Shown here in pieces: positions 1 through 64,000 of a stretch of 64,000 nucleotides of DNA (positions are counted from its first letter, which is position 1; each line of letters starts with the position of its first letter). The stretch is from contig CP060219.1 in NCBI GenBank assembly GCA_023898365.1, positions 133,743-197,742 on the forward strand. Direction: 5' to 3'. A program made the position numbers and the translations under genes. The DNA comes from Candidatus Woesearchaeota archaeon (GTDB lineage: Archaea > Nanobdellota > Nanobdellia > Woesearchaeales > GCA-023898365). A model generated the notes under the pieces. It ran no database searches, was not told where the DNA came from, and saw only the letters and a list, made by a program, of their open reading frames with translations.

Positions 1-3
1 GTC

Positions 4-1212
4 ATGGCAACGTACGCGTTTGATAAGATCAGCGAAGGAGAGGAGATCTTAACTATTCGTTTTAAGCGGTTTTACACATTCACCCTCGCAAAAGATCGCC
101 TGCTGACCCTCGGATCATATCATATCAAAGATAACGCCCTTGTGTTCCCTGATCTTTCTGAGAAAGCGTTCTGGAATAAGTTTCGTTTTGTTCTTCAAGA
201 AGGGATGAGCACACTTACCAGCAATCTTACTGGGAAAAAAGTCATCTATCTTGATGAAGATCTTGGCGTCCCTCTTCTTGGCACCAACGAATTCGGCATT
301 ATTGATAGGGGTTCGAACATTATCGAAATTAAACCGAACACGGGATGTAATCTTAACTGCACGTTTTGTTCAGTAAGTGAAGGCATCAACAAAAAAGACT
401 ATGATTATCTTGTTGATCCTGATTTTTTGCTTAGAGAACTTGAGCCAGTGGTCGCTCTCAAAAAACATCCTGTTGAAATCAATATTGGCCCCCAAGGAGA
501 ACCGTTGTTGTACCCTGATCTTGTTTCGCTGATCAAGGGCCTTAAAGAGATTGCGAACATTGCAACAATAAGTATGAATTCCAACGGGGTCTTGCTCACC
601 AAACAACTTATCGATGAGTTAGCTCACGCAGGTCTTGATCGCATTAATCTTTCCCTGCACACACTTGATGAAACCCTTGCCAAAAAGATTATGGGAAACA
701 AAGCATACAGCGTTACCCATCTTGTTGAACAAATAAACTATTGTAAAGGAAAGATTGCAGTCCTCTTTGCTCCTGTGATGATTAAAGGCGTTAATGAAGA
801 GTTAAAAGATGTTGTAGAACTAAGCAAAGAATTTTCTTCGCCGTTTCCAAAAATGGGCATTCAAAACTACCTCCACTATAAAGGAGGCAGGATTATTGCT
901 AAAGAAATGCAGTGGGACGATTTTTTTAATCGTATCAAAGCGCTTGAGAATGAAACGGGAGAGCAACTCATGCTCAAAACTGACGCCAATCCGTTCCATA
1001 TTTTTCCAGAACAAACATTACCTAAGCCCTTCTTGAAAGGAGAAGTAATCACTGCTGACATAAAGATGCCTGGCAGATTTTCTCGTGATAAAATAGCTGT
1101 TGCTAAGGATCGCGCAATCACCATTCGTAATTGTCCACAAGAAAAAGGATCGATTAAGATCAAGCTCATTCGAGACAAGCACAATATCTTTTCAGGCGTG
1201 CCTTTACGGTAA
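4..1212 (+). CDS. Radical SAM protein (archaeal COG2100-like), possible C-terminal TRAM-like barrel
   Basis: 402-aa ORF with ATG at 4. It carries the CxxxCxxC cluster motif 'GCNLNCTFCSV'. Assignment beyond the radical SAM superfamily is from memory of domain order only. Confidence 0.8.
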   Translation: MATYAFDKISEGEEILTIRFKRFYTFTLAKDRLLTLGSYHIKDNALVFPDLSEKAFWNKFRFVLQEGMSTLTSNLTGKKVIYLDEDLGVPLLGTNEFGIIDRGSNIIEIKPNTGCNLNCTFCSVSEGINKKDYDYLVDPDFLLRELEPVVALKKHPVEINIGPQGEPLLYPDLVSLIKGLKEIANIATISMNSNGVLLTKQLIDELAHAGLDRINLSLHTLDETLAKKIMGNKAYSVTHLVEQINYCKGKIAVLFAPVMIKGVNEELKDVVELSKEFSSPFPKMGIQNYLHYKGGRIIAKEMQWDDFFNRIKALENETGEQLMLKTDANPFHIFPEQTLPKPFLKGEVITADIKMPGRFSRDKIAVAKDRAITIRNCPQEKGSIKIKLIRDKHNIFSGVPLR

Positions 1213-1326
1213 GAATCGTTCTTAAGAAAACACCTGCACAGTTGTTATCCGCGACTAGGATATTTATCGCACAGAAATTTCAAATCCAAAGCTAGTTCTC
1301 ATAACAAATTAAGAAAACGAGAAGAG

Positions 1327-1356
1327 AAAAAGAATAAAAAAAATAAGAAAAAAAAT
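1327..1356 (-). terminator. Oligo-T terminator tract downstream of the S-layer-like gene
   Basis: On the minus strand, two T8 runs (plus-strand A runs at 1336-1343 and 1348-1355) lie 12-35 nt after the stop at 1368. Archaeal termination is known to use oligo-T. Confidence 0.4.
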
Positions 1357-1367
1357 CAGCTTTCGAC

Positions 1368-3563
1368 TTATGCTTCGTCACCAGTGGTGTCATCTTCTTC
1401 TTCTGCTGCAGGTGCAACATAAGGTGCGATGACTGGTGTGTCAGAACCATCTTGTAAGGAAACCATAACTTCGCTTCCAACAAGTTGTCCTGCGTACATG
1501 TCGTAGTTTGCAAGCGTTTGAGCTGCAAGCAAGGTGTCTTCTGCAGTATAACCTGCAACAAGAACTGCATTTTGAGTTCCGAAGAGCTTAATGCGTCCTA
1601 CACCTTGTTCAAAGCCTTCAACACAGTTAGCTGCTGTTACGCCAAGAAGGTCACGTGCAACAGTGTTTGCACATGGTCCGCCGACGACAAGCAAGTTTGT
1701 GTTACCAACAAGGCTTGCTCCAACACTATCCAAGACTCCAAGACCGACTGGGATTTGGTTCACAACATATGAACTTGCATCGCCAGCTGTGGTGGTCACA
1801 GTTGAACCCGACGTCGTAATGATGATGTGGGCTTCGACTTGGTCACTTGGAATGCTAAACTCGACTTTGTCACTATCAAGCTTGTTTTCTGGGTTGTAGA
1901 TAATTGCTCCATACTCAGTTAACAAGTCATAGTCACGAGCACCGATTGCGGTGGTGTCGTAGTACAAGTCCGTTCCGAGATTCTCATCGGTTGCACCAAT
2001 GGTGTAGGTTGCTCCTCGTAATGCATAACGTGCATTGATTCGGATGTTGTCCAATCCACCATCGTCGACAAAGGTGAAGTTACCTTCTGTTGCTCCGTTT
2101 CCAATTGTAACAACGTTAAAGTAATATTTAGCGTCGTTATTTTCAATGTACCACGTTGCAAGATTGTCTTGTGCAAGTGTTGATGCAAGGTCAGTCCAGC
2201 CATCGTCCTCATCGTAGTATGTCACGTTCAAACCATTAGACATGTTGGTTGGATCCGCAAGATACGCTCTGATCTTCTTTGACTGTGTTCCGCCAAGGTT
2301 GAATGCTTGTTCATCAGTTCCCGAAAGAGTAATTTCGAATCCTGGATGTCCCGTATTGTCTTCATCCTTAACTTCCTTTGCATCGACAACAACCTTAAAG
2401 CGATCGTCGTACTTCAAACTGTCGAACGTGACACTCACGTAGTCGTTAGGGAATGGAAGCACTCCACCAACACCGACCATTTCGAAGTAGTCTGCATCAA
2501 GCTCTTCTTCGGTTGCACCAACAACTTCCGACATAGCATTTGTCAACTGAACACCGACACGGTCAAGTGATGCTCCCGCATTGGTATCAATGTTCCAAAC
2601 CCATGGCGCATCTCCGGAATCGTACTCTGTGAAGAGTTCGAAGTCGTCACCGTCGTTTGCAGTCTTACCGCCTGTGTCTTCGCCGATTAATGCTTCAACA
2701 AAGTCGTCTGCATTATCATCTGCGTTGAACAAGGATTCAACTTTAATTTCGATGTCTCCGTAGGTTTCTGTGTTACCAGTGCTGATAACGTCTGAAACGC
2801 CATCTACTTTGATAACTGCGCTGGTGTCTCCAACATTGACAAGCTCAATTTCATGGCCTGCAACAGTAACTGGGTTGTCTCGTGTTAAGATCTCTGTTAC
2901 GGAGTTCTTGTACTTGATTCCCGTTGCAGTAATGTCGATGATTTCGAAAGATTCTCCAAGGAAGTCAAATTCGATGTTGTAATCTTCGTCGTCACTGACA
3001 CCCACACCAACAATTGATGCTTGGTCTGCTGCGTCAACTGCTACATAATATTCGTAGCCAGCTTCATTGACTTGCAAGTATGGATCAGCACCCATATCTT
3101 CTGCTTCAGATGCATAACCTAAGTTATACTGAACTGTCACACCAGAAATGTTCAAATACTCGCCGTAGTCAACGTCCGTGTCGTTGTAGTCGAATTGATC
3201 ATCTGCAAATCCTGCAAGGTCGCCGTCATCTAAGATACCGCTGGTACCGAATTGAACGGATAATGCCTGGCCGAATAAGAGATCTTCAACTTGACCGCCT
3301 TCAACAGTTGTTACACCATCTGTTGATTCATATCCTGTTTTTGCTGCGTACTGTAAGCTCGCCGCAATATCTACTGCGCCGATGACGTCCGAAACTGCTG
3401 CTTCTCCGCCAACAACGATTTTGCCGTTAAATACTCCATCAGTTACGAATGGTTCTGGATAATCTGCCAAACTTGCATATGCTCCCATTGCGGTTGCGCC
3501 AAGCATGACTGCTCCAATGCCAATCGTTCCGATTCGTTTCATAGTTTTTCCCAACTTACTCAT
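1368..3563 (-). CDS. S-layer-like surface protein (MJ0822/S_layer_MJ-like N- and C-terminal signatures)
   Basis: 731 aa with signal peptide 'KRIGTIGIGAVMLGATAMGAYA'. The N-terminal 'LADYPEPFVTDG..IVVGGEAAVSDVIGAVDIAASL' and C-terminal 'LLVVGGPCANTVARDLLG' resemble methanogen-type S-layer proteins. The tail is acidic. GGAGGTG lies just upstream of the ATG. The start could instead be Met8. Confidence 0.7.
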   Translation of the reverse strand: MSKLGKTMKRIGTIGIGAVMLGATAMGAYASLADYPEPFVTDGVFNGKIVVGGEAAVSDVIGAVDIAASLQYAAKTGYESTDGVTTVEGGQVEDLLFGQALSVQFGTSGILDDGDLAGFADDQFDYNDTDVDYGEYLNISGVTVQYNLGYASEAEDMGADPYLQVNEAGYEYYVAVDAADQASIVGVGVSDDEDYNIEFDFLGESFEIIDITATGIKYKNSVTEILTRDNPVTVAGHEIELVNVGDTSAVIKVDGVSDVISTGNTETYGDIEIKVESLFNADDNADDFVEALIGEDTGGKTANDGDDFELFTEYDSGDAPWVWNIDTNAGASLDRVGVQLTNAMSEVVGATEEELDADYFEMVGVGGVLPFPNDYVSVTFDSLKYDDRFKVVVDAKEVKDEDNTGHPGFEITLSGTDEQAFNLGGTQSKKIRAYLADPTNMSNGLNVTYYDEDDGWTDLASTLAQDNLATWYIENNDAKYYFNVVTIGNGATEGNFTFVDDGGLDNIRINARYALRGATYTIGATDENLGTDLYYDTTAIGARDYDLLTEYGAIIYNPENKLDSDKVEFSIPSDQVEAHIIITTSGSTVTTTAGDASSYVVNQIPVGLGVLDSVGASLVGNTNLLVVGGPCANTVARDLLGVTAANCVEGFEQGVGRIKLFGTQNAVLVAGYTAEDTLLAAQTLANYDMYAGQLVGSEVMVSLQDGSDTPVIAPYVAPAAEEEDDTTGDEA

Positions 3564-3936
3564 CTAAACACCTCCGTGTTGGAATGTTTTTTTATTTGTT
3601 TGTCCCATTCGTTGCCGGATGGTTTGCGCTATGGCAAACAACGTGCTTTGTTGCTCACCACAAATTTAAGCCCACCGACACCAAACAGTTCACAATGGTG
3701 ATTGTGCAACCCTTCCAATGTCCAGTTTTATTTATAAACTTTTCGTAGAGGCATAATCTGTTTTCCAAGAAGGGGACGTTTAGAGAGTCCAAAACGCCCA
3801 ATACAGCCAAATAAAACAGTTATTACTCCCGAGTGACCTTCTTGAACATTGGTGCTTTCAAAGGCAATGTTTAAAAACTGAAAGCAAAAAAAAGGCATCA
3901 ATTTAAAAACAAAAATACTGGTAAAAATCATTTTCT

Positions 3937-5718
3937 TCAAGACCGATTCTTTTGAGTTGCATGTCGCTGATCATCAAAAATGTCTGCAACATGATCAAGG
4001 GAAGTTATTGAATCACTGCCTCGATCATCTCGAAGCCGCAAAATTCTTGGAAAACGTAAGGCAAAACCCGCTTCATACGTTGTGCTCTTCTGAATTTCTT
4101 CAAATGCGACTTCAACAACTATGTGGGGAGTCAATCGCACCTCTCGACCGACCTCCTCTAATATATAGGGGCGCAATAACTCAGTCATTTCAGAAAAACT
4201 AACGCCAAGTTCCTCTTTTTCTTTAAGACCAGTACCAACCCGACCTACAGAAACATACTCCCCATCGAATGTTCTGCACGCAAGAAGAAAAGACGTAAGC
4301 CAACCACTGCGCTTACCTTCACCCCATTCAGCTCCAACAATAACCAAGTCAAACGTTTCAAGCGTTGGCTTCATTTTCACCATGTGACCAACACGCTTGC
4401 CTAGGGCATACGGCGAAGACAAATTCTTAAACATGACTCCTTCGTTGCCTGCACCAAGTGAACGTTCATAAAATTCTTGCGCTTCTTGCTCTGAGGATAT
4501 AATTTTTCTTGTTGCAAGTTCAAGTTCATGCGGTAAAGGAACAAGTAACTTTTCCAATGCTGCTCGCCGATGTTCGTTTGACTCATCTAATAAGGTGACC
4601 CCATCAGCAAACAACGCATCAAAAACAACGAACACACAAGGAAGTTTTTTTGCAAGTTCGTCAATACGATACTTTCGTCGTATGCGCTGAGAAACAAATT
4701 GAAAAGGAAGGTACTTCTTTGTTTTGGGATCAATACCTACAGCCTCACCATCAAGAATGAACTCTTTTGCCGCAACTCCCTTATTTAAGGCAGCGACAAC
4801 TTCAGGAAATTGATTGGTGACCAATTCAAGTTTTCTTGTATACAAAGAAATGACGCCATTCACTTTATGAGCAAGAATACGAAACCCATCATATTTATAT
4901 TCAATCGCAGCAGGAACGCCAACTGTTTTGAGTGCTTGCTCGATTGTTTCCATTTTTGGGCCCAGCATGACACGAATAGGACTTCCAGGAACTAAGCGTA
5001 TTTTTTCTAACCCTTCTAATCCTTCAGTCTTTGCAATATAACAGACAAGAGCAAGATCGCCAGAAAGATCTATTGCGCGTTGCACAGCTGAAACGCGAAC
5101 GACATATTGTTCTCGGTCATTATATTTTCCCTCATCAACGCCCTCGTCTTGTTCAAACATGCCATCTTGATCAAGGAACGCGCGCACAATCGCATCGCGA
5201 AGCGTACCTTCGGCAACACCAACTCGTAATTCTTCTAAAACACCCCGCACCAAATACTTTGCCTCAAGCGGAGTGGCGCTTGAAAGGAGACGAGAAAAGA
5301 GCTTGACTTTTTGAGAAACAGATCCTTCGCCCGTGTACGAGGCTATTTTTCTAAAAGAAGAAAAGACTTCATCAACAGAAAGAGGTGAAGAAAAGAGGAC
5401 GTTTTGCTTTTTTTTATGCAGTAATTCTTCAGCAACTAGACCTAAATCGCCAAGGGATCTCCAACGTTCTTCGATTTCTTTTTCTGAAAAGCCAGCTGAG
5501 ATCGCGATTGATTTAATGACCAACCTCGTGGAATAGCCAATTTTTGCTTCATCTGCTTGAGAAAATACTTTGCCCTGAAGTAATAAGATAAGCTCAAGTG
5601 CGTCTTGCTTTGTCGTCACTCCTTTTTTCAAGAGCGTCGCAATAAGTGCTGCTTTTTTCAGCGAACTTGGCTCTGCAACAAGCGAGTCATATACGGCAGC
5701 AAGGTCGATGTATTGCAT
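3937..5718 (-). CDS. lig: ATP-dependent DNA ligase
   Basis: 593 aa with adenylation motif I 'EYKYDGFRILAH'. Length and overall pattern fit archaeal/eukaryotic-type ligase I. Confidence 0.95.
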   Translation of the reverse strand: MQYIDLAAVYDSLVAEPSSLKKAALIATLLKKGVTTKQDALELILLLQGKVFSQADEAKIGYSTRLVIKSIAISAGFSEKEIEERWRSLGDLGLVAEELLHKKKQNVLFSSPLSVDEVFSSFRKIASYTGEGSVSQKVKLFSRLLSSATPLEAKYLVRGVLEELRVGVAEGTLRDAIVRAFLDQDGMFEQDEGVDEGKYNDREQYVVRVSAVQRAIDLSGDLALVCYIAKTEGLEGLEKIRLVPGSPIRVMLGPKMETIEQALKTVGVPAAIEYKYDGFRILAHKVNGVISLYTRKLELVTNQFPEVVAALNKGVAAKEFILDGEAVGIDPKTKKYLPFQFVSQRIRRKYRIDELAKKLPCVFVVFDALFADGVTLLDESNEHRRAALEKLLVPLPHELELATRKIISSEQEAQEFYERSLGAGNEGVMFKNLSSPYALGKRVGHMVKMKPTLETFDLVIVGAEWGEGKRSGWLTSFLLACRTFDGEYVSVGRVGTGLKEKEELGVSFSEMTELLRPYILEEVGREVRLTPHIVVEVAFEEIQKSTTYEAGFALRFPRILRLRDDRGSDSITSLDHVADIFDDQRHATQKNRS

Positions 5719-5753
5719 ATCCTTTCGTACGGGCGTGACGTTTAAAAAACTAT

Positions 5754-6821
5754 TTACGAACGCGATATTCCTTCAGCCCATAGTCGGTCAAATTCGTTCT
5801 GAAATGCAGAAATAAGCGAAGCATCTTGAGAAATGAGCAAGAGCTCGTTGTTTGTTTCATAACCACCACGTGTAGGATTTGCACTCCCTGCAATAAGCGT
5901 TTGATTCCCAATTATGAAGACTTTGTGATGCATCGTCTGAGGATTGCTATCTGTGCGCACCAGTAAGCGAGTGTCGTCAGGGACTAAATATGCCATGCGC
6001 TTTTCCACAAGAAGCCTTACGTTGCTTGTGGGCAAGAGACTTGCGTAAAGGTCGTTGCGAGACGTGACAAACTGCATCGCATCAACCTGCGGAGCAGAAG
6101 TCAGTGCTTTACGAACAAGGTCAGAGCAGGAGTCGTACGGACAATGATAAAAAATAATTGGAAAATTTGAGAACGGCTTATGGTGAAATAAGAGATTGTT
6201 TGAGTAAAATAATTCTGTAAATACTTGTGCAATGAAATGATCATGAATCACAAACACGTTGTTATTATTTAATTCAAGTCCGTTTCTTGTTGGATTTGCA
6301 CTCCCAACAAGGACAAGGTCAGTATCAATCACACAATATTTCACATGATCAATGCCTGCATGATACGAAGGGAGTGCAGATAAAGAATCTTTGCTTAGAG
6401 ATATTTTGTGCGCGTTCTCTTGTTCGACAAGAACAGTAACGGCAATCTCTTGTTGTTTGCGAGCAAGCAATGCGATAAGCGCGGGATGGGTGAAATCATA
6501 AAATGAACAAAGAATTTGTTCGCGCGCTCCCATGAATGCATCGAGAAAGAGTTGGGTGCAAGGAGCTTCAGGGCAAAAATGAACAGAAATTGTTGCAGTG
6601 GGGGTGCGAGAGGTGTGTAAAGCAAATTCATTCATTGCAAACCACGCAAGAAGTTTTCTTATAACAAGATCAAGCGAATCAAAAACAGATCGCTCTTGAA
6701 CAAGTACCGGTTCAGTGCCAAGAATTGTATTTGTTAGTTGCTTAACGCAAGAAAGCAACAGCACAAGCAAAAAAAGAAAGAACAAAAACTTGACAAGAAC
6801 CACAACAAGTCGACGTAACAT
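5754..6821 (-). CDS. Membrane-anchored phospholipase D-family protein with two HKD motifs
   Basis: 355 aa with N-terminal TM 'VVVLVKFLFFLFLLVLLLSCV'. The two HKD motifs are 'HVKYCVIDTDLVLVGSANPT' and 'HHKVFIIGNQTLIAGSANPT' (Asp replaced by Gly in the second). Confidence 0.8.
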   Translation of the reverse strand: MLRRLVVVLVKFLFFLFLLVLLLSCVKQLTNTILGTEPVLVQERSVFDSLDLVIRKLLAWFAMNEFALHTSRTPTATISVHFCPEAPCTQLFLDAFMGAREQILCSFYDFTHPALIALLARKQQEIAVTVLVEQENAHKISLSKDSLSALPSYHAGIDHVKYCVIDTDLVLVGSANPTRNGLELNNNNVFVIHDHFIAQVFTELFYSNNLLFHHKPFSNFPIIFYHCPYDSCSDLVRKALTSAPQVDAMQFVTSRNDLYASLLPTSNVRLLVEKRMAYLVPDDTRLLVRTDSNPQTMHHKVFIIGNQTLIAGSANPTRGGYETNNELLLISQDASLISAFQNEFDRLWAEGISRS

Positions 6822-6947
6822 AAAAAACTAGTAACTTGATTCGCTAAAAAACTAGCTAAAAGAAAGCAAAAAATGTTTCGAAAGTTCCTGGAAACTAGTA
6901 GTTTTCTGCAAAACCTTTTTATACAGAGGCGCAGTAATAAGCATCAG

Positions 6948-8270
6948 ATGAAAGAAAGCAAAAAACAATCTCAATCTAAGGCAGCGTATACCAAGATGCA
7001 TAAGAATGAAGTGACCGTTCAACTCACAGATAAGCAAAGCGTTGAAGGAAAACTCATTACAGAAAATGAAACAACCATCACACTCAAACTTTCTTCAGGC
7101 TACAATCAACTACTCTTGAAAAAACGCATAAAATCAATTACTCAAAAAAATAAGACAACGACAGGAAAAAAAGCAACCGAGGAAAAAAAGAAACAAACCA
7201 CTAAGAAAAAAGAACAAGGGTGGAACGATGCCATTGTCATTCTCAATGTTGGAGGCACCATTGCGTGCAAAATAGATTATGCCACGGGCGCAGTCGTTGC
7301 GCAAACAGAACCTGATGAGCTCACTAGCACCATTCCTGAATTACAAGACTATGCGCCGATTGCGACAAAAAGTCTTTCAAATATGCAATCTGATGATATC
7401 AGACTTCAAGATATTAATGCAATTGTTAAAGCCATCGAAGAATGTGTCAACAAAGGTGCGAGAGGAGTTATTGTCACGCATGGAACTGATTTTCTCCATT
7501 ACAGTGCATCAGGAGTGAGTTTTGCACTTGAGCATCCACCCATTCCAGTTATTTTTGTCGGTTCACAGCGCTCATCAGATCGACCATCATCCGATGCAGC
7601 AATCAACGTCATTAATGCAGCATATACAATAAGAAACAGTTCGTTTACAGGAGTTGCCCTGTGCATGCATAAAAATGCTGACGACGGGACAAATACGTTG
7701 TTTAATCCCCAGCAATGTATGAAGCTTCACACGTCTCGCAGAGATGCATTTAAACAAATCAATGCCGCTCCACTTGGGGAAGTCAATGCAGAACAGAATC
7801 ATCTTGTTTTGTTCCATAATGTAATGAATGAAACAAAACCATTCAAAGCGTATCACTATAATGAAAACTTGCGCATTGGTCTTGTCAAAGCACATCCACA
7901 TATGTTTGTTGAAGAATTTTTACATCTCAACAAGTTCGATGCAGCGATTTTCGAAGCAAGCGGACTGGGACATTTTCCCATTTCTATCCACAAAGAAAAT
8001 GAAAAAATTCGAGCCGCCCTTGCAAAACTATCCTGTAAGAAAGTACTCACTGCACAAACTATTTGGGGCAGGATCAATCTTAATGTTTATTCCCCGCAAC
8101 GGATTTTAAAAGAAATGGGATTTCTGGGACATAACCTTAATGTACCAACCCATGCAGCATTTATGAAGATAGCTTTTCTTCTCAGTAACTTTCCTGAAGA
8201 TGTTGATGAACTCTATGAAATTAATCTTCGCGGAGAACTAACTGAGCGAACAGAAAATGTTACAGATTGA
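6948..8270 (+). CDS. gatD: Glutamyl-tRNA(Gln) amidotransferase subunit D
   Basis: Asparaginase-type motifs 'NVGGTIACKIDYATGAV' and 'VIVTHGTDFLHYS'. A Lys-rich linker 'KNKTTTGKKATEEKKKQTTKKKEQ' follows the small N-terminal domain. The maximal ORF starts at 6873. I prefer the ATG at 6948 because TATA-like TTTTTATACA (6916-6925) is centred about 27 nt upstream. Confidence 0.9.
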   Translation: MKESKKQSQSKAAYTKMHKNEVTVQLTDKQSVEGKLITENETTITLKLSSGYNQLLLKKRIKSITQKNKTTTGKKATEEKKKQTTKKKEQGWNDAIVILNVGGTIACKIDYATGAVVAQTEPDELTSTIPELQDYAPIATKSLSNMQSDDIRLQDINAIVKAIEECVNKGARGVIVTHGTDFLHYSASGVSFALEHPPIPVIFVGSQRSSDRPSSDAAINVINAAYTIRNSSFTGVALCMHKNADDGTNTLFNPQQCMKLHTSRRDAFKQINAAPLGEVNAEQNHLVLFHNVMNETKPFKAYHYNENLRIGLVKAHPHMFVEEFLHLNKFDAAIFEASGLGHFPISIHKENEKIRAALAKLSCKKVLTAQTIWGRINLNVYSPQRILKEMGFLGHNLNVPTHAAFMKIAFLLSNFPEDVDELYEINLRGELTERTENVTD

Positions 8271-9303
8271 TGGAAGCAGTGGTGGCGGGAGCGTCATCAG
8301 ACTTGCTTTGGCACTTTCTAGTATTACAGGAAAAGAATTTTCGGTGACCAACATTCGAGCTTCTCGACCCAATCCGGGTCTTGCCATGCAGCATCTGATG
8401 GCAGTCAACGCGTTTGCCCGCATTAGCAATGCTAAAGTTGTTGGCAACACCAAAGGGAGCCGCGAACTAACATTTTCTCCAGGTACTATTCAAAAAAATA
8501 AATTGTTCATTGATGTGCAAACCGCAGGATCGTTAAGTCTTATCATTGAAGCTCTTCTTCCTTGGTTTGTTGCAACAAAACAACCTCTTGATCTTGAGTT
8601 AATTGGAGGCACGAATGTACCCTGGAGCCCTCCCGTTGATACGCTTCAACTGGTTCTCTTCCCCCTCCTCTACAAATATGGCACGTTCACAGCTACCATA
8701 GGAAGACGTGGTTTTTATCCAAAAGGAAAAGGACAAGTAAGATTTTCGTACAGACCAGGAGAGCAAATACCCTATCGTGCAATTCGTCTTACAAAAAAAC
8801 AAGAACTCCATCATGTTAAAGGAATTCTTATTACCACAGAAAAGGATTTGCGTTTTGCAACTGCAATCCACTCTGCGCTTTCTCAAGTACACGAAACAAG
8901 CGACCTTGAAACATTGCAAGTGACTGCTGCAAGCGAAGGAACACAACTCATCTTACTCGCGTATTATGGTGACGACACCGGTTATGACCCCTTTCGTCCA
9001 ATGATTTTATCTGCAGACTGTTTGCTTGAAAAAAATCCTGAACAAACAACACAAGAAACAATTGCTCGTTTCAAAACATTACTTTCAAGCGCTGCGTGTG
9101 TCGATGAACAAACGGCTGATCAGCTTCTTCCCTATCTGGGATTATTTGGTGGCGAACTTATCACAACGGAGCTTACCAATCATTTGACTATTGCCTGCGA
9201 GCTTCTTTCGCTCTTTTTGGAAATCGATATAAGCGCCCAGCAGGGAAAAATTCTGGTCAAAGAAGGATTTATAGAAAAGGAAGCCAAAAAACAACCTTTA
9301 TAA
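8257..9303 (+). CDS. rtcA: RNA 3'-terminal phosphate cyclase
   Basis: 348 aa. The N-terminus 'MLQIDGSSGGGSVIRLALALSSITGKEFSVTNIRASRPNPGLAMQHL' is typical RtcA. It overlaps gatD by 14 nt. Confidence 0.9.
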   Translation: MLQIDGSSGGGSVIRLALALSSITGKEFSVTNIRASRPNPGLAMQHLMAVNAFARISNAKVVGNTKGSRELTFSPGTIQKNKLFIDVQTAGSLSLIIEALLPWFVATKQPLDLELIGGTNVPWSPPVDTLQLVLFPLLYKYGTFTATIGRRGFYPKGKGQVRFSYRPGEQIPYRAIRLTKKQELHHVKGILITTEKDLRFATAIHSALSQVHETSDLETLQVTAASEGTQLILLAYYGDDTGYDPFRPMILSADCLLEKNPEQTTQETIARFKTLLSSAACVDEQTADQLLPYLGLFGGELITTELTNHLTIACELLSLFLEIDISAQQGKILVKEGFIEKEAKKQPL

Positions 9304-9333
9304 AGCATTTGGCGTTTCTCCCAAGTATCACGC

Positions 9334-9440
9334 GGGGCTATGGGGTAATCTGGTTATCCTTTTCGGTTTGGGACCGAACGATCCCGGTTCGAAGGCTTTA
9401 ATTCAGGTTCCTGAAAGGCGCGAAAGTCCGGGTAGCCCCA
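9334..9440 (+). tRNA. tRNA-Pro (anticodon UGG) with a 33-nt intron in the T-loop; no encoded CCA
   Basis: I folded it by hand. Acceptor GGGGCTA/TAGCCCC. U8, A14, G18G19 and A21 are present. Anticodon stem TTCGG/CCGAA with loop TTTGGGA (U33, G37). T-stem CCCGG/CCGGG (G53-C61). The T-loop TTCGAA...T is interrupted. Mature length would be 74 nt. Confidence 0.85.
9394..9426 (+). other. Non-canonical tRNA intron at position 59/60 (relaxed bulge-helix-bulge)
   Basis: A 4-bp helix TTCG(9388-9391)/CGAA(9421-9424) is flanked by 3-nt bulges AAG (9392-9394) and AGT (9425-9427) on opposite strands. Cutting after the second bulge nucleotide restores T-loop TTCGAAT. The inner helix is GCTTT/AAGGC with one extra G. 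Confidence 0.7.
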
Positions 9441-9455
9441 CTTTATGTTGGGAAA

Positions 9456-9707
9456 ATGGCAAAAAAAAGTATGTACGGTTCAGTGAAGCGGTTTGGTCCA
9501 CGATATGGTCGAACAGTCAAGAACAAACTTGGAAAGATTGAGCACGAACAGCGCAAACTCCATGAATGTCCAAAATGCTTACGCCCTGCGGCGAAGCGAG
9601 ATTCTGTAGGCATCTGGATCTGCACCAAGTGCGGAAATAAATTTGCAAGCAAAGCATACACGGTCGCAAAACCTGCCTTGCTTAAACAAAATGCACAAGA
9701 GGTATGA
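9456..9707 (+). CDS. rpl37ae: Ribosomal protein eL43 (L37Ae)
   Basis: 83 aa. 'MYGSVKRFGPRYGRTVKNKL' plus zinc ribbon 'CPKC...CTKCG'. Confidence 0.95.
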   Translation: MAKKSMYGSVKRFGPRYGRTVKNKLGKIEHEQRKLHECPKCLRPAAKRDSVGIWICTKCGNKFASKAYTVAKPALLKQNAQEV

Positions 9708-9709
9708 TC

Positions 9710-9847
9710 ATGGCTGAATATCGATGTTTTTTCTGTAAACGGACCATCAGTGAAGATCATGTTAGACGACGAGTGCGTTGCATTTACTGCGGATCAAAAA
9801 TATTGTTTAAACCACGAACTGTGGAAACCACCATTGAAGCAGTATGA
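9710..9847 (+). CDS. rpoP: DNA-directed RNA polymerase subunit P (Rpo12)
   Basis: This 45-aa ORF is below the ORF-track cutoff, so I translated it by hand: MAEYRCFFCKRTISEDHVRRRVRCIYCGSKILFKPRTVETTIEAV. It has a CxxC...CxxC zinc ribbon and sits between eL43 and Pcc1. Its stop overlaps the next ATG. Confidence 0.85.
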   Translation: MAEYRCFFCKRTISEDHVRRRVRCIYCGSKILFKPRTVETTIEAV

Positions 9848-10059
9848 TTCGTGCCAAAATCACGTATCCCCAAAAAGTTGCGGACCTGTTTGTTGCTGAA
9901 GAGAAAACTATTGGCAACGATCGAAGCGGCTACGAAGTGAGCGTGGAAGGAAACATGACGGTGTTTAGCATCTTTGCAAAGGATGCAACCTCATTGCGAA
10001 CCATCATCACTTCAATAACAAAAATCCTCAATGTGATTGAACAGGTTGATGCCTTATGA
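9844..10059 (+). CDS. pcc1: KEOPS complex subunit Pcc1-like
   Basis: 71 aa. 'YEVSVEGNMTVFSIFAKDATSLRTIITSITKILNVIEQV' matches the remembered Pcc1 pattern (..ATDSSALRGTVNSYLRWI..). Its position in the eL43/prefoldin operon also fits. Confidence 0.7.
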   Translation: MIRAKITYPQKVADLFVAEEKTIGNDRSGYEVSVEGNMTVFSIFAKDATSLRTIITSITKILNVIEQVDAL

Positions 10060-10352
10060 ACGAGGAAGAAACAAAGAAGATTTCGCTTCTTGAGCAAAAT
10101 CGCGAACATCTTCTCCAACAAAAAAAGCTCTTTGAAAATCAATTAGCAGAAGTTAAACTCGCACAGAAAGAAGTGGAAGCGACAGACACCTGCTATCAAC
10201 TTTTGGGCAACATCATGGTGCGTACAAATAAAGAAAAGCATCAAAAACAATTGCAAGAACAACAAGAATTACTATCACTTCGTCTAAAAACACTCATTGA
10301 TCACGAAGCAAAACTTGAAGCTGAAATAAAAACTATTAAAAATAAAAAATAG
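10056..10352 (+). CDS. pfdB: Prefoldin subunit beta
   Basis: 98 aa, two coiled-coil arms around the central 'CYQLLGNIMVRTNKEK' hairpin. 4-nt overlap with pcc1. Confidence 0.85.
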   Translation: MNEEETKKISLLEQNREHLLQQKKLFENQLAEVKLAQKEVEATDTCYQLLGNIMVRTNKEKHQKQLQEQQELLSLRLKTLIDHEAKLEAEIKTIKNKK

Positions 10353-10355
10353 GGG

Positions 10356-10625
10356 ATGAGTCGCATGCAAGAACTAGATGAAGCAGTTGATTTTCTCAAA
10401 GAAATGCAAGAAGATCACACCATTTCTAAGACGGTCAAGGCAAAGCTTGGCGTTATCATTCAAGAGCTCGAAAAAAGTGCAGACGTTTCTTTAGTTATTA
10501 ACCGCGGGCTTTCTCTCATTGAAGAAATAGCAAACGATATGAACATTCCTCCTTTTCTTCGGACTCAACTCTACAATGTTGCAGGAATTCTCGAGTCAAT
10601 CGACACGCAAGTTGAAAAGAGTTAG
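10356..10625 (+). CDS. UPF0147-family small helical protein
   Basis: 89 aa. 'IEEIANDMNIPPFLRTQLYNVAGILESI' resembles UPF0147. The position after prefoldin beta is conserved in archaea. Confidence 0.65.
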   Translation: MSRMQELDEAVDFLKEMQEDHTISKTVKAKLGVIIQELEKSADVSLVINRGLSLIEEIANDMNIPPFLRTQLYNVAGILESIDTQVEKS

Positions 10626-10805
10626 ATAGCGCAAGAAAGGGTCTTGAAGTTGCGTATCTTCTCCAAATGTTTGCTCTGAAGAAGGCACGGCCGTTTCATT
10701 CGAGTGCATCTGTTGCTGTGTGCCCGTATCTTGCATGAAGGCTACAATCAGTAATACTGCAATGACAATTCCCATTGCAAGAAGTTGCCAAAGTTTTTTT
10801 CTCAT
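10596..10805 (-). CDS. Small single-TM protein (hypothetical)
   Basis: 69 aa with TM 'LWQLLAMGIVIAVLLIVAF'. ATGA overlap with the upstream 545-aa gene. Its 3' end overlaps the convergent UPF0147 gene by 30 nt. Confidence 0.35.
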   Translation of the reverse strand: MRKKLWQLLAMGIVIAVLLIVAFMQDTGTQQQMHSNETAVPSSEQTFGEDTQLQDPFLRYLTLFNLRVD

Positions 10806-12439
10806 TTTTGTAGCACCTCTAACAGCGGTAATTCAGGAGGTAAGAGTAATGGCTGCGCGTCATCAAAACAAATAGGAAGATTACGAGAATACAATCGCAA
10901 ACGAAGTTGACCCATACGAAGAGCGATGAGTTCCAAATCATGATAGGTCGCCATGTAATGATTTGCTAATTTTTTAACGGTTGCTTCATCAACATCACGA
11001 TCAAGATCAGCCAGAGCTTCTCTATCTTTCATAAATGATTCATAGGATAACGCAAGAAGAGTAGATATAGTTTCTGCTTCGCTTCGAAGTAATGATTCTT
11101 CTCGTGGTGCAAGAAAAAGAGAATCATGAAGCCGCATCCCTTGAGAAAACATTCGAATAAATAAATGGTGGAGCCGCGCATCACGCTCAATTAAATGAAA
11201 ATGAACAATATCTTCCTTGATTAAGTCAATTGTGTCAAGATGTTGTTCTTGCCAGAATTGAAGACTTGCATCCGTATCAACAGTGAAAATTTCTTTGTTC
11301 AAAAAATTGAGTGTGTTCTGATGTCCTAAAAGTGTCCGTAACATTGTATCTTTTTGTTTTGGAAAAAGTCCTTGATTGGTTACTATGCGAAGAATAAGTG
11401 TTTCAGTCGTTGCATTCAAACCAAGCAACATATAAGAAAACGCAACGGTGGAAACAAGCACACGATCTTCAGGCACGACCTGTTCGGCAAGCTGCGCAAC
11501 TGATGAAGAAAAATAGGAAAAAGTTCTTTTTGTTTTTTTATGCGAAGCAACCAGTTCAATTTCTGCTCGGCTTTGAATTTCATGAGGAAGATAACTCTTT
11601 GCATAGCCATCAGCAACAAGCAAAGGGTCTTGAAGGGGAGAAAGCTTTTCAAAAAACAAATATGATGGTGGGGCAAATTGCAAAGGCGATGATTCTAAGT
11701 TTGATCCAATCAAATCGCCGTCAGTTCCCAGTAGCAAAGGAAGTCGATAAAAAGAAAGCGAAAGCGGGTTAAAAGAACACGAAGAAGGTTGAATAAAGAG
11801 TTTCTCAAAAAGCAGTTGCACTTCAAGATTGTTAAAATTGTTGTGTATTGCCCTCGAAGAAAAATCTGCATAAATAGAACGAGAATAATTTTTTTCAGAA
11901 GAACCTACCTGCATTGAAAGAAAAGAGGCAGATAGTAAAGCAGTGCAAAATTGGTTAATATCATTAGCGAAAAGGTTCTTATGGAGATGTGCAAAGAGAC
12001 GAAAGCAATATTGAGGATAATCATGAAGAAACAACGCTTCAACACCACTAATAATTTCTTCATTAAATATAAATGGAGTGATGAGTCTTCCTGTTTGTAA
12101 AAGAGCAATCATCTGATCAACATCAAGTACCACTTCAGTACCATTAGTAAGAACAACAAAGGTTGATTTATTTTCATGAGCAAGTACTTGCTGATGCATT
12201 GAAGCAATATACCGATCTATGACAAATTCTTCTTCACGTTCTTGAGCAGCTTGAGCCAAAAGAGCAAACTCTTCCGAAACAGTCGTGTCATTCCCAAGCA
12301 AAGAAAGATTTTCATATAACACAATAACCTGTTCATCAAGAGGAATCGGCCTGGAAATAAAATCATCTAGGACCGCGCCAAAACTTGGAGCGATAAGAAA
12401 GATAAGAATAATTAAACCCCCCGACAACTTCATACTCAA
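10802..12439 (-). CDS. Hypothetical secreted/anchored protein, 545 aa
   Basis: Long uninterrupted ORF with N-terminal hydrophobic signal 'GGLIILIFLIAPSFGA'. I recognised no family motif. Confidence 0.6.
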   Translation of the reverse strand: MSMKLSGGLIILIFLIAPSFGAVLDDFISRPIPLDEQVIVLYENLSLLGNDTTVSEEFALLAQAAQEREEEFVIDRYIASMHQQVLAHENKSTFVVLTNGTEVVLDVDQMIALLQTGRLITPFIFNEEIISGVEALFLHDYPQYCFRLFAHLHKNLFANDINQFCTALLSASFLSMQVGSSEKNYSRSIYADFSSRAIHNNFNNLEVQLLFEKLFIQPSSCSFNPLSLSFYRLPLLLGTDGDLIGSNLESSPLQFAPPSYLFFEKLSPLQDPLLVADGYAKSYLPHEIQSRAEIELVASHKKTKRTFSYFSSSVAQLAEQVVPEDRVLVSTVAFSYMLLGLNATTETLILRIVTNQGLFPKQKDTMLRTLLGHQNTLNFLNKEIFTVDTDASLQFWQEQHLDTIDLIKEDIVHFHLIERDARLHHLFIRMFSQGMRLHDSLFLAPREESLLRSEAETISTLLALSYESFMKDREALADLDRDVDEATVKKLANHYMATYHDLELIALRMGQLRLRLYSRNLPICFDDAQPLLLPPELPLLEVLQK

Positions 12440-12528
12440 GACACATACAAAACTAAATTTAAGAATGTTGTGATTTTAATCAGATGTAGGTAACAATATA
12501 TTTAAATCACACTCACTTGATAACGTTC

Positions 12529-13008
12529 ATGAACTCGTACCTTCACTTCGGCGTTGTGGTTTTGTTGTTGTTAAGTCTTGTAGGAGGTGTGCGAGCCGCA
12601 CAAATTACAGGTACTGTTTATGACGAAGAATTTGAGCCAAAAAAAAATACGCTCTTAATCATTGACGAGACAAGTGAAAATATTCATTATCTTTCGAACA
12701 ATTCTTTCCAAATTAATGTATCTCAGGGAAAACATCATCTTGCCTTTTTCGAACTTGTTGATCAATATATTGTGCGACAAGCAACACTCTCTTTGGATGT
12801 GGAAAATGATTTGAATGTTTCTGTTATTATGCTTCCTCTTCTCGTACCGACCTTAGTCAGTGAAGCGTACAAGCCAAGCACTTCGCAAGACGCATCAAAA
12901 AGTCCCAAGAATATTATGATCAGAGGATTGCTTTCGCTGCTTGTGCTCGGAACGGGGTATGTGATCGTAAAAAAACGTCAGAAAAAATCCTTCAAGAAGC
13001 GACAATAA
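12529..13008 (+). CDS. Hypothetical type I membrane protein with small beta-rich ectodomain
   Basis: Signal 'HFGVVVLLLLSLVGGVRA', C-terminal TM and basic tail 'VKKRQKKSFKKRQ'. The maximal ORF begins with TTG at 12517; the ATG at 12529 is preferred. Confidence 0.6.
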   Translation: MNSYLHFGVVVLLLLSLVGGVRAAQITGTVYDEEFEPKKNTLLIIDETSENIHYLSNNSFQINVSQGKHHLAFFELVDQYIVRQATLSLDVENDLNVSVIMLPLLVPTLVSEAYKPSTSQDASKSPKNIMIRGLLSLLVLGTGYVIVKKRQKKSFKKRQ

Positions 13009-13033
13009 AAAAATTGTAAAAAAAAATTCAAAA

Positions 13034-13240
13034 TTATCGATCAACGGTTATGGGAATAACTCCCTTTTCAAACTCTTGTTCGGCGATCTTGAGTGGATCG
13101 TAACGAATCTTTTCAAGTTCTGCTTTTGAAAGTTTAATGAGAAAAGGAGCACCCATCGAAAGTTGCAAAGCACGGGCACCAACAATTCTTGCTTTCTCAA
13201 AACGAGTTAATCGAATGACTTCTTCTTGTTTCTTAACCAT
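13034..13240 (-). CDS. rpoK: DNA-directed RNA polymerase subunit K (Rpo6)
   Basis: 68 aa. '[22 protein letters not shown]' is the Rpo6/omega-like signature. Confidence 0.9.
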
Positions 13241-13249
13241 AGTTATTCC

Positions 13250-14029
13250 TCAAAGTGCTGCGATTTGTGCACGCAAATCTTTTGCTTTTGAAAAGGCAAG
13301 ATCAAGTGCTTTCTTTAATTCCTCTTCAGAAAAGGGCTGATCTCCTCCTTTTTGCATGGCGCAAACTCTTTTGTCATCAAGCGTTGTAATGGTGATGCGC
13401 GCATCACTCGCTTGTTCTTCAGCTTCAGTTGGATCAACAATTAAATTGTTTCCAATTTTATGTACAGTTACAGGAATAGGAAACTCACTTAATTTTAGTT
13501 TCTCATCCGTTAACTCGCCAAACACAACTTTTCCATTTTCAAGTTTTGGAAATCTTGTCACACGAAGTGCAGCAAGAGAAGCAATTGCTCCCAGATCGAT
13601 AAGGTTGCCATCAGCATTGAGCGGCACAATATCAACTTGCACCATCCACACCAGCTCGCCTTTCTTGATACATAAACTCTTCGTATCAAGCGATCCGCTC
13701 TCACGAATACCTCGATCAATAACTCGAGACGTTTCAATAGAATCAATTGAAGGCGGACCTTCCTCAAAATGAGGGGATGCAAGTGGACGAAGTTCGCAGT
13801 TTACCATAAGAACGCCGTCATCGGGTGTGTCAGGAAAGGGTGTTCCCGCGGTAAGCTTTACACCAACAAGTAACTCTGACTCTCCTGCAATGATCTTTGC
13901 ACTTCCTTCGGCAGTAAAAATACTTCCCACTTCGAAAGAAATTTTTCGAAATTCATCATTCTTTCGCCCATCGAGGCGAAAGCCTTTCTTAATTGCGTTG
14001 GCAACATGGGTTTTCACATTACTATTCAT
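13250..14029 (-). CDS. rrp42: Exosome complex subunit Rrp42 (RNase PH-like, inactive)
   Basis: 259 aa. 'GFRLDGRKNDEFRKISFEVGSIFTAEGSAKI'. Located downstream of rrp41 with a 4-nt overlap. Confidence 0.9.
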   Translation of the reverse strand: MNSNVKTHVANAIKKGFRLDGRKNDEFRKISFEVGSIFTAEGSAKIIAGESELLVGVKLTAGTPFPDTPDDGVLMVNCELRPLASPHFEEGPPSIDSIETSRVIDRGIRESGSLDTKSLCIKKGELVWMVQVDIVPLNADGNLIDLGAIASLAALRVTRFPKLENGKVVFGELTDEKLKLSEFPIPVTVHKIGNNLIVDPTEAEEQASDARITITTLDDKRVCAMQKGGDQPFSEEELKKALDLAFSKAKDLRAQIAAL

Positions 14030-14730
14030 TTTTGTTCACCCTCGCTAAAGCGATCTTTTAATGCCTGCTTTTGAACCTTTAGAATTTCTTGAAGTGCTGG
14101 TTTAACAAGTGTAAGCGCCTCAAGAACTTGATCCTTCGTCATAATACCATCCATTTGCAAGAGAGTGTATTCTCCCGTTGAAGGAATCATTGCAATAGGA
14201 ACATCAGGCGTTTCATTTTCATTCATGTGTTCTTCTTCGCCATCAAGATCTACAACAAGTTCATTGTTAATTAAACCAACGGAAACTGCTGGAACAAGAT
14301 CTTTCATGGTGATTCCTGCGTCAGCAAGAGCAATCGCTGCTGCGCAAATACCTGCACATCTACTTCCCGCATCAGTCTCTGAAAGTTCAATAAACACATC
14401 AACTACTGCGTTAGGATATTCACTTAAATCAACTACGGGAAGCAATGCTTTTTGTGTAACAAGTGAAAGCTCTTTACTTCTTCTTGAAGGTCCAGGTCTA
14501 TTTCGTTCGGTCGTCGAAAAAGGAAGCATGTTGTAAGAACATCGTAAAATTCCCGTTCTCGGATTTTGCATAAATTTTGGATGCAATTCGCGTGGACCAT
14601 ATACTGCTGCATAGGCCGCGGTGTTTCCAATTTTGAAATAGGCAGATCCATCAGCTTTTTTGATCACACCAGCTTTTGCTTGGAGTTTTCGCACATCAAG
14701 ATTTGATCGTCCATCATGTCGTTTTGTCAT
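14026..14730 (-). CDS. rrp41: Exosome complex exonuclease Rrp41 (RNase PH domain)
   Basis: 234 aa. 'HDGRSNLDVRKLQAKAGVIKKADGSAYFKIGNTAAYAAVYGPRE'. Confidence 0.92.
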   Translation of the reverse strand: MTKRHDGRSNLDVRKLQAKAGVIKKADGSAYFKIGNTAAYAAVYGPRELHPKFMQNPRTGILRCSYNMLPFSTTERNRPGPSRRSKELSLVTQKALLPVVDLSEYPNAVVDVFIELSETDAGSRCAGICAAAIALADAGITMKDLVPAVSVGLINNELVVDLDGEEEHMNENETPDVPIAMIPSTGEYTLLQMDGIMTKDQVLEALTLVKPALQEILKVQKQALKDRFSEGEQK

Positions 14731-14732
14731 TT

Positions 14733-15617
14733 TTATTCCTCCGATCCTTGCGGCGTTTTCTCCTCGCTTGCTTGCATAGGAGGCCTATCTCGAGGCGGTC
14801 GTCGTTCTCTTCGGTCGCGTCCTTCGAATCTTGAACGAGGGCGATCACGATCTGGTCGACGCTCTCTCATTGGAGGTCGCTCAGATTCACCCACCTGTTC
14901 TTCGGGAACTTCCGGACGATTTAGCGCTTCTTCACCTAGCTTTTCTTTAAGATAGGTTTCGACGCGATTGGTTAATCCACTTATGTGAGCATATTTTTCG
15001 ATCATACGGATAGCGCCAACAACAACATATTCTTCTTCAGGTGTGCCATTGATCCAAATCAATCCATTTTGACCGACAACGATGCGACAGCCGGTTGCAC
15101 GTTTCAAAAGGGAAACCATGCTACCACTCTTGCCAATAACACGAGGCACTTTTGCAGAATTAACAGTGATAAGTCGGCCACCAGTTAATTTGCCAAGTCC
15201 CTGACCTTTTGCAGAAATATCAATAAGGTTCTGACTGGTAACATTCGTTATTTTCACCGCTGCATAATCATCAATACAAAAATACTTTGTCAAATCTGCT
15301 CCGCGAGCGACAAAATCAAATGTTCCATCTTTAAGACCGATAACAGCCGAGTAGGCTCCGCCGATATCTACGCGCCAACCACTAATCAGCACATCAATGA
15401 CTTTACCGATAACGACATCATTTTTCTTAGGTTGGTAGACGCCAGAAAGAGGCACTGTTTTCACAACCTTTCCAGAAACTTGGAGCAAGCCAAGACGGTT
15501 TGCAATAATGTGGTCATTTGCCCGATAGGTTCCCGTTGAGGGTAGAAAATCCATTCCTTCAGCAATCAATTCGCCGGGCACGACGATTGCGCGTTCATTT
15601 ACTAAAAGTTTACTCAT
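14733..15617 (-). CDS. rrp4: Exosome RNA-binding cap subunit Rrp4 (S1 + KH) with a C-terminal RD/RE-rich extension
   Basis: 294 aa. S1 region 'DVVIGKVIDVLISGWRVDIG' and KH region 'GKSGSMVSLLKRATGCRIVVGQNGLIWI'. The last ~60 aa are 'RERRPDRDRPRSRFEGRDRRERRPPRDRPP...'. Confidence 0.9.
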   Translation of the reverse strand: MSKLLVNERAIVVPGELIAEGMDFLPSTGTYRANDHIIANRLGLLQVSGKVVKTVPLSGVYQPKKNDVVIGKVIDVLISGWRVDIGGAYSAVIGLKDGTFDFVARGADLTKYFCIDDYAAVKITNVTSQNLIDISAKGQGLGKLTGGRLITVNSAKVPRVIGKSGSMVSLLKRATGCRIVVGQNGLIWINGTPEEEYVVVGAIRMIEKYAHISGLTNRVETYLKEKLGEEALNRPEVPEEQVGESERPPMRERRPDRDRPRSRFEGRDRRERRPPRDRPPMQASEEKTPQGSEE

Positions 15618-15801
15618 ATGTAATCCTCCGTATCTCTTTTTCTCTTAGGTAAAAGAGAACCCGATTTGATTTAAAAAGGTTTAGATACGAGCATATAAAA
15701 TAAAGGAATGACCGTTCGACAAGAAAGCCACCAAACCCGCTTCTTCAGGAGACAAACGAGTCAGTATAGTTTTTTCACCAAAAACGACAAAAAAACGAAA
15801 G

Positions 15802-15811
15802 TTTTAAATAT
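15802..15811 (+). promoter_or_regulatory. TATA-like box for the GTPase operon (leaderless geometry)
   Basis: TTTTAAATAT is centred about 27-29 nt upstream of the ATG at 15836. Confidence 0.45.
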
Positions 15812-15835
15812 GAAGTCCTGTCTTTTCGAGCTCAT

Positions 15836-16471
15836 ATGATAAAGAGATTTCAGTCAATCTTGAAACGATTCTTGTCACGTTTCCTTCGAAAACACAAGGA
15901 TGTAAAAATAGGACTATATGGTCCGCCAAACGGAGGAAAGACAACGCTTGCCAACAAGATTTGTAAGGATTGGCTTGGCATCGAAATGGGTACTGTCTCA
16001 AACGTAGCCCATGAAACAAGAGAAGTACAGTTCAAAGAAAACGTGATCATCAAGAACAAAAAAGGACAAACTATAAGTTTCTCACTTGTTGACACGCCAG
16101 GCATCGCAACTAAAATCGACTATGAAGATTTCATGAAAACAGGCATGAAAGAAAAAGACGCCAAAACAAGAGCAAAAGAAGCAACAAAAGGCGTTATCGA
16201 CTCCATCAAATGGCTTGATGACATGGACGTTGTTATTGTTGTGCTCGATGCAACTGTTGATCCCTATAACCAAGTTAACATCACCATCATTGGAAATCTT
16301 GAAGCAAGAAAAATTCCCGTTCTTATTGTTGCAAACAAGACTGATTTGAAAAAGGCAAAAATAAAGAAAGTGCAATCTGCATTTCCACAATATAAAGTCG
16401 TGCCTATTAGCGCAAGAAATGGCACACACATCGAAGATATGTACGAAGCAATCTTCGATATAGCGCGATGA
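15836..16471 (+). CDS. Small GTP-binding protein (archaeal GTPase of the DUF2073/DUF2072 module)
   Basis: 211 aa. G1 'GPPNGGKT', G3 'DTPG', G4 'NKTD', G5 'SAR'. Confidence 0.85.
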   Translation: MIKRFQSILKRFLSRFLRKHKDVKIGLYGPPNGGKTTLANKICKDWLGIEMGTVSNVAHETREVQFKENVIIKNKKGQTISFSLVDTPGIATKIDYEDFMKTGMKEKDAKTRAKEATKGVIDSIKWLDDMDVVIVVLDATVDPYNQVNITIIGNLEARKIPVLIVANKTDLKKAKIKKVQSAFPQYKVVPISARNGTHIEDMYEAIFDIAR

Positions 16472-16860
16472 TCATGAAATCAAAAACGTTGACATTACAA
16501 TTCATCCCCTATCAAGAAATAGAGGGACTTTCTAGCGTCAAGCGAGTTGCGAAACTCCTACGCATTGTAAAATCAGATAAAATTGTTCTTCTCGAAGGTA
16601 AATTAAAAAGCCATGAAGAAGCAGACCTTATCAGAAGAACCATGGAAGAAATCGATGCAAAGTTTAAGGGCATCGAGATCTCCGTCATTGACACACTCAC
16701 AAAGAAAGAAGATATGCAGCTCTTTGAAAAACTTCGCAAAGTAGTGCTTGGATTTATTCTTGGCGCTCGCAGCGGTTTTACGATCATTGGACCGGCCACT
16801 ATCGTAAAGGAAATCAGGCAAGATCCTGACAAAATCCAGCTCTTTATGAGCAATAAATAG
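16468..16860 (+). CDS. DUF2073-like protein
   Basis: 130 aa with a 4-nt overlap with the GTPase. The family call rests on remembered gene neighbourhood (GTPase / DUF2073 / Zn-ribbon DUF2072) and is not verified. Confidence 0.6.
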   Translation: MIMKSKTLTLQFIPYQEIEGLSSVKRVAKLLRIVKSDKIVLLEGKLKSHEEADLIRRTMEEIDAKFKGIEISVIDTLTKKEDMQLFEKLRKVVLGFILGARSGFTIIGPATIVKEIRQDPDKIQLFMSNK

Positions 16861-16867
16861 GTGTTCT

Positions 16868-17269
16868 ATGGCGCATCGCTGTATTAGTTGTGGAAAAATC
16901 TACAAAGATGGGTCAGATGAAATTCTCAAGGGATGTTCTTGTGGAAGCAAACTCTTTTTCTATGTGAAAAATGAAAAAGTAAGTACACCTGAAATCCGCG
17001 AAATCGTTAAGTTAAGCAAAAAAGATCGAGATCAAATTGAACGAGACATCTTTGAAATTATTGGTGTAAACAGAGAAGAAGAGCAACCAGTCGTCTTAGA
17101 TTTGGAATCAATCAAAATCAAACGACCTGGAAAGTACGAACTTGATCTGGTCAACTTATTCAAGAAAAAACACCCTCTTGTTTACAAGCTTGAAGATGGA
17201 AAATACATGATCGACATCATCGAGTCGTTTGAAAAAATGCGCACAAACGATGAAGAAGAGAAATCATGA
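16868..17269 (+). CDS. Zn-ribbon protein (DUF2072-like)
   Basis: 133 aa. N-terminal 'CISCGKIYKDGSDEILKGCSCGSKLF' is a four-Cys ribbon. Confidence 0.65.
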   Translation: MAHRCISCGKIYKDGSDEILKGCSCGSKLFFYVKNEKVSTPEIREIVKLSKKDRDQIERDIFEIIGVNREEEQPVVLDLESIKIKRPGKYELDLVNLFKKKHPLVYKLEDGKYMIDIIESFEKMRTNDEEEKS

Positions 17270-17327
17270 GCAATTATTCTTAAACAAGGGTTCATTTTAT
17301 AAATATCCATTTATTCACTTTCTCTAA

Positions 17328-17633
17328 ATGGCGTTGTTCGATTTACTTGATCCGCAAGAAGCAACTGAGGAAAAAACAAGGGTTCTTGAACAAATTTCTA
17401 GGATTCTTGGAGAAAATGACCCTGTTGGTGTTGACATAGAGGTTCAATCGAGAAGAATCGGTGTTCGCTCACCTCAGCACTTTTCTCAAATCGTGACCGG
17501 TTTCGACAACCCTCGTGTTATGACAAAAGGAGGACCTCATATTCGCATCGAAATAGGAGATTATTTTTACACCGTTCATCTAGAAAAAGAAACTGAGAAG
17601 TATGGTGACCACCCTGTTCAAAACTACGGATAA
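17328..17633 (+). CDS. Hypothetical protein, 101 aa
   Basis: ORF with ATG in an intergenic-sized gap. No motif recognised. Confidence 0.45.
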   Translation: MALFDLLDPQEATEEKTRVLEQISRILGENDPVGVDIEVQSRRIGVRSPQHFSQIVTGFDNPRVMTKGGPHIRIEIGDYFYTVHLEKETEKYGDHPVQNYG

Positions 17634-17684
17634 CAAAATATACTAGTTCACATTATTTCAAGAAAAGAGGAATAAACAACTAAA

Positions 17685-18128
17685 ATGGCGATAAAAAAAG
17701 GCGACAAAGTAAAAGTTGATTACACCGGAACGCTCGATGATGGATCAGTATTTGATGATTCAAAAAAGCACGGCCAACCACTCGAATTTGAAGTTGGAAG
17801 CGGCCAAGTTATTAAAGGATTTGACGACGCGCTTATGGGCATGAATGTTGGCGATGAAAAAGACATCACGATCGAATCAAAAGATGCGTACGGAGATCCT
17901 CGAGAGGACCTGGTTAAGAAAGTTCCTCGAGACCAATTTCCAAAAGACCAACAATTAGAAAAAGGCATGATTCTTGTAATGCAGCTTCAGGACGGTATGC
18001 AGCTCCCCGCTACTGTTGTCGACGTCAGCGACAGTGAAGTGACCATCGACTTAAATCATCCGCTTGCTGGAAAAACACTTCATTTCAAACTTACCGTTGT
18101 TACAATCAACGAAGAAGCAAAGAAATAA
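17685..18128 (+). CDS. FKBP-type peptidyl-prolyl cis-trans isomerase (SlyD-like, with IF insert)
   Basis: 147 aa. 'VKVDYTGTLDDGSVFDDS', 'GSGQVIKGFDDALMGM', 'DLNHPLAGKTLHF'. Confidence 0.9.
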   Translation: MAIKKGDKVKVDYTGTLDDGSVFDDSKKHGQPLEFEVGSGQVIKGFDDALMGMNVGDEKDITIESKDAYGDPREDLVKKVPRDQFPKDQQLEKGMILVMQLQDGMQLPATVVDVSDSEVTIDLNHPLAGKTLHFKLTVVTINEEAKK

Positions 18129-18293
18129 GTGGTTCCACCTTTTTCCACGGAAGACTTAAAAGCAGTAATCACCCCATTCTTACTATAAAGAGTTTTTAAA
18201 CTACTTGAAAATAGTAAACTATATAAATGTCGGTCCATGACCGATCAATGCGTATTTACTCTTATGTAAAGACACTTGGGGAGGATATGAAAA

Positions 18294-20267
18294 ATGAAAC
18301 AAGTTATTATGCTCATGACGTTGGTTGTTGTGCTTCTCTCATACGGAGTCATTGCAAGCCAAGGCGATCAGCACAGAACTGATCCAGACATCTCATTTAT
18401 TGCAGTGCTCGACGATGTGGCAAGCACACAAAGCACAACAGGAACACTTACTATTACCACTACGGGCGAAGCGACCTTTATTGTAACGCTTTCCGCGGGA
18501 ACACTTGAAGGAGCCTGCACCATTAGTGACATTTCTCTCTCACAAGAAGAATTTACCTTTGTGAATGCAAGCACAGAAGAAGTCAATATCAGCGTTTCCT
18601 TACCAGCATGTGCTGCCCGAGGAAACTACACGGGACACTTGTATGCTGACGTTGACATTACAACTAATGAAACTGGCTACATCTACACAGACAACATCTC
18701 AGTAACACTCGAAGTCCTTAATCGAGCACCAGTTATTCAAGCCATTGCAGACATAACTAACCAATCTGGAAGTGCGTTTAGCATGCAAGTTGAAGCATCA
18801 GACGTTGACGGAGATGACTTAACCTATTCACTGAGCGGCACCACCGCATTAAGTATTAATCAAGAGGGACTTCTTGTCGGCACAGTTCCAGAAGGAGCAA
18901 CCACCATCGAAGTGCAAGTAAGTGACGGCACTGTTAGCGTCAGCGACACCTTCGTGTTAACCGGCACGTACCAAGGTAAACGCTTACAAACAAGCACCGC
19001 AACTCTCTTTGTTGGGGGCCCAAGCCAAGACAGAGAAACGAACTTGAGTTTCAGTTTTACCTTAAGCAACACCGGCACAGAAACCATTACGAATTTGCTA
19101 TACGGAAACAATATTGACAGCGAATATGCATTTGCATTTACGAGTGGTCCTAGCTCTCTTGCCCCAGGAGCTCAAGCTCTAGTCACAGGATATATCTACA
19201 TTCCTGACTCTAAAGACTCTGAGCGAGAACAAATCGGCATCATTGCCATAGGAGACGAAACATCAATTCTTGTCACACTCCCAGTCGATATGCAAGCAGT
19301 TTCTGAAGCAGAAATTAAGAAGCTTAAAGTGGAAACCTCACTTGAAGAAGACACCAGCGTGCAAGATGATGAGAAAGTAAAAGCACGTATCGGAGACGAA
19401 GTGACAGTCACCATCACTGTTAAAAATAAATTTAATGAAAATATTGACTTCGAAGACATCACCATTACACTTATCAGCGAAGACTTAAATGATCTCGACG
19501 AAGAAGATAGTTTTGGCGACACCATCAGAGACGGCAAAGATGAAACATTCACCATGACCTTTGACATCGATGAAGATCAAAATGATGGCGAAAACAGAGT
19601 GACTGTTCTTGTTGAAGCTGAAGATGAAAATGGAGCCATCCACACTGTCGAGCAAGACTTCATTATTGATATTAATCAAGAAGATGAAGATTATCGTATT
19701 GATGGATTCACTTTGACGCCACTTACTGTGCAGTGCGGTGGAACGATGACGGTTCGCGCAGATATTGACAATATTGGTGCAGATGATGTTGATCGCGGCA
19801 TGGTTATTTTCAGTGTTGCAGATTTGAATATTGAGCGAGTCAACAACGATGTAAGCATTGATTTTGATGACTCAGACACCATCACGTTCAGTGTTCCAAT
19901 CCCTGCAAACGCTGCGCCAGGATCATATCTTGCAGAAGTTTCAGCATATATCGGCCTTGATCGAGATGATGATTTAACCGATTCTGAAGCAACACAATTT
20001 ATTGTGACGTGCAATGATGATCAGACGTCAACAAACAACAATAACAACCAACAGACGCAAGGAAACACCGGAAACTCAGGCATTGTCTTATTAGATCAAG
20101 ATAATGAAGCATTACAAGAGCTTGTCGGCGTTAGTGCAACAGGAACAGAAAGAAAGGACGCGTCAAGTGGCATTGACACAACAGAAGTGATTCTCTTCGC
20201 TCTTGTTGTTTTAATGATCATTGTGATCTTGCTTCTAGCTGTTAATCTTATGCGTCAAAAAAAGTAG
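18294..20267 (+). CDS. Surface protein with cadherin-like/He_PIG-like module, acidic repeats and C-terminal TM anchor
   Basis: 657 aa. Signal 'VIMLMTLVVVLLSYGVIA'. Module 'NRAPVIQAIADITNQSGSAFSMQVEASDVDGDDLTYSLSG'. C-terminal 'VILFALVVLMIIVILLLAVNLMRQKK'. Confidence 0.75.
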   Translation: MKQVIMLMTLVVVLLSYGVIASQGDQHRTDPDISFIAVLDDVASTQSTTGTLTITTTGEATFIVTLSAGTLEGACTISDISLSQEEFTFVNASTEEVNISVSLPACAARGNYTGHLYADVDITTNETGYIYTDNISVTLEVLNRAPVIQAIADITNQSGSAFSMQVEASDVDGDDLTYSLSGTTALSINQEGLLVGTVPEGATTIEVQVSDGTVSVSDTFVLTGTYQGKRLQTSTATLFVGGPSQDRETNLSFSFTLSNTGTETITNLLYGNNIDSEYAFAFTSGPSSLAPGAQALVTGYIYIPDSKDSEREQIGIIAIGDETSILVTLPVDMQAVSEAEIKKLKVETSLEEDTSVQDDEKVKARIGDEVTVTITVKNKFNENIDFEDITITLISEDLNDLDEEDSFGDTIRDGKDETFTMTFDIDEDQNDGENRVTVLVEAEDENGAIHTVEQDFIIDINQEDEDYRIDGFTLTPLTVQCGGTMTVRADIDNIGADDVDRGMVIFSVADLNIERVNNDVSIDFDDSDTITFSVPIPANAAPGSYLAEVSAYIGLDRDDDLTDSEATQFIVTCNDDQTSTNNNNNQQTQGNTGNSGIVLLDQDNEALQELVGVSATGTERKDASSGIDTTEVILFALVVLMIIVILLLAVNLMRQKK

Positions 20268-20284
20268 GGTTGATTGTAAGCAGA

Positions 20285-20316
20285 TTTTTTTTTAATTTTT
20301 TTCTTTCTCTTTCTTT
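20285..20316 (+). terminator. T-rich terminator tract
   Basis: T9 and T7 runs begin about 18 nt after the stop at 20267. Confidence 0.35.
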
Positions 20317-20376
20317 TTGTTCCAGCCCTTACAGAACAAAACACTTATATACACGATTCGTCCTTTTTTTCTCAGA

Positions 20377-21879
20377 ATGGTGTTGTCGCAGAAAATTCTG
20401 CTTGGCCTCATCGCTGTTGTGAGCGTTACGTGTGTGTATCTTCTTATCGAAATAGTTTTTACGCCAACACTTACTGCTCATGTAATTACTGCATATGGCG
20501 GAGAAATAACCCAGATGAATGTCCATCTTGACACCGTGTATCAAAATGATTGGTGGTTTGCAGTCTATGGCAACATTACGAACACCACAAACAGCACAAA
20601 TATGACTACAAATTCTGCATCAAATGTTGTTGGCGCGACATTATATGTTAATTGGACGGCGTTTTTTGATAATCTTACTGAAGACCGGTATACTAATCTT
20701 AACTTATTTGCTTCAACGCATGAGAATCCAGATCTTACAAATCTTTGGCCCGTTCACCCCGCATGGGCAGATGTGCTTGTGTATGGATTTAACTGGCAAG
20801 ATGGTCGCTCAAATATGGGAACGTTTACCACGTTTCATGATTTCACCATAAACAGTCAGCTTCGTTCCTTATATAGCACGCGCACCAACAGCGTTGAAGG
20901 AGAGTATTGGGTGGGCATTGCGCGCGATGCAACAAACAATAAACCAGTCTTTGTAACTGAGATTGTAAATGGATCGGGATTTGATGGATCTCATGCAGAC
21001 TTCCAATTGATTCTTCCGGTCAACAGTACAAACATTACCTACTACTTTTCTTTTGCAAAAAAAATAGATGCTCTCTTGAATTGCACTGAAGACTTTGAAC
21101 TTAACGCCTCATTACTCGATGATAATCAGACGGTTCAGCTTAATTGGACAAATGTTACAGGAGCTACAAGTTATACGCTTTCTGTGCTTACGGGAAATGT
21201 AACAACCGCTCCTGATTTCAGAAATGCAACGAACAACTCGCTTGCAAACCCTTGGTTTACGTACGTTGATACAGGAACAGAAACTACCTTCTTTCAAGTG
21301 ACCGCCCATAAAGGCATTCAGTCATGCACCTATAACAACACGCTGGCAGGAATCTACAATATCAACACCTACGAAGGTCTCAATCTGGTAAGTGTTCCCG
21401 TCATTCCTGTTGATCCTACAATCGAAGAAGTGTTTAAGACCATTGATGAGTTATATGTTACCATTAATGAATATGACAACTCCATTCAAGATTATCATTT
21501 TTATATTCGTGTTGGCGGTTTTGTTTTTCAAGACTTTTACACCATCAATAAGGACTTTGGCTATTGGATGCTAACAGAAAATGCTGATGGCGTAGCTACA
21601 GTTGTTGGAGCAGTCACGCAACAAAAGAATGAAGCGTTACTCCCAGGAGTTAGCCTTGTCGTGTTCCCAACTCCTCCTGACGAAAATCACACCGTAGAAA
21701 ATAGATTTTCATCAGTGTTTCCAAATCTTTCTACTATTAACGAATATGAGAACAGCATCCACGATTATCACTTTTACATTCTTGTTTCAGGATTTGTGTT
21801 TCAAGACTTTTACAACGCGATTCCAACGAGAGGTTATTGGACGGTACTTACTGGTGCAGACACCATGGTGATTTCATGA
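20377..21879 (+). CDS. Sequon-rich surface protein with an internally duplicated C-terminal module
   Basis: The maximal ORF starts with TTG at 20317; the ATG at 20377 gives the signal-anchor 'MVLSQKILLGLIAVVSVTCVYLLI'. It has many N-x-S/T sequons. It contains two copies of 'INEY[DE]NSI[QH]DYHFYI.V.GFVFQDFY'. Confidence 0.7.
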   Translation: MVLSQKILLGLIAVVSVTCVYLLIEIVFTPTLTAHVITAYGGEITQMNVHLDTVYQNDWWFAVYGNITNTTNSTNMTTNSASNVVGATLYVNWTAFFDNLTEDRYTNLNLFASTHENPDLTNLWPVHPAWADVLVYGFNWQDGRSNMGTFTTFHDFTINSQLRSLYSTRTNSVEGEYWVGIARDATNNKPVFVTEIVNGSGFDGSHADFQLILPVNSTNITYYFSFAKKIDALLNCTEDFELNASLLDDNQTVQLNWTNVTGATSYTLSVLTGNVTTAPDFRNATNNSLANPWFTYVDTGTETTFFQVTAHKGIQSCTYNNTLAGIYNINTYEGLNLVSVPVIPVDPTIEEVFKTIDELYVTINEYDNSIQDYHFYIRVGGFVFQDFYTINKDFGYWMLTENADGVATVVGAVTQQKNEALLPGVSLVVFPTPPDENHTVENRFSSVFPNLSTINEYENSIHDYHFYILVSGFVFQDFYNAIPTRGYWTVLTGADTMVIS

Positions 21880-22526
21880 AAACAATACTAGGCGCGATCT
21901 TATTTTTGCTATTTGTTGCAAGTAGCTTTGCATTTCTTCCCACACCGTTTAATATTGTTGGCACCTATTCTCCTGGCCAAACAGTCACCATCCAACTTGA
22001 AAGTGGGAATCAATTGTTCGAGAAAGAATTCGTTGTGAACGCTGAAGGGTATTATGCGGGCGTTATCTCACTTCCCAGCCAAGAAGATGTTTCAGTGCTT
22101 GTTCGCAATAGTGCAGGAGATATTATTTTTGAAAATGAGGATGTTAATCCATGGAATATGCACATATGGTATTTTGAAAACGGTAATGTTCGTGATGAAT
22201 CCATTCCTGTTGAAAAACCAATTGTTGACTCCTATTTTGTTGACGTAACAGCTCTTGCTCGAGAAACAGACCCCTCGAAACCTTCTCAGGAAACAAATGC
22301 ACTGCGTGATCAATACGCATTCGATATATCTGAACCTCCCGAGGAACTCCTGCAAGAACAGGATCCAACATTCATCATCAAGGGAAGTGCAGAGCACGTT
22401 TCAGGGTATAGTGACAAGACACCGTATTTGTTCATCGTTCTTCTTCTCTTTTTGCTTCTCTTAGTAAACACCTATATCAAGGACCGAGCAACTCCTTCTG
22501 AATTGTTTGAAGATAGATCTAACTAG
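21876..22526 (+). CDS. Hypothetical type I membrane protein
   Basis: The ATG at 21876 overlaps the upstream stop (ATGA). Signal 'MKTILGAILFLLFVASSFA'. C-terminal TM 'YLFIVLLLFLLLLV'. Confidence 0.6.
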   Translation: MKTILGAILFLLFVASSFAFLPTPFNIVGTYSPGQTVTIQLESGNQLFEKEFVVNAEGYYAGVISLPSQEDVSVLVRNSAGDIIFENEDVNPWNMHIWYFENGNVRDESIPVEKPIVDSYFVDVTALARETDPSKPSQETNALRDQYAFDISEPPEELLQEQDPTFIIKGSAEHVSGYSDKTPYLFIVLLLFLLLLVNTYIKDRATPSELFEDRSN

Positions 22527-22574
22527 ATCGAATAATTCTTATTTAACGAAAAAAACATAAATTTACATAATTTT

Positions 22575-22603
22575 TAATTATATCTTAATTATTCACTAAT
22601 TAT
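22575..22603 (+). promoter_or_regulatory. Three TAATTAT direct repeats at exact 11-bp phasing (candidate operator)
   Basis: TAATTAT occurs at 22575, 22586 and 22597 inside a ~165-bp very AT-rich spacer. TATA-like TTTATAAA (22665-22672) is centred about 27 nt before the ATG at 22695. Confidence 0.4.
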
Positions 22604-22694
22604 CCATATTTTCATAAAATCAAATAATAACTATTATTTTCTAAAAATATCATAAAAAGAAAACTTTATAAAGGTAAAAGTTGAGTTCACCCAT

Positions 22695-23246
22695 ATGAAA
22701 TTAACTAGCACGAAGACACTGCCCGTGCTCCTCTCCTTATTTGAATCATTCTCCTTCACACAAACAAGTATCCACGAAGCAACAGGCGTATCTCTTGGTC
22801 GCATCAACGCCATCCTCAAATGGCTTATCGACAAAGAAATCGTGATAAAAATGACAGGAACCTACGAACTCACTCAACCCAATCGGCTTGCAGAACTCAT
22901 CGCGACCGAACTCTCACTAAAAAAGCAACAATCATTCTACATCGACCTACCAAAAAAAGAAGCGCTAGAACTTGTTAGACAAACAAAAGCACAACTGTGT
23001 TCATTTAGCCTCGCAGGCGCATTCAAAAAAGAACTAGACACACCAGAAATCCATGCATTTGGAAATGAAAAATTAACAGCAAAACTCAAAACAATCCCTC
23101 GAGGAGAACACAAACTAAATCTCTACGAACCAAACAATCTCTCATCAGAAGAAACATTCACGTCACTTGTCATACAATTCTCAATCCTAGGACAAACCAA
23201 ACTCCTTGAAAAACAAATACTAACAAAATGGAAAACACTCCAATAA
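22695..23246 (+). CDS. Putative winged-helix transcriptional regulator
   Basis: 183 aa. The N-terminal 'FTQTSIHEATGVSLGRINAILKWLIDKEIVIKMTGTYELT' has an HTH-plus-wing pattern. It overlaps the downstream giant gene by 19 nt. Confidence 0.5.
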   Translation: MKLTSTKTLPVLLSLFESFSFTQTSIHEATGVSLGRINAILKWLIDKEIVIKMTGTYELTQPNRLAELIATELSLKKQQSFYIDLPKKEALELVRQTKAQLCSFSLAGAFKKELDTPEIHAFGNEKLTAKLKTIPRGEHKLNLYEPNNLSSEETFTSLVIQFSILGQTKLLEKQILTKWKTLQ

Positions 23247-26200
23247 AAAAAGAGGTGAACCGCGAGAGTGTTCTTGCACTACTCCTACTTCTAGTTCTCA
23301 CACTCCCTTCAATAACTGCACTCCCACTTAACTATGGAGGAAGCGTCATGGGAGAATGCCGCGAGTTTGCCATAGTCAACATGTCATTTTTCTCATCAGG
23401 AAATGTAGGCAATCCCGCGTTCAGGCTAGGAAGTCAATTAGCGTATGCCAACAGCGTAGGTGTCTTTGGAAATGCGACCTCCTACAACGAAATAACAAAT
23501 CCAACCGTGGACGTCCAATTTCGAGTAACAAACCCCTCCTGTAGCGCAAGCGCAACAGGAACAAACACCTCAACAGGACATAACCTTGCTAATCCAGCCA
23601 TATTCAACGTATTAAGTACAAACCCTGTAAGCCTTATTACCCCAATAAATGGCAATGCGCAAACAACAAATCTTACGGTCTTCGATTGGACGCACACGCA
23701 TCCAACCGCATCATACATGCTTCTTATCAGCAACACCACTAACTTCGCAGTACTTGAAAGAAATATTACGGGCATAGCAGCAACCACCTATACCTTCAAC
23801 AGTTCTGAAGCACTTAATGACGGCACGTATTATTGGCGCATCATGACCTACAACAGAACAGAATACATGGCAACTTCAAGCTACGCATCCTGGCAAGTAG
23901 CAGCAGGAGCCGCATCACTTACCAGTATCACCCCCGCAAATACCTCCTGGCAATCAAGCACCACTATTAGTGCAACCGTTATCACTAACATTCCAGCGAC
24001 ATGCGCCTATTCCCAAACATCAGGAAGTTATGCAAGTAAGACGCCCATGTCAAACACGGGTGGAACAACACACACTACCACGCTTACTGCATATCAAGAA
24101 GGAAGAAATTATTTCTACTTTCAATGTAACACCTCGGTTGTTAGTCAAGAACGAACCCATTACTTCCTCGTCGACACCACCGCTCCCGATAGAACTGCTG
24201 CAGTCCTTCACATAGAAAATGATGCAACATACACAAACGACACCACCCTTAGTCTTAACTGGTCAGGATTCAGTGACGGAACAAACGGAAGCGGCATTAA
24301 TCGCTATTACTATTCATTTACCAATTCGGGAGGAAGCGCAATTGGAACCTGGACAGGATTTACCACGATAACACTTGCAGGAGCAACGGAAGGAACCGAA
24401 CAAGTTTATGTGTGGGCAAGGGACGCTGCGGGAAACATAGGACTTGCAGCAACAGATTCCATCATAGTTGACACGACTCCCCCATCCATGGGAAGCTGGA
24501 GTACGAGTCCCGCCGACTTAACAAAGTACTCAACAGGAAGCTTCACAGTGACGGTCACCATTACCGATTCGACGCCCCTCAACGGACTTCCCCAATTCAG
24601 GTATAGAGTTGGAAATGATACCTACAGCGCATATGCTGCCACAACCAGCCTTGGCAGCGACAGATATCGATTCTCAATACCTGAAGGCAGCGGTGCAAAT
24701 TCGTGGTGGAACAGGGCAGGAGACTACGTGTACTACGACGTTATTGCGTACGATACTTTTAATGAGTTAACTAATCTTACCAGAAGTGAATTTATTAACA
24801 ATCAAACAACAGCACCGGTCTTTCACAGCATAAGCGCAAAAAGTATGCTTGAAGACACGACCCTTACCTTTAACTTAACAGGAGTTGACGTTGATTTTAA
24901 TTATCTGACGTACGGCATTGTTACCAACACAACAGACCTTGATTACACCATCACCGCAATCAACGCCACGAGAAGTAGCGTAAGCATCAGTGCAGAAAAT
25001 GATGATGTTGGAACGCACACCTTGCAATTTTATGTTACTGACCAAATCTATACGATTTATCGCAACGTCACCCTTACCGTTATCAACGTCAATGATGCGC
25101 CCGTTCTTTCATCAATTGGAAACCTCGTAGGTTACCAAGGAGCTTATTTCAATCTAACGCTTAACGCATCAGATGTGGATGATACCACACTCATCTTCTC
25201 ATCAAACTCAACTTTTTTTAGCGTTAATCCAATAACTGGTCACTTCGGATTCACGCCGCTCGCATCAAACAGAGGAGTACACTCACTTGTCTTTCGTGTT
25301 CGTGATGGCAGCAATGCAGAAGATAACGAGACCGTGACGTTCACTGTAAATTACTGCGGCAACAATATTTGCGAAGCAGCTTATGAAACCTGCGGTCGCT
25401 GCGCTGTAGATTGTGGGGTGTGCGGTGATGAAGAATCCAAAGCCCTCCTTATTGAACCAGTAAACTGCGTCAATAAAACAATGACAATAGAAGTTGCAAA
25501 ACTTGTCGAGCGAGGAACTTGCTATCCACGAGGAGAAATTATTCGCAACATGGAAGTATGTGGAAGAATCGCAAGCGAAACCATATCAGTCAGTGTCTAC
25601 GATGAAGATGTCTGGGTGGAACTTGAAGAAGTAACAAGCGACGTTACTGGCGCAATCAGTTGGACACCAACAGAAGTAGGACTGCACAAACTCTCCTTTT
25701 CATCAGGAAGTTATGAAGAAGTCGAATTTACCACAAACTATTGCGGCAAAGAAGAAACTAGTTCGAGCGTTACGCAAACAAGTGATGAAGAAACAGACAA
25801 TACGAAAAAAAACACAGGATCAGACGCGACTTCGCCAACCGCCCCTGATAGGAACGCTTCGCTTGATGGAAACAGCAGATGGTTCTGGTGGACATTATTT
25901 ACCATCTTATTCTTACTTGCGGCCTATCGCATCATAAAACTTGCCTACATTAATTTGGTGCGATCAAACAAAACAAACATATTTGTCAAGTCAGTGGATT
26001 GGTTAATCAAGCTCTACTTCCTTGCAAGCATTCAAACAAACCAATTCCTTGACGATAATCCAAAAGTAAAACATCAAGTGAAAAAGATGAAACGAGCTTT
26101 GCACACAGGAATTGAGTTTTCTGCAGCACTCGCTGCCTCGCTTAAAGCAAGACTTAACTTATTTACTAAAGTCAATGTGCCCTTTTTTGCCATGAATGGA

Positions 26201-26572
26201 GAAGGAGAAGCATCTCTTCTTGTCGCCATATCATTAATGAAAATGAACAGCAAGGATTCGCTTGGCACTTTGTTCGACCGTCTCGGAGGAGCAAAAGTGC
26301 ACACTCTCCAAGCATTATGCGCCACACTTCGCGCACAAGGCATTAATGCCATGTTACGTACAGGAACACTGATCGACATCAAGACAGGTATTGACATGAA
26401 CGAAGCATGCGTTCTTGACAATGGTAAAACAAGACTTATCATCATGGGATATGATACGAATGTTGTCTATGCCCACGACTACGAAAACGGCATCAAATGC
26501 AGGAAAATACCTGATGACGATCTTGAGCGCAATTGGAATGGCGCATTCATTGCAGTAAAAAAAAGAAGGTAG
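23228..26572 (+). CDS. Giant sequon-rich adhesin-like protein with cadherin-like modules, a Cys-rich knot, a TM helix and a cytoplasmic C39-like domain
   Basis: 1114 aa. Signal 'VLALLLLLVLTLPSITA'. Modules 'NDAPVLSSIGNLVGYQGAYFNLTLNASDVDDTTLIFSS' and 'TTAPVFHSISAK...VDVDFNYLTYG'. Cys-rich 'CGNNICEAAYETCGRCAVDCGVCG'. TM 'WFWWTLFTILFLLAAYRII'. About 215 aa of C-terminal tail follow the TM. Confidence 0.8.
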   Translation: MENTPIKKEVNRESVLALLLLLVLTLPSITALPLNYGGSVMGECREFAIVNMSFFSSGNVGNPAFRLGSQLAYANSVGVFGNATSYNEITNPTVDVQFRVTNPSCSASATGTNTSTGHNLANPAIFNVLSTNPVSLITPINGNAQTTNLTVFDWTHTHPTASYMLLISNTTNFAVLERNITGIAATTYTFNSSEALNDGTYYWRIMTYNRTEYMATSSYASWQVAAGAASLTSITPANTSWQSSTTISATVITNIPATCAYSQTSGSYASKTPMSNTGGTTHTTTLTAYQEGRNYFYFQCNTSVVSQERTHYFLVDTTAPDRTAAVLHIENDATYTNDTTLSLNWSGFSDGTNGSGINRYYYSFTNSGGSAIGTWTGFTTITLAGATEGTEQVYVWARDAAGNIGLAATDSIIVDTTPPSMGSWSTSPADLTKYSTGSFTVTVTITDSTPLNGLPQFRYRVGNDTYSAYAATTSLGSDRYRFSIPEGSGANSWWNRAGDYVYYDVIAYDTFNELTNLTRSEFINNQTTAPVFHSISAKSMLEDTTLTFNLTGVDVDFNYLTYGIVTNTTDLDYTITAINATRSSVSISAENDDVGTHTLQFYVTDQIYTIYRNVTLTVINVNDAPVLSSIGNLVGYQGAYFNLTLNASDVDDTTLIFSSNSTFFSVNPITGHFGFTPLASNRGVHSLVFRVRDGSNAEDNETVTFTVNYCGNNICEAAYETCGRCAVDCGVCGDEESKALLIEPVNCVNKTMTIEVAKLVERGTCYPRGEIIRNMEVCGRIASETISVSVYDEDVWVELEEVTSDVTGAISWTPTEVGLHKLSFSSGSYEEVEFTTNYCGKEETSSSVTQTSDEETDNTKKNTGSDATSPTAPDRNASLDGNSRWFWWTLFTILFLLAAYRIIKLAYINLVRSNKTNIFVKSVDWLIKLYFLASIQTNQFLDDNPKVKHQVKKMKRALHTGIEFSAALAASLKARLNLFTKVNVPFFAMNGEGEASLLVAISLMKMNSKDSLGTLFDRLGGAKVHTLQALCATLRAQGINAMLRTGTLIDIKTGIDMNEACVLDNGKTRLIIMGYDTNVVYAHDYENGIKCRKIPDDDLERNWNGAFIAVKKRR

Positions 26573-26577
26573 AATCA

Positions 26578-26742
26578 ATGCAAACAAAAGCTAAAGATGC
26601 TGACTTGTGGAAGTTAGGCTTTCTAGGTTTCCTTGGCATGCTTGGCTTACTAGGAATCGCAACAGACAATCCAGGATTTATGGGCTTCTTTGGTTTCTTT
26701 GCCTTTTTTGCATTCTTTGGACTTAAGAAATCAAACACATAA
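26578..26742 (+). CDS. Gly-zipper two-TM mini-protein (54 aa)
   Basis: The ATG lies 6 nt after the giant gene's stop. Sequence: 'MQTKAKDADLWKLGFLGFLGMLGLLGIATDNPGFMGFFGFFAFFAFFGLKKSNT'. The maximal ORF (26533) overlaps the upstream gene. Confidence 0.5.
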   Translation: MQTKAKDADLWKLGFLGFLGMLGLLGIATDNPGFMGFFGFFAFFAFFGLKKSNT

Positions 26743-26814
26743 GATGCAAAAGATCAATCTATTTCTAGAACGAGTTATATTAGGAAAACTCGAAGAGTTA
26801 GTTTGTCAAAAAAA

Positions 26815-28008
26815 CTAATACACATAATCCATCAAATATACAACTGCACTATCAGATTGGGGAAACACAGAAAGAAGGGTTATTTCATAGCCGAAGAATT
26901 GTTCTGTTTGACCAATAGTGAGAACATCAGACTGTGAACGACCATAGGCATCAGTTACCCTGAGCACAGCAGAATTATTATTTGTAGCATTAAGCACCAC
27001 TTCATGATCAAGGAAGAACGCAGGTTGGTGTTCGACAAGCGTGACGTTTATCATTTGTGTTGGGGGAGGTAAGAGTTCGTAAGTTAAATCTGCAATTTCT
27101 GCATTATGTTCTAAACCAAGCGCGTCAACGCCAGATAAAGATAAAAGATAAGTTCCCTCGTTTTGATCGCCCCACGGATAACTTTGATCTGCCCATTGGG
27201 TGTACGTGTAGGTTGGCACGGGAAGGGAAAGCGTTCGATAGTAATGGTTGACCCCAATATTTGTTTCTCTTAGTCCATCTACTTGGCCAAAACTTGATTG
27301 CCAAGAAGTATCAAGATAGGTTAATGGTGTTGAGACTTCGTAATTGAACGTGATGTTAACAAGTGCACCAGGAGGTAAGAGAAGTGCAGGTTCTGAAAAT
27401 GGAGGAGTAACTTGGTGAACTTCTCCCGTAACAAAATTGGTGATGCGAACGCGTTGAATCTGCATGAACAATTCGTTTTCTCGAGCATAAAGCCATTCGT
27501 TTACAAAATTGTTTTGAGAATCAATATCCTGCTTATTTAGTAAAGATGCCTCAATATAATAAGAGGAATTTGTTTCGTTGGTAAAGTTGCACACTCCAAG
27601 TTCTTGGAGAACAGTAACCTCATCACCTTGACGAAGTGTTTGAGAAAAGACGAGGTTTGACGTAGTGAGTTCGTCCGATTGCGGGCAGCCACTAATAAGC
27701 TCATAACGAGAACCTGCAGCAATAACTGAAGAACCTACATTTGCGAATTTGATGCGAGCTTGAGGAACGGGATTGGCTGGATCGATTCGGTGATCGAAGT
27801 TAACTGTTTCTATGGCTAAATCATACAGCCTTGTTGGGGCAATTTCTTCCCCACCAGGCAGCCTCGTTTGAGCAGCCACGTCAACACGCAACGCGTTTCC
27901 TGCAAGATTACCGTCTTGTTGTGAAAAGAAAGCTAAGAACACACCTACAAGAGCAACTAGTCCGACAAGACCAACAAATCCAAAAAATGACGAATTATGC
28001 GATATCAT
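26815..28008 (-). CDS. Hypothetical secreted/anchored beta-rich protein, 397 aa
   Basis: N-terminal 'MISHNSSFFGFVGLVGLVALVGVFLAFF' anchor. No family recognised. Confidence 0.65.
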   Translation of the reverse strand: MISHNSSFFGFVGLVGLVALVGVFLAFFSQQDGNLAGNALRVDVAAQTRLPGGEEIAPTRLYDLAIETVNFDHRIDPANPVPQARIKFANVGSSVIAAGSRYELISGCPQSDELTTSNLVFSQTLRQGDEVTVLQELGVCNFTNETNSSYYIEASLLNKQDIDSQNNFVNEWLYARENELFMQIQRVRITNFVTGEVHQVTPPFSEPALLLPPGALVNITFNYEVSTPLTYLDTSWQSSFGQVDGLRETNIGVNHYYRTLSLPVPTYTYTQWADQSYPWGDQNEGTYLLSLSGVDALGLEHNAEIADLTYELLPPPTQMINVTLVEHQPAFFLDHEVVLNATNNNSAVLRVTDAYGRSQSDVLTIGQTEQFFGYEITLLSVFPQSDSAVVYLMDYVY

Positions 28009-28035
28009 AAGCGTTCTCTTCCCGAAGCAATTTAC

Positions 28036-28125
28036 CTAAGATAAGTATAAGACAATGATTGCAACGACCGCAACGACTGCCACAAAACCCACGTAGGCAA
28101 AAAATGACGAATTATGTTCAATCAT
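28036..28125 (-). CDS. 29-aa mini-ORF paralogous to the N-terminus of the downstream 397-aa protein
   Basis: Hand translation gives MIEHNSSFFAYVGFVAVVAVVAIIVLYLS*. The downstream gene begins MISHNSSFFGFVGLVGLVALVGV. Confidence 0.3.
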   Translation of the reverse strand: MIEHNSSFFAYVGFVAVVAVVAIIVLYLS

Positions 28126-28167
28126 AACCACACCCTCTGAAAAACACCTAACCTTTTTTGTTTATAA

Positions 28168-28199
28168 AGGTTTTTATAGAAAGAGGTTTTTATAGAAAG
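28168..28199 (-). repeat. Perfect 16-bp tandem duplication carrying TATA-like boxes
   Basis: AGGTTTTTATAGAAAG occurs twice (28168-28183 and 28184-28199). On the minus strand this reads CTTTCTATAAAAACCT x2. It lies between the leuS stop and the mini-ORF. Confidence 0.85.
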
Positions 28200-28202
28200 T
28201 AA

Positions 28203-31040
28203 TCATTCGACCACTATAGCAGGTTTCAAAGGTAGTGCTTGCGATTTCTTTTGATGAGAAGAATCCTTTGCATGCACAATAGTTGGCACGAGTCCAAATT
28301 CTTCTTTGAAAAGGTTCGTTGCTGTTTGAAGAATTTCTTTATCGTTATCTGCACTACCAAATTCATCAAGAACAAAAGGATTCTTTACCACTTTACCAAT
28401 TGTTGCAATTACTTCTTTGCTATGTGGTTTGTATGCTTCTTGACCCATAAAATGAGAAATAAGATCCTTAGGGTTCATTGTTTGAGCAAGCTTCCTTGCG
28501 AGCTCTGCATAAAAACCATACTTCCACTCATCTGCAATAATAAAGGTGATGCTCGAGGGCGTTTCTATTTTAGCAAGATCAAGCACGGTTCTCGTATCGG
28601 TAATGAGCCGAGAAATCATGTCTTCTGCAGCGTCAAGTAACGCGCCGTTTGCAATTGAAGGAACAACAGGGTATTCGCTTGTACAGACTAGTTCTTTTCG
28701 CCCGAGCAAGGTGCCAAGTTCTTCAGCAAGGTAAGGGGTGAACATACTCATCAAAACACTCCAAGAGGAAAAATAGGTTTTGAGAAGATCAAGGTTGTGT
28801 CCTCCTCGCTTCACATACCACTGCAGGTGTCTTTGCATCTGAAAATAAATGACATCTGTTGCTGTTTTCATTTCGAATGCGAGCATGTGTTGATCAACGT
28901 TTCGAATGGCTTCTTCAAGTTTAAATGAAAGCCATGCATCAAGATGGTTGTTTGGTTGAGATTCTGTACTGAGCAATTCTTCAGCGAACGAATAAATTTT
29001 TTCTAATCGATGTTTATGCTTGGTTATTTCTTCTTCGTCAAAAATGATGTCAACAAAAGGATTTGCGATGTTTGCATAGAACAAGCGAAGCGCGTCAACA
29101 GAGTATTCCTCGCCAACTTCAGCTATTGATTTAGCCCCTTTCTTACTCTTGCTCTTTGAGATTTTTCCGTCCTTGCTTTTCACCCACCAATTGACAAAAA
29201 TACCTCCTGGCTGCATATGCGCAGGAAGAATTGCTGCGTGATTCATCAAGAATACGGGAAAGTGCACTGTTTGATGTTCTTTGCCGCCAAGATTGATATC
29301 TAATGGATAAAAATATTCCACATCTTTGCGAATATCTTGATACCATTCTTTTGCAGGAGTTCCTTTTCCTAAGAAAACATAATCAAAGAATGGTTCATTT
29401 AATTCATCAAGAGAAAGTTTTCCTTCATTGTAATATTTAGAAACTAAATAGTAAATTGGATAAAGTGTCGAGTCAGATATGGGTTCAACAATGTATGATT
29501 CATCAAATGGCAGAGGAGTTCCAAGCCATCTTCCTTGCCTTGCACAAGCCCGATCGGAAAACCATTCCAAAACAGAAGAGAGGTTTTCTTTGAACTGAGC
29601 GGGAAATATAGTCATGTTCTTTGTGAACGATTTTGTTTTCTCAGTTAATTCCTTATCAGAATAGCGAATAAACCATTGGTCGTCTACTCGTTTGATGAAG
29701 ACTTGTTTGCCGCATCGACACAATACTTCTTCTGAAAGATCAAAGAAGATATCTGCTTGACCAGCAGCAATTAAATCAGCCTTCATCTTCTCTTTAGCTT
29801 GATCGACGCGCATACCTGCATAAGGACCGCAGTTCTCGAGCATCACACCCGTATGAAATCCTTTCTTATACACAATTTTTTTTGCTTCATCAAGCTTTTC
29901 GTGATCATGTTGGTTTTGCACGCCAAGTTGTTCACACATTTCTTTTCCGGGAAGAAGTCCAAAGTCAGGTGACTTTATGATTGCAATAGGTTCGATTGCT
30001 TTGATTGTTTCATAATCAAGACCGTGCTCTTTGCAAAGAGCTGCATCATGCTGCAAATCATGAAGGGCGATCCAATCAGCTGGCGCATCACTTGGCACAC
30101 TCGTTACAATGCCTGTTCCGATTGTTGGATCACAAAATGCGGAAGGCAAAATAATGACATCACGATTGACTGCAGGAGCTGTTGCATACGTGCCAAGCAT
30201 TTCTTTACCTGCTAGTTCTCCAACAAGTTCCACGTCATCTTTTTGATGCTGAAGTTTTTCAGCTGCTTCTCGTGAAAGAATCCACGTTTCTGATCCGACG
30301 CGTGCTTTAACATACCTTACGTTTTCGTCAAGCCAGATATTTGTCTGACCATACATGGTTTCAGGACGAAGTGTGGCAACAACAATGAATTGATTTGGTT
30401 CCTTGTAAGCAAGTTTAATTAACGTGTACTCGGTTTTTGTTGCGTTGCCCCCTTTTGAAAGATCCATTTCGCTTGGATCAATAGCAACAGGTCCGTGTTC
30501 CAGACAAACAGGAGAGTAATAGGGTTTTTGCACAAGCAAATTATTTTCTTTTAATTTCAAGAATTGCCATTGAATGAATTTTTGATAATCAGGAAAGGTG
30601 GTAACCGTAAACCGTCTCCAGTCGCCAAGAAAACCATACTCTTGATAATCTTCAATGTACCGCTCAGAAAAGTAGTTTACAAAACCTTCGGGTGTGCTTA
30701 TTGTCTGCACGTCTTCATCAGATAAGCCCATGGCCTTATAATACGCAACCGTATCAGCGTCGCCTTCTTTGACCAGTTGTGCTTTAGCAACAGCCCCGTT
30801 CCCAGAAGCGTGACCTCCCGCGCATAAGAGCACATTGTAGCCTTTAAGACGTTTATATCGGGCAAAAGCATCAGTGTAAGAATAGCCTCGCATATGACCT
30901 ACGTGATGGAATCCTGAAACAGTCAAATACGCCCAAATAATAAAGAACTTAGGTTTTTCTGAGCGATCAGCCTCCCCAAGGGATAATTCCTTGAATTTTG
31001 CCTTCCACTTTTCCTTTGCAGCGCGATGATCGTAAGACAT
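28203..31040 (-). CDS. leuS: Leucyl-tRNA synthetase (archaeal type)
   Basis: 945 aa. HIGH motif 'HVGHMRGY' and KMSKS motif 'KISKSKS'. The CP1 editing region is present. Confidence 0.97.
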   Translation of the reverse strand: MSYDHRAAKEKWKAKFKELSLGEADRSEKPKFFIIWAYLTVSGFHHVGHMRGYSYTDAFARYKRLKGYNVLLCAGGHASGNGAVAKAQLVKEGDADTVAYYKAMGLSDEDVQTISTPEGFVNYFSERYIEDYQEYGFLGDWRRFTVTTFPDYQKFIQWQFLKLKENNLLVQKPYYSPVCLEHGPVAIDPSEMDLSKGGNATKTEYTLIKLAYKEPNQFIVVATLRPETMYGQTNIWLDENVRYVKARVGSETWILSREAAEKLQHQKDDVELVGELAGKEMLGTYATAPAVNRDVIILPSAFCDPTIGTGIVTSVPSDAPADWIALHDLQHDAALCKEHGLDYETIKAIEPIAIIKSPDFGLLPGKEMCEQLGVQNQHDHEKLDEAKKIVYKKGFHTGVMLENCGPYAGMRVDQAKEKMKADLIAAGQADIFFDLSEEVLCRCGKQVFIKRVDDQWFIRYSDKELTEKTKSFTKNMTIFPAQFKENLSSVLEWFSDRACARQGRWLGTPLPFDESYIVEPISDSTLYPIYYLVSKYYNEGKLSLDELNEPFFDYVFLGKGTPAKEWYQDIRKDVEYFYPLDINLGGKEHQTVHFPVFLMNHAAILPAHMQPGGIFVNWWVKSKDGKISKSKSKKGAKSIAEVGEEYSVDALRLFYANIANPFVDIIFDEEEITKHKHRLEKIYSFAEELLSTESQPNNHLDAWLSFKLEEAIRNVDQHMLAFEMKTATDVIYFQMQRHLQWYVKRGGHNLDLLKTYFSSWSVLMSMFTPYLAEELGTLLGRKELVCTSEYPVVPSIANGALLDAAEDMISRLITDTRTVLDLAKIETPSSITFIIADEWKYGFYAELARKLAQTMNPKDLISHFMGQEAYKPHSKEVIATIGKVVKNPFVLDEFGSADNDKEILQTATNLFKEEFGLVPTIVHAKDSSHQKKSQALPLKPAIVVE

Positions 31041-31119
31041 AGTTCAACCCGTAGTTATCTTTCTAGAAGAGGCGCAGGCTCATTTAAATAAGTGTTGGTG
31101 AAGAACTGTTCTAGGAAAT

Positions 31120-32214
31120 TTACTTCCATCCCCAGTTTTTTTGGAACGCTGTTTTGAACGCTTCAAAAGTGTTAGTCTTGATTTCTTCGCGTGAACGATC
31201 CATGAGCCGTTGCATAAAACGAAGGTTGTGGATTTGTTCAAAGCGTTTACCGACAGGATCGCCAATTTTTGAAAGGTGGTAGACATAAGCTTTCGTATAC
31301 TTTTGACACACCAGGCAATCACAGCCTTCTTCAAGTGGAGAAAAATCGAGGCGATACTTTCCTTGGTCAATAGTAAGTGGTCCGGCGAAGGTAAACAGTT
31401 TATGATGCCTGCCAGATTTTGTTGGGTAGATGCTATCAAACATGTCCGCGCCAAGACTGATTGCTTCAAGCACATCAGGCGGAGAACCAAGTCCCATGAC
31501 ATAGCGAGGTTTATGCTCATCAAGCAACGGCAAGCTGATGCGTAGTGCTTGAAACATTTCACTTGAAGGTTCGCCAATAGCAAGGCCGCCAACAGCATTT
31601 CCTGGAAAATCCATCTCGTTTATTGCTTTTGCTGCAAAGGCTCGTAATTCATCTGAAAATCCTCCCTGAACAATGCCAAAGAGTAATTGTTTCGCATCAG
31701 TATGTGCTTTTTTCGCGCGCTGATGCCAGGCAAGCGTTATATCAAGTGCTTTTTTGAAGTCCGCTTCACTCGATCCATATGGCATCATAACATCAAGTGC
31801 CATGGCAATATCGGATCCTAAAGTCATCTCTATGTCCATCATTTTTTCTGGCGTGATTACATGAAGTGATTGATCGTAAGGACTGCGAAAATGTAAGGCG
31901 TTTTTTGATGATTTTTCAAAAAAACCTCTGGACATTTGAAACCCCCCCGAGTCTGTTGCGATAAGACCGTGGAAATTCATAAACTTATGAAGGCCTCCTG
32001 CTTTTTTGATTGCTTCAAGACCTGGACGAAGATACGTAACAAGCGCGTTACAAATTATTGCTTGCTGCGCATTTGCGTTGTAATCATCACTTGTAATTAT
32101 TTTTCCTGTTGCTCGCGTTGCAACTGCCATAAAGAAAGGTGTTTGCATCACGCCACTTCTTGATACGAACTCAAGAACGCGGGCTTTTCCTGAACGTGCA
32201 AGAATTGTTGCCAT
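31120..32214 (-). CDS. tgt: tRNA-guanine transglycosylase, catalytic domain only
   Basis: 'SGVMQTPFFMAVAT', 'LIATDSGGFQMS', Zn site 'CDCLVCQKYTKAYVYHL'. The maximal ORF starts with GTG at 32232; the ATG at 32214 is preferred (364 aa). No C2/PUA extension. Confidence 0.9.
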   Translation of the reverse strand: MATILARSGKARVLEFVSRSGVMQTPFFMAVATRATGKIITSDDYNANAQQAIICNALVTYLRPGLEAIKKAGGLHKFMNFHGLIATDSGGFQMSRGFFEKSSKNALHFRSPYDQSLHVITPEKMMDIEMTLGSDIAMALDVMMPYGSSEADFKKALDITLAWHQRAKKAHTDAKQLLFGIVQGGFSDELRAFAAKAINEMDFPGNAVGGLAIGEPSSEMFQALRISLPLLDEHKPRYVMGLGSPPDVLEAISLGADMFDSIYPTKSGRHHKLFTFAGPLTIDQGKYRLDFSPLEEGCDCLVCQKYTKAYVYHLSKIGDPVGKRFEQIHNLRFMQRLMDRSREEIKTNTFEAFKTAFQKNWGWK

Positions 32215-32266
32215 AAGAAAAAGAGAAAGCACAAGTTATTTTTTAAAATGATGGTTTATTGAAGAT

Positions 32267-33832
32267 TCAATGTTCATTCCTACAATTACTCGAACAACCA
32301 TCACCATCTCTCCAATTGCCATCATCACATTCTTCCGAGTCTTCTCGTATGCCATTACCGCACCATCGCGGCAAGGAAATTGATGAATGAACACAATATA
32401 GCCGATATTCATTTTCACAAGTTTTTTTCTCACCAGTATCAGTCCACTTAAAGTTAGTGCTTGTCGAATCACCTACTATTCCAAGCTGAGAAGATTTGGT
32501 CCAGACATCGCAATTATCTCCAAAGAGAAATCCGTGCCTGAGACCAGTCCACACAAAATCTGAAACTGTATGTCCGTATTCATCATACATGATTGGAAAG
32601 TAAAGATCATAAAGGCCTAAATCTTGAAAACTATCGGCAACAAGGGTTGCGTTTGCACTTTCATTTGCTGAACGGACATAATACTCAACTCCGCTGTCAG
32701 GAATAGCTATATGACTCAACACGCCAACACGAGGCATCGCGCCTAACCAGGCAATCCATGCCCCTTGACCGATTGTTATTCCGTCAGAATTTTTTGCTAA
32801 ATAATTACAAATAGCATCAGCAGCAAGTAGTTCGTTTGCTTCTTCAGGACTATTTATCATGTTCTTTGTGTAGGGATTAATCAAACCAACGGCATAATTT
32901 AAAAACTTCCCTCCTTCATAGATTTGGCTTGTTACAAAAACATTTGAATAATACTTACATTTCGCATTACAATAATCACCACCATTATCAATGCCGTCGT
33001 CGCATTGTTCGCCATATTCTTGCCCGCCTAAAGTCACATTTCCTATTTGAGCATCACCGCAGAAGAGAGGAGAATCAATTCGTACATTGCCACAGGTTGC
33101 GTTGCAGTAATAACAAGCACTGCCATATGGTGGAGGAACGCAGAGTTGACCGTTTCCTGCGCCATCGTCGCATACTTCTCCTGGTTCTGCAAATCCATTT
33201 CCGCAGGACGTGAAGCATTGTGAAATGTCAAGTTGACAATTCGCTGTGCATTGCATCGTCCCTCCTTCATAATATCCTTGCGAGAGGCAAGTTGCGCCTC
33301 CTAAACTTGCACCATCACATTGTTCGCCAGTCTCAATTATGCCATTGCCGCATTCAGCGCCAAGTGCTTGTTCAACTTCTCTTGCGGCAACTTCTGTAAC
33401 GATAGTACCAAGCGCGTCGTATTCTATTCCAGATCCTGAACTTAATAAATAGGTGAAGTTAAGTGTGAGAATTACTGTTGTTCCGGGAGCAAATTCTTTG
33501 TTGAGATCAAATCGTGTTTGACGAGATTCGGAAGGATTAAGAACCAGAGGTGTTGAAAACTCTTGTGTGGCTGATGAAAATTCGAGAATGCGTACACTTG
33601 TTATATTTACCGGACGCGCAACTTCATTTCGAAAGTTTATTGCAAACAAGCCGCTTTCGGTGAGAAGCGCATCTTCACAGGCAAAGGTTGACCCAAGATC
33701 ACAAACCCGTTGCGTAATAACAGTTGGTTCAAATATGGTTGAGGAAAGCAAGAAGCCAACTCCTCCAAGGACTATGAGAAGAGTGAGAGAATAAAAAACA
33801 ATGGTTTCAATTGCCGCAGCACGATGATTCAT
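32267..33832 (-). CDS. Secreted protein with Myxococcus-type cysteine-rich repeats and a C-type-lectin/DUF1554-like module
   Basis: 521 aa. Repeats 'CGNGIIETGEQCDG', 'CGNGFAEPGEVCDDG', 'GEQCDDGIDNGGDYCNAKC', 'CGNGIREDSEECDDGNWRDGDGCSSNC'. Central region 'VFVTSQIYEGG...ADAICN...VWTG...CDVWT...YRLYCV'. Confidence 0.75.
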   Translation of the reverse strand: MNHRAAAIETIVFYSLTLLIVLGGVGFLLSSTIFEPTVITQRVCDLGSTFACEDALLTESGLFAINFRNEVARPVNITSVRILEFSSATQEFSTPLVLNPSESRQTRFDLNKEFAPGTTVILTLNFTYLLSSGSGIEYDALGTIVTEVAAREVEQALGAECGNGIIETGEQCDGASLGGATCLSQGYYEGGTMQCTANCQLDISQCFTSCGNGFAEPGEVCDDGAGNGQLCVPPPYGSACYYCNATCGNVRIDSPLFCGDAQIGNVTLGGQEYGEQCDDGIDNGGDYCNAKCKYYSNVFVTSQIYEGGKFLNYAVGLINPYTKNMINSPEEANELLAADAICNYLAKNSDGITIGQGAWIAWLGAMPRVGVLSHIAIPDSGVEYYVRSANESANATLVADSFQDLGLYDLYFPIMYDEYGHTVSDFVWTGLRHGFLFGDNCDVWTKSSQLGIVGDSTSTNFKWTDTGEKKTCENEYRLYCVHSSISLPRWCGNGIREDSEECDDGNWRDGDGCSSNCRNEH

Positions 33833-34368
33833 TTTAGTTTTTTATCCATTTTTTGAGCAACTGCTGCTAGTTTTGCTACGTTTTCTGTAAAGAGCGGCAG
33901 AACTTGCGAGAATACTTTTTCCATAGCTTTCACTTCTGCGCCAACATTCAAAATGTGCTTGTCGTATTCTGCAACTTTTCCAAGAACAGATTCGTTAAGC
34001 ATTTTTACTTGTGCTTGCACGTCGTTGAGCTGTTGCGAAAGTTTGCTTAGCGTGATTTGTGTTTCGTTTTTCCAATCAATTATTTTGTTAATGTCAGCAA
34101 TGACTTCATTCCATTTTTCATCAATGACCGTTTCGACAAGTTCTTCGACCGCAAGATGTTGACGTTTTGGCGAAGATACATGATCTTGTGGCTGGACTTC
34201 TTGACCAAAGGTTGCATCATTTTGTGTATGGGCAGTTTTAATTTCTGCTCGACTTAATGCGTTGAAGATGTCTGATGATGAGTGACCTTCTTTTTGAAGA
34301 ATTTCAATAATTTGTTGCTTTGTCAGGCCTTGCCCTTGCATATCCTGAATTCTTGTAGTTTGAATCAC
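33829..34368 (-). CDS. Coiled-coil protein with small N-terminal helical domain
   Basis: 179 aa. 'GQGLTKQQIIEILQKEGHSSSDIFNALS' is followed by a long heptad region containing 'VIDEKWNEVIADINKIIDW'. Confidence 0.6.
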   Translation of the reverse strand: MIQTTRIQDMQGQGLTKQQIIEILQKEGHSSSDIFNALSRAEIKTAHTQNDATFGQEVQPQDHVSSPKRQHLAVEELVETVIDEKWNEVIADINKIIDWKNETQITLSKLSQQLNDVQAQVKMLNESVLGKVAEYDKHILNVGAEVKAMEKVFSQVLPLFTENVAKLAAVAQKMDKKLK

Positions 34369-34745
34369 TTTTTCACCTCTTCAAGCTCTTGTCTTGTTAC
34401 AAAGTTCTGTGGTTGCCAAAGATTAATATATGTTTCTATTTCTTTAAGTTCGGGCTGTCTTGCCAAAAACTTCATTTCTGAGCGTAATAGTGCAAGTTCT
34501 GCTTGCATTTCATGCAGTGTTGACTTTATGGCAAGAAGATCTTCTGAAAGGTCTCTTATTTCTCTCACTGCGTCTTTACTTACTTCTCTGAATCGATCGT
34601 CAGTTATTTGGTTTTTTTTGTGGAGCGTTCCATTTCGTTCTTCAAGAAGCTTGATGCGCGTATTAAGGTGAGTTATTTTTTCAGAATAATCTGTTCCCTC
34701 TTGTTTTTTCCCCTTTTCAGGAGGTGGAAAGAGTTCATTTGCCAT
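34365..34745 (-). CDS. Coiled-coil protein
   Basis: 126 aa with a 4-nt overlap with the downstream gene. Heptad-rich, ending 'YINLWQPQNFVTRQELEEVKK'. Confidence 0.6.
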   Translation of the reverse strand: MANELFPPPEKGKKQEGTDYSEKITHLNTRIKLLEERNGTLHKKNQITDDRFREVSKDAVREIRDLSEDLLAIKSTLHEMQAELALLRSEMKFLARQPELKEIETYINLWQPQNFVTRQELEEVKK

Positions 34746-34888
34746 ACGCTATGCCTTTGCAAGTATCATTTATTAAGCTATTGTTTGTTTAGCTCAATTT
34801 ATTGAGTTGTAAGAAACAAAGAATGTAACCTAAAAATATTAACTTTTCAGTAGTAATATTTATAAACAAGATATGAGTTTCTCTTCCT

Positions 34889-35155
34889 ATGAAAGCACTT
34901 ATCATGCTCCCCATCGTTCTTGGCATCATTCTCACTACAGCAATGAGTTTGCAGGAATTTGCAGAATCTTCAAGTGAGAAAGCAATAGATTTTGCAGATG
35001 ATATGAACAACGCATTTAGCTGCGCGGCGCTAGGAAAATCAATCTTTGAGTGCTCACCAGATCTGAAAACCACAGATTTTACCAATGAAACCATCAAAGC
35101 AAAAGAACTCATTGCAGAACTCGAAGAGAATCTCGACGACGCAAACCAATTCTAA
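34889..35155 (+). CDS. Small secreted/anchored acidic protein
   Basis: 88 aa with N-terminal hydrophobic 'MKALIMLPIVLGIILTTAMS'. Confidence 0.4.
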   Translation: MKALIMLPIVLGIILTTAMSLQEFAESSSEKAIDFADDMNNAFSCAALGKSIFECSPDLKTTDFTNETIKAKELIAELEENLDDANQF

Positions 35156-35169
35156 AGTAGTAGTTACGT

Positions 35170-37032
35170 TTATTGCTTTTTAACCTTCTGTTTTAACCGA
35201 GCAATCATGTCTTCGCTTTGTTTAATCCGCTCATAGCGCTGTTGACGAAGAGCATCTTCCTGAGAAGCAAAAGTGGCCTGCGCTGCAACCACCTCTTTTT
35301 TTGCAAGGTCATCAATAGGAGGGGCAGCACCACCACCCGATCTCGAAGAAGAAATGTGAGATTTCAACGCCTTCGTTCGTTCATGCATCTGCTTAAGTGA
35401 TCGCACTTGTTTTCGTTTAGAGGAAGAAAAATAATTTGCAGGAAGCAAATAGACAAGGAGAAACAAAATAACTGATGCAAGACCAACCAATTCAAACCAA
35501 TGAATGGCAAGTAGGGCGATGCGAGACTCGATGATATTTACTAACAAAATTGTGGAACGCACAGAAGACATAGGAACTCCAAAAACACTCGGCAACGTAT
35601 TTAACACATCTTCAGAATCAGTAACATAAGAAGTGATCCACGATTCACCCTGATCGATACGATCAACCACCCAAACACCCTTCTTGGTGAACGGTTGAGA
35701 AATCTCTCTAAATTCAGCAGACTCCGGAATCAACTCTTTAACAACAAGATCTTCCAACGGACTTTCTCCCAAATTCAACAAATTAAGTGTGACGCGAATC
35801 TCATCTTGCGTAATGTACGCGACACTCTTTTGCACGAAGAGTTTTTTCTCAGGAATATATTGGCGAATGAACGGCAATGACGAGCTATACACCCTGTTTT
35901 TCCCATAAACAAATTCTCCAGCAGGGAAAAAATCAACACCTAACGAATCTTCATCAACATATTTGATCGCGTATTCGACCCGTTTTGACTTTCGAGGATT
36001 TAACGACATATCCCACGTAAGTGTTGAACCATCAGCATTCTTTGTTCCTTCGCCCGTATCAATAATTTCAAAACCCGAAGGAATCTCATCAGTGAGTTTT
36101 CCTGAAACAAGAAGCGGATCAAAATTATTCAAAATAAGTTTGACGTCAATAACGTCTCCTGGTAAGACTTGTGTTGAAGAAACAGTTTTTCTTAAAAACA
36201 CATTATTCAAAAGGAAGCTATTAAAGAACACATCTCGTCCAGTCCCATTTACTGAGGCATTCAAACTGTAATTAATCAAATCATCTTCAGTAAAGAGAGA
36301 AATATTGTTTGTTCTATTATACACGAACTGAGAGGCATCAAGAAACACGTCCGCTTGAAGCCAATAAATCTCCCCTTCGACCACTTCTTCATCGAAAAAA
36401 TCCTTCGCGTAAAATTCGCCAGGGCCAATTTGAGTAACCTCTCCTGTAAAATCCCACGATTCGAGTTCACGCGTAATATCCAAATCAGATGTTTTCGTCA
36501 CTTTAAATAAATCAAGTGTTAAATTAAAACTTGTTGGATTCTCAAAATGAACACTGATTAATCTTCTATCACGGCCAGTGATTGCTTCAACTTCTGGTTC
36601 GTTTTTGAGAAGTTGACCGAACACATCAGTGTAGACTTCGGGTTCTTCTTGGAAGATGCCACCTGCAAGAATAGGTTCCCCATCAACAATAGGATTAATC
36701 GACGTAATACCCAAAATATTGTAACTGAGTGAAATTGAGCTTTGCGGTTCAATACTAAAAATTATCAATCCTTGCGACGTCATCAATTGACCTGAAGAAG
36801 TTGCATTAGAGCGAAGTTCAAGACCAAACAAATTATACGGTATGTTAAGATTGTTAAGCGTGACTTCTTCTTGGTTATATATAGTGATTACTCCATCAAC
36901 ATTGACAACATAAAAATCATCGTAGAAACTTGTAATCTTGCCCGATTCGACAATATCAAAGACTATAGTACCTGCCGTTGCAAAAGGAAGGAGAAAAATG
37001 GCAAGAGTGAAAAAAAGAACAAACCATTTCAT
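35170..37032 (-). CDS. Type I membrane surface protein with two DUF11/CARDB-like modules and a cytoplasmic coiled-coil tail
   Basis: 620 aa. Signal 'FVLFFTLAIFLLPFATA'. Modules 'LPGDVIDVKLILNNFDPLLVSGKLTDEIPSGFEII' and 'IRVTLNLLNLGESPLEDLVVKELIPESAEF'. TM 'VGLASVILFLLVYLL'. Confidence 0.7.
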   Translation of the reverse strand: MKWFVLFFTLAIFLLPFATAGTIVFDIVESGKITSFYDDFYVVNVDGVITIYNQEEVTLNNLNIPYNLFGLELRSNATSSGQLMTSQGLIIFSIEPQSSISLSYNILGITSINPIVDGEPILAGGIFQEEPEVYTDVFGQLLKNEPEVEAITGRDRRLISVHFENPTSFNLTLDLFKVTKTSDLDITRELESWDFTGEVTQIGPGEFYAKDFFDEEVVEGEIYWLQADVFLDASQFVYNRTNNISLFTEDDLINYSLNASVNGTGRDVFFNSFLLNNVFLRKTVSSTQVLPGDVIDVKLILNNFDPLLVSGKLTDEIPSGFEIIDTGEGTKNADGSTLTWDMSLNPRKSKRVEYAIKYVDEDSLGVDFFPAGEFVYGKNRVYSSSLPFIRQYIPEKKLFVQKSVAYITQDEIRVTLNLLNLGESPLEDLVVKELIPESAEFREISQPFTKKGVWVVDRIDQGESWITSYVTDSEDVLNTLPSVFGVPMSSVRSTILLVNIIESRIALLAIHWFELVGLASVILFLLVYLLPANYFSSSKRKQVRSLKQMHERTKALKSHISSSRSGGGAAPPIDDLAKKEVVAAQATFASQEDALRQQRYERIKQSEDMIARLKQKVKKQ

Positions 37033-37739
37033 TCTGCACCCTTCTTTCGAAACGTAAAAACTGTTTTACCTAAGACGAGCACGATAACAATCAACCAAAA
37101 GATGTTTACCGCCCTAATCTTATCGTTTCTAAAGAAGGGAATAATCGAGTATTCAAAACTCAAACGCTCAGTTGGACCCCATTCGAGCAAAGTTGATGAG
37201 CCTTCTGAAGAAACAAGGGCATCAGGGGCGAACGTTACATGATATTTCTTTGGCAAGACAAACGAGGTCGTCTCAACTTTCCGTGGAATGGTAGTGTGCT
37301 CAGCAGGAATATCAATGCCATAGAATAAGATGCCTCGAGGCTTAAAATCTAACCAGTACGTCATAGTCACATCATAATAAAATTGTGGCAAAAGAGGATC
37401 CCAAATGGTAAACACAAGATCGGTAAAATCTGTTCCGGGAACAATCTTAGTATCTAGTCGTTGATCAAATTTGTTTTTTACGACAAATTCTGAGGCGCCA
37501 ATTGATTCTTCACGATCACCACCACTTACTAACTTTGAAAGTTTGAAATGAATCTCACCAGGAATAATAGGATTGTCGCCAACATTCTTGAGGCGAATTT
37601 CTTTTTGTACAAGAATTTTTCCATCTTCTAAAGAGTAAGTGGTTTGATAATTATCAAAAACAACAACTTCAGCAGAAACTTGAGATAGAGTGATAAGTAG
37701 GGAGAATAACAAAACCAGTAACGTAATTGATGTTCTCAC
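37029..37739 (-). CDS. Type I membrane protein, beta-rich ectodomain
   Basis: 236 aa with a GTG start. Signal 'ITLLVLLFSLLITLSQVSA' and C-terminal TM 'IFWLIVIVLVLG'. ATGA overlap with the 620-aa gene. Confidence 0.65.
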   Translation of the reverse strand: MRTSITLLVLLFSLLITLSQVSAEVVVFDNYQTTYSLEDGKILVQKEIRLKNVGDNPIIPGEIHFKLSKLVSGGDREESIGASEFVVKNKFDQRLDTKIVPGTDFTDLVFTIWDPLLPQFYYDVTMTYWLDFKPRGILFYGIDIPAEHTTIPRKVETTSFVLPKKYHVTFAPDALVSSEGSSTLLEWGPTERLSFEYSIIPFFRNDKIRAVNIFWLIVIVLVLGKTVFTFRKKGAE

Positions 37740-37794
37740 GGAACTTTACACCCCCAAAGTTGAAAAAATGAAAATAAAAAAAAATTGGAAGAAC

Positions 37795-39639
37795 CTATTT
37801 GTACTTCCTTAGCTTATGATTGATCTGCCTAGTCATCAACACGTTTGCTACATTGATCGCGATCAAAAACACCACGAGGCCAACATAGAACAATTCTCTT
37901 GTTCGCGTGCCAAGGACCGATCTCATCAAAATAGCTTCCGAACCACCAGCTCCATCAACTTTACGAGGGTCCAATCCTACAATGTAAAGTTCAGACGCAC
38001 GATAGTCACCGGATCCGTTTACCCAGTAACTCACATTCCAAGTCCTGTTATTGTATGACTCACTGATTGGACCAAGAGATGAGTTGTAAGGATTCTTCAA
38101 TGGAATATTCCATTGATGAGTCGTACCGTTAAACTCGGTGTTGGTAACGTTGGCGGACGCGTCTGGCGTTCTACTATACGTATAGTTGAATGGCGTGAAT
38201 TCTGAAGGCACGAAGTCGTAGACCGTGACCACTAAGTGTTGTGGCGTCCAGTCATTTCCAATGTTTTCAACTAAGATGTCAATGCGATATTGATCTTCGT
38301 ATGTTGAAACAACATCCTTATGCACTTCAAGCCAGTAGCCATTTACCACGTAGATGTACTTCATATAATAATCGTTGCCATTTCTCGTATATGTCGAGTT
38401 TAAAATTTGATTATAGGCGTTGATTATGTTGAAGTAAGGCAACATCCACACAACAGGTGGTGGAGAAGTTACCGGATCACTTCCGTCGGTAAAGTTAAAT
38501 TCCCATGCAGTGCTTAAGTAACCTGTTGACAAGTTGATTTCTTGATTTGGATACACCGTTGAGTTGAGTAATCCAAAGTCAGTCGTTCGGTTCGTCATAT
38601 TAAGCGTTGTTGTAACCCACATAGATAATTTTGTCAAGCGGTAAGCAATGTTAATTGGCGTGGTAACATTAGACCGCGCTTCCCACGTCACATTTGTATT
38701 GTTCTCATTATCTGCAGGCTGCACAATTCTTTTTGTTAAGTGATCATGTGCTTGCGCAGAAGCAATAACTGAATCTAAAGAGAGGTTAGATGCTAAATAG
38801 GAAATATTGTATCTAAGCGTCTCAGTGATTGCCTTGTACGTATCTGACGTTGGAACATTGTTTGGCGCAGTCACATTGTACTGAATCCAGACAGTTTCGC
38901 CAGGAACTAAGGTTCCTGCACTCGCTTGCCAATACCAACTCGTGTTACTTGTTCCATTCCCGTGGAGATTAGCAAAATCTCCAAGCTCGTAGAGTTCGTC
39001 AAGAGAGAACAAACTGTTTGTTCCATTCCATAAAATACCATTAACTTGGATAGAAATATTAATATCATTTACATTCTGGCCGACAGCTAAAACGTTGCTT
39101 GCTGATTGATTAACTTGCCAAGTGTGACCAGCAAGAACCTTCCTGTTAAATCCATGTTCGACATTTCCATAAGAAGTGTTAATATCTAATGGTGGTTGAA
39201 CTGAACCACAAGACATATTATAGTTAAACGTTGAAAAATTTCCTGCTCGAAGTTGAGGAATATGAACTTGAAAGACATCTCCTGGAGCAGAACCAAGAGT
39301 TTGCGAACCGTATCTTCCTGCAATGAGTGTGAAATTCGTACTCATTGTGTCCGTGTTCGAGAAGTTAATATAGATATCATCTACCGTGTCCGGACTTGGA
39401 TTAGTCACGTTGAGAATTCCAATGATCTCACATGTTGTCGTTGATTCCGTTAAATAAAAATTTTCTGCGTAGGTAACATTCTGATTGACTGTTTCAACCA
39501 ATGAAATGTTAATCCTTGTCGGAAGCGCTGAAGCCACCGACATAAATAGCAATCCTAACACTAAGAGAAAAATAGCTCGTCTCACCTTGGTCACCTTTGT
39601 ATATCTTTGAAAACGAATAGTTTCATGCGAGCAACACAC
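37795..39639 (-). CDS. Heavily sequon-decorated type I membrane surface protein
   Basis: 614 aa with about 30 N-x-S/T sequons counted by eye. Signal 'AIFLLVLGLLFMSVASA' and C-terminal TM 'LFYVGLVVFLIAINVANVLM'. An alternative GTG start at 39585 has GGTGA upstream. Confidence 0.7.
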   Translation of the reverse strand: MCCSHETIRFQRYTKVTKVRRAIFLLVLGLLFMSVASALPTRINISLVETVNQNVTYAENFYLTESTTTCEIIGILNVTNPSPDTVDDIYINFSNTDTMSTNFTLIAGRYGSQTLGSAPGDVFQVHIPQLRAGNFSTFNYNMSCGSVQPPLDINTSYGNVEHGFNRKVLAGHTWQVNQSASNVLAVGQNVNDINISIQVNGILWNGTNSLFSLDELYELGDFANLHGNGTSNTSWYWQASAGTLVPGETVWIQYNVTAPNNVPTSDTYKAITETLRYNISYLASNLSLDSVIASAQAHDHLTKRIVQPADNENNTNVTWEARSNVTTPINIAYRLTKLSMWVTTTLNMTNRTTDFGLLNSTVYPNQEINLSTGYLSTAWEFNFTDGSDPVTSPPPVVWMLPYFNIINAYNQILNSTYTRNGNDYYMKYIYVVNGYWLEVHKDVVSTYEDQYRIDILVENIGNDWTPQHLVVTVYDFVPSEFTPFNYTYSRTPDASANVTNTEFNGTTHQWNIPLKNPYNSSLGPISESYNNRTWNVSYWVNGSGDYRASELYIVGLDPRKVDGAGGSEAILMRSVLGTRTRELFYVGLVVFLIAINVANVLMTRQINHKLRKYK

Positions 39640-39870
39640 CCTTGAAACCCACAGAGCTAAAAACCGAAGTTTTCATATATAAATGTTTCGAAAAAATGTC
39701 TGTTAGAATAGAAAAATCTGACATTTTTTGTTAGCACGTTTGAAGAGTAACGAAAAACTATGTAAAAAAATATTCAACAAAAACTTCTGCTTGAGAACAG
39801 TCACTAACATCACGTTCTATGACTGCATCTATAGCAAGACTTATAAAGTGGATTTATCCAAAATAGGTTC

Positions 39871-40800
39871 ATGGTTCATAGGAAACCAGCTGGTCCAAAA
39901 GGACTTGGGCTAGTTGTTATACTTTTCACGCTCTTCTTCTTAGTGGCAGTAATCCCTTTCACAACAAGCATTAGCGTTAATCCACAAGAAACAATAATTG
40001 AGCGGATTGACCAAGAAAATATCATTCGCATCAGCATCATCAATAATGATGTTGAAGTCCAAAACATTCAACTGCAAACGAGTCAAGAATCAAAGTATCT
40101 TGACAGACATTTTTCTATCAACCCAACATTATTCGGTCTTTCACCTGGCGAAACAAAAGTTATTGAAGTGCAACCAACAGACTTACTTTCTGTAACACCC
40201 GAAAAACATCATTTTTCCTTATTAGTAATCAGTGTTGACGAAGAAAATCAAGAGCAAACAATTAGTGGCGCAATCACCATTTATTTTACCAAAGAAGGAG
40301 ATCAACAACCTTCTCTTCATTTTGACAAACTTACCGTGGTGAGTTCTTCACCAGAAGAAATTGTTTACAGTGTAGATCTTCTTAACAATGGCAACATAAA
40401 TGATTGGATTAAGCCACGCGTTTCTTTATTTGACGAATCAAGAAATGAGGTGTTCTCTACAACGTATAAAAAACCATTTCTTCTTGAACCAAGCCAATCA
40501 ACGACTTTGACTCTCCCTCAGCAATTTAGTAGATTAGAAAGAGGAACCTATACACTTCGTGTTCAGATGATTTACAACGAAAATCTCTCCTCGCCGCTTC
40601 GAGAAGCGCAAATTACTATTAACCAAGAACGTGCAAGGACAACAGAAGGAAACGATTACTCAATCCCTCTGGTCATCTCTCTAGGTGTGCTCGGACTCTT
40701 AGGATTCATCTTGTATCGATACCGAGAATACATAAAAATCAAAGAAGAGCTTGAAAAAAAGCACAGCAACAAAGAAGGAACAAACACGAAGAAAAAATGA
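39871..40800 (+). CDS. Membrane-anchored protein with two Ig-like-looking beta modules; possible class III-like N-terminus
   Basis: 309 aa. N-terminus 'MVHRKPAGPKGLGLVVILFTLFFLVAVIPF'. C-terminal TM 'IPLVISLGVLGLLGFILY' with a Lys-rich tail. Confidence 0.65.
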   Translation: MVHRKPAGPKGLGLVVILFTLFFLVAVIPFTTSISVNPQETIIERIDQENIIRISIINNDVEVQNIQLQTSQESKYLDRHFSINPTLFGLSPGETKVIEVQPTDLLSVTPEKHHFSLLVISVDEENQEQTISGAITIYFTKEGDQQPSLHFDKLTVVSSSPEEIVYSVDLLNNGNINDWIKPRVSLFDESRNEVFSTTYKKPFLLEPSQSTTLTLPQQFSRLERGTYTLRVQMIYNENLSSPLREAQITINQERARTTEGNDYSIPLVISLGVLGLLGFILYRYREYIKIKEELEKKHSNKEGTNTKKK

Positions 40801-42188
40801 AACGCGTAATTATTTTCATTTCTGTTGCGATAGTGATTTCGCTTATCTTCCTCTTTCCAAAACAAAGTGATGGATGCGATTGCGCAGGATCATTACTCTC
40901 AAAAGAAACCTTATGTCTTGGCATTCCTCTTTGTCAGGAAACGATTGTGGCGGCTCCAGAAAAAGAACCAACAGCTATTGATCAAACAACCAGTATTCCA
41001 AACAGTAGCAATACGACTTCCGTACTGCAGAACTCCACTATCAGTAATACCACAAATCAAAATCAGTCGCAAGCTGTTGAGCTAGTCACTGAGAACCCTG
41101 TTTCCACTTCATCCAACACAAGTTCAAATGAATCACTGGTGTGTTCCGCTGATTGCGCAACAATTCGTGAACTGCTCAAAGCAACAGAGCTTGGCACGTA
41201 CGAACAATTTTCAAATTACACGTATAGTAACAATGAGCGAGAAGCAATTGTGCTTGCCATCGACACGTCTGAAAGCATGCAGCGTAGAATCGGACATGCA
41301 AAAGAAGCAGCAAAACAACTTATCGATCTCATCGGCTATGAAGATAGCGTTCTCATTCTCTCATTTGATCAAGAAACAAAAATTTCGTATGGGTTTACGA
41401 ACGACAAAACAGTGCTCAAGAGCCAAATCGATGCATTGACGGTAGGTCTTGGCACTGACGGGTATGAGTTATTTAGAAAAACAAATCTTGTCTTAAACAC
41501 ATTTGACGCGCCAGTAAAAAAACTCATCGTTATTACTGATGGTATTTTTTGGGATGATGGCACAAACCAAACTGCAATTGAAGCTGCACAAGCCACGTAC
41601 TGCATAAATATTATTACTCAAGGTGTTGATATCCTCAAGGATAAAAACAAAGAAAAGCGGATCAAGAATCTAGTAAATGCATGTGGCAGTTATTATTACA
41701 GCCCAGAAACCCCTGAAGAATTGTTTACTCTTATGAATTTGATTTATCACGAAATTGAAGAAGGGTCAAACGAGTTATCCCTTCGCATCAAACTATCACA
41801 TGACCTGGTTGCAAAAAATGAAAATGTAACCATTTCTAGTCTTGCATTCTCCTCATACACAGGCATGGTCTTGCCGTTTTCAAACGACGCATACTGTATT
41901 GAAGCGCCCATTATTACTCTAAATACAAAGGAGTTGTCGACGAAAGGGAGCTGGCAAGAACTATCAACCAACGATCTTATTCCAGGAGAAAACATTCTTG
42001 TTTTACATGCCAAGATCCCCGGATGCAATATTGTAGGTTCAAAAGAATTTGAAGTTATCGTACAGCGAAACAAAGATTATGATTTCCTCACCGTTCTATT
42101 CATTCTCCTTCTGGTTGGGAGCAGCAGTTATTTCTTTATCAAACCAAAACATGTTCGCGCAGTTAAGTTGTTCTTCGGGTTTAAATAA
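40797..42188 (+). CDS. von Willebrand factor A domain membrane protein
   Basis: 463 aa. MIDAS 'AIDTSESM', '...GLGTDG...' and 'IVITDG'. TM helices at both the N- and C-terminus. 4-nt overlap with the upstream gene. Confidence 0.8.
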   Translation: MKRVIIFISVAIVISLIFLFPKQSDGCDCAGSLLSKETLCLGIPLCQETIVAAPEKEPTAIDQTTSIPNSSNTTSVLQNSTISNTTNQNQSQAVELVTENPVSTSSNTSSNESLVCSADCATIRELLKATELGTYEQFSNYTYSNNEREAIVLAIDTSESMQRRIGHAKEAAKQLIDLIGYEDSVLILSFDQETKISYGFTNDKTVLKSQIDALTVGLGTDGYELFRKTNLVLNTFDAPVKKLIVITDGIFWDDGTNQTAIEAAQATYCINIITQGVDILKDKNKEKRIKNLVNACGSYYYSPETPEELFTLMNLIYHEIEEGSNELSLRIKLSHDLVAKNENVTISSLAFSSYTGMVLPFSNDAYCIEAPIITLNTKELSTKGSWQELSTNDLIPGENILVLHAKIPGCNIVGSKEFEVIVQRNKDYDFLTVLFILLLVGSSSYFFIKPKHVRAVKLFFGFK

Positions 42189-42379
42189 AAGCAATAAACA
42201 GTCTTTCATAAGAGGAAGCGAACTCTCGCAGTGCTCGTTTTTTCACAAAGAATCATTCTCTTACCAAACAAAAAGCTAATTGCGCAAAAGATAGGAAAAT
42301 CATCAAAAGAAAAACACATGAAGAGATAAACACGTGAAGAACTTAAAAAAAACACTATTAAAAAAATATACGATCGCTC

Positions 42380-43690
42380 TTAACTCATTTTTACTGGCCA
42401 GACATACTCCAATTCCTGATTGATCGCTTCAGGAGCAGTAACAACCACTTCTTCAGTTGTGCCTGTTCTTGGAATAAGTCGAATATCAAATGATTCGCCG
42501 CCTTCAATCGAAGAAGGTAAACGGAAATGTATTTTGATGACGTCATCTTCATGAACTGAACCAAGTGAATAATCAGGTCCACGTTTTGCATAGGTTACTG
42601 CGAACGTTCCTTGACCCACAGAAGGAGGTGAAACTGTAAACGTGTCGCCCGCATCAATAGTACGCTTAGCAGTCGTCAGACCATACGTTTCTAAATAACC
42701 TGCAGGATCACCAGCAAGCGTAGTAAAAGACGTCCTTGACTTGTCAAAGGTTGCACCAATCGAAGAAATATCTCCTCCTAAAGGAACGGCGACACCTTCT
42801 GTTGAGTTATATTGCACAGAAACATTTCCATCCGATGAGAAGAAAAAGATAGCGTGCGACTCATTCAAACCCATCCACTCATACTCTTGATCGTTATCAT
42901 GATCATTAGCTAAATAGTAAGGATTCCTAAATAGATGCACTTGATTTGCGTTAATGCCGTTCGAGTTGTTGTTTTTTCCAAAAATAGAAATTAGCCCATA
43001 TCCGGATATGTTTGTTAAAAAGTTTCCAAACTGACCCCCGCCAGAACCGATAAGTCGAACGCCACCAGATGCATTAACAGGCCTCACGTACTGAATTCCT
43101 GCACTGGAGACATTGATCATGAGCCATCTTGTTCTCGAAGCTTGACCAAAGCAAGGATTCGTGGCAAGATTTCCAACATCACTTCGACAAGATCTCGCAG
43201 TTTCATTGATGCCATCGCCGTCAATATCCACATTCAGATTGACAAAGGCAAAAAATCCAATTTGCACTTTATTTGTCCCATAAAAAGGAGCATGAAGTTC
43301 ATCAAATTCTTGATCAGAATAAATAGTATACCCCGTAAATGAGTACGCAGCCTCAGCATCAACACCAGCATATTGATAGGAAGATGACGCATCGCTTGCA
43401 CCCGCCAGAATAGTGAGTTGACTTAGTGACATAATATCAGAACCAGGAGTTAAGTGAGCTACAACTTGGACATCTTCCAAATAACTGTCCGTACCATCAG
43501 TAGCAGTAATTTCGGTAACCAGTAAGTGCGAAGCAACATTTGAGTTCACAGAATTTCCCGCTTGGATGGTAGTTTCTTGAAACGACCCACTCGTTCGAAT
43601 TATAACTAATGAAACAAATCCAGCAATAATTATCATAGACAAGACGACAAGCACTAATCCGAGACCAGCAACAGCTCGCTTTCCAACCAT
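42380..43690 (-). CDS. Archaellin-domain (class III signal) protein, about twice normal archaellin length
   Basis: 'MVGKRAVAGLGLVLVVLSMIIIAGFVSLVIIRTSGSFQETTIQAGNSVNSNVASHLLV' aligns by eye to the archaellin N-terminus (..[45 protein letters not shown]). The maximal ORF starts at 43753. The ATG at 43690 is preferred: it gives a short basic pre-sequence and has GGGGTG 8-10 nt upstream. Confidence 0.75.
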   Translation of the reverse strand: MVGKRAVAGLGLVLVVLSMIIIAGFVSLVIIRTSGSFQETTIQAGNSVNSNVASHLLVTEITATDGTDSYLEDVQVVAHLTPGSDIMSLSQLTILAGASDASSSYQYAGVDAEAAYSFTGYTIYSDQEFDELHAPFYGTNKVQIGFFAFVNLNVDIDGDGINETARSCRSDVGNLATNPCFGQASRTRWLMINVSSAGIQYVRPVNASGGVRLIGSGGGQFGNFLTNISGYGLISIFGKNNNSNGINANQVHLFRNPYYLANDHDNDQEYEWMGLNESHAIFFFSSDGNVSVQYNSTEGVAVPLGGDISSIGATFDKSRTSFTTLAGDPAGYLETYGLTTAKRTIDAGDTFTVSPPSVGQGTFAVTYAKRGPDYSLGSVHEDDVIKIHFRLPSSIEGGESFDIRLIPRTGTTEEVVVTAPEAINQELEYVWPVKMS

Positions 43691-43818
43691 TGGACTACAC
43701 CCCACGATAATTCGTAAGTTGCACAATTTATAAAACTTCTCATTTAAGGACATGCTGGCAAGTTGAAGAAATAGTAAAAAACAAAACTATATAAAACAAA
43801 GTTTTTGTGCTTTAACCA

Positions 43819-44274
43819 ATGAAAATAAGCAAAGAAGTCATAAACAAAGCCGTTGGTGTCAAAGAGAGCTCCTGGCTAATTTCAGAACTCGAACTCTATG
43901 ACATTGATGGTGAAACAGAAGAAGAACTTCGTACGCAAGTTATTGAACACATTATTGAATATCTCGAAGATGTAAGCAAAATAGTAGTAGAAGTTGCCCA
44001 TCCTGAAAACATCACTTCGATGGAAGAAAGCGCTTGTTTTGCTGAAGAAGATATGCAAGAAGTAGACCTTCTGTTTAGAGACGTACATTATTTGCTGCGA
44101 AAGGCACAACGCATAAGGTACCTTCAAAATAAAGAGGAACTTTCTTCCTATCTTCTTGAATTTGAAACGAATTGGAAAGAACATAAAAAAACGTTCATAA
44201 CAATGCTTTCAAAACTCGAGAACTGCTGGAAAGAAAAAAAATCCATGCAAAAAACGGGTGCGTATTTTATATGA
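43819..44274 (+). CDS. Hypothetical acidic helical protein
   Basis: 151 aa. TATA-like CTATATAAAA (43787-43796) is centred about 27 nt upstream of the ATG. Confidence 0.5.
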   Translation: MKISKEVINKAVGVKESSWLISELELYDIDGETEEELRTQVIEHIIEYLEDVSKIVVEVAHPENITSMEESACFAEEDMQEVDLLFRDVHYLLRKAQRIRYLQNKEELSSYLLEFETNWKEHKKTFITMLSKLENCWKEKKSMQKTGAYFI

Positions 44275-44804
44275 ACATCATCATTTTTGGGAAACAAGGA
44301 TGTGGCAAAGGAACACAGGCAGCCAAACTTGCGCAAAAATTTGGCATCCCCGCAGTTTCTGTTGGCAACCGACTGCGAGAACTCGTCGCTTCTGGAAGTG
44401 AATTGGGTTTGAAGTTAAAGTCGTACATGGACAAAGGAGAACTCGTTCCTTTTGAAATCAACGTTGCCATTGTTAAGGAACTTATTGATACGCATCCGCA
44501 AGGCATGATTCTAGATGGATTTCCAAGAAATAAAGAACAAGCAGCGTGGCTTGCAAAAGAATGGCAGGTTGACGTCGTTATCGAATTAGAGATATCAGAC
44601 GAAGAAGCTATACGAAGAATTCTTGAACGAGCAGCGATTGAACATCGAAGCGATGACACCCCTGAAGTCATTCAAAAGCGCCTTGACATCTATCATCATG
44701 AAACCGAGCCTCTAAAACATTTACTTTCTGCAAAAAAAATAATAATCATTGATGGTTCTGGCAGCATTGAAGCAGTATTTGAACAAATTTGCAAGAAACT
44801 CTAA
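44271..44804 (+). CDS. adk: Adenylate kinase (short, bacterial-type, no Zn lid)
   Basis: 177 aa. P-loop 'GKQGCGKGTQ', 'MILDGFPRN', 'RSDDTPEVIQKRL'. Confidence 0.9.
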   Translation: MNIIIFGKQGCGKGTQAAKLAQKFGIPAVSVGNRLRELVASGSELGLKLKSYMDKGELVPFEINVAIVKELIDTHPQGMILDGFPRNKEQAAWLAKEWQVDVVIELEISDEEAIRRILERAAIEHRSDDTPEVIQKRLDIYHHETEPLKHLLSAKKIIIIDGSGSIEAVFEQICKKL

Positions 44805-44812
44805 ACGTGCAG

Positions 44813-45673
44813 TTAAACGCCAACAAATTTTCTTAACAGCAAACCAAAGAGGAAGCTAATGCAAGCAACACCCAGTGAAATTACAGCCATTTCTACAAAC
44901 CGTCTCCAAAACGAAAGTCCTTTTGCAGTTGTAATGTAAAAGGTGTAGAGTGAAATGATCAAGAGCACGACTCCAATCATGACACCAATAGCAACAAAGA
45001 CGTCAAAAAGCACATACGGCAAAATAAGCAAAACCACGGTTACCACGTACGCGATGCCCGTATACATTGCACCTTTAAGCGGAGCTTTTCCAACAATATC
45101 TTCTTCTCGCGTTGAAAGATAACCTGAGGCTGCCATCGAAAGTGATGCGGCAAAGCCAGTGATCGCCCCCGTAATAGCAATAAGTTTAGCATCACGAAGT
45201 GCAATAGAAAAACCAACAAGAGCTGCAGAAATTTCAACTAGCGCATCATTAAGTCCAAGCACGACAGAACTTGCGTAGACGAGACGCTCATCTGAAAGCA
45301 TGCCAATCAAGAGTCGTTCGTGTTTTTCCTCGTCTTTAATGATGGCTTTTGCTTTCGTGAATTGTTTAACGCGTTCCTTATAAAATTTTGTCGCACCAAC
45401 TTCTAAACTCTCCATGAAACGAAGAGCGAACGAAACACCAAAAAGAGACGCGAAGAACAAAATCATACATTTTCTGAAACGCAAAGGAGCCACATCGATT
45501 TTCGAATACGATTTCCAAAACGCGTAATGATGTTGTTCATCCTTTGCAATGGTAAGAAGAATTTTTTTATTCTTAGGATCCTTTTCTTTTCGAGCAAGAG
45601 CTTCGTACACCTGCAAGTCAGTGAGTTCTGCACGCTGCGCTTTATGCACAAAAACTAAGGAATCTTGATCCAT
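44813..45673 (-). CDS. VIT1/CCC1-family iron/manganese transporter with N-terminal ferritin-like domain
   Basis: 'TIAKDEQHHYAFW' and 'IIKDEEKHERLL' are ferritin-like. 'VLGLNDALVEISAALVGF' plus C-terminal TMs mark VIT1. The maximal ORF starts with TTG at 45682; the ATG at 45673 is preferred. Confidence 0.85.
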   Translation of the reverse strand: MDQDSLVFVHKAQRAELTDLQVYEALARKEKDPKNKKILLTIAKDEQHHYAFWKSYSKIDVAPLRFRKCMILFFASLFGVSFALRFMESLEVGATKFYKERVKQFTKAKAIIKDEEKHERLLIGMLSDERLVYASSVVLGLNDALVEISAALVGFSIALRDAKLIAITGAITGFAASLSMAASGYLSTREEDIVGKAPLKGAMYTGIAYVVTVVLLILPYVLFDVFVAIGVMIGVVLLIISLYTFYITTAKGLSFWRRFVEMAVISLGVACISFLFGLLLRKFVGV

Positions 45674-45722
45674 GGAAGGCAAAGAGAGAAGTTGTTTTAT
45701 AAAAACTTTGAAAATGAAAACA

Positions 45723-47132
45723 CTATTTTTTTAGACGATCGAATTCGACTTCGCTGACCGCCTTAGCAGAAATTCCTCTTTTTTGTAAAGCTCGCTCAAC
45801 AGTAAACGACTTATACCCTCCCTTGCAAATAATAAGGTACGATTTCTTTTTATCAAAATCATCAAGCTCGTCAAGAATTTCTGGGAACGAACGCACTTCA
45901 AAAGAAGCGCCGAATTTGAGTACTTTTGCATCAGTTCGCAAATCAATAATCGCTAAATCAGCAAGCGAAGTAAAAGATAATGTTTCTTCATACAACCCAG
46001 CAAAAGTAAGTGACTCGAGGATGAGTTTCTTTGCACGAGCACGAAACGAAGGAATGTGCTCTTCGTCTTTCTCTTTTGGAGACGTTGCAACAGGACCTTC
46101 AGAAAGAGAACAATGTTCCTGAACATGTTCTGAGTACGTAAACGTTCCCGCCCATCTGGCCAGAGCAATAATATCTTGCTTGTTTTGTGTGAGAAGCGGA
46201 CGAAATACAGGAACAGGAAATTTCTTTTGAATAAACGCAAGACTCGCACCCGTCTGACTCGATTTTTGGCTGAGCACTTCACCCGTTGCAAGCGCAACAT
46301 ACGCATGCTGAGTAATAAGAATGGCAGAAAGTTCATACAGAAAACGTTTAAACGCGATTTGTCGAAAACGGGAAGGAACAGCAGACGTAATTTCTTCAGC
46401 TACAACAGAAGCATCCACAATAAAGAGTTTTGGCTTGTAATTAAAACAAAAAGTATCAACAAGATAATTATAGCCACGCGCAACCTCTTCACGCTGCGCA
46501 TCACCAGCCGTTTGTACAAATAAAAAATCGATAAGAAAACCACGCTTCAACAATTCAATCGCGGCAACAGGACTATCAATCCCACCAGAATACAAGAGCA
46601 AGAGTTTCTCTCCGCTACCAGGAGGAAGACCGCCAAGCCCCCGTTCTTGAGAAGCATACACAAAACACTCCGATTGACGCACCTCAACAAAAATAGTCAC
46701 TTCAGGCGTGTGTAAATCAACACCTGCACTTGCTTTGTAAAGCTTTGCGCCAAGCTCCTTTGCAACATCATCAGAAGAAAACTCGTGTTTACCAGTCCTT
46801 GACTTCACCCGCACACGAAACTTCTTGTTTGCAACCAAAGGAAGGCCAAAACGAGTAGCTTGCATAAGCAACTCATCAAGCGAAGCAAATGAAAACGAGA
46901 AAGCAGGAGACAAACTGGCAACAGCAGGCACAAACTTACACGCTTGAAGAACCTCATCAGGAGAAGAAGAATAAATAATAAAACGACCACCGAAATTCTT
47001 AATCCGACCCTTCACACCCTTTCTGCGAAGCGCATCCCTTAGCGCAAACACGTATTTGCGCTCAAAAATCATTCTCGCACCACGGCTCTTAATACCGAGC
47101 TCATCATAGCGAAGGAGGACTGCGTTAATCAT
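45723..47132 (-). CDS. thiI: tRNA 4-thiouridine synthase ThiI with C-terminal rhodanese domain
   Basis: 469 aa. THUMP-like N-terminus, PP-loop 'LLLLYSGGIDSPVAA', rhodanese-like 'LIICKGGYKSFTVERALQKRG'. Confidence 0.9.
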   Translation of the reverse strand: MINAVLLRYDELGIKSRGARMIFERKYVFALRDALRRKGVKGRIKNFGGRFIIYSSSPDEVLQACKFVPAVASLSPAFSFSFASLDELLMQATRFGLPLVANKKFRVRVKSRTGKHEFSSDDVAKELGAKLYKASAGVDLHTPEVTIFVEVRQSECFVYASQERGLGGLPPGSGEKLLLLYSGGIDSPVAAIELLKRGFLIDFLFVQTAGDAQREEVARGYNYLVDTFCFNYKPKLFIVDASVVAEEITSAVPSRFRQIAFKRFLYELSAILITQHAYVALATGEVLSQKSSQTGASLAFIQKKFPVPVFRPLLTQNKQDIIALARWAGTFTYSEHVQEHCSLSEGPVATSPKEKDEEHIPSFRARAKKLILESLTFAGLYEETLSFTSLADLAIIDLRTDAKVLKFGASFEVRSFPEILDELDDFDKKKSYLIICKGGYKSFTVERALQKRGISAKAVSEVEFDRLKK

Positions 47133-47300
47133 AAGAAAAGAGAAGTTCCGACCACTTTATAATTATTCCCCAATAACTTTTACTAAGACACGTTTCTTTC
47201 GTTGACCGTCGAATTCCGATAATCAGCATACCAGAGGATTCATTAATACAGAAAAACACATATGAACACCTATTAAAGATAAGCTTATCTTAAGCAGATA

Positions 47301-49019
47301 TCACCTGCCTACATGAGTTGGGTGTTCATGTCCTGCCTCTTTTCTTCGATTCAAATGCTCTAAATGCACCATCTTTTCTTTTATGAATTTGTTTATGTCG
47401 GTTTTGTTTTTTTCAATCATTGTTGAAAAATGTTTTCCACCTAAAAAATGAGGCATTAAAACATATGTTGCGCCTTCATCGTACAATCTAACAGCATCAT
47501 CTATCTGATGCGACACCACTGCTATAATTGCTTTTTTATTATCCTCTTTAACTTTGTTTATTAATAACATGTTAGTGTCAATGAGAGGTATTGTCGAGAC
47601 AACCATTTTTGCCTTAGAAAAGTTAACCTCATTTAGAAATTCAGAATCTTCTGCATCCCCATATCTGCAATCGTATCCTTCTTTGAATAATTTTGTAATG
47701 ACTTCAGGATCATAATCAATAATGAGAAATTTCTTCTTTATTTTTTTTAGAGATTCCAAAATGTCGAACCCGATTCTATTATAACCAACAAGAATAATCT
47801 CATGATCGTCTTTCTCATGATACTTATGCTCATCAACTTTTCTTCCTTTTTTTTCAAATATGCTTAAATAATTTGATAGTGCTGGATAAAGTTTGTTGGC
47901 ATACAAGATCATATACGTCGATCCTGCAAACGTTATTAAACCTACTGCAGTGACTAAGGACAAGATTTCATTACTCACGTGACCTACTGAAACTCCTAAA
48001 GCAACAACAATCAAGGAGAATTCGCTTATTTGTGCAACTGTAAGTCCTGCTAAAAAACTGTTTCTCTTAGTATAACCCAAGAATCCCATAAGAGTCATTA
48101 CAATAATTGGATTGCCGATCATCACAAACAGAGAGAAAATCATGATAATGCCAATATTGTGATATAAATTTGAGAATGTCATTTGTGAGCCCAGCACAAT
48201 GAAAAATAGAACCAAGAAAAAATCCCTTAAAGGTTTCATTTTTGAACTTATCTCGAAATGATAAGGAGATACAGAAAGGGTCATTCCAGCAAGCAGCGCT
48301 CCCGCCTCAATAGAAAAATTGAGGTAGTGGAAAATTGTTGCAATGGCAAAACACCAACTAATTGAGAATAATAGTAAGAATTCTTGAGATTTGGCAATAA
48401 TCTTAATTACAGGCGGCATGATATACTTAGTGAAAATGAACAACAACAGCATTGCCCCCATACCTTTCAAAAAAGATCCTAGAGCTAAAGAAGTTAAACT
48501 AGAACCGTTACTAAGAGAAGAAATAACTAATAGAATCCCTATTGCTATGAAATCTTGCACAATCAAAAATCCTATAGCTATTCTCCCATATAATGATTCT
48601 AGGTCTTTCTTATCAGACAGCAGCTTCATGATAATAATCGTGCTGCTAAAAGTAAGTGCGATCGCAACATATACTGAAACCAGAGTGGATAGTCCTAATG
48701 CTTTTGAGATCAAAAACCCAACTGACGCAGTAAATACTACTTGGCCAATTCCTGTGATAAGGGATATTTTTCCAACATCTTTTATCACTTTTGGATTTAA
48801 ATTTAAACCCACAAAAAATAATAGCAGTGCAACTCCTATCTGAGAAAAAGCAGTCAGCGTATCAGAAGAATCAATTATGTTTAAGACAAAAGGACCAACA
48901 ATGATGCCGCTCAAGATGTACCCTATTATTGCTGGCTGCTTCAGAAGTCTTACAAAACCAGTAATAGCTACTGTTATAACAAGTATTTTGCTTAACTCAA
49001 CAAATATATCTGAACTCAT
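47301..49019 (-). CDS. CPA2-family cation:proton antiporter with C-terminal RCK/TrkA-N domain (Kef-like)
   Basis: 572 aa with about 12 predicted TMs, followed by 'IILVGYNRIGFDILESL', a Rossmann-like segment. Confidence 0.85.
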   Translation of the reverse strand: MSSDIFVELSKILVITVAITGFVRLLKQPAIIGYILSGIIVGPFVLNIIDSSDTLTAFSQIGVALLLFFVGLNLNPKVIKDVGKISLITGIGQVVFTASVGFLISKALGLSTLVSVYVAIALTFSSTIIIMKLLSDKKDLESLYGRIAIGFLIVQDFIAIGILLVISSLSNGSSLTSLALGSFLKGMGAMLLLFIFTKYIMPPVIKIIAKSQEFLLLFSISWCFAIATIFHYLNFSIEAGALLAGMTLSVSPYHFEISSKMKPLRDFFLVLFFIVLGSQMTFSNLYHNIGIIMIFSLFVMIGNPIIVMTLMGFLGYTKRNSFLAGLTVAQISEFSLIVVALGVSVGHVSNEILSLVTAVGLITFAGSTYMILYANKLYPALSNYLSIFEKKGRKVDEHKYHEKDDHEIILVGYNRIGFDILESLKKIKKKFLIIDYDPEVITKLFKEGYDCRYGDAEDSEFLNEVNFSKAKMVVSTIPLIDTNMLLINKVKEDNKKAIIAVVSHQIDDAVRLYDEGATYVLMPHFLGGKHFSTMIEKNKTDINKFIKEKMVHLEHLNRRKEAGHEHPTHVGR

Positions 49020-49027
49020 TTTATTGA

Positions 49028-49525
49028 TTAATAGTCTTTTAACAATTTTATAATACTGCTTGGAGTGACAACACCAATTACCTTGTCGTTTTCATTGAGA
49101 ACAGGAACATATTCAAATCCTTTTTTCCCCACTAATTTTATCACTTTATTGATTGGAGTGTCAGCTCTGACAAATGATTTGTGCTTATTTATCATACTTA
49201 TAGCTGATTTGTGGAGAAATTCTCTTCTATACCCAATGTTAAGTAGTTGAACAAGTGGTTCGTATTTAACTTGCTGCAAAAAGAGCCTAACAATATCATT
49301 ATCACTAATTTCTCCTAAAAACTTTTTTTCTTTTGTCACAACAATACATGCATTCACGTGCTCTTTCTCCAGTTTTTTCAGTATCTTCTTCACCGTATCA
49401 TCGGGATACAATAATACTGGCTTAACCATTGCATCTTTCGCACATAATTGCTTAACTTCTAATTCGCTACGCAACCTTTCTGCATGTTCTCTTCTTTTGA
49501 CTTGAAAATCCGTTAACTCACTCAT
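49028..49525 (-). CDS. CBS-domain pair protein
   Basis: 165 aa. 'AKDAMVKPVLLYPDDTV...ACIVVTKEKKFLGEISDNDIV' and 'VPVLNENDKVIGVVTPSSIIK'. ATGA overlap with the ATPase gene. Confidence 0.8.
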   Translation of the reverse strand: MSELTDFQVKRREHAERLRSELEVKQLCAKDAMVKPVLLYPDDTVKKILKKLEKEHVNACIVVTKEKKFLGEISDNDIVRLFLQQVKYEPLVQLLNIGYRREFLHKSAISMINKHKSFVRADTPINKVIKLVGKKGFEYVPVLNENDKVIGVVTPSSIIKLLKDY

Positions 49526-52209
49526 TGAACATACCTCCTTCCAAACATATTTGATTTCATCAACAACTTACTCAATTCCATAAATAGTAAACCAAATAAT
49601 GAAACAAGCAGTATGATTAGCCAATCACCCCAGAGCAAAGGAACAGTGCCAAATATTGCTTGCAAAGGAACCCAGTAAATAACAGCCAAATGAACCATTA
49701 CTGAAAGACAAACAGCCCCAAACAGCAGTTTGTTTGAAAAAGGATTTAATTTCGCCAAAGAAGGCGACAATGATCTGCTACTCATTACAGCAAACATCTG
49801 AATCATAACTAACGCAGTAAATGCTACTGTTTGCGCTTTAACTAAACTGACATCTTTGTATAAAACAAATAAGAATAATGTGCCAAGACCCATTATAAGA
49901 CCTATTATGATAATAGAAGCAAAAAGTTTATTTGAAATAGGTTTTTCATCGGGATCTCTTGGCTGCCGCTTCATAATCCCCTCTTCGGCAGCTTCAAACC
50001 CCAAACCCAAAGCTGGAGATGTATCCGTAAGCATGTTTATCAGGAGGATTTGAAGCGGCAGTAATGGCAATGGAAAATTAAGAAGAATAGCAGTAAGTAT
50101 AGTAATAATTTCTCCTGTGTTGCACGACAAAAGATATTTTGCAGATTTAATCATTTTGTCATAAATATTTCTTCCTTCCTTAATTGCACTAACAATCGAT
50201 GCAAAATTATCATCAGTCAGAATAGCTTTTGAAACTTCTTTGGCGACATCAGTTCCGGTAATACCCATTGCAATCCCTATGTCTGCTTTTTTAAGAGCGG
50301 GAGCATCGTTAACTCCATCTCCAGTCATGGCAACAATATGACCTTTATTCTGTAATACATTGACGATTCTAAGTTTATGAATGGGCATCGCACGAGCAAT
50401 TATTCTCACATCATCAATAATTTTCTCGAGCTCAAAATCGCTCATTTTTTCGACATCTTCACCAGATAATATCAAATCCCCTTTCCTAAATAACCCAATT
50501 TGCTCTGCTACTGCTTTTGTTGTTATTGCCTGATCCCCTGTTATGATCATAACTTTTATTCCAGCATCCTGACATTGTTCAACTGCTAGCCTAACTTCAT
50601 CTCTTGCAGGATCGATCATTCCGGCAAGACCAACAAAAACAAGGTTATTCTCCACGTTGCTTATCATATACTTTTTAGAATGAGGAAGTTCTCGGTAGGC
50701 CAATGCGAGAACTCGCAGGGCTTTTTTTGCATAGTTACGATTCACATCTAAAATTTTTTTTCTATCTTCTTTTGTGAGCTTTCTTATTACCCCATTTTCA
50801 AATATTTTATCGCATCTGTCAAGTAATAGATCGGGGGCGCCTTTAACATATGCTTCTGCCTTTTTACTAATATTGTTCTTAAAAATAACCGACATTCGTT
50901 TTCTGTCAGAATCAAAAGGTAATTCTTCAATGAAAGTAAATTTCTTCTGCAATTGTTTGTCATCAAGACATCCTTTTTTACCAAGAACTATCAAAGATCC
51001 TTCTGTCGGATCTCCTAAAATTTCACTTTTTTTTCCGTTCCTCACTAGTTTGGCATTGTTGCACATATACCCTATTCTGAAGAATAATTCTAATTTTTTA
51101 GGATTGATCTGTTTTTTTCCTTCGAAAAAATTCCCTTCAGGATTGTAGCCAGTTCCACTGACAGTAATAGTTCTATTACTGCAAAACAAGCTGGTAATAG
51201 TCATTTGATTTTTTGTTATCGTCCCAGTTTTATCACTGCATATAATCGTAGAAGCACCTAAGCTTTCCGCTGCGGGAAGCTTTTTAATTAGCATTTTCTT
51301 TTTTGCGAGGTCTTTTGCTCCTTTTGATAATCCAACAGTCACAATTACTGGAAGAGCGCTTGGAATTGTTGCTACAGCAAGAACTAGCGCGAACAAAAGC
51401 ATTTTTCCAAATGTTAGCGTGCCTTGTAATGTTCCAGAGATCAGTACAATGATAATTAAAATAACTGCGGCAATCCCTATTTGCTTTGCCAGTCTTTCAA
51501 ATTTAGCCTGAAGCGGAGTGATAGTTTCTTTTGTTGTTTGCAGCGAAGCAGCAATTTTACCAAATTCTGTTTTTATTCCAGTATTAGTAACAATACTTTT
51601 TCCTTTCCCATAGGTAACAGTGCAACCCATGAAAGCCATGTTTTCTTGATCTGATATGGAAATGCCAGCTTTGAATGGTTCTATTGTTTTCTTTGAAGGG
51701 ACGGATTCTCCTGTTAAGGATGCTTCATCAATTTGCAGGCTCGATATATCTAATAATCTTGAATCTGCCGGAACAATATCCCCTGCTTCAAGTAATAGAA
51801 TGTCACCTGGAACTACTTCTTTTGCAGGAATTTTTTGTTCTTCTCCACTTCGTAGGACTCTTGCTGTTGGAGAGGAAAGTTTCTCTAATGCTTCTATTGC
51901 TTTTTCAGCTTTATATTCTTGATAAAAGCCAAGCAAAGCATTTAGAATTACTATTGCAAAAATTGCTATTGATTCAACCAATTCGCCAAGGAAAAAAGAT
52001 ATGATGCCTGCAAGAATAAGCAGAAGGATAAGAGGATTTTTGAATTGACCGATGAAAATGTTCAGCAATCTAAACTTTTTTTCTTTAGGCAGTTCATTAT
52101 AACCAAATTCTTCCAATCTTTTTTGGGCTTCTTTTTTAGTCAAACCATACTCTGAGCTGTTCAACAACCTAATTGATTCCTTTGAACTAACAGCATAATA
52201 GTCGTTCAT
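49522..52209 (-). CDS. P-type cation-transporting ATPase (type II, Ca2+/cation-like)
   Basis: 895 aa. 'LTGES', 'CSDKTGTITKNQM', 'KGAPD', 'MITGDQ', 'GDGVNDAPALKKADIGIAMG'. Confidence 0.95.
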   Translation of the reverse strand: MNDYYAVSSKESIRLLNSSEYGLTKKEAQKRLEEFGYNELPKEKKFRLLNIFIGQFKNPLILLLILAGIISFFLGELVESIAIFAIVILNALLGFYQEYKAEKAIEALEKLSSPTARVLRSGEEQKIPAKEVVPGDILLLEAGDIVPADSRLLDISSLQIDEASLTGESVPSKKTIEPFKAGISISDQENMAFMGCTVTYGKGKSIVTNTGIKTEFGKIAASLQTTKETITPLQAKFERLAKQIGIAAVILIIIVLISGTLQGTLTFGKMLLFALVLAVATIPSALPVIVTVGLSKGAKDLAKKKMLIKKLPAAESLGASTIICSDKTGTITKNQMTITSLFCSNRTITVSGTGYNPEGNFFEGKKQINPKKLELFFRIGYMCNNAKLVRNGKKSEILGDPTEGSLIVLGKKGCLDDKQLQKKFTFIEELPFDSDRKRMSVIFKNNISKKAEAYVKGAPDLLLDRCDKIFENGVIRKLTKEDRKKILDVNRNYAKKALRVLALAYRELPHSKKYMISNVENNLVFVGLAGMIDPARDEVRLAVEQCQDAGIKVMIITGDQAITTKAVAEQIGLFRKGDLILSGEDVEKMSDFELEKIIDDVRIIARAMPIHKLRIVNVLQNKGHIVAMTGDGVNDAPALKKADIGIAMGITGTDVAKEVSKAILTDDNFASIVSAIKEGRNIYDKMIKSAKYLLSCNTGEIITILTAILLNFPLPLLPLQILLINMLTDTSPALGLGFEAAEEGIMKRQPRDPDEKPISNKLFASIIIIGLIMGLGTLFLFVLYKDVSLVKAQTVAFTALVMIQMFAVMSSRSLSPSLAKLNPFSNKLLFGAVCLSVMVHLAVIYWVPLQAIFGTVPLLWGDWLIILLVSLFGLLFMELSKLLMKSNMFGRRYVQ

Positions 52210-52454
52210 CTATTTCGGCCCCACTTATCATTTAATAATAATCCTGTAAACGCAAAATAGATTGAGAGAATAAAAAATATGAGACCAGTTCCTAAATACA
52301 CCGTATACTGCTTTAATTGCCCAGGATATAGAGTTGACCAAATAATAACACCCGAGTAAACAATAATATAAATAACCGAAAAAATACCTAGAGGGCGTTC
52401 TATGTATCTTACTTTCATCCAAAAGGAATATCTTTCCATTTCTTCTTTTTTCAA
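52206..52454 (-). CDS. Small two-TM protein
   Basis: 82 aa maximal ORF (TTG start; an ATG alternative at 52439). ATGA overlap with the ATPase gene. Confidence 0.4.
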   Translation of the reverse strand: MKKEEMERYSFWMKVRYIERPLGIFSVIYIIVYSGVIIWSTLYPGQLKQYTVYLGTGLIFFILSIYFAFTGLLLNDKWGRNR

Positions 52455-52531
52455 ATGGCGTTATGACATAATAGACCTTTTTAAAGAAGAAACCAAAAGT
52501 AAGTAAAAAAAAGGAAAAAAGAAGGAAAAAA

Positions 52532-52960
52532 TCACTTAAATAGGGAATTGCCGAGCGTCGTTAATTTAAGATATTTGTTATTACCTTTTTCTTCAAAAGA
52601 AACATAATTCATTTCGATTAAGAAATCAATTCTTTTTTTTATAGTAGGTTTTGTAATTTTTAATTTTTTTCTTAATTTTGACTGATTAATCAAAATTCCT
52701 TTTTTATTCTCATCATCAATCATTTGCATGATTTTCATCAATTCTTCCGGCATAAGCTTATTTATTCTTCTTTTGTAATATCCTAAGAATGCTTTTGCCA
52801 CAATTATAAATAAGGTAAGAAAGAGCATTAATTGAATTATGGAATGTACAACTGAACTACCTAATAAGTGATCGAAGATGTCATCCACTATTTCAGTGAT
52901 AATAAAAAGCGTAAAAAGCACAATAAAAAGATTCCTATCCTGCCGATTATAACTGATCAT
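52532..52960 (-). CDS. Membrane-tethered winged-helix protein
   Basis: Two N-terminal TMs, then 'LINQSKLRKKLKITKPTIKKRIDFLIEMNYVSFEEKGNNKYLKLT'. The ATG at 52960 is preferred over the maximal ORF start at 53005. Confidence 0.5.
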   Translation of the reverse strand: MISYNRQDRNLFIVLFTLFIITEIVDDIFDHLLGSSVVHSIIQLMLFLTLFIIVAKAFLGYYKRRINKLMPEELMKIMQMIDDENKKGILINQSKLRKKLKITKPTIKKRIDFLIEMNYVSFEEKGNNKYLKLTTLGNSLFK

Positions 52961-53146
52961 TTTTTCTCCAACGCACTTCGAGTAACTTCTTTGACAGATT
53001 CTCACATAAGAATTTGCCTCAATAAACTTTGAAAAATGTCCCTCTATCGTATCATGATCTTGTAAGCTTTCTTTTGCTCATCGATCAGTATTCATACAAA
53101 AAGCTCCAAAAGCATCAGGATTTAAACATGTTTGCATGTAAAGCAA

Positions 53147-53884
53147 TTAATCATTATCCACTCGTGGTGCGAGGACAAAGCTTAACTCTAATTTGTTGAG
53201 TTGTTTGTACTCGATGTTGAGCGGGTAATCATCTGAGAATTTGAGCGTCATTTTATCTGCAAGTTTGCTTCCTTGCATGATTTTCTTTAAGTACTCAATG
53301 GAGTATTTTGATTTTGCTTCTTTTTCTACCACTATTTTTGTGGTGTCGTCGCCTTCCATTTCAACGTCCGCTTTTGTGAGGTCGTTTTGGGATGCGATGA
53401 TGAATTTGTTCTTTTCTGTTTGTAAGGTGACTGATTCACCAACAATATCCATATCATCAATTGCTTCTGCGAAGCTTGAGGAAAGGGTTACTATAGTTGA
53501 AGAAAAGGTTAGTCCTGGAACGCGTTGTTCTTGTTCGTCCATTTCTAAGAGTGGTAATTGGAAGGATCTCTTTGTTTTTGCTTTTAAGGTAATGTGAAGT
53601 TTTGAATCCTTAAGTTCGAGTGTGAGCGTGTCGTTTGGTCCTGCTCGTCTAAGAACTTGTTTGAGATTGTTCAGATTAATCGCGATTGTTTGCGGTTCTT
53701 TTATGTCATATTCGACAAAACAGGAAGATAGAAGCTTGAAAATGACCATGGCAACGTTTGCTGGGTCAATTGCGACGAGTTCCAAGCCATCGCTTGTGAA
53801 CTTCATGGAAGTTTCAGTGACAAGATCAGAAATTATGGTAATTGAATCTTTGAGCAATCTTGGTTCAGATAGTGTTAGTCTCAT
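53147..53884 (-). CDS. pcn: DNA polymerase sliding clamp PCNA
   Basis: 245 aa from the ATG at 53884. 'MRLTLSEPRLLKDSITIISDLVTETSMKFTSDGLELVAIDPANVAMV' and two-domain length match the PCNA pattern. Confidence 0.88.
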   Translation of the reverse strand: MRLTLSEPRLLKDSITIISDLVTETSMKFTSDGLELVAIDPANVAMVIFKLLSSCFVEYDIKEPQTIAINLNNLKQVLRRAGPNDTLTLELKDSKLHITLKAKTKRSFQLPLLEMDEQEQRVPGLTFSSTIVTLSSSFAEAIDDMDIVGESVTLQTEKNKFIIASQNDLTKADVEMEGDDTTKIVVEKEAKSKYSIEYLKKIMQGSKLADKMTLKFSDDYPLNIEYKQLNKLELSFVLAPRVDND

Positions 53885-53960
53885 TTTCTCCTCCCAGTAT
53901 AAGAAAAAGATCACGTTCTCTTTATATATTTTTTACTTTTCAAGAGTATATAAAGGATGC

Positions 53961-55214
53961 CTATGGCCAGACGAAAACATCTCCGTTTTCAAGAATGCGT
54001 GCTTGTGCACCGTGTTGTTCTGCAAGGAGTTTCACGGAATTGTTTAATTCTGGCGTGCCATGTGTTGGCAGGACCAATTTTGGCTGTGCAAGCGTAAGAA
54101 GTTTCTCCCTATCAGGCCTTGTTGCGTGTCCCGAGGTGTGAATTTCTTTTGTGACGTTCGTGTTCCGTTCTTCAAGGAGAGCTTCAAGTGCTCGGCGATT
54201 CTCTTCATTTTCTGGTGTTGGTATGACTCTGCAACTAAAGATGACTTCGTCACCTTTCTTAAAGTTGTAAAGGCCCTTTCTGACCATACGCGAAAGAACT
54301 GCTGAAGGCTCAGCTTGATGGCCAGTGACAAGAAGGACGTGCTGCGAGGGATCAACAAGTGATGCAAGAAAATTTTCGATCTTCTTTGGACGTTTAAGCA
54401 CCCGAACGTCTTCAAAATCAATACCTATCTCTTCGGCTGCTTTCACATACTTGTGCAAAGAATTGCCAAGGAGGGTGATTGTTCGACCAGAACGCTTTGC
54501 GCAATCTATAATGGTCTTGATTCGGGAAATATGTGATGCGAAAGTCGTAACGACAACCAAACCTTTTTGTTTGGTAATTTTTCGAAGCAAAGAACACATA
54601 TCCCGCGCAACCGACTGTTCTGTAGGATTCGTTGTCATCACTTCATTATTCAAACTGTTCAAAATAAGAATATCTGGCTTTGCAGCGACAATCCCTTCAT
54701 AATCAGGAGGTTCGCCAAGTGTTGGGGCATCATCTAAACGAAAATCATTCGCGTAAAGAATTCTTGCTGTTTTGGTTTTGACAAGAATAAGTGCGCTTTG
54801 GATCGTAGAATGTGTCACATGAATAAATTTTACTTGAATATTCCCGACCTTGATGTTGCGCTCGAAAGACACAGGTTTAAGATTGAGCTTCTTATTATAC
54901 TGTCGGATAACTGCCAAAGAAAAAGGCGTACCATACACGGGAAAAGGAAGGTGTTTGTAAAATTGCAACGCGCCCAAATGATCAAGATGCGCGTGAGAGA
55001 TAAACAAGGCCTTAACCTTTTTTTTCACATCCGTAATATTAGGGATTGCTCCAATACTGCGCAACGCCTTCAAACTCATTTCGGGAAGCGCATTCTTGCT
55101 GAAACGATCGACATGAAGACCAAGATCGAGTAAGAGACCATCACTTCCTTCTTCAATGTACGTGCAATTCCTACCTATCTCGCCATAACCACCCAAAGGA
55201 ATAATTTTTACCAT
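53961..55214 (-). CDS. rnj: Archaeal RNase J-like metallo-beta-lactamase/beta-CASP ribonuclease
   Basis: 417 aa. 'KIIPLGGYGEIGRNCTYIE', 'FISHAHLDHLGA', C-terminal 'HTSGHA'. Confidence 0.8.
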   Translation of the reverse strand: MVKIIPLGGYGEIGRNCTYIEEGSDGLLLDLGLHVDRFSKNALPEMSLKALRSIGAIPNITDVKKKVKALFISHAHLDHLGALQFYKHLPFPVYGTPFSLAVIRQYNKKLNLKPVSFERNIKVGNIQVKFIHVTHSTIQSALILVKTKTARILYANDFRLDDAPTLGEPPDYEGIVAAKPDILILNSLNNEVMTTNPTEQSVARDMCSLLRKITKQKGLVVVTTFASHISRIKTIIDCAKRSGRTITLLGNSLHKYVKAAEEIGIDFEDVRVLKRPKKIENFLASLVDPSQHVLLVTGHQAEPSAVLSRMVRKGLYNFKKGDEVIFSCRVIPTPENEENRRALEALLEERNTNVTKEIHTSGHATRPDREKLLTLAQPKLVLPTHGTPELNNSVKLLAEQHGAQARILENGDVFVWP

Positions 55215-55309
55215 TCGTTCAAACCGGTATCGATAAGGGGCTTCAATTGAAATAGTTAACGATTCTTAGTGCCGACTAGTAAAGAACACAAAGCAACATA
55301 ATAAGGTAA

Positions 55310-55774
55310 TTACTCGCCTACCTCAATGTAAAAAGAAGGTCTCCAGATATGAACACGAGATTCTGATTGCTCACTAAGTTTTTGCGCGTCAGCATAAAAA
55401 ATTATCTTATGATAAGTATACTCAAGAGGTTTAGGATCATCAACACCTGAAAGTTGCACATCAAGACTGATCGAGTCTCCAGAGCCAAGATTATACCCGC
55501 CAAGACGTTTCAGAATGATGCCATCCTGATCAGTATACTCAAAATTGCTCACTTCATGATCAATTACAAAAGAATTATCCTCGCCATTTCCATTACTAGA
55601 TGACTTAGCTACGTGATACCAGACCTTCTGGCCGACAACAGGTTCTGCATTGTACAAAACACGCACATCCAACATGACATCAACAGGAATTACTCTTGAA
55701 TCAAGAAAACAACCAGAAAGAAAAAAACTACCCAAGAGCAAAAACAAAAGAATGAAAGCAGGAGTGAATTTCAC
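55310..55774 (-). CDS. Small secreted/lipoprotein-like protein
   Basis: 154 aa with a GTG start. 'FILLFLLLGSFFLSGC' is a lipobox-like Cys. Confidence 0.5.
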   Translation of the reverse strand: MKFTPAFILLFLLLGSFFLSGCFLDSRVIPVDVMLDVRVLYNAEPVVGQKVWYHVAKSSSNGNGEDNSFVIDHEVSNFEYTDQDGIILKRLGGYNLGSGDSISLDVQLSGVDDPKPLEYTYHKIIFYADAQKLSEQSESRVHIWRPSFYIEVGE

Positions 55775-55961
55775 ACCTTACCATATTCGTAACCATATAA
55801 ATAAGTTTCGATAAAAGAAGCTTTGAAAGAGAAAAAAAGAACAACAATCAAAGATGAGATTTCATGAAGGCAACCATGTCGTTTTCTGCCATGTTTACTA
55901 CCTCGTAAAGCACGGTTTTATTTAAACATCGGTCAGACAGCGCATTAGAATGTAATAAAAG

Positions 55962-56127
55962 TGCGGAGGAAAGTAACTTCATTAGCATTCAGGACCTTCC
56001 TGAGAAACACACAAGAAAAATAAATGCGGGGGAAGGTAACTTCATTAGCATTCAGGACCTTCCTGAGAAACAAACAAGAAAAATAAATGCGGGGGAAGGT
56101 AACTTCATTAGCATTCAGGACCTTCCC
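55962..56127 (-). repeat. 63-bp tandem repeat (2.6 copies), each copy starting with a 12-nt copy of the tRNA-Leu 3' end
   Basis: Copies lie at 55962-56024, 56025-56087 (3 mismatches between them) and 56088-56127 (identical to copy 2 over 40 nt). On the minus strand each unit reads GGAAGGT-19 nt-ACCTTCCCCCGCA followed by TTTATTTTTCTTG. Confidence 0.9.
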
Positions 56128-56175
56128 ACAATTGAGAAAATCCTAAAAACCAACGAAGCCCTTCAATCCGCATGA

Positions 56176-56312
56176 TGCGGGGGAAGGGATTCGAACCCTC
56201 GAACCTACTTAAGGACTAGATTCCTCAAAGGCGCAAACGATCCAAATGATAGTTTGCCTGCGTAAGCAGTTTCTTGAGTCTAGCGCATTTGACCAGACTT
56301 TGCTACCCCCGC
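56176..56312 (-). tRNA. tRNA-Leu (anticodon CAA), class II, with a 51-nt canonical intron; no encoded CCA
   Basis: I folded it by hand. Acceptor GCGGGGG/CCCCCGC. D-arm TAGCAAAGTCTGGTCAAATGC is archaeal Leu-like. Anticodon stem CTAGA/TCTAG with loop CTCAAG|A. It has a long variable arm and T-arm GAGGG-TTCGAAT-CCCTT. Confidence 0.9.
56222..56272 (-). other. tRNA-Leu intron at canonical 37/38
   Basis: The 51 nt lie between CTCAAG and ATCTAG. The intron 3' segment TTTGAG pairs with anticodon-loop CTCAAG, leaving a GA|A bulge as expected for a bulge-helix-bulge motif. Confidence 0.8.
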
Positions 56313-56372
56313 GCTAAGGAGAAGAAAACCTAGCTGGTTTTTTAAATGTGATGGTAAGAAAGAGAAAAAGAA

Positions 56373-56732
56373 TCAGAGATTTTTCAGTTTTTCATCAATC
56401 TCGGCAAGCGTTGCCTTTATCATTTCATAGTCTTCGCTTGGTCCTTTTTTGACAGCTAACTGTTTGGATTGTGCTGGCGCTAACTGTTTTTTCGCAGTTA
56501 CTGGTTTCTTTTCTCGTTTAATGCTTTTTTCTGGAAGCAATCCATCAAGTTTTTGCACAAGAAGAGTGAGCTCTTTGAGTTGCCCTTTCAAGTTCGAGAT
56601 TTGCAAAATTTTTTCTTTTCGCAAATTAAGTACTTTAACGTATCGCTGCATGTCTGAAAGAACAAGTTTTGATGTTTCTAAGGTTCGTCTGCGAAAAGAA
56701 TCCTTGTCCGCAATCGTTTTGTAGAGAGTCAT
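56373..56732 (-). CDS. Coiled-coil protein (third gene of a three-gene operon)
   Basis: 119 aa. ATGA overlap with the upstream gene. 'DMQRYVKVLNLRKEKILQISNLKGQLKEL...LLPEK' and a Lys-rich middle. Confidence 0.55.
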   Translation of the reverse strand: MTLYKTIADKDSFRRRTLETSKLVLSDMQRYVKVLNLRKEKILQISNLKGQLKELTLLVQKLDGLLPEKSIKREKKPVTAKKQLAPAQSKQLAVKKGPSEDYEMIKATLAEIDEKLKNL

Positions 56733-56950
56733 TTTTGTCCAGTTGAGAGCGCGTCATGGAGCGCTTGAATGCGTTCTTCAACAGTGCTAATATTTTCTGT
56801 CCAATTGTCCAGTTCGTCGTCTTCTTGACGTTTAAGGTCATTGATTGATTTGAGCGTTAGTTTTGCTTCGTTTACTTTTTCTTTAAGCACTGCTAGGATG
56901 CCAAGCACCTCTTTGTATTCATCTATTTTGATAAACGTTGGATTTTCCAT
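56729..56950 (-). CDS. Coiled-coil protein (second gene)
   Basis: 73 aa from the ATG at 56950 (the maximal ORF starts with TTG at 56989). 'MENPTFIKIDEYKEVLGILAVLKEKVNEAKLTLKSINDLK'. GAGGT lies upstream within the preceding stop region. Confidence 0.55.
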   Translation of the reverse strand: MENPTFIKIDEYKEVLGILAVLKEKVNEAKLTLKSINDLKRQEDDELDNWTENISTVEERIQALHDALSTGQK

Positions 56951-56954
56951 AGTT

Positions 56955-58043
56955 TTAACCTCGTTCAAACAAGCGGCTATCAATTGCAAGAAGTTTTTCT
57001 TGCACCTCGTTCATTTTGTCATACCAAGATTGCATTGCGTTATTGAGTTTGCTATACTTCAAAATATACCCGTCTATGCGTCGAAACTGCTTGGAAACGT
57101 GTTGTTTGACATTGTCCACATCATGAAGAAAGTCGTGGTATTCCCATTTTTCTACAAACACGCCTTCGTCGTCTTGCACCAAGGATTGTTCTGCGATTGG
57201 AAGATCATTTTTTGCAATAAGCGTTGGGGGAACAAATGCTGGCAGTTCTTCTGATGGCGCAACATCTTGTCCGAAGTCAGGAAGCACAGAAAGATCATCT
57301 GCTTCTTTCACCGGTTCAGGTTTCACCTCATCTTCAGGTCGGACTTGAATAGGTAAATCAATTCCTTCATCAAGATTAAGATCTGCAATGTCTTTTGTTA
57401 AATCATCATCAAACTCAGGCATTTCTTCAGATTCTTTTTCAGGAACCACTTCTTTTTTGGGAAGTGATGGGCTTACCAAGGAAACATCATCAGATTCCGG
57501 AGTAGTATCCGTACTGCGTCTTCCAAACATTGAAGGTTCGTCAGTAGCATCTTGCAGTACAAAATCTTTTTCTGCATCTTGCATGGCCGTGTCAGGAAGC
57601 ACTTCTTGGCCAATAATGCTCTCTTCATCAGATGATCCTTTCGCTCCGACAACGGTTGGCGTCATAAGTTCTCCTTCTTCATCTTGCAGTTGTCCAAAAT
57701 TTCTTGAAGGAGGAGGAGCTTGCAAAGTAGATTTCTTTTCTGTTGCTCCAGGCAAAAGGTCTGAATGATCATGTGAAGGGGCATCTGAAAAGAATGAATC
57801 TTCTGAAGAAGCATCAGATTGTTCTTCACCATCAACCTCTTGTTTTGTTGCTAGAGAGGAAACGGGAGATGGCTTCGCACTCGCAGCTGAAAACGCTGAA
57901 GGAATTTCTTGCAAAGGAGGCTCTTGAGAAGGAGCGGGCACACTCTTCATCGTAGGTGGTGGCGGAACAGCCAAATCACCAGAACTTGTTTCAAGCAGAG
58001 GGTTAACGTCCTCTGGCTTTTTCTTTCTACTAAATAATCCCAA
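56955..58043 (-). CDS. Protein with basic amphipathic N-terminus, about 270-aa acidic/Pro-rich disordered region and C-terminal coiled-coil domain (first gene)
   Basis: The maximal ORF reaches the ATG at 58193 but would overlap aCPSF2 by 70 nt. A TTG at 58043 follows GAGGTG (58052-57) and TATA-like TATATAAATA (58081-90), giving (M)GLFSRKKKPEDVNPLL... The C-terminus is 'VFVEKWEYHDFLHDVDNVKQH...'. Confidence 0.55.
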   Translation of the reverse strand: MGLFSRKKKPEDVNPLLETSSGDLAVPPPPTMKSVPAPSQEPPLQEIPSAFSAASAKPSPVSSLATKQEVDGEEQSDASSEDSFFSDAPSHDHSDLLPGATEKKSTLQAPPPSRNFGQLQDEEGELMTPTVVGAKGSSDEESIIGQEVLPDTAMQDAEKDFVLQDATDEPSMFGRRSTDTTPESDDVSLVSPSLPKKEVVPEKESEEMPEFDDDLTKDIADLNLDEGIDLPIQVRPEDEVKPEPVKEADDLSVLPDFGQDVAPSEELPAFVPPTLIAKNDLPIAEQSLVQDDEGVFVEKWEYHDFLHDVDNVKQHVSKQFRRIDGYILKYSKLNNAMQSWYDKMNEVQEKLLAIDSRLFERG

Positions 58044-58123
58044 AAATCCTACACCTCTAATCTTTGTTTTATCTAAACAGTATTTATATACTTTTCTGTT
58101 TAGAAAAAAATATTTTTTGTCAT

Positions 58124-59413
58124 TCAAAACGTAATGGTTTCCCCAATTGAAGGGCCCATTACCGTTGTTTGTGGCAACGCTTTCTTTCCCCATGCAAGCA
58201 TGGCTTCAATTGCTTCAGGATCTCCATGCTGCACAATAAGCTTTTTTGGATTGATGCTTTCAATAAATGCATGTAAATGATTTTGATCTGCATGACCTGA
58301 AAACATGAATTGTTTCACATCACAGTCAACTTGGGTTTTCCAACCTTTTAGGTAAATTGCACGTTCTTCGAGAAGCATTCTTCCTTGGCATCGATGGCAT
58401 TGATAGCCTGTTAAGAAGATTGCTGATTTCGGATCATGCCAAATATGTTTTATGTAATGAATAACCGGGCCTCCTTGCACCATACCTGATGTCGAGACAA
58501 AAATTCCTGGTCTTGTTGCAGCATAATTTCTTCGTTTTTCACTTGAAACAAAACGCACCTTTGAAAACATTTCTTTTAATGCAGGCCTTCCTTGGAGATG
58601 CCGTTCAGAATTTCTTAGAACTGTTTTGGTTATTTTAGTGGCCATTCCATCAAAATACACAGGAACATCCCATTTTGCGCGAGAGAGAATTATGAGAATG
58701 TCTTGCGCTCGTCCAACGGCAAAAACAGGAATAACGACGCGCCCACCATTTTTTACAACACGTTCAACTTCGCTCAAAAACTCTTCAGCAAGTTGGGCCT
58801 TCTCTGGTAGAGGCCTGTTTCCATAGGTTGATTCAGTTATCATAATATCAATTGGTGGAAGATGCGCATCAGCAGGCGCCATGAGAAGTTGTTTTCCAGG
58901 ATTAAAATCACCCGTGTAGAGAATATTCTTCCCTTCGGTTTGAAGCAAGAGCATGCCAGCACCAGGTATGTGTCCTGCGTTATAAAAACTGAATGCATCT
59001 CCTCGATGTTCGTATTGCGTGCCAAGACGTACAGGTTTAACATATAAGGAGATTTTTCGCAGATCTAAACTATCATATGCTGGATGCAAATGTTTGATGC
59101 GAGCTATCTTGTAAGAATCTTTGAGAAGAATTTTTATCAAACCCCACGTTTGTGGCGTCATGTAGAAAGGAAATTTTACTTTTTTTGCAGAAAGTTCATG
59201 CACAAGAAGTGGAAGTCCTCCTGAATGATCAAGATGAGCGTGGCTCAAAAACAACGCACTTACTTGTTCAGGATCTTTGAGTCCTTCAGGATAATCATAC
59301 CCTGACGAACTGAATTTGATTCCGTAATCGAACAAATATCTATTCTTTGATCGTAACTCAATACAACTACGGCCTACTTCATTAGCTGCGCCATGAAAAA
59401 CCAACTCACCCAT
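58124..59413 (-). CDS. beta-CASP metallo-beta-lactamase ribonuclease, aCPSF2-like (no KH domains)
   Basis: 429 aa. 'FLSHAHLDHSGGLP', 'NAGHIPGA', C-terminal 'FSGHAD'. TATA-like ACATATAAAT (59435-59444) is centred about 27 nt upstream of the ATG. Confidence 0.85.
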   Translation of the reverse strand: MGELVFHGAANEVGRSCIELRSKNRYLFDYGIKFSSSGYDYPEGLKDPEQVSALFLSHAHLDHSGGLPLLVHELSAKKVKFPFYMTPQTWGLIKILLKDSYKIARIKHLHPAYDSLDLRKISLYVKPVRLGTQYEHRGDAFSFYNAGHIPGAGMLLLQTEGKNILYTGDFNPGKQLLMAPADAHLPPIDIMITESTYGNRPLPEKAQLAEEFLSEVERVVKNGGRVVIPVFAVGRAQDILIILSRAKWDVPVYFDGMATKITKTVLRNSERHLQGRPALKEMFSKVRFVSSEKRRNYAATRPGIFVSTSGMVQGGPVIHYIKHIWHDPKSAIFLTGYQCHRCQGRMLLEERAIYLKGWKTQVDCDVKQFMFSGHADQNHLHAFIESINPKKLIVQHGDPEAIEAMLAWGKKALPQTTVMGPSIGETITF

Positions 59414-59567
59414 ACCTTCACTTATCGCGCAGCAATTTATATGTGTTGCGATTATGAAAAAAAGATAGTAAGTGATTCCGAAAACTTAGTTCATTTCGGA
59501 TACGTCAAGAAATATTTCAGAGTTCTTACAAGAAAATTATCAAAGAATGGTTGCGCCAAGAGAGACT

Positions 59568-61253
59568 ATGAAAAAAACCCAGATAGTGTTCATTATCATC
59601 CTCGGGTGCTGTATGATAAGTTCCTTCGCCAGTTCTTGCAATGAAAACATGACAGGATGTTTTGACGTAGAACTAACACTCCACCAAACAGAACCAGTAC
59701 TTAACACAACATACACGAATTTATTTCGATTGGAAAATTTAGATCATGAACAAGGAGTGGAAGAACAACTACGCATTTTTGTAACCTATAATGTATCATG
59801 GCATAACGAAACGTACAATAATTCATTTCTCAAGACAATCAACTCCTATTCAACGACCGGAACAGGAACGTTTACGTTTTCTGCAAACACAAGCCATCTT
59901 CTCTGCGGCGAAATCAGAAACATTTCACAAAACGGAGAGCAGATTAGTGATCCCCACCCGGAAAATAATGTTCTTTGCACCGCAATTGTTTTCGATAACA
60001 CCAGTAATGCAACGGTCAACGAAACAGGTAACGCAACAAACGAGTCTGAAGAAGGAGTTTGCAATCAATCAGTACGTTTCCTCGTTTTGCAGGCGCTAAG
60101 CAATCACAGTTTTCAATTTAAACCAATAATTTCTGCAGAACAACATTGGACGCTCACCTATTGGATAGAAGATCTTGATGGTGTCATATTCAAACAACCT
60201 ATGAACACAACAAACACGAACTGGAAATCATTTACTCCCAGCTCAAGTGTTACGGGAGAAAAAATATTCAGGCTTTACGGACGTCTCAACACAACGTGTG
60301 CACAAACAGAAAACTCAACGTTTCTTTTGCTCAAAAGAGCGCAAGAAGAAAATGAAGAATCATCAGAAAGTGAATGCGTAGAAGATGAAGAAGAACAACA
60401 AGAATCAGCATTGTCATTTACCGCATTACCTGAGGAAATAATTGCAGGATCGACAATTTCGATAAAAGTCAAGGCATACCGAGGAAATACGCTCAAAAGG
60501 AAAGTGACGTTGAGAGGTCCTGGCAATCAAATGAGTTTTTTGATTAACGACAAATATGCTGAAACAGAAGTGACCATTCCCTTCACTATTGAGAAGAGTT
60601 GTTCACTCGAAGAAGGACCAGTTGATTTTATCCTTTCAGGTCTTGACGAAGAAAAAATTATTACCGCGCAGCTTTTCAGACCAACTCAAGATGAGTGCCA
60701 ACCAGCAGAAACGAATGCGACTACCAGCTCACCAAGTCAAAATAGCATTGCAAGTTTTTATACGCGAAAGAAAAAATATGCGCCGCACATAAATTTTTCC
60801 TATCGTCTTGAGCAAGAGTCAAACGACAGCTCAATACTACTTATCATTCCACATCTCCTTCTCAATACAACGACAAATGTGCCTGCTAAGCCAGGCAACA
60901 ACACCGTTTTTTTTCTGCTTAAAGAAGGAGAAGACATAATTGATTTTTTTGAATATCAGTATTTTCTTGAAGATGATTCGCTTAGTCTTGGCGAAAGTGA
61001 AGATCAAAAAGAATCCGAATCCGACTCGTCGAACAACACTCAACGTGAAGACAGTGATCGTTCTCCGCTTACTGGTTTAACCATTTCAGTTCCAAAGAAT
61101 GAGGGGAAGAAAGTAATCGCAATTAGTGTTTTAATCATGCTCGGCATAGCAACATTCGCTGTTGCGCTCATCAAACGAAAGAACATTATTTACGCGGTAC
61201 AACATAGTAGCTTTTATCTTCATAAGAAGAATTCAAAGGATGGAAAGGGTTGA
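59568..61253 (+). CDS. Sequon-rich type I membrane surface protein
   Basis: The ATG at 59568 gives 'MKKTQIVFIIILGCCMISSFASS' (maximal ORF starts at 59547). It has many N-x-S/T sequons and a C-terminal TM 'VIAISVLIMLGIATFAVALI'. Confidence 0.65.
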   Translation: MKKTQIVFIIILGCCMISSFASSCNENMTGCFDVELTLHQTEPVLNTTYTNLFRLENLDHEQGVEEQLRIFVTYNVSWHNETYNNSFLKTINSYSTTGTGTFTFSANTSHLLCGEIRNISQNGEQISDPHPENNVLCTAIVFDNTSNATVNETGNATNESEEGVCNQSVRFLVLQALSNHSFQFKPIISAEQHWTLTYWIEDLDGVIFKQPMNTTNTNWKSFTPSSSVTGEKIFRLYGRLNTTCAQTENSTFLLLKRAQEENEESSESECVEDEEEQQESALSFTALPEEIIAGSTISIKVKAYRGNTLKRKVTLRGPGNQMSFLINDKYAETEVTIPFTIEKSCSLEEGPVDFILSGLDEEKIITAQLFRPTQDECQPAETNATTSSPSQNSIASFYTRKKKYAPHINFSYRLEQESNDSSILLIIPHLLLNTTTNVPAKPGNNTVFFLLKEGEDIIDFFEYQYFLEDDSLSLGESEDQKESESDSSNNTQREDSDRSPLTGLTISVPKNEGKKVIAISVLIMLGIATFAVALIKRKNIIYAVQHSSFYLHKKNSKDGKG

Positions 61254-63906
61254 GTTCAAGATGAGTATTTGTTGAAACGTCAATCATTCTTCGCCACACT
61301 TCTTGTGACACGTCAGGAGACATCGGATAGGATTGTTCGAGGAGGCCATGATATGCTTGAGAAGTAAACAGCAATTGCCCCACATTAAATCCTGAAAAAA
61401 CTGCACCTTTTCCTCTACGAGAATATCTGCGTAGATCTGATTGACCTCGTTCACTTGAAACATTTAAGAAACCAATATTCCCTCCAAGTCCAAGAACAAA
61501 ATTTGCTTCTCGCGTATCACCACCAATATCTGCAGTGCCCGATTTCCCCCACAACAATTCTTCCCCTGCTTGATCGGTTAAAAAAACGCCAGTTGGCCAC
61601 GTTCGAAGACGCTGCCTCCACTCAGCTCGGTCTTTCTCAGATGGTGCAATAAGTGAATTTGGAGGCAATCCTTCGTAACCATATGAATAAGGAACAATCC
61701 TCGCATATGCTTGCGTTGCAGAAGCTGCAAAGGGTGAAAGCCCTCCATGAGGACTTATAGCCCGCTCAACAAAGACCGTGTCAGCACTACCGTTTGAAAC
61801 AACAAGTTTCGAAAACCAGCGAAGACCTGGAACTTCAATTGGTGCAGCTCCTTCGAATAGTACTTTGTTTGTTGTCAGCGCACCATGGTTTTGAAACATT
61901 AACAGGTAGGTAAGCGCATCATCAATATGAAGGGGCACTGCGCCAAGAATAGTTGCGTCAATCTTTGGATCTAATTGGTGTGATCGAGAAAATCCGATAC
62001 GCTCATTCCAAAATGAAGCAAGTTCTTCAGTGATAGTTGGCCTGCCTTCTTCTCTTCGTGCATTGTTTCCAATATTAAGAAGATTGACAAAATAGCGGTT
62101 TATTGACTTGCCAAGCGCAAAACTAAAATCGACAAGACCCCAATATTTATTTTTAAAATTTTTTATAGGAGGAGAAAATACGGGTCTTCCTTTCCAGTTA
62201 ATTCGTTTGTAGCGAACAGGATTAACGGGCGTGTCAGAAAAAATTTCTCTATCAAGTCCTTCTTCGATAAAGAAAGGAGCGTAGAGAAGCTTGCAAATAC
62301 TTCCAATTTGCCTTGGTTCATCAAACGAATGACCAGTTGCTTTTCCTCGGGTATTACTAAAAGCGGCAATGACATCGCCTTGTCTGCTTGCAACAATTCC
62401 CGTGAGATTAGGATCATCATCAATCGATAAGAGCGTGTCAAGAGATCCGAAGAGGCGAGGAACAAGCGTCTGTTGTTGATAAGGAAAATTTGTCAACGTC
62501 GTATGCACAGCAAGGTTTCTTGCAAGCAATTCTTCTCCCGTTTGTTTTGAAAGGTAACGCAAAATTTCACTTGCACGAGCATAGAGTGTGTTTTTTAACG
62601 CAATAGCGCCAGCGTTTTCCAAAGGTGCAGGTTTGCGGCCAGCAATTGAACTTGCAAACGAAAGAGATGAAGGAGGAGTAATACCATTTCCTTCAAGCGT
62701 TGGAGCAATTCTATAATGAAAATCATCTTGAAACAATTGTGCGAGAGAATCAACATATGCTTGCTGCGTGTTTGGTTCTCCTAAAAATCCTTCTGAATTA
62801 ATCGAAGGTTTGTTTGTTGAGGTGAGAAGCATCATCATTTCTGTTTCTGAAAGTGGCGAAGTGCGACCAAAATGGTGTAAAGATGCTGCGGCAAGGCCTC
62901 TTGAAAAAACACCTCTGTCAAGGCCAAACGGGATGTTATTAAGCGCGAGTTCGAGTAAGCGATACTTAATTACTTCTCTTACTTGTCTTTCAGGAAGCGT
63001 TGCTGCAAATGTTCGCTCCGCATCAGAAAAGAGGGGTGTTGTGGAAGGGTCAGCTACAAGAACAGAACGCGTAATTTCCTCAAGTTTTCTACCATAATCT
63101 CGTTCAAATTGTTTGTCGTCGCCAAGACGCATGAGTTGTTGCACAATAGTGCTGCTTCCTTTTGGAGATCCTGGTTTACTATCACTTCGCAGACCTCGAA
63201 CTAAGGAAGGCAAATCAATTCCGAAAAGCGAATATCCTTCGACCCCCTCCCAGTAATTCAAGAATTGAAGAACTTCAGAAGGCCTATACGTGGTGGTGTC
63301 TTGATGCCACGCACCTTTTTCAAAAAATTGTGAGTAAAATCCTGGAAGTACCTTCCCCTCTGAATCGCGAAGAACGGTAAGCGAATCTGGCAAGAAAATA
63401 GGAGGAGGAGTTCTATTTCGAAACATTTCTTTGCCTTGCACATCATAGACAATGAATTGTCGATTATGAGCAAATCCTTGCAAAGAAGCGATTTGATCCT
63501 CAAGAGAGTGTTCGTGAAGTTCCCTTTCAATACTCTGCGATAGCGCGTCCCAATCATGACCTTTGCGTTCAAGCACCACATCAATTCCTTTGAAAAGAGC
63601 TTGTTGGGTGAGTCCTAGACCTTCGTTTTTCCCTCCAAACCGCGCCACAAATGCTGCTGCAACGTTATCGTTACCTGATCGAAGGACAGCAGTTCCTACC
63701 TCTTGAACAAGTGACCGATAAGGAACGTGTGCAAGGGAGACGCCTATTGCAGATCCTGCGGCAAGAAGAGAAGCTGTTTTGAGAAGAGAGCGACGTTTTC
63801 GCGGAGCTCGTTCCTTGCTTGGAGAACCTTCTTTATTGAAATCTATCGTATAGAGTGGATCCTTCACAGATCCTTCTAAAGAGGGTTTAGAATCAGGCGC
63901 AACCAT
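61186..63906 (-). CDS. Class A penicillin-binding-protein-like bifunctional protein (GT51 glycosyltransferase + acyl-serine transpeptidase) with a Tat-like signal
   Basis: 906 aa. Tat-like signal 'RKRRSLLKTASLLAAGSAIGVSLA'. GT51 motifs 'EGVEGYSLFGID', 'KGSSTIVQQ', 'RKLEE', 'RLLELALNNIPFG..RGLAAASLHHFG'. Transpeptidase motifs SxxK 'GSICK', SxN 'KSINR', KSG 'GKSGTA'. TATA-like CATATATAAA (63929-63938) is centred about 27 nt upstream of the ATG. Confidence 0.8.
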   Translation of the reverse strand: MVAPDSKPSLEGSVKDPLYTIDFNKEGSPSKERAPRKRRSLLKTASLLAAGSAIGVSLAHVPYRSLVQEVGTAVLRSGNDNVAAAFVARFGGKNEGLGLTQQALFKGIDVVLERKGHDWDALSQSIERELHEHSLEDQIASLQGFAHNRQFIVYDVQGKEMFRNRTPPPIFLPDSLTVLRDSEGKVLPGFYSQFFEKGAWHQDTTTYRPSEVLQFLNYWEGVEGYSLFGIDLPSLVRGLRSDSKPGSPKGSSTIVQQLMRLGDDKQFERDYGRKLEEITRSVLVADPSTTPLFSDAERTFAATLPERQVREVIKYRLLELALNNIPFGLDRGVFSRGLAAASLHHFGRTSPLSETEMMMLLTSTNKPSINSEGFLGEPNTQQAYVDSLAQLFQDDFHYRIAPTLEGNGITPPSSLSFASSIAGRKPAPLENAGAIALKNTLYARASEILRYLSKQTGEELLARNLAVHTTLTNFPYQQQTLVPRLFGSLDTLLSIDDDPNLTGIVASRQGDVIAAFSNTRGKATGHSFDEPRQIGSICKLLYAPFFIEEGLDREIFSDTPVNPVRYKRINWKGRPVFSPPIKNFKNKYWGLVDFSFALGKSINRYFVNLLNIGNNARREEGRPTITEELASFWNERIGFSRSHQLDPKIDATILGAVPLHIDDALTYLLMFQNHGALTTNKVLFEGAAPIEVPGLRWFSKLVVSNGSADTVFVERAISPHGGLSPFAASATQAYARIVPYSYGYEGLPPNSLIAPSEKDRAEWRQRLRTWPTGVFLTDQAGEELLWGKSGTADIGGDTREANFVLGLGGNIGFLNVSSERGQSDLRRYSRRGKGAVFSGFNVGQLLFTSQAYHGLLEQSYPMSPDVSQEVWRRMIDVSTNTHLELNPFHPLNSSYEDKSYYVVPRK

Positions 63907-64000
63907 ACTTAGAGCGAATCAACAACCATTTATATATGTTACTCTTGTGAAGTGATAATTCATCTCTTTTTTGGTGGTTTTCGAGGAGAAACAACCCGTT

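Follow-up and report, generated by a model that had tools for sequence, protein, structure and literature searches.

A tRNA-Pro(UGG) gene with a probable protein-spliced intron at position 59/60 of the T-loop in a Woesearchaeota genome

The gene described here lies in a 64,000-nt stretch of contig CP060219.1 from a Candidatus Woesearchaeota archaeon (assembly GCA_023898365.1), and we refer to this whole stretch of analysed DNA as the window. Upstream of the gene are those for GatD (6873–8270) and RtcA (8257–9303), the latter having a PF01137 domain and, under accession USN45670.1, the NCBI name RNA 3'-terminal phosphate cyclase. Downstream is the gene for L37ae (9456–9707), followed by a 71-aa ORF and the genes for prefoldin beta and UPF0147. 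Between RtcA and L37ae, on the forward strand, is a tRNA-Pro(UGG) gene (9334–9440), and the preliminary description of this DNA was correct in placing RtcA directly upstream of it, as RtcA ends 30 nt before the tRNA. A candidate archaeal TATA box, TTTATAAA, can be read from the sequence at 9297–9304 on the same strand, some 30 nt ahead of the tRNA gene, where it overlaps the RtcA stop codon (9301–9303). Similar A/T boxes are located 30–40 nt upstream in orthologous genes having the same tRNA body type, and we infer that TTTATAAA is the promoter of tRNA-Pro.

The tRNA-Pro(UGG) gene is complete, at 107 nt, with an A73 discriminator and no encoded CCA, as judged from ARAGORN after intron removal and from covariation. 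Its 5' exon (9334–9393; GGGGCTATGGGGTAATCTGGTTATCCTTTTCGGTTTGGGACCGAACGATCCCGGTTCGAA, with the 3' terminus ...CCCGGTTCGAA) corresponds to tRNA positions 1–59 and comprises the 5' strand of the acceptor stem, the D arm, the anticodon arm, the variable loop, the 5' strand of the T-stem and T54–A59. The anticodon, TGG (Pro), is at 9369–9371, based on the sequence and the ARAGORN structure. The 33-nt intron (GGCTTTAATTCAGGTTCCTGAAAGGCGCGAAAG) spans 9394–9426 at tRNA positions 59/60, its location being read from the sequence and its junction from intronless orthologues, and the 3' exon (9427–9440; TCCGGGTAGCCCCA) contributes T60, the 3' strands of the T-stem and the acceptor stem, and A73. In standard tRNA numbering, the order of nucleotides at the insertion is T54 T55 C56 G57 A58 A59, the intron, and then T60. 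All of these features are on the forward strand.

The spliced tRNA has an acceptor stem of 7 bp, a D stem of G10-U25, G11-C24 and G12-C23 with a U13.U22 mismatch and GG in the D loop, an anticodon stem TTCGG/CCGAA with the loop TTTGGGA, a variable loop of 4 nt, and a T stem CCCGG/CCGGG with the T loop TTCGAAT. G18G19, A14, A21, G53-C61, A58, G37 and A73 are present (ARAGORN, sequence). The preliminary description had proposed a tRNA-Pro(UGG) at 9334–9440 with a canonical cloverleaf and a 33-nt intron at 59/60 whose excision restores TTCGAAT. Direct reading of the sequence supports the cloverleaf and coordinates, ARAGORN on the spliced form and the orthologues support the intron, and the restored T-loop agrees with the intronless orthologues, which read TTCGAATCCGGG. 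Both exons are colinear and contiguous within the 107 nt and, as they are adjacent and in the normal order, a split or permuted tRNA gene was ruled out. Two independent Logan assemblies, of the read sets SRR12358675 and SRR12358676, give the same sequence for the locus, which rules out an assembly artefact.

Relatives of the gene were found with an exact 23-nt pattern consisting of the anticodon arm and the 5' half of the T arm, in scans that covered one genome per species and the JGI metagenomes. Seventeen distinct archaeal tRNA-Pro(UGG) sequences were retrieved, that of the window included, nearly all of them from MAGs labelled Woesearchaeota, Nanoarchaeota or Nanoarchaeia. Seven of the 17 are intronless (L006, L010, L017, L019, L020, L024, and L028) and read TTCGAA/TCCGGG, which fixes the exon junction of the window gene. 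Eight, including the window gene, have an insert exactly 3' of TTCGAA, with lengths of 31 nt (L003), 33 nt (window), 35 nt (L022), 40 nt (L007), 42 nt (L005), 49 nt (L021), 175 nt (L008) and 278 nt (L027). A D-loop intron is present in four of the 17, two of which also have the T-loop intron and two of which (L009 and L013) have the D-loop insert only. The exons of the intron-bearing L008 are almost identical to those of the intronless L017 and L028. As judged from these sequences, the T-loop intron is at a common site across several Woesearchaeota/Nanoarchaeia tRNA-Pro(UGG) genes.

The gene neighbourhood of these relatives is informative with regard to RtcA. The order tRNA-Pro then L37ae was found in 20/20 archaeal loci, in which prefoldin beta and UPF0147 are also part of the conserved downstream neighbourhood. 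By tblastn, RtcA and GatD were absent from beside tRNA-Pro in all related loci, several of which had 2–6 kb of upstream sequence, and RtcA likewise does not adjoin tRNA-Pro in the intron-bearing L003 and L008, for which 2.5–3.6 kb upstream was covered. It might be supposed, from the 30-nt spacing of RtcA and tRNA-Pro and from the overlap of the candidate TATA box with the RtcA stop codon, that RtcA is coupled to the intron, for example as a dedicated end-healing enzyme for tRNA-Pro splicing. However, the related loci keep L37ae downstream of tRNA-Pro and have no RtcA beside it, and EndA itself yields 2',3'-cyclic phosphate ends (PMC4090602), which makes a cyclase unnecessary. We consider such coupling very unlikely and, since RtcA is beside tRNA-Pro only in the window genome, their adjacency looks coincidental, with no functional link indicated.

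The intron-containing gene is missed by standard tRNA finders. ARAGORN found no tRNA in the raw window or in the unspliced gene, and the Rfam tRNA model had no tRNA-like match at 9334–9440, either at the gathering threshold or at E<=10. Once 9394–9426 was removed in silico, ARAGORN called a tRNA-Pro(tgg) of 74 nt, the length of the mature species expected in the preliminary description. The only match to the Rfam tRNA model in the window was to another gene, for tRNA-Leu(CAA), on the minus strand (56176–56312), which has a canonical 37/38 bulge-helix-bulge (BHB) intron of 51 nt (56222–56272) and was also identified by ARAGORN -i. Two snoRNA-like Rfam matches, from a search down to E<=10, were rejected as chance. 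Among the relatives, the intronless orthologue L017 scored 55.4 bits with the Rfam tRNA model and every intron-bearing gene was missed.

The unconstrained minimum free energy (MFE) fold of the precursor is a BHB in which the acceptor, D and anticodon arms are kept and the T stem is extended. In this fold the outer helix h is the T-stem itself, with CCCGG (9383–9387) paired to CCGGG (9428–9432). Stacked directly on it is the central 4-bp helix H, UUCG/CGAA, whose 5' strand is T54–G57 (TTCG, 9388–9391) and whose 3' strand is CGAA (9421–9424). The 5' bulge, A58 A59 and G (9392–9394), contains the 5' splice site at 9393/9394, and the 3' bulge, A G and T60 (9425–9427), contains the 3' splice site at 9426/9427. 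The intron body (9395–9419) consists of the outer helix h' (9395–9399 with 9415–9419; GCTTT/AAGGC, 5 bp including one G-U) around a small hairpin (9403–9406 with 9411–9414), so that both flanking helices, the 5-bp T-stem h and h', are present in the predicted fold. An unpaired G at 9420 faces the 5' bulge and makes that side of the motif a 3x1 internal loop.

A canonical BHB is cut symmetrically, after the second of the three nucleotides in each bulge. Its definition is a 4-bp helix between two 3-nt bulges (PMC4090602), and the fold of the tRNA-Pro precursor has two 3-nt bulges on opposite strands, a 4-bp helix between them, and each cut at bulge nucleotides 2/3. These are the elements from which the preliminary description had placed both cleavage sites, and the MFE fold is consistent with that placement. 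The same description had called the BHB relaxed; the fold agrees, with the refinement that the departure lies in the 3x1 loop on the 5'-bulge side. No alternative register giving a strict bulge, with G9420 accommodated, was found on reading the sequence, and "relaxed" is a fair term since this G is unpaired. The predicted motif is a nearly complete hBHBh' of 3-4-3 geometry, mildly relaxed. With a strictly specific EndA, cleavage of a motif in which the bulge faces an unpaired G could be inefficient.

The other seven T-loop intron alleles can all adopt the 3-4-3 geometry. In 8/8 alleles the 4 nt preceding the last 2 intron nucleotides pair with T54–G57, at 4/4 positions in five alleles and at 3/4 in three, the partner of the central helix being CGAA in five of the eight, AGAA in one and CGAC in two. 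In six of the eight, AG/U forms the 3' bulge. For the window gene, L003, L022 and L021 the MFE structure is the BHB, which in L027 and L008 lies 0.1–1.6 kcal/mol from the MFE. When the intron of the window gene was compared with the remaining sequence of the window, the tRNA-Leu intron among it, only short chance matches resulted. Group I self-splicing introns have a ribozyme core (P3–P9) of at least about 200 nt and are usually situated in the anticodon loop. A group I intron was rejected for tRNA-Pro as the insert is only 33 nt, is in the T-loop, and has no match to an Rfam intron family at E<=10.

The exons of the window gene (5' and 3' together) are 91–92% identical to those of L003, L022, and L008. 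The intron has 46–53% identity to the introns of the same three genes, compared with a mean of about 46% for shuffled controls; in these alignments the introns are no closer to one another than shuffled sequence. The L37ae proteins of the window and these three loci are just 46–54% identical, indicating that the lineages are well separated. Within sub-lineages the introns are recognisably related (64% for L003/L022 and 74% for L005/L007), and those of L005 and L007 have compensatory changes in the outer helix. Across the eight alleles, the structure-forming intron nucleotides are kept while the remaining intron drifts to background.

Covariation was assessed by aligning 13 sequences, spliced or intronless, in which 94.9% of the cells of the cloverleaf are paired and eight pairs have changed at both nucleotides. 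The cloverleaf score was reached by 0/500 shuffles and slid-register controls were far lower. The search pattern itself specified 23 positions, and the anticodon loop and T arm are for that reason invariant partly by construction; compensatory changes outside the patterned positions were found in the acceptor stem, the D stem, the outer anticodon stem, and one T-stem pair.

These comparisons bear on whether the locus is a tRNA pseudogene, in which a 33-nt insertion has disabled an originally intact tRNA-Pro gene and a working copy lies elsewhere in the genome. That the standard finders miss 9334–9440 would be expected of a pseudogene, but the insertion is exactly where a 3-4-3 BHB forms and its excision restores the T-loop. 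Moreover, an insert recurs here in eight distinct alleles, in which the pairing nucleotides are kept and the other insert sequence has diverged to background, and the exons retain their 91–92% identity and their cloverleaf. The gene is also in the conserved position of tRNA-Pro, upstream of L37ae, and its TATA-like box is intact. A pseudogene is therefore highly improbable.

To define where the intron lies, we made 1755 trial deletions (start 9340–9431, length 20–45) and retested each with ARAGORN. A tRNA was restored by 75 of the 1755, all within 9389–9431, the T-loop region, and this restriction indicates that the intron position is more than chance. As ARAGORN is tolerant of T-loop size, the exact boundaries rest on the orthologues and the BHB geometry. 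This tolerance, which extends to many T-loop deletions including that of 9395–9427, would accommodate intron boundaries one nucleotide later (60/61), giving the T-loop UUCGAAG with G60 in place of U60. We regard this shift as extremely improbable: a T is at position 60 in 7/7 intronless orthologues (TTCGAATCCGGG), the 3-4-3 geometry sets both cuts at 59/60, and the shifted 3' cut would fall inside the G53-C61 pair. Retention of the insert, giving a mature tRNA with an enlarged T arm, has practically no likelihood, as the T-loop/D-loop contacts G18-U55 and G19-C56 would be destroyed, and, against a background of conserved exons, the insert differs in length among relatives (31–278 nt) and is missing from seven of them.

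With these alternatives weighed, we are confident that 9334–9440 is a functional tRNA-Pro(UGG) gene with a protein-spliced, archaeal-type intron at 59/60. The gene, its exon boundaries, its fold and its recurrence in relatives are as observed above, and for the splicing enzymes and chemistry of tRNA-Pro we follow established archaeal tRNA splicing by analogy. Transcription would probably start from the TTTATAAA box (9297–9304). In the precursor, T54–G57 (UUCG) would pair with CGAA near the 3' end of the intron, extending the T-stem into a BHB with the bulges AA/G and AG/U. An archaeal EndA would then cut at 9393/9394 and 9426/9427, between bulge nucleotides 2 and 3, leaving 2',3'-cyclic phosphate and 5'-OH ends. 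An RtcB-type ligase would be expected to join the exons, ...GGUUCGAA to UCCGGG..., restoring the T-loop UUCGAAU. As CCA is not encoded, it would be added after splicing.

Searches for the expected enzymes covered the window and its reachable flanks. There is no EndA or RtcB gene in the window, in about 10 kb beyond its right end, or in about 0.8 kb beyond its left end; none of the called genes has a Pfam EndA domain, and tblastn with M. jannaschii EndA (its sequence checked against PDB 1a79) gave no match in the window and reachable flanks. A protein database searched first with this M. jannaschii enzyme and next with a profile built on the DPANN hits gave 5659 matches, none of which is from this genome. 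The EndAs in that database labelled Nanoarchaeota or Woesearchaeota are single-unit proteins of 170–211 aa with both EndA domains, and are alpha4-like. In alignment to solved structures they carry nothing extra over the M. jannaschii enzyme at the L3 site, at which the alpha subunit of N. equitans is longer by six residues and the ARMAN-2 enzyme by five. Any insert at the CSL/ASL site, where the crenarchaeal and ARMAN-2 enzymes carry specific loops, is basic and no longer than 3 residues, and the N-terminal tails of several of these EndAs are lysine-rich. The preliminary description had reasoned that such an intron implies an EndA with broadened specificity. This is plausible at the level of the lineage and for this genome would follow by analogy; the motif is close to strict, and the need for broadened specificity is accordingly uncertain.

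The 59/60 position is a listed non-canonical tRNA intron site (PMC4090602, PMC3239211). The closest known system is that of ARMAN-2, in which the cognate EndA cleaves pre-tRNA-Cys(GCA), with its 13-nt intron at 59/60, in vitro, and in which two introns, at 53/54 and 59/60, interrupt pre-tRNA-Pro(GGG) (PMC3239211). Both cases concern a DPANN archaeon with a 59/60 T-loop intron and a BHB-type motif built on the T arm. However, the window gene is a tRNA-Pro(UGG) of Woesearchaeota with a 33-nt intron and a near-complete hBHBh', whereas the ARMAN-2 motif is hBH. The enzymes differ as well, that of ARMAN-2 being a three-unit epsilon2 EndA and the recovered Nanoarchaeota/Woesearchaeota-labelled EndAs, which are from other genomes, being single-unit and alpha4-like.

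Crenarchaeota, and Thermoproteales in particular, also have protein-spliced BHB introns outside the anticodon loop. Multiple introns in one tRNA gene are a further likeness: the tRNA-Pro(UGG) of Pyrobaculum islandicum has three, at 25/26, 56/57 and 37/38 (PMC4090602), and some relatives of the window gene have both D-loop and T-loop introns. In contrast, these organisms belong to another phylum and their EndA is (alpha-beta)2 with a crenarchaeal specific loop; a further contrast is the lack, within the window, of a similar intron copy elsewhere. The preliminary description had given Thermoproteales and a few other lineages as the main sources of reported non-canonical introns. This holds for Thermoproteales, but such introns are also documented in DPANN archaea, including at 59/60 (PMC3239211). 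Within the window itself, the tRNA-Leu(CAA) gene (56176–56312) shares the 3-4-3 logic of tRNA-Pro and presumably the same enzymes, being in the same cell. Unlike the T-loop intron, which is invisible to both the Rfam model and ARAGORN -i, its anticodon-loop intron was found by both.

The only report touching on tRNA introns in Woesearchaeota that we found in the searchable literature is that of Kaneta et al. (2018). According to its main text, DPANN lineages with an alpha4-type EndA, among which is one Woesearchaeota genome, have more tRNA gene disruption (PMC5829648). The increase in non-canonical tRNA introns that this text describes for such lineages is similar to what we find here, and a tRNA-Pro 59/60 intron or its lineage-wide recurrence is not described in the main text (PMC5829648). 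Introns at 59/60 and disrupted DPANN tRNA genes have thus already been published, and the window gene belongs to that class. What is new is limited to the particular tRNA and lineage, the recurrence of the site with presence/absence variation, and the range of lengths from 31 to 278 nt.

Two linked readings of these data are offered tentatively and, taken together, we think them rather unlikely. The first, by analogy with the labelled EndAs, is that in Woesearchaeota a single-subunit, alpha4-type EndA without the length insertions linked so far to broad specificity may splice non-canonically placed, slightly relaxed BHB introns. If this were true, broad EndA specificity would have a different structural basis. 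The second concerns the site itself. The T-loop sequence UUCGAA is self-complementary, and for this reason 59/60 is possibly an intron hot spot. The window gene reads TT(CGAA)/...(CGAA)AG/T, where the intronic CGAA directly repeats the last 4 nt of the 5' exon and is also complementary to TTCG. Were an inserted sequence to carry a duplicate of CGAA at its 3' terminus, the central BHB helix would arise automatically, and target duplication could be the cause of the recurrent insertion at 59/60.

The accepted picture of archaeal tRNA splicing is left unchanged by these findings. Their practical consequence is for annotation: as ARAGORN and the Rfam tRNA model do not see a gene with the T-loop intron, tRNA-Pro(UGG) can seem to be missing from genomes of this lineage, affecting completeness and codon-usage inferences for DPANN MAGs. 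With the site occupied in 8/17 sequences, empty in 7/17, and holding introns of 31–278 nt, these tRNA-Pro(UGG) genes offer a compact natural series in which the gain, loss and expansion of introns can be studied, and they are relevant to the question of which type of EndA processes such substrates in DPANN archaea.

The tRNA-Pro(UGG) genes of several related archaeal loci, mostly from Woesearchaeota and Nanoarchaeota metagenome-assembled genomes, carry an extra insert in the D-loop. This insert is present in locus L005 (identical in sequence to L026), L007, L009 and L013 (identical to L023) and has a length of ~30–33 nt, with ends that are ambiguous by 1–2 nt. It is situated directly after the conserved GG, just 5' of the anticodon arm. 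In L005 and L007 the D-loop and T-loop introns occur together in the same gene, and in L009 and L013 the D-loop insert is present without a T-loop intron.

In other related loci the T-loop intron at position 59/60 of tRNA-Pro is very long, at 175 nt in L008 (identical to L018) and 278 nt in L027. Most of the length of these two introns consists of perfect hairpins, and neither had a match to any Rfam family. The L027 intron corresponds to the L008 intron with additional hairpin units, which suggests, as judged from these sequences, that the 59/60 intron has grown by the insertion or duplication of hairpins. The tRNA-Pro exons of L008 and L027 are nearly identical to those of the intronless loci L017 and L028.

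One of the related loci, L009 (CAZKNU010000009.1), is labeled "uncultured Methanosarcinales archaeon." This bin label is probably wrong, based on the fact that the contig encodes a Woesearchaeota-type tRNA-Pro with a D-loop intron followed by the genes for L37ae and prefoldin beta, as in other DPANN loci. L009 also shares a tRNA-Pro body type, "TAGTGTAG...TATCACTAG", with L005, L007, L013, L021, and L024. In these relatives the sole obvious TTTATAAA-like box ends 7–12 nt 5' of tRNA position 1, a gap that is too short for the usual archaeal TATA-to-start spacing; the box-to-tRNA distance is ~30–40 nt in the window and in other tRNA-Pro body types.

The window has a second intron-containing tRNA, tRNA-Leu(CAA) (56176–56312, minus strand; mature length 86 nt). 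Its 51-nt intron (56222–56272, minus strand) is at the canonical 37/38 position, within a 3-4-3 bulge-helix-bulge motif having CUCA/UGAG as the central helix. This tRNA was identified by the Rfam model (45.9 bits) and by ARAGORN with the intron option, and was missed by the default ARAGORN run on the window.

RNA-processing genes are plentiful in the window. They include two beta-CASP/metallo-beta-lactamase ribonucleases (RNase J/aCPSF-like) and the exosome subunits Rrp41, Rrp42, and Rrp4 (jointly 53961–55214, 58124–59413, and 13250–15617, minus strand), archaeosine TGT (31120–32232) and ThiI (45723–47132). Neither the splicing endonuclease EndA nor the ligase RtcB is encoded in the window. 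GatD (6873–8270, plus strand), with asparaginase-type domains, has an additional lysine-rich N-terminal segment of ~100 residues, and its start codon is uncertain since the lengths given by the gene caller differ between the two assemblies (465 and 424 aa). A 906-aa protein (61186–63906, minus strand) contains the PF00912 domain of peptidoglycan transglycosylases (E=4e-11); it is encoded here by an archaeal genome and may have been acquired from bacteria.

Database searches identified the EndA homologs P0100, P0099, P0063, P0070, P0084, and P0103 in Nanoarchaeota/Woesearchaeota-labeled or unlabeled metagenome sequences. Unlike the N. equitans EndA alpha subunit, which has an insertion, none of these single-unit EndAs has that insertion. 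Several have lysine-rich N-terminal tails of 20–40 residues; in a few, the site that corresponds to the crenarchaeal/ARMAN specific loop carries a basic insert of 3 residues. These features, seen at the sequence level, may be relevant to the recognition of relaxed motifs.

Follow-up and report, generated by a model that had tools for sequence, protein, structure and literature searches.

A C39-like, probably inactive domain as the predicted cytoplasmic tail of a large surface protein in a woesearchaeal archaeon

To our knowledge, nearly all known C39 peptidase domains and C39-like domains (CLDs) either form the N-terminal module of a bacterial ABC exporter or are stand-alone bacterial proteins. 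The active C39 domains of the PCAT/AMS type (LahT150, PDB 6MPZ; ComA, 3K8U/5XE8; PCAT1, 4RY2) are joined to an ABC transporter and possess the Cys, His and Gln of the active site. The CLD of HlyB, from the RTX/T1SS ABC exporters (PDB 3ZUA, 8DCK), is N-terminal in its ABC transporter and keeps the His within a degenerate catalytic centre. Where the active site of a CLD is degenerate, the domain binds its substrate and does not cleave it (PMC8277102). Peptidase_C39_2 and DUF3335 proteins, both of which Pfam describes as 'Peptidase_C39 like family', stand alone with Cys and His intact, as in the Bacillus anthracis protein 3ERV and in a YvpB-like protein encoded at metagenomic locus L003, which may lie outside the cell since it has a hydrophobic N-terminal stretch.

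The domain described here differs from each of these. Compared with the HlyB CLD, with which it shares ~11% sequence identity, it has the C39 fold and likewise a degenerate catalytic centre, but no T1SS ABC architecture, being C-terminal on a single-pass archaeal surface protein and having lost both Cys and His. Unlike the PCAT/AMS domains, it lacks Cys, His and Gln, has no PF03412 match and is not joined to an ABC transporter; Pfam detects no ABC domain anywhere in the 1114-aa protein, which is thus not an N-terminal ABC-exporter fusion. In contrast to the Peptidase_C39_2 and DUF3335 proteins, this domain and its orthologues fall under the Pfam gathering thresholds and have lost both catalytic residues. 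Our literature searches returned no description of this architecture, and the domain is in a previously undescribed position for a C39-like fold.

The gene lies in a stretch of 64,000 nucleotides from a Candidatus Woesearchaeota archaeon, referred to here as the window. The ORF at 23228..26572 (+) encodes a 1114-aa protein of four parts, namely a signal peptide, an ectodomain, one transmembrane (TM) helix and a basic tail. The features are as follows.

22695..23246, + strand: 183-aa protein with an N-terminal winged helix (wHTH), upstream of the surface-protein gene and overlapping its start by 19 nt
23228..26572, + strand: surface-protein gene, encoding a 1114-aa type-I membrane protein (USN45691.1, hypothetical protein, Candidatus Woesearchaeota MAG)
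23228..23320, + strand: signal-peptide-like N-terminus, aa 1-31, from a hydropathy scan; basic n-region, Leu-rich core (aa 14-32), then 'ITA|LP', the presumed cleavage site
23321..25879, + strand: ectodomain, aa 32-884; beta-sandwich, with Ig-like and cadherin-like repeats, a Ser/Thr-rich stalk and 26 N-x-S/T sequons
25880..25948, + strand: single TM helix, aa 885-907; Kyte-Doolittle windows exceed 1.5 only here and at the N-terminus, with positive-inside flanks in 7/7 relatives
25949..26182, + strand: juxtamembrane cytoplasmic linker, aa 908-985; lysine-rich, poorly conserved, two long predicted helices
26183..26569, + strand: predicted C39-like (papain-fold) pseudo-peptidase domain, aa 986-1114

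The original prediction had placed a C39-like domain at 26183-26569 of a 1114-aa adhesin; this interval corresponds to aa 986-1114, and all of the strings it quoted are present in the protein. The label 'adhesin' would follow from the Ig-like and cadherin-like repeats. In the ectodomain, Pfam places Big_9 over its cut-off and gives weak matches to Cadherin_5 and Big_13, and NCBIfam gives sub-threshold matches to the tandem-95 repeat and an OmpL47-type barrel. A Cys-rich module at aa ~709-732 has invariant Cys columns in the orthologue alignment, in which the signal-peptide-like N-terminus is also conserved. The tail that follows the TM helix is basic and 207 aa long. It begins with the linker, whose helices are predicted at aa ~918-943 and 945-976 (AF2 secondary structure, pLDDT ~60-82) and which is 15-16% identical to its orthologues, and its last ~130 aa form the C39-like domain, with helix alpha1 at aa 994-1007 and a five-strand antiparallel sheet at aa 1059-1111. 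An antisense ORF at 26074-26445 was taken as spurious because the + frame is conserved at the protein level.

The search for the same fusion in other genomes that had been proposed with the original prediction identified five full-length orthologues (P0123-P0127; 32-37% identity, 96-98% coverage). They come from independent metagenomes and have the same order of signal peptide, ectodomain, TM helix, linker and domain. Identity to the orthologues is 21-28% in the C39-like domain versus 35-42% in the ectodomain. A sixth relative, the 960-aa protein P0128, is encoded by a gene internal to its contig and has a tail of just 46 aa, so the C39-like module is dispensable in some relatives. Searches with the tail itself returned little. 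An exhaustive phmmer search over 1.84 billion representatives gave only the protein itself and P0002, which was discarded as a false positive because it is a translated tandem repeat in which 14 weak repeats sum. A word-indexed search for homologues of the 240-aa tail gave no match and is uninformative, since this search seems to return only proteins about as long as the query; a ComA query, for instance, yielded short fragments only. No match came from scans of genome contigs, whether the full protein or the tail alignment was used, nor from a scan of viral contigs. A metagenome scan found no further tail-bearing genes and yielded two loci only, both encoding genuine C39 proteins, a PCAT (L002) and the YvpB-like protein (L003). 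There is no paralogue of the tail within the window (tblastn), and NCBIfam and PADLOC returned nothing for it. The divergent C39-like tail family is confined to a small DPANN lineage.

We used hhalign to compare the window tail with a 32-sequence ComA-type C39 profile and obtained a score of 26.0, a value reached by 0 of 400 composition-preserving shuffles of the tail (mean 13.1, sd 2.4, maximum 23.3). The HH probability of the window tail alone was 9-14%. Pfam hmmscan at E<=10 gave no C39 match on this tail, PF13529 and PF11814 included, and the window tail alone produced nothing above any curated threshold and no PDB match. In the PDB, phmmer matched DotZ at E = 0.06, which we set aside as a chance hit. 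As judged from these comparisons, the C39 likeness of the window tail by itself is beyond chance, yet not significant. The signal reaches significance when orthologues are added. Against 177,635 PDB sequences, a profile built from the six tails had 3erv_A, a 'putative C39-like peptidase', as its best match (E = 1.1e-5, 28.3 bits) and its sole match under E = 0.8, which relates the tails significantly to a structurally characterised member of the Peptidase_C39_2/DUF3335 group. Likewise, hhalign aligned the six-tail profile with ComA-type C39 over 127 columns (probability 58%, E = 9.6e-5). The orthologue tails have concordant sub-threshold Pfam matches to DUF3335 (PF11814) and Peptidase_C39_2 (PF13529), with 13.7-20.3 bits against gathering cut-offs of 24-25; the best scores are both those of P0126 (DUF3335, 20.3 bits, cut-off 25; C39_2, 16.6 bits, cut-off 24). 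No PF03412 match at E<=10 was found for the window protein, its tail or any of the six tails. The structure prediction that had been suggested for the tail was run as a template-free AF2 model from the six-sequence alignment, with a pLDDT of 79.7 overall and 80-92 in the domain; the model from the single sequence had a pLDDT of 43 and was unusable. The domain has the papain-like alpha+beta fold of the ComA, LahT and PCAT1 peptidase domains while remaining under the PF03412 gathering threshold. Thus, the C39-like papain fold originally claimed from a by-eye alignment is supported by the 3erv_A match, the sub-threshold Pfam matches and hhalign.

The side of the membrane on which this tail lies was assessed from sequons and charge. 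Of the 27 sequons in the 1114-aa protein, 26 precede the TM helix, and among the relatives the ectodomain has 2.5-3.5 sequons per 100 aa and the tail 0-0.8. In 7 relatives the flank that follows the TM helix carries a net positive charge and the one that precedes it a negative or neutral charge. In all relatives, K+R make up 14-21% of the tail versus 4-5% of the ectodomain. By hydropathy, charge and sequon counts, the 7 relatives match a type-I (N-out, C-in) single-pass protein, and sequon density and the positive-inside rule predict a cytoplasmic tail in all seven relatives examined. The cytoplasmic placement of the domain in the original prediction agrees with this distribution of sequons, the positive tail-side flank and the basic tails; its single TM helix is also borne out, aa 885-907 being the one hydrophobic helix besides the N-terminal core. 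The surface protein is also predicted to be glycosylated, with a glycosylation-rich ectodomain.

The positions that bear on catalysis are listed below.

26207..26215, + strand: E994-A995-S996, N-terminus of alpha1, the site of the nucleophilic Cys in C39 enzymes (hhalign, column table, AF2 helix start)
26408..26410, + strand: C1061, an invariant Cys in a beta-strand, aligned with the core Phe that true C39 enzymes have in their 'PFIAHV' strand
26429..26431, + strand: T1068, the catalytic His site (ComA H96) in four concordant alignments
26474..26479, + strand: H1083-D1084, of which D1084 is the catalytic Asp site (ComA D112)
26534..26536, + strand: W1103, an invariant residue matching the Trp that is invariant in the C39 'F...W.G' motif (ComA W131)

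ComA C17 aligns with E994 or S996, depending on the hhalign alignment, and the column table contains no Cys within aa 985-1010 in any of the six orthologues. The original prediction was therefore right about the loss of the Cys and differs slightly in giving Ala at its position, which falls at E994-S996 depending on the alignment. Its statement that the His is not conserved also holds, with the exact site moved to T1068, one residue before the implied R1069. The alignments that equate T1068 with the His are those to the ComA profile, to 3ERV, to the YvpB-like L003 protein and to the L002 PCAT, and across the six orthologues this position reads T/A/T/S/S/S, the Ala being that of P0123. The catalytic Asp is the one PF03412 catalytic residue of the three that is present (D1084; Asp in 5/6 orthologues and Asn in one), and the oxyanion Gln is not conserved among the six (column table). 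The invariant residues of the tails are L998, K1005, L1034, C1061, D1076, Y1081, H1083 and W1103, and the motifs 'FDKN..Y.HD' and 'F.K.W' are kept. H1083 is peculiar to this tail family. Since C1061 matches the core Phe of the 'PFIAHV' strand, its role is probably structural. With no Cys at the start of alpha1 in any orthologue and no His at its site, the residue pattern suggests that the domain is, as originally proposed, probably catalytically dead.

An alternative is that the tail has kept enzymatic activity by means of a rewired active site, composed either of H1083-D1084 and the Ser/Thr at 1068 or of C1061 and H1083. Such a site would catalyse cleavage or transfer, acting either on a substrate in the cytoplasm or on the tail of its own protein. 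The invariance of C1061, H1083, Y1081 and D1076, the Asp at 1084 in 5/6 orthologues, the Ser or Thr at 1068 in 5/6, and the location of these residues on the three adjacent strands that bear His and Asp in true C39 enzymes would fit such a site. However, P0123 has Ala at 1068, C1061 aligns with a buried core residue in a strand and is not at a helix N-terminus, the oxyanion Gln is not conserved, and H1083 and D1084 are neighbours on one strand, such that their side chains should face opposite ways. We regard this reading as improbable. It is also unlikely, if slightly less so, that the tail is a decaying remnant of a captured and fused C39_2-type gene that now serves as generic cytoplasmic bulk or a spacer. 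Such decay would be consistent with the faster evolution of the tail (15-28% identity, versus 35-42% for the ectodomain), with the loss of catalytic residues, with P0128, which is without the domain, and with a family so small that the tail search over 1.84 billion representatives recovered only itself. Against it, the open frame, the eight invariant residues, both motifs and a confidently predicted compact fold persist in six lineages whose identity has fallen to ~20%, a pattern that indicates purifying selection on a folded domain.

Two further readings are very improbable. One is that the C39 likeness arose by chance, in a tail that is in fact an orphan alpha/beta domain of unrelated origin. 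The window sequence taken alone, with neither a Pfam nor a PDB match, its low HH probability and the poor single-sequence AF2 model, is what such a domain would give, but the chance reading is effectively refuted. The other, which is equally hard to credit, is that the protein has an inverted topology, or that the domain is extracellular in the manner of secreted YvpB or 3ERV-type C39_2 proteins. 3ERV and the L003 protein, which are closest to the tail in sequence, are indeed of the C39_2 type, and the latter may be outside the cell. Nevertheless, a signal peptide and one TM helix put the C-terminus inside, the positive-inside bias, sequon depletion and lysine-rich tail recur in 7/7 relatives, and the invariant Cys-rich module precedes the TM helix.

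We therefore consider it likely that aa 986-1114 form a highly diverged clan CA C39-like pseudo-peptidase that is cytoplasmic and most likely a docking module. Because the nucleophilic Cys and the general-base His are lost, the domain would be a pseudo-peptidase that probably binds a partner instead of cutting it. Docking of a peptide or partner is proposed by analogy with the HlyB-type non-catalytic C39-like domains and with the groove that receives the leader peptide in LahT, ComA and PCAT1. In this model, the domain would be tethered beneath the single TM helix by the ~75-aa linker of two predicted long helices and would bind a cytoplasmic peptide or protein, thereby coupling the Ig/cadherin-like receptor part to the cell interior.

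The partner could be the wHTH protein, whose gene overlaps the start codon of the surface gene and which appears to be the best candidate for binding to the C39-like tail. This protein has concordant sub-threshold matches to TrmB, HTH_24, HTH_45, HTH_Crp_2 and MarR_EPS. Its orthologues (31-36% identity) lie directly upstream of the surface gene with the same kind of start overlap at L005, L006 and L008, and at L009 a C-terminal fragment of the wHTH gene overlaps the surface gene in this way. The wHTH gene is absent beside P0127, although P0127 has the C39-like domain. The C-terminal 'WGTxQ' of the wHTH protein was considered as a peptide ligand of the domain and set aside; it would coincide with the ribosome-binding region of the next gene and with that gene's start, which could account for its conservation. 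A bolder proposal, which we regard as improbable, is that the surface protein, its pseudo-peptidase tail and the translationally coupled wHTH protein constitute a one-pass transmembrane signalling pair of DPANN archaea. In this pair, the regulator would be kept at the membrane by the pseudo-peptidase, much as an anti-sigma factor holds a sigma factor, and be set free when the Ig/cadherin-like ectodomain meets a ligand or a host.

As a methodological example, this domain is missed by single-sequence searches and is visible only after orthologues have been found via the ectodomain. A C39 fold, predicted to be dead, would here form the intracellular end of a large surface protein of a DPANN archaeon with a reduced genome, and this tail is conserved in a small family, where a winged-helix gene usually accompanies it. 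DPANN surface proteins are believed to mediate attachment to hosts, and a folded cytoplasmic domain on such a protein offers a handle on the question of how the outside is linked to the inside. If the signalling pair were true, it would represent a contact-sensing route in an episymbiotic archaeon, made from a recycled protease fold.

The C39-like domain lies at the end of a 1114-amino acid surface protein, and the strings quoted for it in the original prediction are all found in the translation of that protein. The features concerned are listed here.

22695-23246, + strand: 183-amino acid gene with an N-terminal winged helix, sharing 19 nt with the start of the surface-protein gene
23228-26572, + strand: surface-protein open reading frame (1114 amino acids), with the finding at its 3' end
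26183-26569, + strand: C39-like domain (residues 986-1114), at the 3' end of the surface-protein open reading frame

The identical public protein is USN45691.1 ('hypothetical protein H6502_01000'), from a 1.13-Mb contig of a Candidatus Woesearchaeota MAG, and the genes around the open reading frame are archaeal (exosome subunits, Rpb6, archaeal-type LeuRS, TGT). The 123-amino acid antisense open reading frame that overlaps the C39-like domain (26074-26445, - strand) is probably spurious, since the + frame is conserved at the protein level in orthologues. The hydropathy profile has no hydrophobic segment other than a signal-peptide-like core (residues 14-32) and a TM helix (residues 885-907). 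The ectodomain has Ig-like and cadherin-like repeats, with Pfam Big_9 exceeding its cut-off, and a Cys-rich module that is invariant in the orthologue alignment. The Cys positions of the motif 'YCGNNICEAAYETCGRCAVDCGVCG' (25352-25423, residues 709-732) are invariant in all relatives, and a neighbouring 521-amino acid protein (32267-33832) carries a related DUF4215 Cys-rich repeat. The TM helix is followed by a lysine-rich tail of 207 residues, in which two long helices (residues ~918-943 and 945-976) are predicted, with moderate confidence and poor conservation, ahead of the C39-like domain.

Using the window sequence alone, hmmscan of the tail (E<=10) gave no C39-type match in Pfam, and phmmer against PDB sequences returned only DotZ (E = 0.06), which we rejected as chance. 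Exhaustive phmmer of 1.84 billion representatives with the tail returned only its own protein and a junk repeat open reading frame (P0002, E = 7e-20); the latter is a 1714-amino acid translation of tandem repeats in which 14 weak repeat matches are summed, a false positive of a type that recurs in such searches. Sub-domain-query negatives of the word-indexed homologue search are uninformative because it returns only proteins of about query length: the tail query missed its 1114-amino acid parent, and the ComA domain retrieved short fragments. A single-sequence AF2 model of the tail was unusable (pLDDT 43). We then have the hhalign comparison of the tail with a profile of 32 ComA-type C39 sequences, all annotated with PF03412, which essentially recovered the alignment originally made by eye, with a score of 26 and a probability of only 9-14%. 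None of 400 shuffled tails reached 26 (mean 13.1, sd 2.4, maximum 23.3). This score is suggestive for one pre-stated hypothesis and would not be significant in a search of an entire family database.

Querying with the full-length protein yielded five full-length orthologues (P0123-P0127; 1146-1176 amino acids, 32-37% identity, 96-98% query coverage), all with the same order of signal peptide, ectodomain, TM helix and tail. When a profile of the six tails was searched against all PDB sequences with hmmsearch, 3erv_A, a 'putative C39-like peptidase', was matched with E = 1.1e-5, the runner-up having E = 0.8. The same alignment matched the ComA-type profile in hhalign over 127 columns, the entire domain (probability 58%, E = 9.6e-5), and in template-free AF2 gave a model with pLDDT 79.7 and pTM 0.62 (80-92 for residues ~987-1114), whose Foldseek list consists mostly of C39 and CLD entries. 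Pfam marks DUF3335 in three orthologue tails and Peptidase_C39_2 in one, both 'Peptidase_C39 like family', at 13.7-20.3 bits, where the gathering cut-offs are 24-25. When the four closest tails were used in a motif-driven scan of metagenomes, only two loci came back, a PCAT N-terminal C39 domain and a YvpB-like C39_2 protein; thus, the sequences nearest to the tails belong to genuine C39 proteins. Together these results bear out the predicted C39-like fold, and we regard a chance similarity, to which the searches with the window sequence alone would correspond, as very improbable. P0123-P0126 have a ~23-residue insertion ('...PMYLKALLLKGLTYKGK') in the helical lobe (alignment columns ~172-194), which maps between residues 1044 and 1045 and is missing from the window protein and P0127.

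Four independent alignments (with the ComA profile, 3ERV, the YvpB-like protein and PCAT) place T1068 at the catalytic His (ComA H96). The column reads T/A/T/S/S/S across the six tails, in agreement with the original statement that this His is not conserved. The nucleophilic Cys is expected where helix alpha1 begins (residue 994 in the AF2 model), and no orthologue has a Cys in residues 985-1010. The catalytic Cys is therefore missing, as had been proposed; the original prediction put Ala in its place, and the alignments give E994 or S996. The third catalytic residue is retained as D1084 (Asn in one orthologue). Given the loss of the Cys and His equivalents, the domain is best described as a pseudo-peptidase.

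All six tails have L998, K1005, L1034, C1061, D1076, Y1081, H1083 and W1103 in common, and H1083 is specific to this family. C1061 is probably structural, since it aligns with a core Phe of the 'PFIAHV' strand in true C39 enzymes. We consider an active site rewired around an invariant His, Asp or Cys quite unlikely. That the tail is a drifting remnant, a reading with which its identity of only 18-24% between the orthologues and the window protein is consistent, also seems unlikely; the motifs 'V(I/V)VYGFDKN.(F/V)Y.HD' and 'F.K.W' are kept. An extracellular domain is highly improbable. In the 1114-amino acid protein, 26 of the 27 N-x-S/T sequons precede the TM helix. In this protein and six relatives, sequons number 2.5-3.5 per 100 residues outside versus 0-0.8 in the tail, and the net charge turns from negative or neutral directly before the TM helix to positive directly after it. 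Their K+R content is 14-21% in the tail, or 29% in the short one of P0128, and 4-5% in the ectodomain. Archaeal N-glycosylation is extracellular; by the positive-inside rule and the confinement of sequons mostly to the ectodomain, the tail is thus cytoplasmic, where the domain had been placed originally.

Directly upstream (18294-22526, + strand) are three more predicted surface or membrane proteins of 657, 520 and 229 amino acids, rich in sequons. The 657- and 229-amino acid proteins end in a TM helix and a short basic tail only, in contrast to the 207-residue tail of the 1114-amino acid protein, with which the former has one Ig-like repeat in common (tblastn E = 6e-6). About 9 kb downstream, a cluster at 35170-42188 encodes DUF11/CLIPPER-like (620 amino acids), 236-, 614- and 309-amino acid and VWA (463 amino acids) proteins. 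At three metagenome loci (L004, L006, L008) a similar series, matched by the lengths of its genes and by its Pfam marks (CLIPPER, AF2028_C, VWA) rather than by protein alignment, directly adjoins the surface-gene orthologues; LeuRS, TGT and others intervene in the window. The cluster may be a conserved cell-surface module.

We assign the domain to the C39-like group of clan CA, on the basis of its fold and the database-significant sequence link to 3ERV; it scores below the curated thresholds of PF03412, PF13529 and PF11814, and two of three catalytic residues are absent. HlyB-type CLDs have another residue in place of the Cys and bind substrate rather than cleaving it (PMC8277102). The likeness to such exporter domains noted in the original prediction holds in that the Cys is lost in both, but the window domain is the more degenerate pseudo-peptidase because its His is lost as well. 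In the part of the literature covered, we came across no account of an archaeal surface protein whose C-terminal cytoplasmic tail is a C39-like domain.

The tail-bearing family is small. P0128, a more distant relative of 960 amino acids with 29-31% identity, shares the ectodomain and TM helix, and its tail has just 46 residues. Since its gene (L007, 397-3279) is internal to its contig, the C39-like module is, judging from these sequences, an accessory addition that is missing in some lineages. The gene upstream of P0128 is different. Orthologues of the winged-helix gene likewise overlap the start of the surface gene in L005, L006 and L008 (L009 has a fragment), and none was found beside the P0127 gene. 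Several wHTH families match the 183-amino acid protein concordantly, all sub-threshold, and its C-terminal ~120 residues have no match in Pfam or the PDB. We propose that the C39-like domain would act as a cytoplasmic, membrane-tethered, non-catalytic docking module for a peptide or protein, and that it may couple the extracellular receptor part to a cytoplasmic partner, the most obvious candidate for which would be the co-encoded winged-helix protein.

Follow-up and report, generated by a model that had tools for sequence, protein, structure and literature searches.

A conserved neighbourhood of membrane-anchored surface proteins beside an enlarged archaellin in a Candidatus Woesearchaeota genome

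Described relatives and layout of the block

The described systems closest to the locus analyzed here are the archaellum, the other archaeal type IV filaments, the fibrillar adhesins built from CLIPPER/DUF11 domains and the proteins with a vWA domain. Archaellum subunits (ArlB/FlaB; PF01917; structures 5O4U, 7OFQ, 5Z1L, 9EQ7 and 8RH5) share with one protein of the locus a class III signal with a K/R-G/A cleavage site, an N-terminal hydrophobic helix, a beta-sandwich core and a conserved C-terminal strand, as judged by both profile and fold matches. Loci for the other type IV filaments (Aap, Ups, Epd/'system 1' and the bindosome) resemble it in combining a class III signal protein with surface accessory proteins, but the block lacks the ATPase, platform protein and peptidase that define them, and its subunit is of the archaellin type rather than the DUF361 pilin type. 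The catalogue of archaeal type IV filaments by Sivabalasarma & Albers 2026 (bioRxiv 10.64898/2026.04.22.720090) mentions neither vWA nor DUF11 proteins, nor Woesearchaeota. CLIPPER and vWA domains are a typical feature of adhesins, and archaeal S-layers have been proposed to include DUF11 proteins (PMC12617251). An attachment role has been suggested for the archaellins of DPANN archaea, and those of Woesearchaeota are, in situ, among the genes that these archaea express most (PMC11606122).

The window, that is, the whole 64,000-nucleotide stretch of DNA that was analyzed, lies on a 1.13-Mb contig of a Ca. Woesearchaeota MAG, and its genes carry locus tags of the form H6502_010xx. A preliminary description of this DNA, made from the sequence alone, had delimited a block of six surface-protein ORFs. 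All six were recovered in our ORF check, but a seventh conserved gene at one end had been overlooked. The features of the block are as follows:

34889-35155, plus strand: s88, a small membrane protein of 88 aa, convergent to the DUF11 gene
35170-37032, minus strand: DUF11/CLIPPER protein, 620 aa
37029-37739, minus strand: type I membrane protein, 236 aa
37795-39639, minus strand: AF2028_C glycoprotein (AF), 614 aa as the longest ORF, 596 aa from GTG 39585
39586-39870: divergent intergenic region between the AF and 309-aa genes
39871-40800, plus strand: Ig-like membrane protein, 309 aa
40797-42188, plus strand: vWA protein, 463 aa
42380-43753, minus strand: archaellin, 457 aa as the longest ORF, 436 aa from the start at 43690

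The six originally described genes are not on a single strand, three being on the minus strand, followed by two on the plus and one on the minus. Both of the ATGA overlaps that had been proposed, at 37029 and 40797, were found; the first couples the 236-aa gene to the 620-aa gene and the second makes the 309-aa and vWA genes a two-gene operon. In the divergent region, putative TATA-like boxes were read by eye toward the AF gene on the minus strand (TTTATATA, 39676-39683) and toward the 309-aa gene (CTTATAAAG, 39839-39847, ~25 nt 5' of ATG 39871). The same divergent arrangement of AF and a 309-like gene occurs in L002, L004, L006, L007, L008, L023, L042 and L048. Hydropathy and topology agreed with the view that each of the six proteins is either extracytoplasmic or anchored in the membrane, and the 620-, 236-, 614- and 309-aa proteins each have an N-terminal signal or anchor and a C-terminal TM helix with a basic tail. 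The suggestion that some of these N-termini are of class III type held for the archaellin only; the other proteins begin with Sec-type signals or with signal anchors.

The arrangement is more than chance and is conserved in other genomes. The full order archaellin-vWA-309-AF-236-DUF11-s88 is repeated in L002, L006 and L007, and L004 has the same order without the archaellin, its contig stopping inside the vWA gene. Our preferred reading, to which we give a probability of roughly 60%, is that the 8.6-kb block is a conserved neighbourhood of three separable parts, namely a module around AF, the archaellin and the vWA protein, and not one machine.

The AF2028_C module

Of the genes in the block, AF is the most conserved. 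Read from the NCBI start at GTG 39585, the protein begins with a canonical Sec signal (MRRAIFLLVLGLLFMSVASA|LPT), followed by a multi-domain ectodomain that is all-beta, and then by a C-terminal TM helix and a basic tail. The estimate of about 30 glycosylation sequons in its 614-aa form proved accurate: there are 32 N-x-S/T sites versus 11.7±3.1 expected from composition-preserving shuffles, and many of them are kept in the family consensus. The 236-aa protein, the constant partner of AF, consists of a Sec signal, an ectodomain of ~180 aa, a C-terminal TM helix and a basic tail; about 40 orthologues have identities of 31-48%, none of the 40 members searched matched Pfam, and no relative was found in the PDB. 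The 620-aa protein has a Sec signal, two DUF11/CLIPPER beta-sandwich domains, a TM helix at ~504-537 and a cytoplasmic coiled-coil tail of ~80 aa that is missing from some orthologues (524-559 aa). Its two DUF11 segments, noted previously, were borne out by Pfam (31 bits versus a cut-off of 24.6, in two stretches) and by TIGR01451, and its N-terminal domain is homologous to that of AF (hhalign probability 91%, E 1e-6). It differs from the CLIPPER/DUF11 adhesins in having only two repeats and no long tandem stalk, in that its anchor is a TM helix followed by the coiled-coil tail, not a sortase, archaeosortase or OmpA attachment, and in that its family is always accompanied by AF and the 236-aa protein. 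The overlooked gene product, s88, has a short N-terminal anchor (MKALIMLPIVLGIILTTAMSL), an extracellular helical part and two conserved cysteines (..DCA..G.P..ECSP.L). Since the residue at -1 is often E or N in the alignment, its N-terminus does not qualify as a class III signal.

The order and orientation of these genes are repeated across 49 related species-level loci, with AF in ~35-40, the 236-aa gene in ~38, DUF11 in ~35 and s88 in ~28; no other neighbour is equally widespread among the 49. DUF11 orthologues directly follow the 236-aa gene in 35-38 loci, and s88 orthologues are convergent to DUF11 in the same way in 27-29 (single-pass phmmer, E 1e-6 to 6e-22, and clustering); s88 completes the conserved module as its fourth member. 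At the remote locus L055 the 236-aa protein is still beside AF (E 8e-29), the pair recurring there with a CLIPPER protein next to unrelated genes.

No match that would give the module proteins a function was obtained in Pfam, PDB or fold searches. A likeness to the mu-homology domain of AP-complex mu subunits, delta-COP and muniscins (PF00928), based on a predicted model, may represent convergence between nested beta-sandwiches. PF00928 gave no sequence signal (E 0.15 in one of 35 members), and the archaeal domain lies outside the cell and is glycosylated, unlike a cytosolic cargo adaptor.

These features raise the question of whether AF could be the main S-layer-like protein of these Woesearchaeales, with the 236-aa protein, the DUF11 protein and s88 as its membrane anchors, comparable to SlaB for SlaA. 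The signal peptide, all-beta ectodomain, TM anchor and largely conserved sequons of AF would suit such a role, as would the proposed place of DUF11 proteins in S-layers, and the gene, often in duplicate, is near-universal in the set of related genomes found. However, another protein of the window (1368-3563) passes the Pfam S_layer_C threshold with 48 bits versus 23.9, and we regard AF as an unlikely candidate for the main layer. We suggest instead that AF and its partners form a heavily N-glycosylated, hetero-oligomeric envelope complex, which might act, for example, as a scaffold or spacer located in or beneath the surface layer. The AF, 236-aa and DUF11/CLIPPER genes are apparently co-transcribed on the minus strand, and the convergent s88 gene and the divergent 309-aa gene accompany them on either side. 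Each protein is held by a single TM helix with its bulk outside the cell, s88 would be a disulfide protein, and the coiled-coil tail of the CLIPPER protein would be the sole contact of the module with the cytoplasm.

The enlarged archaellin

The 436-aa protein is a true, if unusually enlarged, archaellin (ArlB/FlaB). As had been predicted, it starts with an archaellin-type class III signal (MVGKRA|VAGLG...) and a single N-terminal hydrophobic helix, and the start at 43690 agrees with the orthologue alignment. Against PF01917 it scored 26.5 bits, slightly below the gathering cut-off of 29.5, and against the NCBIfam flagellin profile 45.7 bits; P0001 has a precomputed PF01917 match. The profile of its orthologues (A2), which has canonical archaellin N- and C-termini, matched the archaellins of P. 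furiosus, M. villosus, H. salinarum and M. maripaludis in the PDB (E 7e-27 to 5e-23) and flagellins of Methanocaldococcus, Thermococcus and Pyrococcus in the 5.8e9 database (E 1e-17 to 1e-18). In a fold search ranks 1-15 were all archaellum filament subunits, the model having an overall pLDDT of 62 with low confidence in an insertion of ~200 aa. It is this insertion (~residues 140-345), with DxDxDG-like acidic motifs, that makes the protein about twice the usual length; it interrupts the beta-core and leaves the archaellin C-terminus conserved. In a further difference from ordinary archaellins, it is homologous at the profile level to the extra domain of long proteins of the neighbouring AF family (domain E 1e-6 to 1e-9).

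Full-length archaellin orthologues lie beside the AF module in L002, L006, L007, L008, L023, L042, L046 and L048. In L048 the orthologue is part of a complete archaellum operon (309-like..ArlF/G-ArlH-ArlI-ArlJ-ArlB-ArlB) that immediately adjoins AF. The earlier view of an orphan, archaellin-like subunit that could not be placed was thus not upheld; it belongs to the ordinary archaellum system. The window gene itself is apart from any motor genes. The reported absence of assembly machinery from the window was reproduced, with no match to T2SSE, T2SSF, KaiC-like ArlH or peptidase A24; searches of window ORFs of at least 100 aa and of 10 kb past the right end found no ArlH/I/J, pilus ATPase or signal peptidase.

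It is conceivable that the motor has been lost and that the enlarged subunit forms a static adhesive fibre through another type IV filament ATPase, or stays membrane-bound. There are no motor genes within about 75 kb, insertion-type archaellins are apart from arlHIJ in every locus seen, and the window N-terminus departs most from GIGTLIxFIA (GLGLVLVVLS), in keeping with its slightly sub-threshold PF01917 score. 'System 1'-like ATPase clusters lie near AF in L009, L012, L014 and the P0040 locus, and in some relatives a T2SSE gene and two T2SSF genes are clustered 3.6 kb from AF; the attachment role suggested for DPANN archaellins would also fit. Nevertheless, the full-length ORF is intact with its cleavage site and C-terminus conserved, and archaellin genes detached from arlHIJ are present in relatives, so that detachment alone is uninformative about loss. 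Stand-alone archaellin genes without a neighbouring motor include P0124 (Woesearchaeota) and P0127. Loss of the motor seems doubtful to us. We infer that a class III signal peptidase would process the archaellin and that ArlH/I/J, encoded in another part of the genome, would polymerise it into a filament with the inserted domain displayed on its surface.

The vWA and 309-aa proteins and the unity of the block

The 463-aa vWA protein has an N-terminal TM helix, an S/T/N-rich linker, the vWA domain, a beta-rich C-domain and a C-terminal TM helix, the helices at both ends agreeing with the first assignment. The intact MIDAS was also seen in the translation (DTSES / GLGTDG / ITDG), and Pfam matches were VWA_2 at 40 bits (cut-off 27) and VWA at 36 bits; the PDB held no sequence relative at E<0.01. 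A complete, extracellular DxSxS...T...D MIDAS is shared with BatA/BatB-type proteins and with tip adhesins such as RrgA, GBS104 and PilY1-like proteins. In contrast to Bat operons there is no MoxR or DUF58 partner, and in contrast to pilus tip adhesins the protein is anchored at both ends, and so could not ride on a filament as its tip. Also unlike these proteins, it evolves very fast and its orthologues, found only in L002, L004, L006 and L007 (five genomes including the window), have two vWA domains in 622+ to 771 aa, the L004 sequence being incomplete at the contig end. The protein is best read as a lineage-specific, membrane-tethered, adhesin-like protein of a narrow clade.

In the 309-aa protein an N-terminal anchor is followed by two Ig-like/E-set beta-sandwich domains and then by a C-terminal TM helix and a basic tail. 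Its Pfam matches were weak and generically Ig-like (PapD_N at E 0.2, MSP, ASH and WxLIP_HBD), and matches within its family include HYDIN/VesB-like Ig, FixG_C and NPCBM_assoc. Single-pass phmmer placed homologues upstream of AF in 13 distinct loci, and second AF paralogues are followed by larger 309-like proteins. The 309-aa protein thus accompanies the AF module but evolves fast.

The preliminary description had proposed that the six genes encode one dedicated filament-plus-adhesin structure. In its fullest form this would be an archaellin-type filament with an extracellular or membrane base of AF, the 236-aa and DUF11 proteins and a vWA adhesin, used by an episymbiotic DPANN cell for host attachment. 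Besides the full gene order in the three genomes named above, the same order minus vWA is kept in L008, L023 and L042, the archaellin is directly upstream of AF in L046, a whole archaellum operon abuts 309-AF in L048, the archaellin insertion is related to an AF-family domain, and CLIPPER and vWA domains are adhesin-like. Against this, the AF-236-DUF11 trio and s88 occur in about 35-40 of the 49 loci, mostly away from archaellin and vWA genes, and about 38 loci have the AF module with neither of these within 10 kb; the AF-236 pair of L055 is beside unrelated genes, and insertion-bearing archaellins also stand alone, in one case on a contig other than those with the AF copies of that genome. 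The vWA protein is limited to its five genomes and doubly anchored, and the block has no ATPase, platform protein or peptidase. Identities to the closest syntenic genomes were 51-55% for AF and 49-51% for the 236-aa protein, the slowest-evolving of the block, versus 29-30% for the archaellin, 22-24% for the 309-aa protein and 20-23% for vWA; this roughly two-fold difference in rate divides the block and argues against one dedicated machine. A single appendage made by all six or seven genes is therefore, in our judgement, improbable, slightly more so than the S-layer or lost-motor proposals.

With the block read as three separable parts, the vWA protein, co-transcribed with the 309-aa gene, would most likely be a metal-dependent binder of ligands at the cell surface. 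The adjacency of archaellin and module was probably inherited from an ancestral back-to-back arrangement of an archaellum operon and the module, as is still present in L048. It should be noted that a rough AF tree shows this adjacency on several distinct branches, that the archaellin insertion and the AF-family domain are homologous at the profile level and that the archaellum operon of L048 is headed by a 309-like gene, which together hint at a functional link between archaellin and module that a reading as mere historical neighbours would underrate.

Layout, topology and domains of the surface-protein block

All six of the ORFs that the preliminary description had reported between positions 35170 and 43753 were recovered in translation at their claimed positions, with the 620-, 236- and 614-aa genes on the minus strand, the 309- and 463-aa genes on the plus strand and the archaellin gene again on the minus strand, and both of the reported ATGA overlaps were present. 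The window sequence carries the NCBI locus tags H6502_01055 and H6502_01070 and is also present in Logan assemblies of SRR12358676. The longest ORF for the archaellin is 457 aa, and the 436-aa form used here is the annotated one, which is backed by its orthologues.

Genes of the block referred to by coordinates
34889-35155, plus strand: gene for an 88-aa protein, a seventh conserved gene overlooked by the preliminary description
37795-39585, minus strand: AF2028_C-family glycoprotein (AF), 596 aa from the GTG at 39585 (614 aa as longest ORF)
40797-42188, plus strand: 463-aa vWA protein
42380-43690, minus strand: 436-aa archaellin

In a hydropathy scan the 620-, 236-, 614- and 309-aa proteins each had an N-terminal signal or anchor and a single C-terminal TM helix with a basic tail, and the 463-aa protein had a TM helix at each end, as had been proposed; the 436-aa protein had a single hydrophobic helix, located at its N-terminus. 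The estimate of about 30 sequons in the 614-aa protein was borne out by a count of 32 N-x-S/T motifs versus 11.7±3.1 in shuffles. Class III-like N-termini had been suggested more broadly, and this held for the archaellin but for no other block protein: those of the 620-, 236-, 614- and 463-aa proteins are Sec-type signals or anchors. A class III signal was likewise ruled out for the 88-aa protein, in which the -1 position is often E or N; in alignment, its family members share two conserved Cys and are anchored at the N-terminus.

The DUF11-like segments of the 620-aa protein were supported by Pfam PF01345 in two stretches (31 bits versus a cut-off of 24.6), and its score against TIGR01451 (21.4 bits) fell slightly short of 24; many archaeal DUF11 domains are without the isopeptide triad (PMC12617251). 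An intact MIDAS was read in the translation of the 463-aa protein (DTSES, GLGTDG for the GTD element and ITDG for the TDG element), which also matched VWA_2 (PF13519, 40.1 bits versus 27) and VWA (PF00092, 36.3 bits versus 23.8). Both the vWA and the CLIPPER domains, the latter found in the 620-aa protein, are of known kinds (PMC12617251). The 309-aa protein did not qualify as a chaperone-usher or PapD-like protein (PapD_N at E 0.21 and 12 bits, cut-off 23), and its family matched generic Ig-like/E-set families only. For the 236-aa family there was no relative in Pfam or the PDB, and PDB sequence searches with the AF, 236-aa and vWA proteins found nothing.

Several other features of the window were recorded. 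Just downstream of the block, at 32267-34745 on the minus strand, is an operon of three genes whose stops and starts overlap. Its products are two cytoplasmic coiled-coil proteins, of 126 and 179 aa, and a protein of 521 aa that combines DUF4215/myxo_disulf repeats and 26 Cys with an N-terminus like that of pilins (MNHRAAAIETIVFYSLTLLIV...); none of the related loci contained homologues of it. At 18294-22526 on the plus strand is a trio of the same make-up as the AF, 236-aa and DUF11 genes, namely a 657-aa protein (signal, DUF7507/CLIPPER_2, MG2 and C-terminal TM), a protein of 520 aa with 21 sequons and one of 229 aa with a signal and a C-terminal TM. Paralogy between this cluster and the block was considered and rejected, as hmmsearch and hhalign were negative against the AF, 236-aa and DUF11 families. 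The trio is followed by a pair of 183 and 1114 aa (the latter with Big_9 and 27 sequons), and a similarly sized pair (191 aa and a 1156-aa Big_9 protein) lies near the module in the relative locus L002. A 731-aa signal-peptide protein at 1368-3563 (minus strand) scored 48 bits, above threshold, against Pfam S_layer_C and is the more conventional S-layer candidate of the organism. In this archaeal genome, a 906-aa protein at 61186-63906 (minus strand) has a GT51 peptidoglycan transglycosylase domain (Transgly, 43 bits). The genes for the origin-associated proteins OapB and OapC are adjacent at 16468-17269 (plus strand), which suggests that a replication origin is nearby.

A conserved module around the AF2028_C glycoprotein

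The 614-aa protein belongs to a recent Pfam family, PF27408 (AF2028_C), an assignment taken from the precomputed record; the match is recorded for the window protein and for 116 of the 120 listed homologues. The 121 AF homologues, at 37-60% identity, come from Woesearchaeota, Nanoarchaeota, Nanobdellota or Nanoarchaeia where the source labels them. To classify the neighbouring families, 49 AF loci from a pattern scan, with one genome per GTDB species and some under 'Methanosarcinales' record titles, were analyzed by single-pass searches, clean HMMs and all-against-all ORF clustering. These were used instead of iterated archaellin and DUF11 profile searches, which strayed into the AF family because of real domains shared between archaellin and AF and between DUF11 and AF; the N-terminal domains of the AF and DUF11 proteins are homologous (hhalign 91%, E 1e-6).

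Families of the block across the 49 AF loci, with identity of the window protein to those of the closest syntenic genomes
AF: all loci; anchor gene; 51-55%
236-aa: 38 loci; directly after AF; 49-51%
DUF11 (620-aa): 35 loci; after the 236-aa gene; 35-37%
88-aa: 28 loci; convergent, after the DUF11 gene; 40-45%
309-type Ig-like: 13 distinct loci in single-pass phmmer (profiles add further ones); upstream of AF; 22-24%
Archaellin: 8 distinct loci; adjoining the module; 29-30%
vWA: 4 loci; between archaellin and 309-type gene; 20-23%

The clustering of ORFs in the 49 loci revealed no further neighbours kept beyond single clades. The full window order, mirrored, was present in three loci (L002, L006 and L007) and was kept in L004 up to the contig end, which falls inside the vWA gene; three others (L008, L023 and L042) had the window order minus the vWA gene. 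The families are syntenic in related genomes, but conservation breadth and evolutionary rate split the block, setting a constrained module (AF, 236-aa, DUF11 and 88-aa proteins) apart from the fast-evolving and patchily distributed 309-type, vWA and archaellin genes. A remote AF relative (E 1e-30, 1.84e9 representatives searched) was identified in locus L055, where a clear homologue of the 236-aa protein (E 8e-29) and a CLIPPER protein adjoin it amid unrelated housekeeping genes; the lysine-2,3-aminomutase and acetyltransferase pair in that locus could point to a methanogen-like euryarchaeon as its source. An alternative module architecture was also seen, since seven loci (L013, L018, L019, L020, L039, L044 and L045) hold second AF paralogues of the same genomes, behind which the other strand encodes two large 309-like proteins with Ig domains (~440 and 720-860 aa) in place of the 236-aa and DUF11 proteins.

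The AF protein was predicted to have a fold like that of the mu-homology domain (MHD, PF00928). In sequence-profile comparison with PF00928, E was 0.15 in one of 35 members, which does not amount to membership, and the cytosolic context of the adaptors was not found: the MHD-like domain is extracellular, because it lies between the Sec signal and the C-terminal TM helix and carries sequons. Given this location and the negative sequence comparison, we treat the MHD likeness, which was seen in a predicted structure, as no more than a structural resemblance. The AF protein did not match known S-layer families or folds. Literature searches on AF2028, COG1361 and the mu homology domain with archaea found nothing relevant, and in the searched literature there was no description of, and no assignable function for, the module of AF, 236-aa, DUF11 and 88-aa proteins.

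An enlarged archaellin and its neighbourhood

The window archaellin begins MVGKRA, followed by VAGLGLVLVVLSMIIIAGFVSLVII, which is a class III signal, i.e., a short basic leader ending in G/A and then a hydrophobic helix. Its orthologues read KA/Q.., KA/E.. or KG/E.. (the slash marking the end of the leader) and then GIGTLIxFIAxLLVAAxAAGV, and the alignment of the orthologues (A2) has the canonical archaellin N-terminus, K and then G or A closing the leader, followed by ..GIGTLIxFIAxLLVAAxAAGVLIQTSGSLQEK, together with a conserved C-terminus. On its own, the window protein was below threshold for PF01917 (Arch_flagellin; 26.5 bits, cut-off 29.5) and for the NF006325 flagellin model (45.7 bits, cut-off 210), and a precomputed PF01917.22 match is on record for it. 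A word-index search with this protein alone returned no match beyond itself; search sensitivity is to blame, and orphan status was rejected, as full-length orthologues (phmmer E 1e-24 to 1e-55) turned up in loci fetched through a neighbouring gene. Two of the orthologues are of normal archaellin size (294 aa in L046 and 308 aa in L048; 96 and 85 bits against PF01917), and the window archaellin and six others have an insertion of ~200 aa (residues ~140-345). The A2 profile matched the solved archaellins of Pyrococcus furiosus, Oxiplasma, Methanocaldococcus villosus, Halobacterium salinarum and Methanococcus maripaludis in the PDB (E 7e-27 to 5e-23) and, in a database of 5.8e9 sequences, named flagellins of Methanocaldococcus, Thermococcus and Pyrococcus (E 1e-17 to 1e-18). 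The AF2 model (pLDDT 62 overall) has a helix at 10-47 and beta cores at 54-110 and 350-431 (pLDDT 75-91), with the insertion poorly modelled; in a Foldseek search with it, ranks 1-15 were all archaellum filament subunits (TM 0.34-0.72, target-normalised), with Iho670 and FlaF far lower in the ranking. Since the protein matches archaellin profiles and the archaellin fold, its proposed archaellin nature stands, and it is a subunit of a known system and not unplaceable. Archaellins of Woesearchaeota have been described before, with high expression in situ (PMC11606122).

The reported absence of FlaH/I/J, PilB/C and prepilin peptidase was reproduced: among the scanned window ORFs of at least 100 aa there was no T2SSE (PF00437), T2SSF (PF00482), KaiC-like or peptidase A24 match. 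ArlH/I/J, ArlF/G and ArlK/PibD were found neither in the 64-kb window nor in the 10 kb past its right end, and the extension by 0.8 kb on the left was also without motor genes. Nor did the scanned window ORFs include the T2SSE ATPase and T2SSF platform that accompany the subunit in a type IV filament locus such as Aap, Ups, Epd or the bindosome. The archaellin is an enlarged variant of a known family whose gene is detached from the motor genes. In L048 (Woesearchaeota Zod_Metabat.712), a complete archaellum operon is back-to-back with the AF module. On the strand opposite AF, a 309-like gene is followed there by three small or unknown ORFs, a 153-aa full-length PF01917 protein (ArlF/G-like), ArlH (KaiC-type ATPase), ArlI (T2SSE ATPase), ArlJ (T2SSF) and two archaellins, both orthologous to the window protein. 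No locus besides L048 had motor genes within 10 kb. The loci with an adjacent archaellin are spread over three or more separate positions in a rough neighbour-joining tree of AF, and solitary archaellins also occur: in another Woesearchaeota MAG, the insertion-type archaellin P0124 (in the region L053:11589-21296) stands alone, with the AF copies of that genome on other contigs, and P0127 is another solitary archaellin. We read the adjacency of archaellin and module as an ancestral juxtaposition that has since decayed.

Two side observations concern these neighbourhoods. In one clade, which comprises the P0040 locus and L009, L012 and L014 (at about 4.3-6.3 kb in these three), a cluster for a type IV filament with a ~634-aa T2SSE ATPase lies ~3.6 kb upstream of AF, with sugar-metabolism genes in between; gene calls exist for the P0040 locus alone, where two T2SSF platform genes are present in addition. 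Next to the P0124 archaellin are genes for a 6,581-aa surface protein with Golvesin_C and DUF2341 and for an integrase of phage type.

Profile comparison showed the archaellin insertion to be homologous (domain E 1e-6 to 1e-9) to an additional N-proximal domain that only the long AF proteins of 700-835 aa possess (e.g., L047:169-2676 and L024:3782-5947), and this homology suggests domain exchange between neighbouring surface genes; the window insertion compared alone with that AF domain was below significance. A 309-type gene both heads the archaellum operon of L048 and accompanies the AF module, and this, together with the homology of the insertion, leaves room for a functional link between archaellum and module.

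Proposed roles and significance

The observations of the preliminary description were confirmed and its interpretation was supported in part. The block corresponds to no pilus, Aap/Ups, hami or cannulae locus described so far, and the analysis does not establish it as a new appendage either. The module would most likely be a membrane-anchored, heavily N-glycosylated envelope hetero-oligomer. The archaellin may be cut and polymerised by machinery putatively encoded elsewhere, with its inserted domain decorating the filament surface, and the vWA protein would act as a metal-dependent cell-surface binder tethered at both ends. We speculate further that the AF2028_C glycoprotein, the 236-aa and CLIPPER proteins and the 88-aa disulfide protein, with variable Ig-like 309-type companions, may form an undescribed ancient archaeal envelope complex that in Woesearchaeales is functionally coupled to the archaellum (e.g., as an extracellular collar or anchor passing the filament) and swaps a surface domain with the archaellin, and in which the eukaryotic MHD would have a true prokaryotic relative as the central subunit; taken as a whole, this reading is improbable, at roughly one chance in eight.

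To our knowledge, no member of the Woesearchaeota has been cultured, and the cell surface of the group is uncharted. The analysis sets an ordinary archaellin with a large surface insertion apart from an unexplained conserved module, and the interest of the region lies in that uncharacterised module, the repeated archaellin neighbourhood and the MHD-like fold. The module is compact, has four to five genes, is present in most related genomes and is unexplained by Pfam, the PDB and the searched literature, and its genes are concrete targets for proteomics and cryo-ET. The recurring stand-alone archaellin genes of the lineage bear on whether DPANN archaea use such filaments for swimming or attachment, and the extracellular MHD-like fold of AF, if it reflects homology, would be relevant to the origins of eukaryotic adaptor domains.

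Follow-up and report, generated by a model that had tools for sequence, protein, structure and literature searches.

The repeats that lie directly behind the tRNA-Leu(CAA) gene of this uncultured Candidatus Woesearchaeota archaeon constitute an archaeal, non-homologous case of the known tRNA-distal repeats that carry a tRNA 3' end, and in that sense they are only moderately new. The repeated use of the tRNA end at this locus is real and goes well beyond chance. [quoted passage not shown] All positions given below refer to the window, by which we mean the complete stretch of 64,000 nucleotides that was analyzed.

The tRNA-Leu(CAA) gene and the array behind it

The gene is recognized by the Rfam model RF00005, which matches 56176-56312 on the minus strand over its full length with 45.9 bits and a 54-nt insertion in the anticodon loop. 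Reading the sequence by hand placed an intron in that loop and yielded the anticodon loop CUCAAGA, and hence the anticodon CAA (Leu). The terminal CCA is not encoded. ARAGORN, run in bacterial mode, reported zero tRNAs in the window, which reflects a limit of the tool and provides no argument against the gene. The features of the locus are the following, ordered along the tRNA strand:

56330-56345, minus strand: TATA-like element ATTTAAAAAA, about 30-35 nt 5' of the tRNA-Leu start, a putative tRNA promoter judged from sequence only
56176-56312, minus strand: tRNA-Leu(CAA) with intron, from the RF00005 match and the sequence parsed by hand
56273-56312, minus strand: exon 1 of tRNA-Leu(CAA), from the sequence parse
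56222-56272, minus strand: intron of tRNA-Leu(CAA), about 51 nt, at the canonical 37/38 position, from the sequence parse
56176-56221, minus strand: exon 2 of tRNA-Leu(CAA), from the sequence parse
56176-56187, minus strand: segment O, the final 12 nt of tRNA-Leu, CCTTCCCCCGCA, comprising the 3' part of the T stem, the 3' strand of the acceptor and the discriminator A
56133-56172, minus strand: 5' arm of the trailer hairpin, TGCGGATTGAAGGGCTTCGTTGGTTTTTAGGATTTTCTCA, an inverted copy of the repeat unit that starts 3 nt (TCA) past the tRNA end
56145-56149, minus strand: TTTTT run within the 5' arm, 27-31 nt past the tRNA end, a possible first archaeal termination signal
56129-56132, minus strand: loop of the trailer hairpin, ATTG, as placed by the folds
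56088-56128, minus strand: first (partial) repeat unit, H-O, ending in CCTTCCCCCGCA and forming the 3' arm of the trailer hairpin
56025-56087, minus strand: repeat unit 2, composed of T segment 56064-56087 (TTTATTTTTCTTGTTTGTTTCTCA), H 56037-56063 and an exact O at 56025-56036
55962-56024, minus strand: repeat unit 3, composed of T segment 56001-56024, H 55974-56000 and O' 55962-55973
55954-55961, minus strand: decayed start of another T segment, CTTTTATT as compared to TTTATTTT, marking the end of the array (register 55954-56016 in the repeat search)

Tandem Repeats Finder delimited the array as 55962-56126, with a period of 63, 2.6 copies, 97% matches and zero indels, and a repeat search of the window extended the register further, to 55954-56142. 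Together with the RF00005 match this confirms the description in an earlier note, made from the sequence alone, of a tRNA-Leu(CAA) gene followed by a 63-bp tandem array. The same note counted four occurrences of the tRNA 3' 12-mer, and these were recovered: TGCGGGGGAAGG, the reverse complement of the final 12 nt of tRNA-Leu, is exact at 56025, at 56088 and at 56176 (the tRNA end), and is degenerate at 55962, where it has 2 mismatches. The array in which they reside is nevertheless limited to 2.6 units and is not a long one. When up to 2 mismatches were allowed, the 12-mer was found 7 times in the window as compared to an expectation of 1.55, a number that was reached in 0 of 100 shuffles; the other three of these matches are distant from the locus, two of them on the opposite strand, and represent noise. 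The true identity between the array and tRNA-Leu amounts to 13 nt, as the T that is located 3' of the discriminator is also common, and it stops abruptly on the T-stem side.

On the tRNA strand the order of the elements is tRNA...CCTTCCCCCGCA / TCA / TGCGGATTGAAGGGCTTCGTTGGTTTTTAGGATTTTCTCA / ATTG / TGGGAAGGTCCTGAATGCTAATGAAGTTACCTTCCCCCGCA / TTTATTTTTCTTGTTTGTTTCTCA / H-O / T / H-O'. The units at 56088 and 56025 read GGAAGGT-19 nt-ACCTTCCCCCGCA-TTTATTTTTCTTG, and the third unit ends in CTTTCCTCCGCA-CTTTTATTAC. Compared to unit 2, unit 3 has one T/G difference in the T segment and an identical H, and its O' (CTTTCCTCCGCA) carries two C-to-T changes. Every intact copy of the tRNA-like end is directly followed on its 3' side by TTTATTTTT. 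The units can be read, as was done before, as a stem with a 19-nt loop that is followed by oligo-T, but the 7-bp stem itself is marginal: it has -14.3 kcal/mol and a z of -2.5 in the first unit and a z of only -0.8 in the third, and in the internal unit it is not the minimum-energy fold. It is weak beside the hairpin of the trailer that is described below.

A decayed tRNA copy was considered as the origin of the unit and rejected. The 27-nt H segment, and likewise T and H combined, are unlike the tRNA body (shuffle p = 0.83 and 0.80, respectively); as H shows no likeness to the rest of the tRNA and only the final 12-13 nt are common, the units are not decayed tRNA copies. Tandem duplication, on the other hand, is required in any scenario, because the period includes the T-rich segment 3' of the tRNA-like end and because units 2 and 3 share their boundaries. 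The earlier note had offered three explanations without choosing between them, namely att scars, slippage duplication of the tRNA end plus terminator, and small mimics of tRNA ends; the proposal is supported in part, and slippage duplication is the option that lies closest to the evidence.

The trailer hairpin and 3' end formation

The 49-nt trailer of tRNA-Leu repeats the array unit imperfectly and in inverted orientation (p = 0.0025 versus shuffles when the reverse complement of the 5' arm is aligned to H-O). The corresponding 85-nt inverted repeat (56088-56172) begins 3 nt (TCA) past the end of tRNA-Leu. Transcribed as RNA from the tRNA strand, the 5' arm and the first unit are predicted to fold into a hairpin of 36 bp with -46.6 kcal/mol, versus -23.8 kcal/mol on the plus strand, and with a z of -6.3 relative to dinucleotide shuffles. 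The hairpin continues straight into TTTATTTTT / UUUAUUUUU. Moreover, the cloverleaf and the hairpin are both present in the centroid fold of the whole region. An inverted partner exists for the first unit only; units 2 and 3 have none. The inverted copy at 56133-56172, and with it the much stronger 36-bp hairpin, had been overlooked in the earlier note.

At the base of the helix the inverted copy (UGCGG..GAAGG) is paired with the direct copy of the final 12 nt of the tRNA (CCUUC..CCGCA). More specifically, the GCGG/CCGC at this base equals the acceptor pairs 1-72 to 4-69 of tRNA-Leu and is followed by the discriminator A. In the predicted fold this A pairs with a U, and the helix is broken by a 3x2 internal loop beyond its first 5 bp, which consist of the U-A pair and the four acceptor-like ones.

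The composition of the helix is asymmetric. Eight of its 36 pairs are G·U and none of the 36 is A·C, an outcome with a P of ~0.004 if the direction of the transitions were random. The excess of G·U points either to pairing that was kept at the RNA level or to strand-biased C-to-T change on the non-template strand. Likewise, both changes that distinguish the third copy of the tRNA end are C-to-T on the non-template (tRNA) strand.

These observations bear on an account of the locus in which chance microhomology led to the duplication of intergenic DNA by purely neutral slippage and in which neither the hairpin nor the copies have a role. The array is indeed short and young (97% identity), has few copies, and its last copy is already decaying, all of which would fit such a process. 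However, arbitrary DNA would not be expected to yield the exact 12-13-nt terminus of a tRNA three times and once more in inverted orientation, and the 8 G·U versus 0 A·C within the 36-bp helix speak for a constraint on the RNA, or at any rate for transcription across the helix. We therefore consider a purely neutral origin improbable.

The interpretation of the region as a 3' end-formation module draws on the z of -6.3 of the trailer hairpin, the strand-specific folding energy, the 8 G·U versus 0 A·C pairs, the TTTATTTTT on the 3' side of the intact copies and the acceptor-like base of the helix. It is also in line with the coexistence of cloverleaf and hairpin in the fold, the similar architecture at E. 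coli tyrT, and the housekeeping nature of the neighboring genes. Hairpin and T-tracts are observed, as are the strand asymmetry and the parallel to E. coli; we infer that transcription would run through the hairpin, terminate at the T-tracts and be followed by processing. An archaeal RNA polymerase that passes the T5 run of the 5' arm would halt at the oligo-T tract 3' of the hairpin, or else at the back-up copies of this tract, and halting at the T-tracts of hairpin and array would insulate the same-strand gene at 55310-55774. The extra units would have arisen as repeated H-O segments underwent slipped-strand or unequal recombination with each other, and the 12-nt copy of the tRNA end may persist because it makes up half of the closing helix. 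As that helix mimics the top of an acceptor stem, an RNase Z-type enzyme could free the hairpin, comparable to the RtT RNA that derives from the E. coli tyrT transcript.

Several points weigh against the end-formation module. The T5 run within the 5' arm may stop most transcripts before the hairpin can form. Archaeal RNA polymerase terminates at oligo-T and does not need a hairpin, and as oligo-T alone suffices, the hairpin has no established role in archaeal termination. Furthermore, units 2 and 3 would offer nothing more than oligo-T signals and a weak hairpin of their own, and the excess of G·U could stem from strand-biased C-to-T deamination on the non-template strand of a highly transcribed gene. 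A scan with a terminator consensus returned no site on the minus strand, but its rules (loop of 3-8, simple stem) are unsuited to long interrupted stems. The locus would resemble intrinsic-type terminators and the archaeal oligo-T terminators behind tRNA genes in its stable hairpin, in the UUUAUUUUU that follows at once and in the further T-tracts in tandem, as far as sequence allows the comparison. It differs in that the stem of 36 bp with internal loops is far longer than usual, in that a T5 run is located in the 5' arm, and in that the stem derives from a copy of the end of the tRNA itself.

Comparison with the tyrT repeats of E. coli

Repeats that re-copy the tRNA 3' end have been known for decades behind the tyrT tRNA genes of E. 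coli. We have re-analyzed these directly in strain MG1655, where a 178-bp repeat is present in 3.1 copies distal to tyrV and where every unit ends with the final 19 nt of tRNA-Tyr. The Rfam model of the RtT RNA (RF00391) detects four units, with 133-138 bits. Within each unit, the tRNA-like end finds its pairing partner in an inverted copy further upstream (UGCGGGGAAGGAU with AUCCUUCCCCCAC), and the structure displays no strand asymmetry and a single G·U.

The two sets of repeats correspond in a number of respects. Like the tyrT-tyrV repeats and the RtT RNA (RF00391; rttR, tpr), the woesearchaeal units are arranged in tandem directly distal to a tRNA gene and on the same strand, and their copy number is low (3.1 in E. 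coli versus 2.6 here). In both cases the units end in the 3' terminus of the tRNA next to them, over 19 nt in E. coli and over 12-13 nt here, with 2 mismatches in the third unit, and in both the tRNA-end segment and an upstream inverted copy close a hairpin, in every unit of E. coli and in the first unit only here. The differences concern the length of the unit (178 bp in E. coli versus 63 bp here), the oligo-T tract that follows the copies in the archaeon, the tRNA, which in the archaeon has an intron and lacks an encoded CCA, and the host, which is a DPANN archaeon and not an enterobacterium. Between 55700 and 56450 RF00391 gave no match at E <= 10, so that the locus is not homologous to RtT. 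Thus, the woesearchaeal repeats and the E. coli RtT repeats have the same architecture, whereas their sequences are not homologous.

The parallel raises the possibility of a small RNA or decoy similar to RtT. According to a preprint (bioRxiv 10.1101/2024.07.17.603846), the rtT RNA of E. coli is processed from the tyrT transcript, takes part in the processing of this transcript and probably has a role in the stringent response, by a mode of action that is unknown. By analogy, the trailer hairpin and perhaps the units might be cut from the tRNA-Leu transcript by tRNA-processing enzymes, to produce stable RNAs with an acceptor-like end whose targets would be the enzymes of CCA addition, 3' processing or aminoacylation, or which would play a part in a stress response. 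The strand-specific and G·U-rich pairing would be compatible with such an RNA, as would the base of the helix, which reproduces 4 bp of the acceptor stem and has the discriminator A at its end, and, by analogy, the architectural parallel to RtT. The details of the structure are less favorable: units 2 and 3 lack the acceptor-like 5' strand, the discriminator A is paired to a U with the 3x2 internal loop following after 5 bp, a T5 run lies ahead of the 3' arm, and no Rfam family matches, even at E <= 10. All in all, we would rate an RtT-like role as rather improbable. The same rating applies to its fuller form, a true archaeal counterpart of RtT, in which the tRNA-maturation enzymes would process the trailer into a stable hairpin RNA of ~85 nt that mimics an acceptor stem, in which the repeats would give rise to further and shorter species, and in which a DPANN cell with a reduced genome would use these RNAs to regulate the metabolism of tRNA 3' ends or as decoys in it.

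The minihelix-like mimics of tRNA ends that had been suggested for the units as drawn fail, as there is no adjacent acceptor 5' strand and 6 nt overhang the 7-bp stem. The trailer hairpin might be such a mimic, as its base does reproduce 4 bp of the acceptor stem; in the modeled fold the discriminator A is paired and the internal loop follows. The plant mitochondrial t-elements and mascRNA-type structures are tRNA-like processing signals. These have in common with the trailer hairpin a helix that imitates the acceptor end of a tRNA beside a real RNA 3' end and that, by analogy, may recruit tRNA-processing enzymes. Unlike them, the hairpin has just 4 acceptor-like bp and no mimic of the T-loop, and its cleavage is conjectural.

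Besides the tRNA, no Rfam family scored above threshold in the locus, and a search at E <= 10 returned noise only; the sub-threshold matches to snoRNA families had 13.5-27.3 bits as compared to gathering scores of 45-88 bits. A C/D-box or H/ACA sRNA within the unit or the intron was rejected as well, as inspection by eye did not reveal a pair of C box and D box at the required spacing.

The tyrT repeats of E. coli also bear a small basic ORF, tpr, and in the archaeal array each 63-bp unit can be read on the plus strand as a 20-codon frame running from ATG to TAA (MRGKVTSLAFRTFLRNKQEK). The array would then consist of tandem mini-ORFs that encode small basic peptides. The presence of three head-to-tail ORFs in phase with the 63-bp period, of a TATA-like TTTATTTAAA some 35 nt upstream on the plus strand, and of tpr in E. 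coli might be taken to suggest this. Nevertheless, the ATG is the complement of the discriminator A and its neighbors, the TAA is the complement of the T-tract, and the frame is antisense to the tRNA transcription unit. In addition, two of the three differences between the units are non-synonymous, and the ORFs have neither homologues nor a ribosome-binding signal. A coding function therefore appears scarcely credible.

Mobile elements, neighboring genes and wider meaning

Copies of a tRNA 3' end are also left behind by integration, and repeated integration and excision at a tRNA att site was among the explanations offered before. In its most explicit form, a mobile element with an att core of 12-13 bp equal to the 3' end of tRNA-Leu would once have integrated and thereby shifted the original tRNA end downstream, together with the oligo-T terminator native to it (O-T); a later deletion would have left only the arms of the element (S1 = P', H = P), and slippage would then have duplicated the P-O-B' junction. 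In line with this scenario, each of the displaced copies precedes a T-rich trailer as expected on the 3' side of an archaeal tRNA gene, whereas the present trailer of the tRNA differs, and the identity ends abruptly at the tRNA terminus. The core of 12-13 bp is comparable to the att core of SNJ2 at tRNA-Met, which at 14 bp illustrates that archaeal att cores can be that short (PMC5861418), and tRNA fragments derived from integration are common in archaea (PMC9897764). Moreover, tRNA-Leu(CAA) genes with the same 22-nt 3' end are located at the ends of, or beside, viral contigs of IMG/VR. This 22-nt end was found on 4 contigs, beside intron-less archaeal tRNA-Leu(CAA) genes, and one of the four has an att-like fragment of ~70 nt. 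Genes for tRNA-Leu(CAA) of this type thus serve as integration sites in other archaea, with a much longer identity.

At the locus itself no positive support for att scars was obtained. On the downstream side within the 64-kb window there is no gene for an integrase or a mobile element, and the window contains no further copy of the core. The H-O junction had 0 matches in IMG/VR. A search of the JGI metagenomes with the stem-gap-core pattern returned 27 matches, about the number expected by chance and none of them with the same loop; 8 of the 27 come from an unrelated family of repeats whose contigs have a eukaryotic appearance, an interrupted Rab-type GTPase, and poly(A) behind the motif. The unit did not match the GenBank phages, and among the PLSDB plasmids it had just two chance matches of 22-25 nt. 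An attP-like copy was not found in any of these four collections. The geometry is equally unfavorable: with a spacing of 63 nt between copies, and with what should be host flank inside the unit, integration alone cannot build the array and slippage must be added on top. The hypothetical attP would be a near-perfect palindrome of 83 nt, which is unusual, and the directional G·U pattern is not predicted. Compared to known archaeal duplications of att cores (SNJ2 with its 14-bp core and PYG1 with 44-bp repeats; PMC5861418, PMC9897764), the locus shares direct repeats that equal the 3'-distal part of a tRNA and a core length within the known range, but it has no element or integrase, copies that are 63 nt and not kilobases apart, a unit that includes the flank, and no attP partner among the sequences searched. 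Taken together, an integration history as the source of the first extra copy is unlikely, while not far-fetched.

The palindrome could, alternatively, be the mobile entity itself. The 85 nt at 56088-56172 would then represent a foldback (MITE-like), non-autonomous element that landed beside the tRNA, and the array would be its right half, partially duplicated. The inverted arms of 40 and 41 nt, 4 nt apart, have the appropriate form, and they adjoin a tRNA gene; tRNA genes are a frequent landing zone for mobile DNA. We regard this as very unlikely, however, as the flanks, TCA and TTT, do not form a target-site duplication and as the 64-kb window and the ~10 kb of adjoining contig contain no second copy. 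The element is likewise unmatched in IMG/VR, the JGI metagenomes, the GenBank phages and PLSDB, and the identity of its termini with the final 12 nt of the tRNA would be left unexplained.

The genes around the locus are ordinary cellular or housekeeping genes. Downstream of tRNA-Leu they encode a hypothetical lipoprotein-like protein of 154 aa, RNase J, PCNA, a P-type ATPase, a CBS protein, a Na/H exchanger and ThiI; upstream they encode small coiled-coil proteins and a beta-CASP nuclease. Close relatives are absent from the databases, the nearest other homologue of the RNase J being 41% identical among 5.8 billion proteins, and a scan of the GTDB genomes returned one distant Methanosarcinales locus only. 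A replication origin with ORB-like G-strings was considered for the region and found unlikely, as the inverted copies do not enclose an AT-rich unwinding element and as the cumulative GC skew does not turn.

Logan short-read contigs of the same strain match the window without a difference over 11.9 and 7.7 kb; in the runs examined they end at 55883 and start again at 56285. The short-read assemblies of the strain thus break on either side of the locus, at points that the array itself does not explain. In particular, the repeated 31-mers of the window start only at 55973, so that the left break at 55883 is not accounted for by the array; it could reflect a structural variant of the 401-bp segment. 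A small ORF inside the contig gap was looked up and nothing was found. A second tRNA trailer was sought in the same strain's contigs, which extend ~10 kb past the end of the window and ~0.8 kb before its start, and the gene maps of these parts show no evident tRNA-sized gaps.

The finding has a practical side, as copies of a tRNA end such as these can pass for att scars or tRNA fragments in annotation. With respect to evolution, a non-homologous example from the DPANN archaea that follows the same logic, in which an inverted and a direct copy of the tRNA end close a hairpin, suggests that this architecture can arise repeatedly. It could do so as a by-product of the evolution of tRNA trailers and terminators, or because such RNAs are useful. 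If the archaeal counterpart of RtT were true, its independent invention in E. coli and in an archaeon would speak for a general function of distal repeats that bear the tRNA end. Finally, should the hairpin RNA indeed be produced and processed, it would add a new small RNA to a group of archaea in which RNA biology has hardly been explored.

The tRNA-Leu(CAA) gene and the sequences beside the array

The gene for tRNA-Leu(CAA) that precedes the 63-bp tandem array is interrupted at the canonical 37/38 position:

56222-56272, minus strand, intron of about 51 nt

Structure prediction pairs the 3' part of the intron (CUUUGAG) with the anticodon (CUCAAG). ARAGORN in bacterial mode returned no tRNAs across the entire 64-kb window, and it misses this gene because of the intron.

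On the plus strand of the array (55961-56146) every 63-bp unit forms an in-phase mini-ORF of 19-20 codons that runs from a start codon (GTG in the first, ATG in the other two) to TAA (MRGKVTSLAFRTFLRNKQEK and variants). These mini-ORFs recall tpr, the small basic ORF that is carried by the tRNA-distal tyrT repeats of E. coli, and they are probably a by-product of the discriminator plus T-tract sequence. In addition, the interval between the array and the downstream gene for a 154-aa hypothetical protein contains, at 55917-55928, a TATA-like element that is nearly palindromic (TTTATTTAAACA; the opposite strand reads TGTTTAAATAAA). The element could serve this minus-strand gene, or antisense transcription into the array.

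Similar sequences in metagenomic and predicted viral contigs

The seven-bp stem and the 13-mer (the 12-nt tRNA 3' end plus T) of the archaeal unit are also found in a repeat family on eight JGI metagenome contigs (L006, L007, L010, L012, L014, L019, L022 and L032; Ga0209562 / Ga0066192), which are eukaryote-like. The family has the terminus ACGGGGTAAGGAAGGTCCTAAAAAGACACTGATACCTTCCCCCGCA followed by poly(A) and looks like a SINE-type element bearing a tRNA end; the stem and 13-mer are apparently shared with the archaeal unit by chance.

Archaeal tRNA-Leu(CAA) genes whose 22-nt 3' end is identical to that of the tRNA in the window were observed inside or at the ends of predicted viral contigs from IMG/VR:

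L034, 11530-11637, tRNA-Leu(CAA) site
L035, 8699-8785, tRNA-Leu(CAA) site
L036, tRNA-Leu(CAA) site

On L034 there is a partial tRNA, about 70 nt long and missing the 5' acceptor strand, which resembles the long att copies that are typically seen.

Other features of the window

Between 48000 and 54000 the G+C content falls to 0.34-0.36, against about 0.40-0.43 in the rest of the window, and neither an integrase nor an att copy was seen in this stretch. Further along lies a gene whose Transgly domain is unusual for archaea.

48000-54000, genes for a Na/H exchanger, a CBS protein, a P-type ATPase, a small wHTH membrane protein and PCNA
61186-63906, minus strand, gene for a protein of 906 aa that contains the Pfam domain Transgly (PF00912, peptidoglycan glycosyltransferase)

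Contig breaks around the array

Short-read (Logan) contigs of the same strain match the window with 0 mismatches, stop at 55883 and restart at 56285. The contig end at 56285 is common to both runs (SRR12358675 and SRR12358676), that at 55883 occurs in SRR12358676 only. The repeated 31-mers of the array begin no earlier than 55973, and therefore the array does not account for the left break. A variant of the 401-bp segment in between (55884-56284) may occur in the population.
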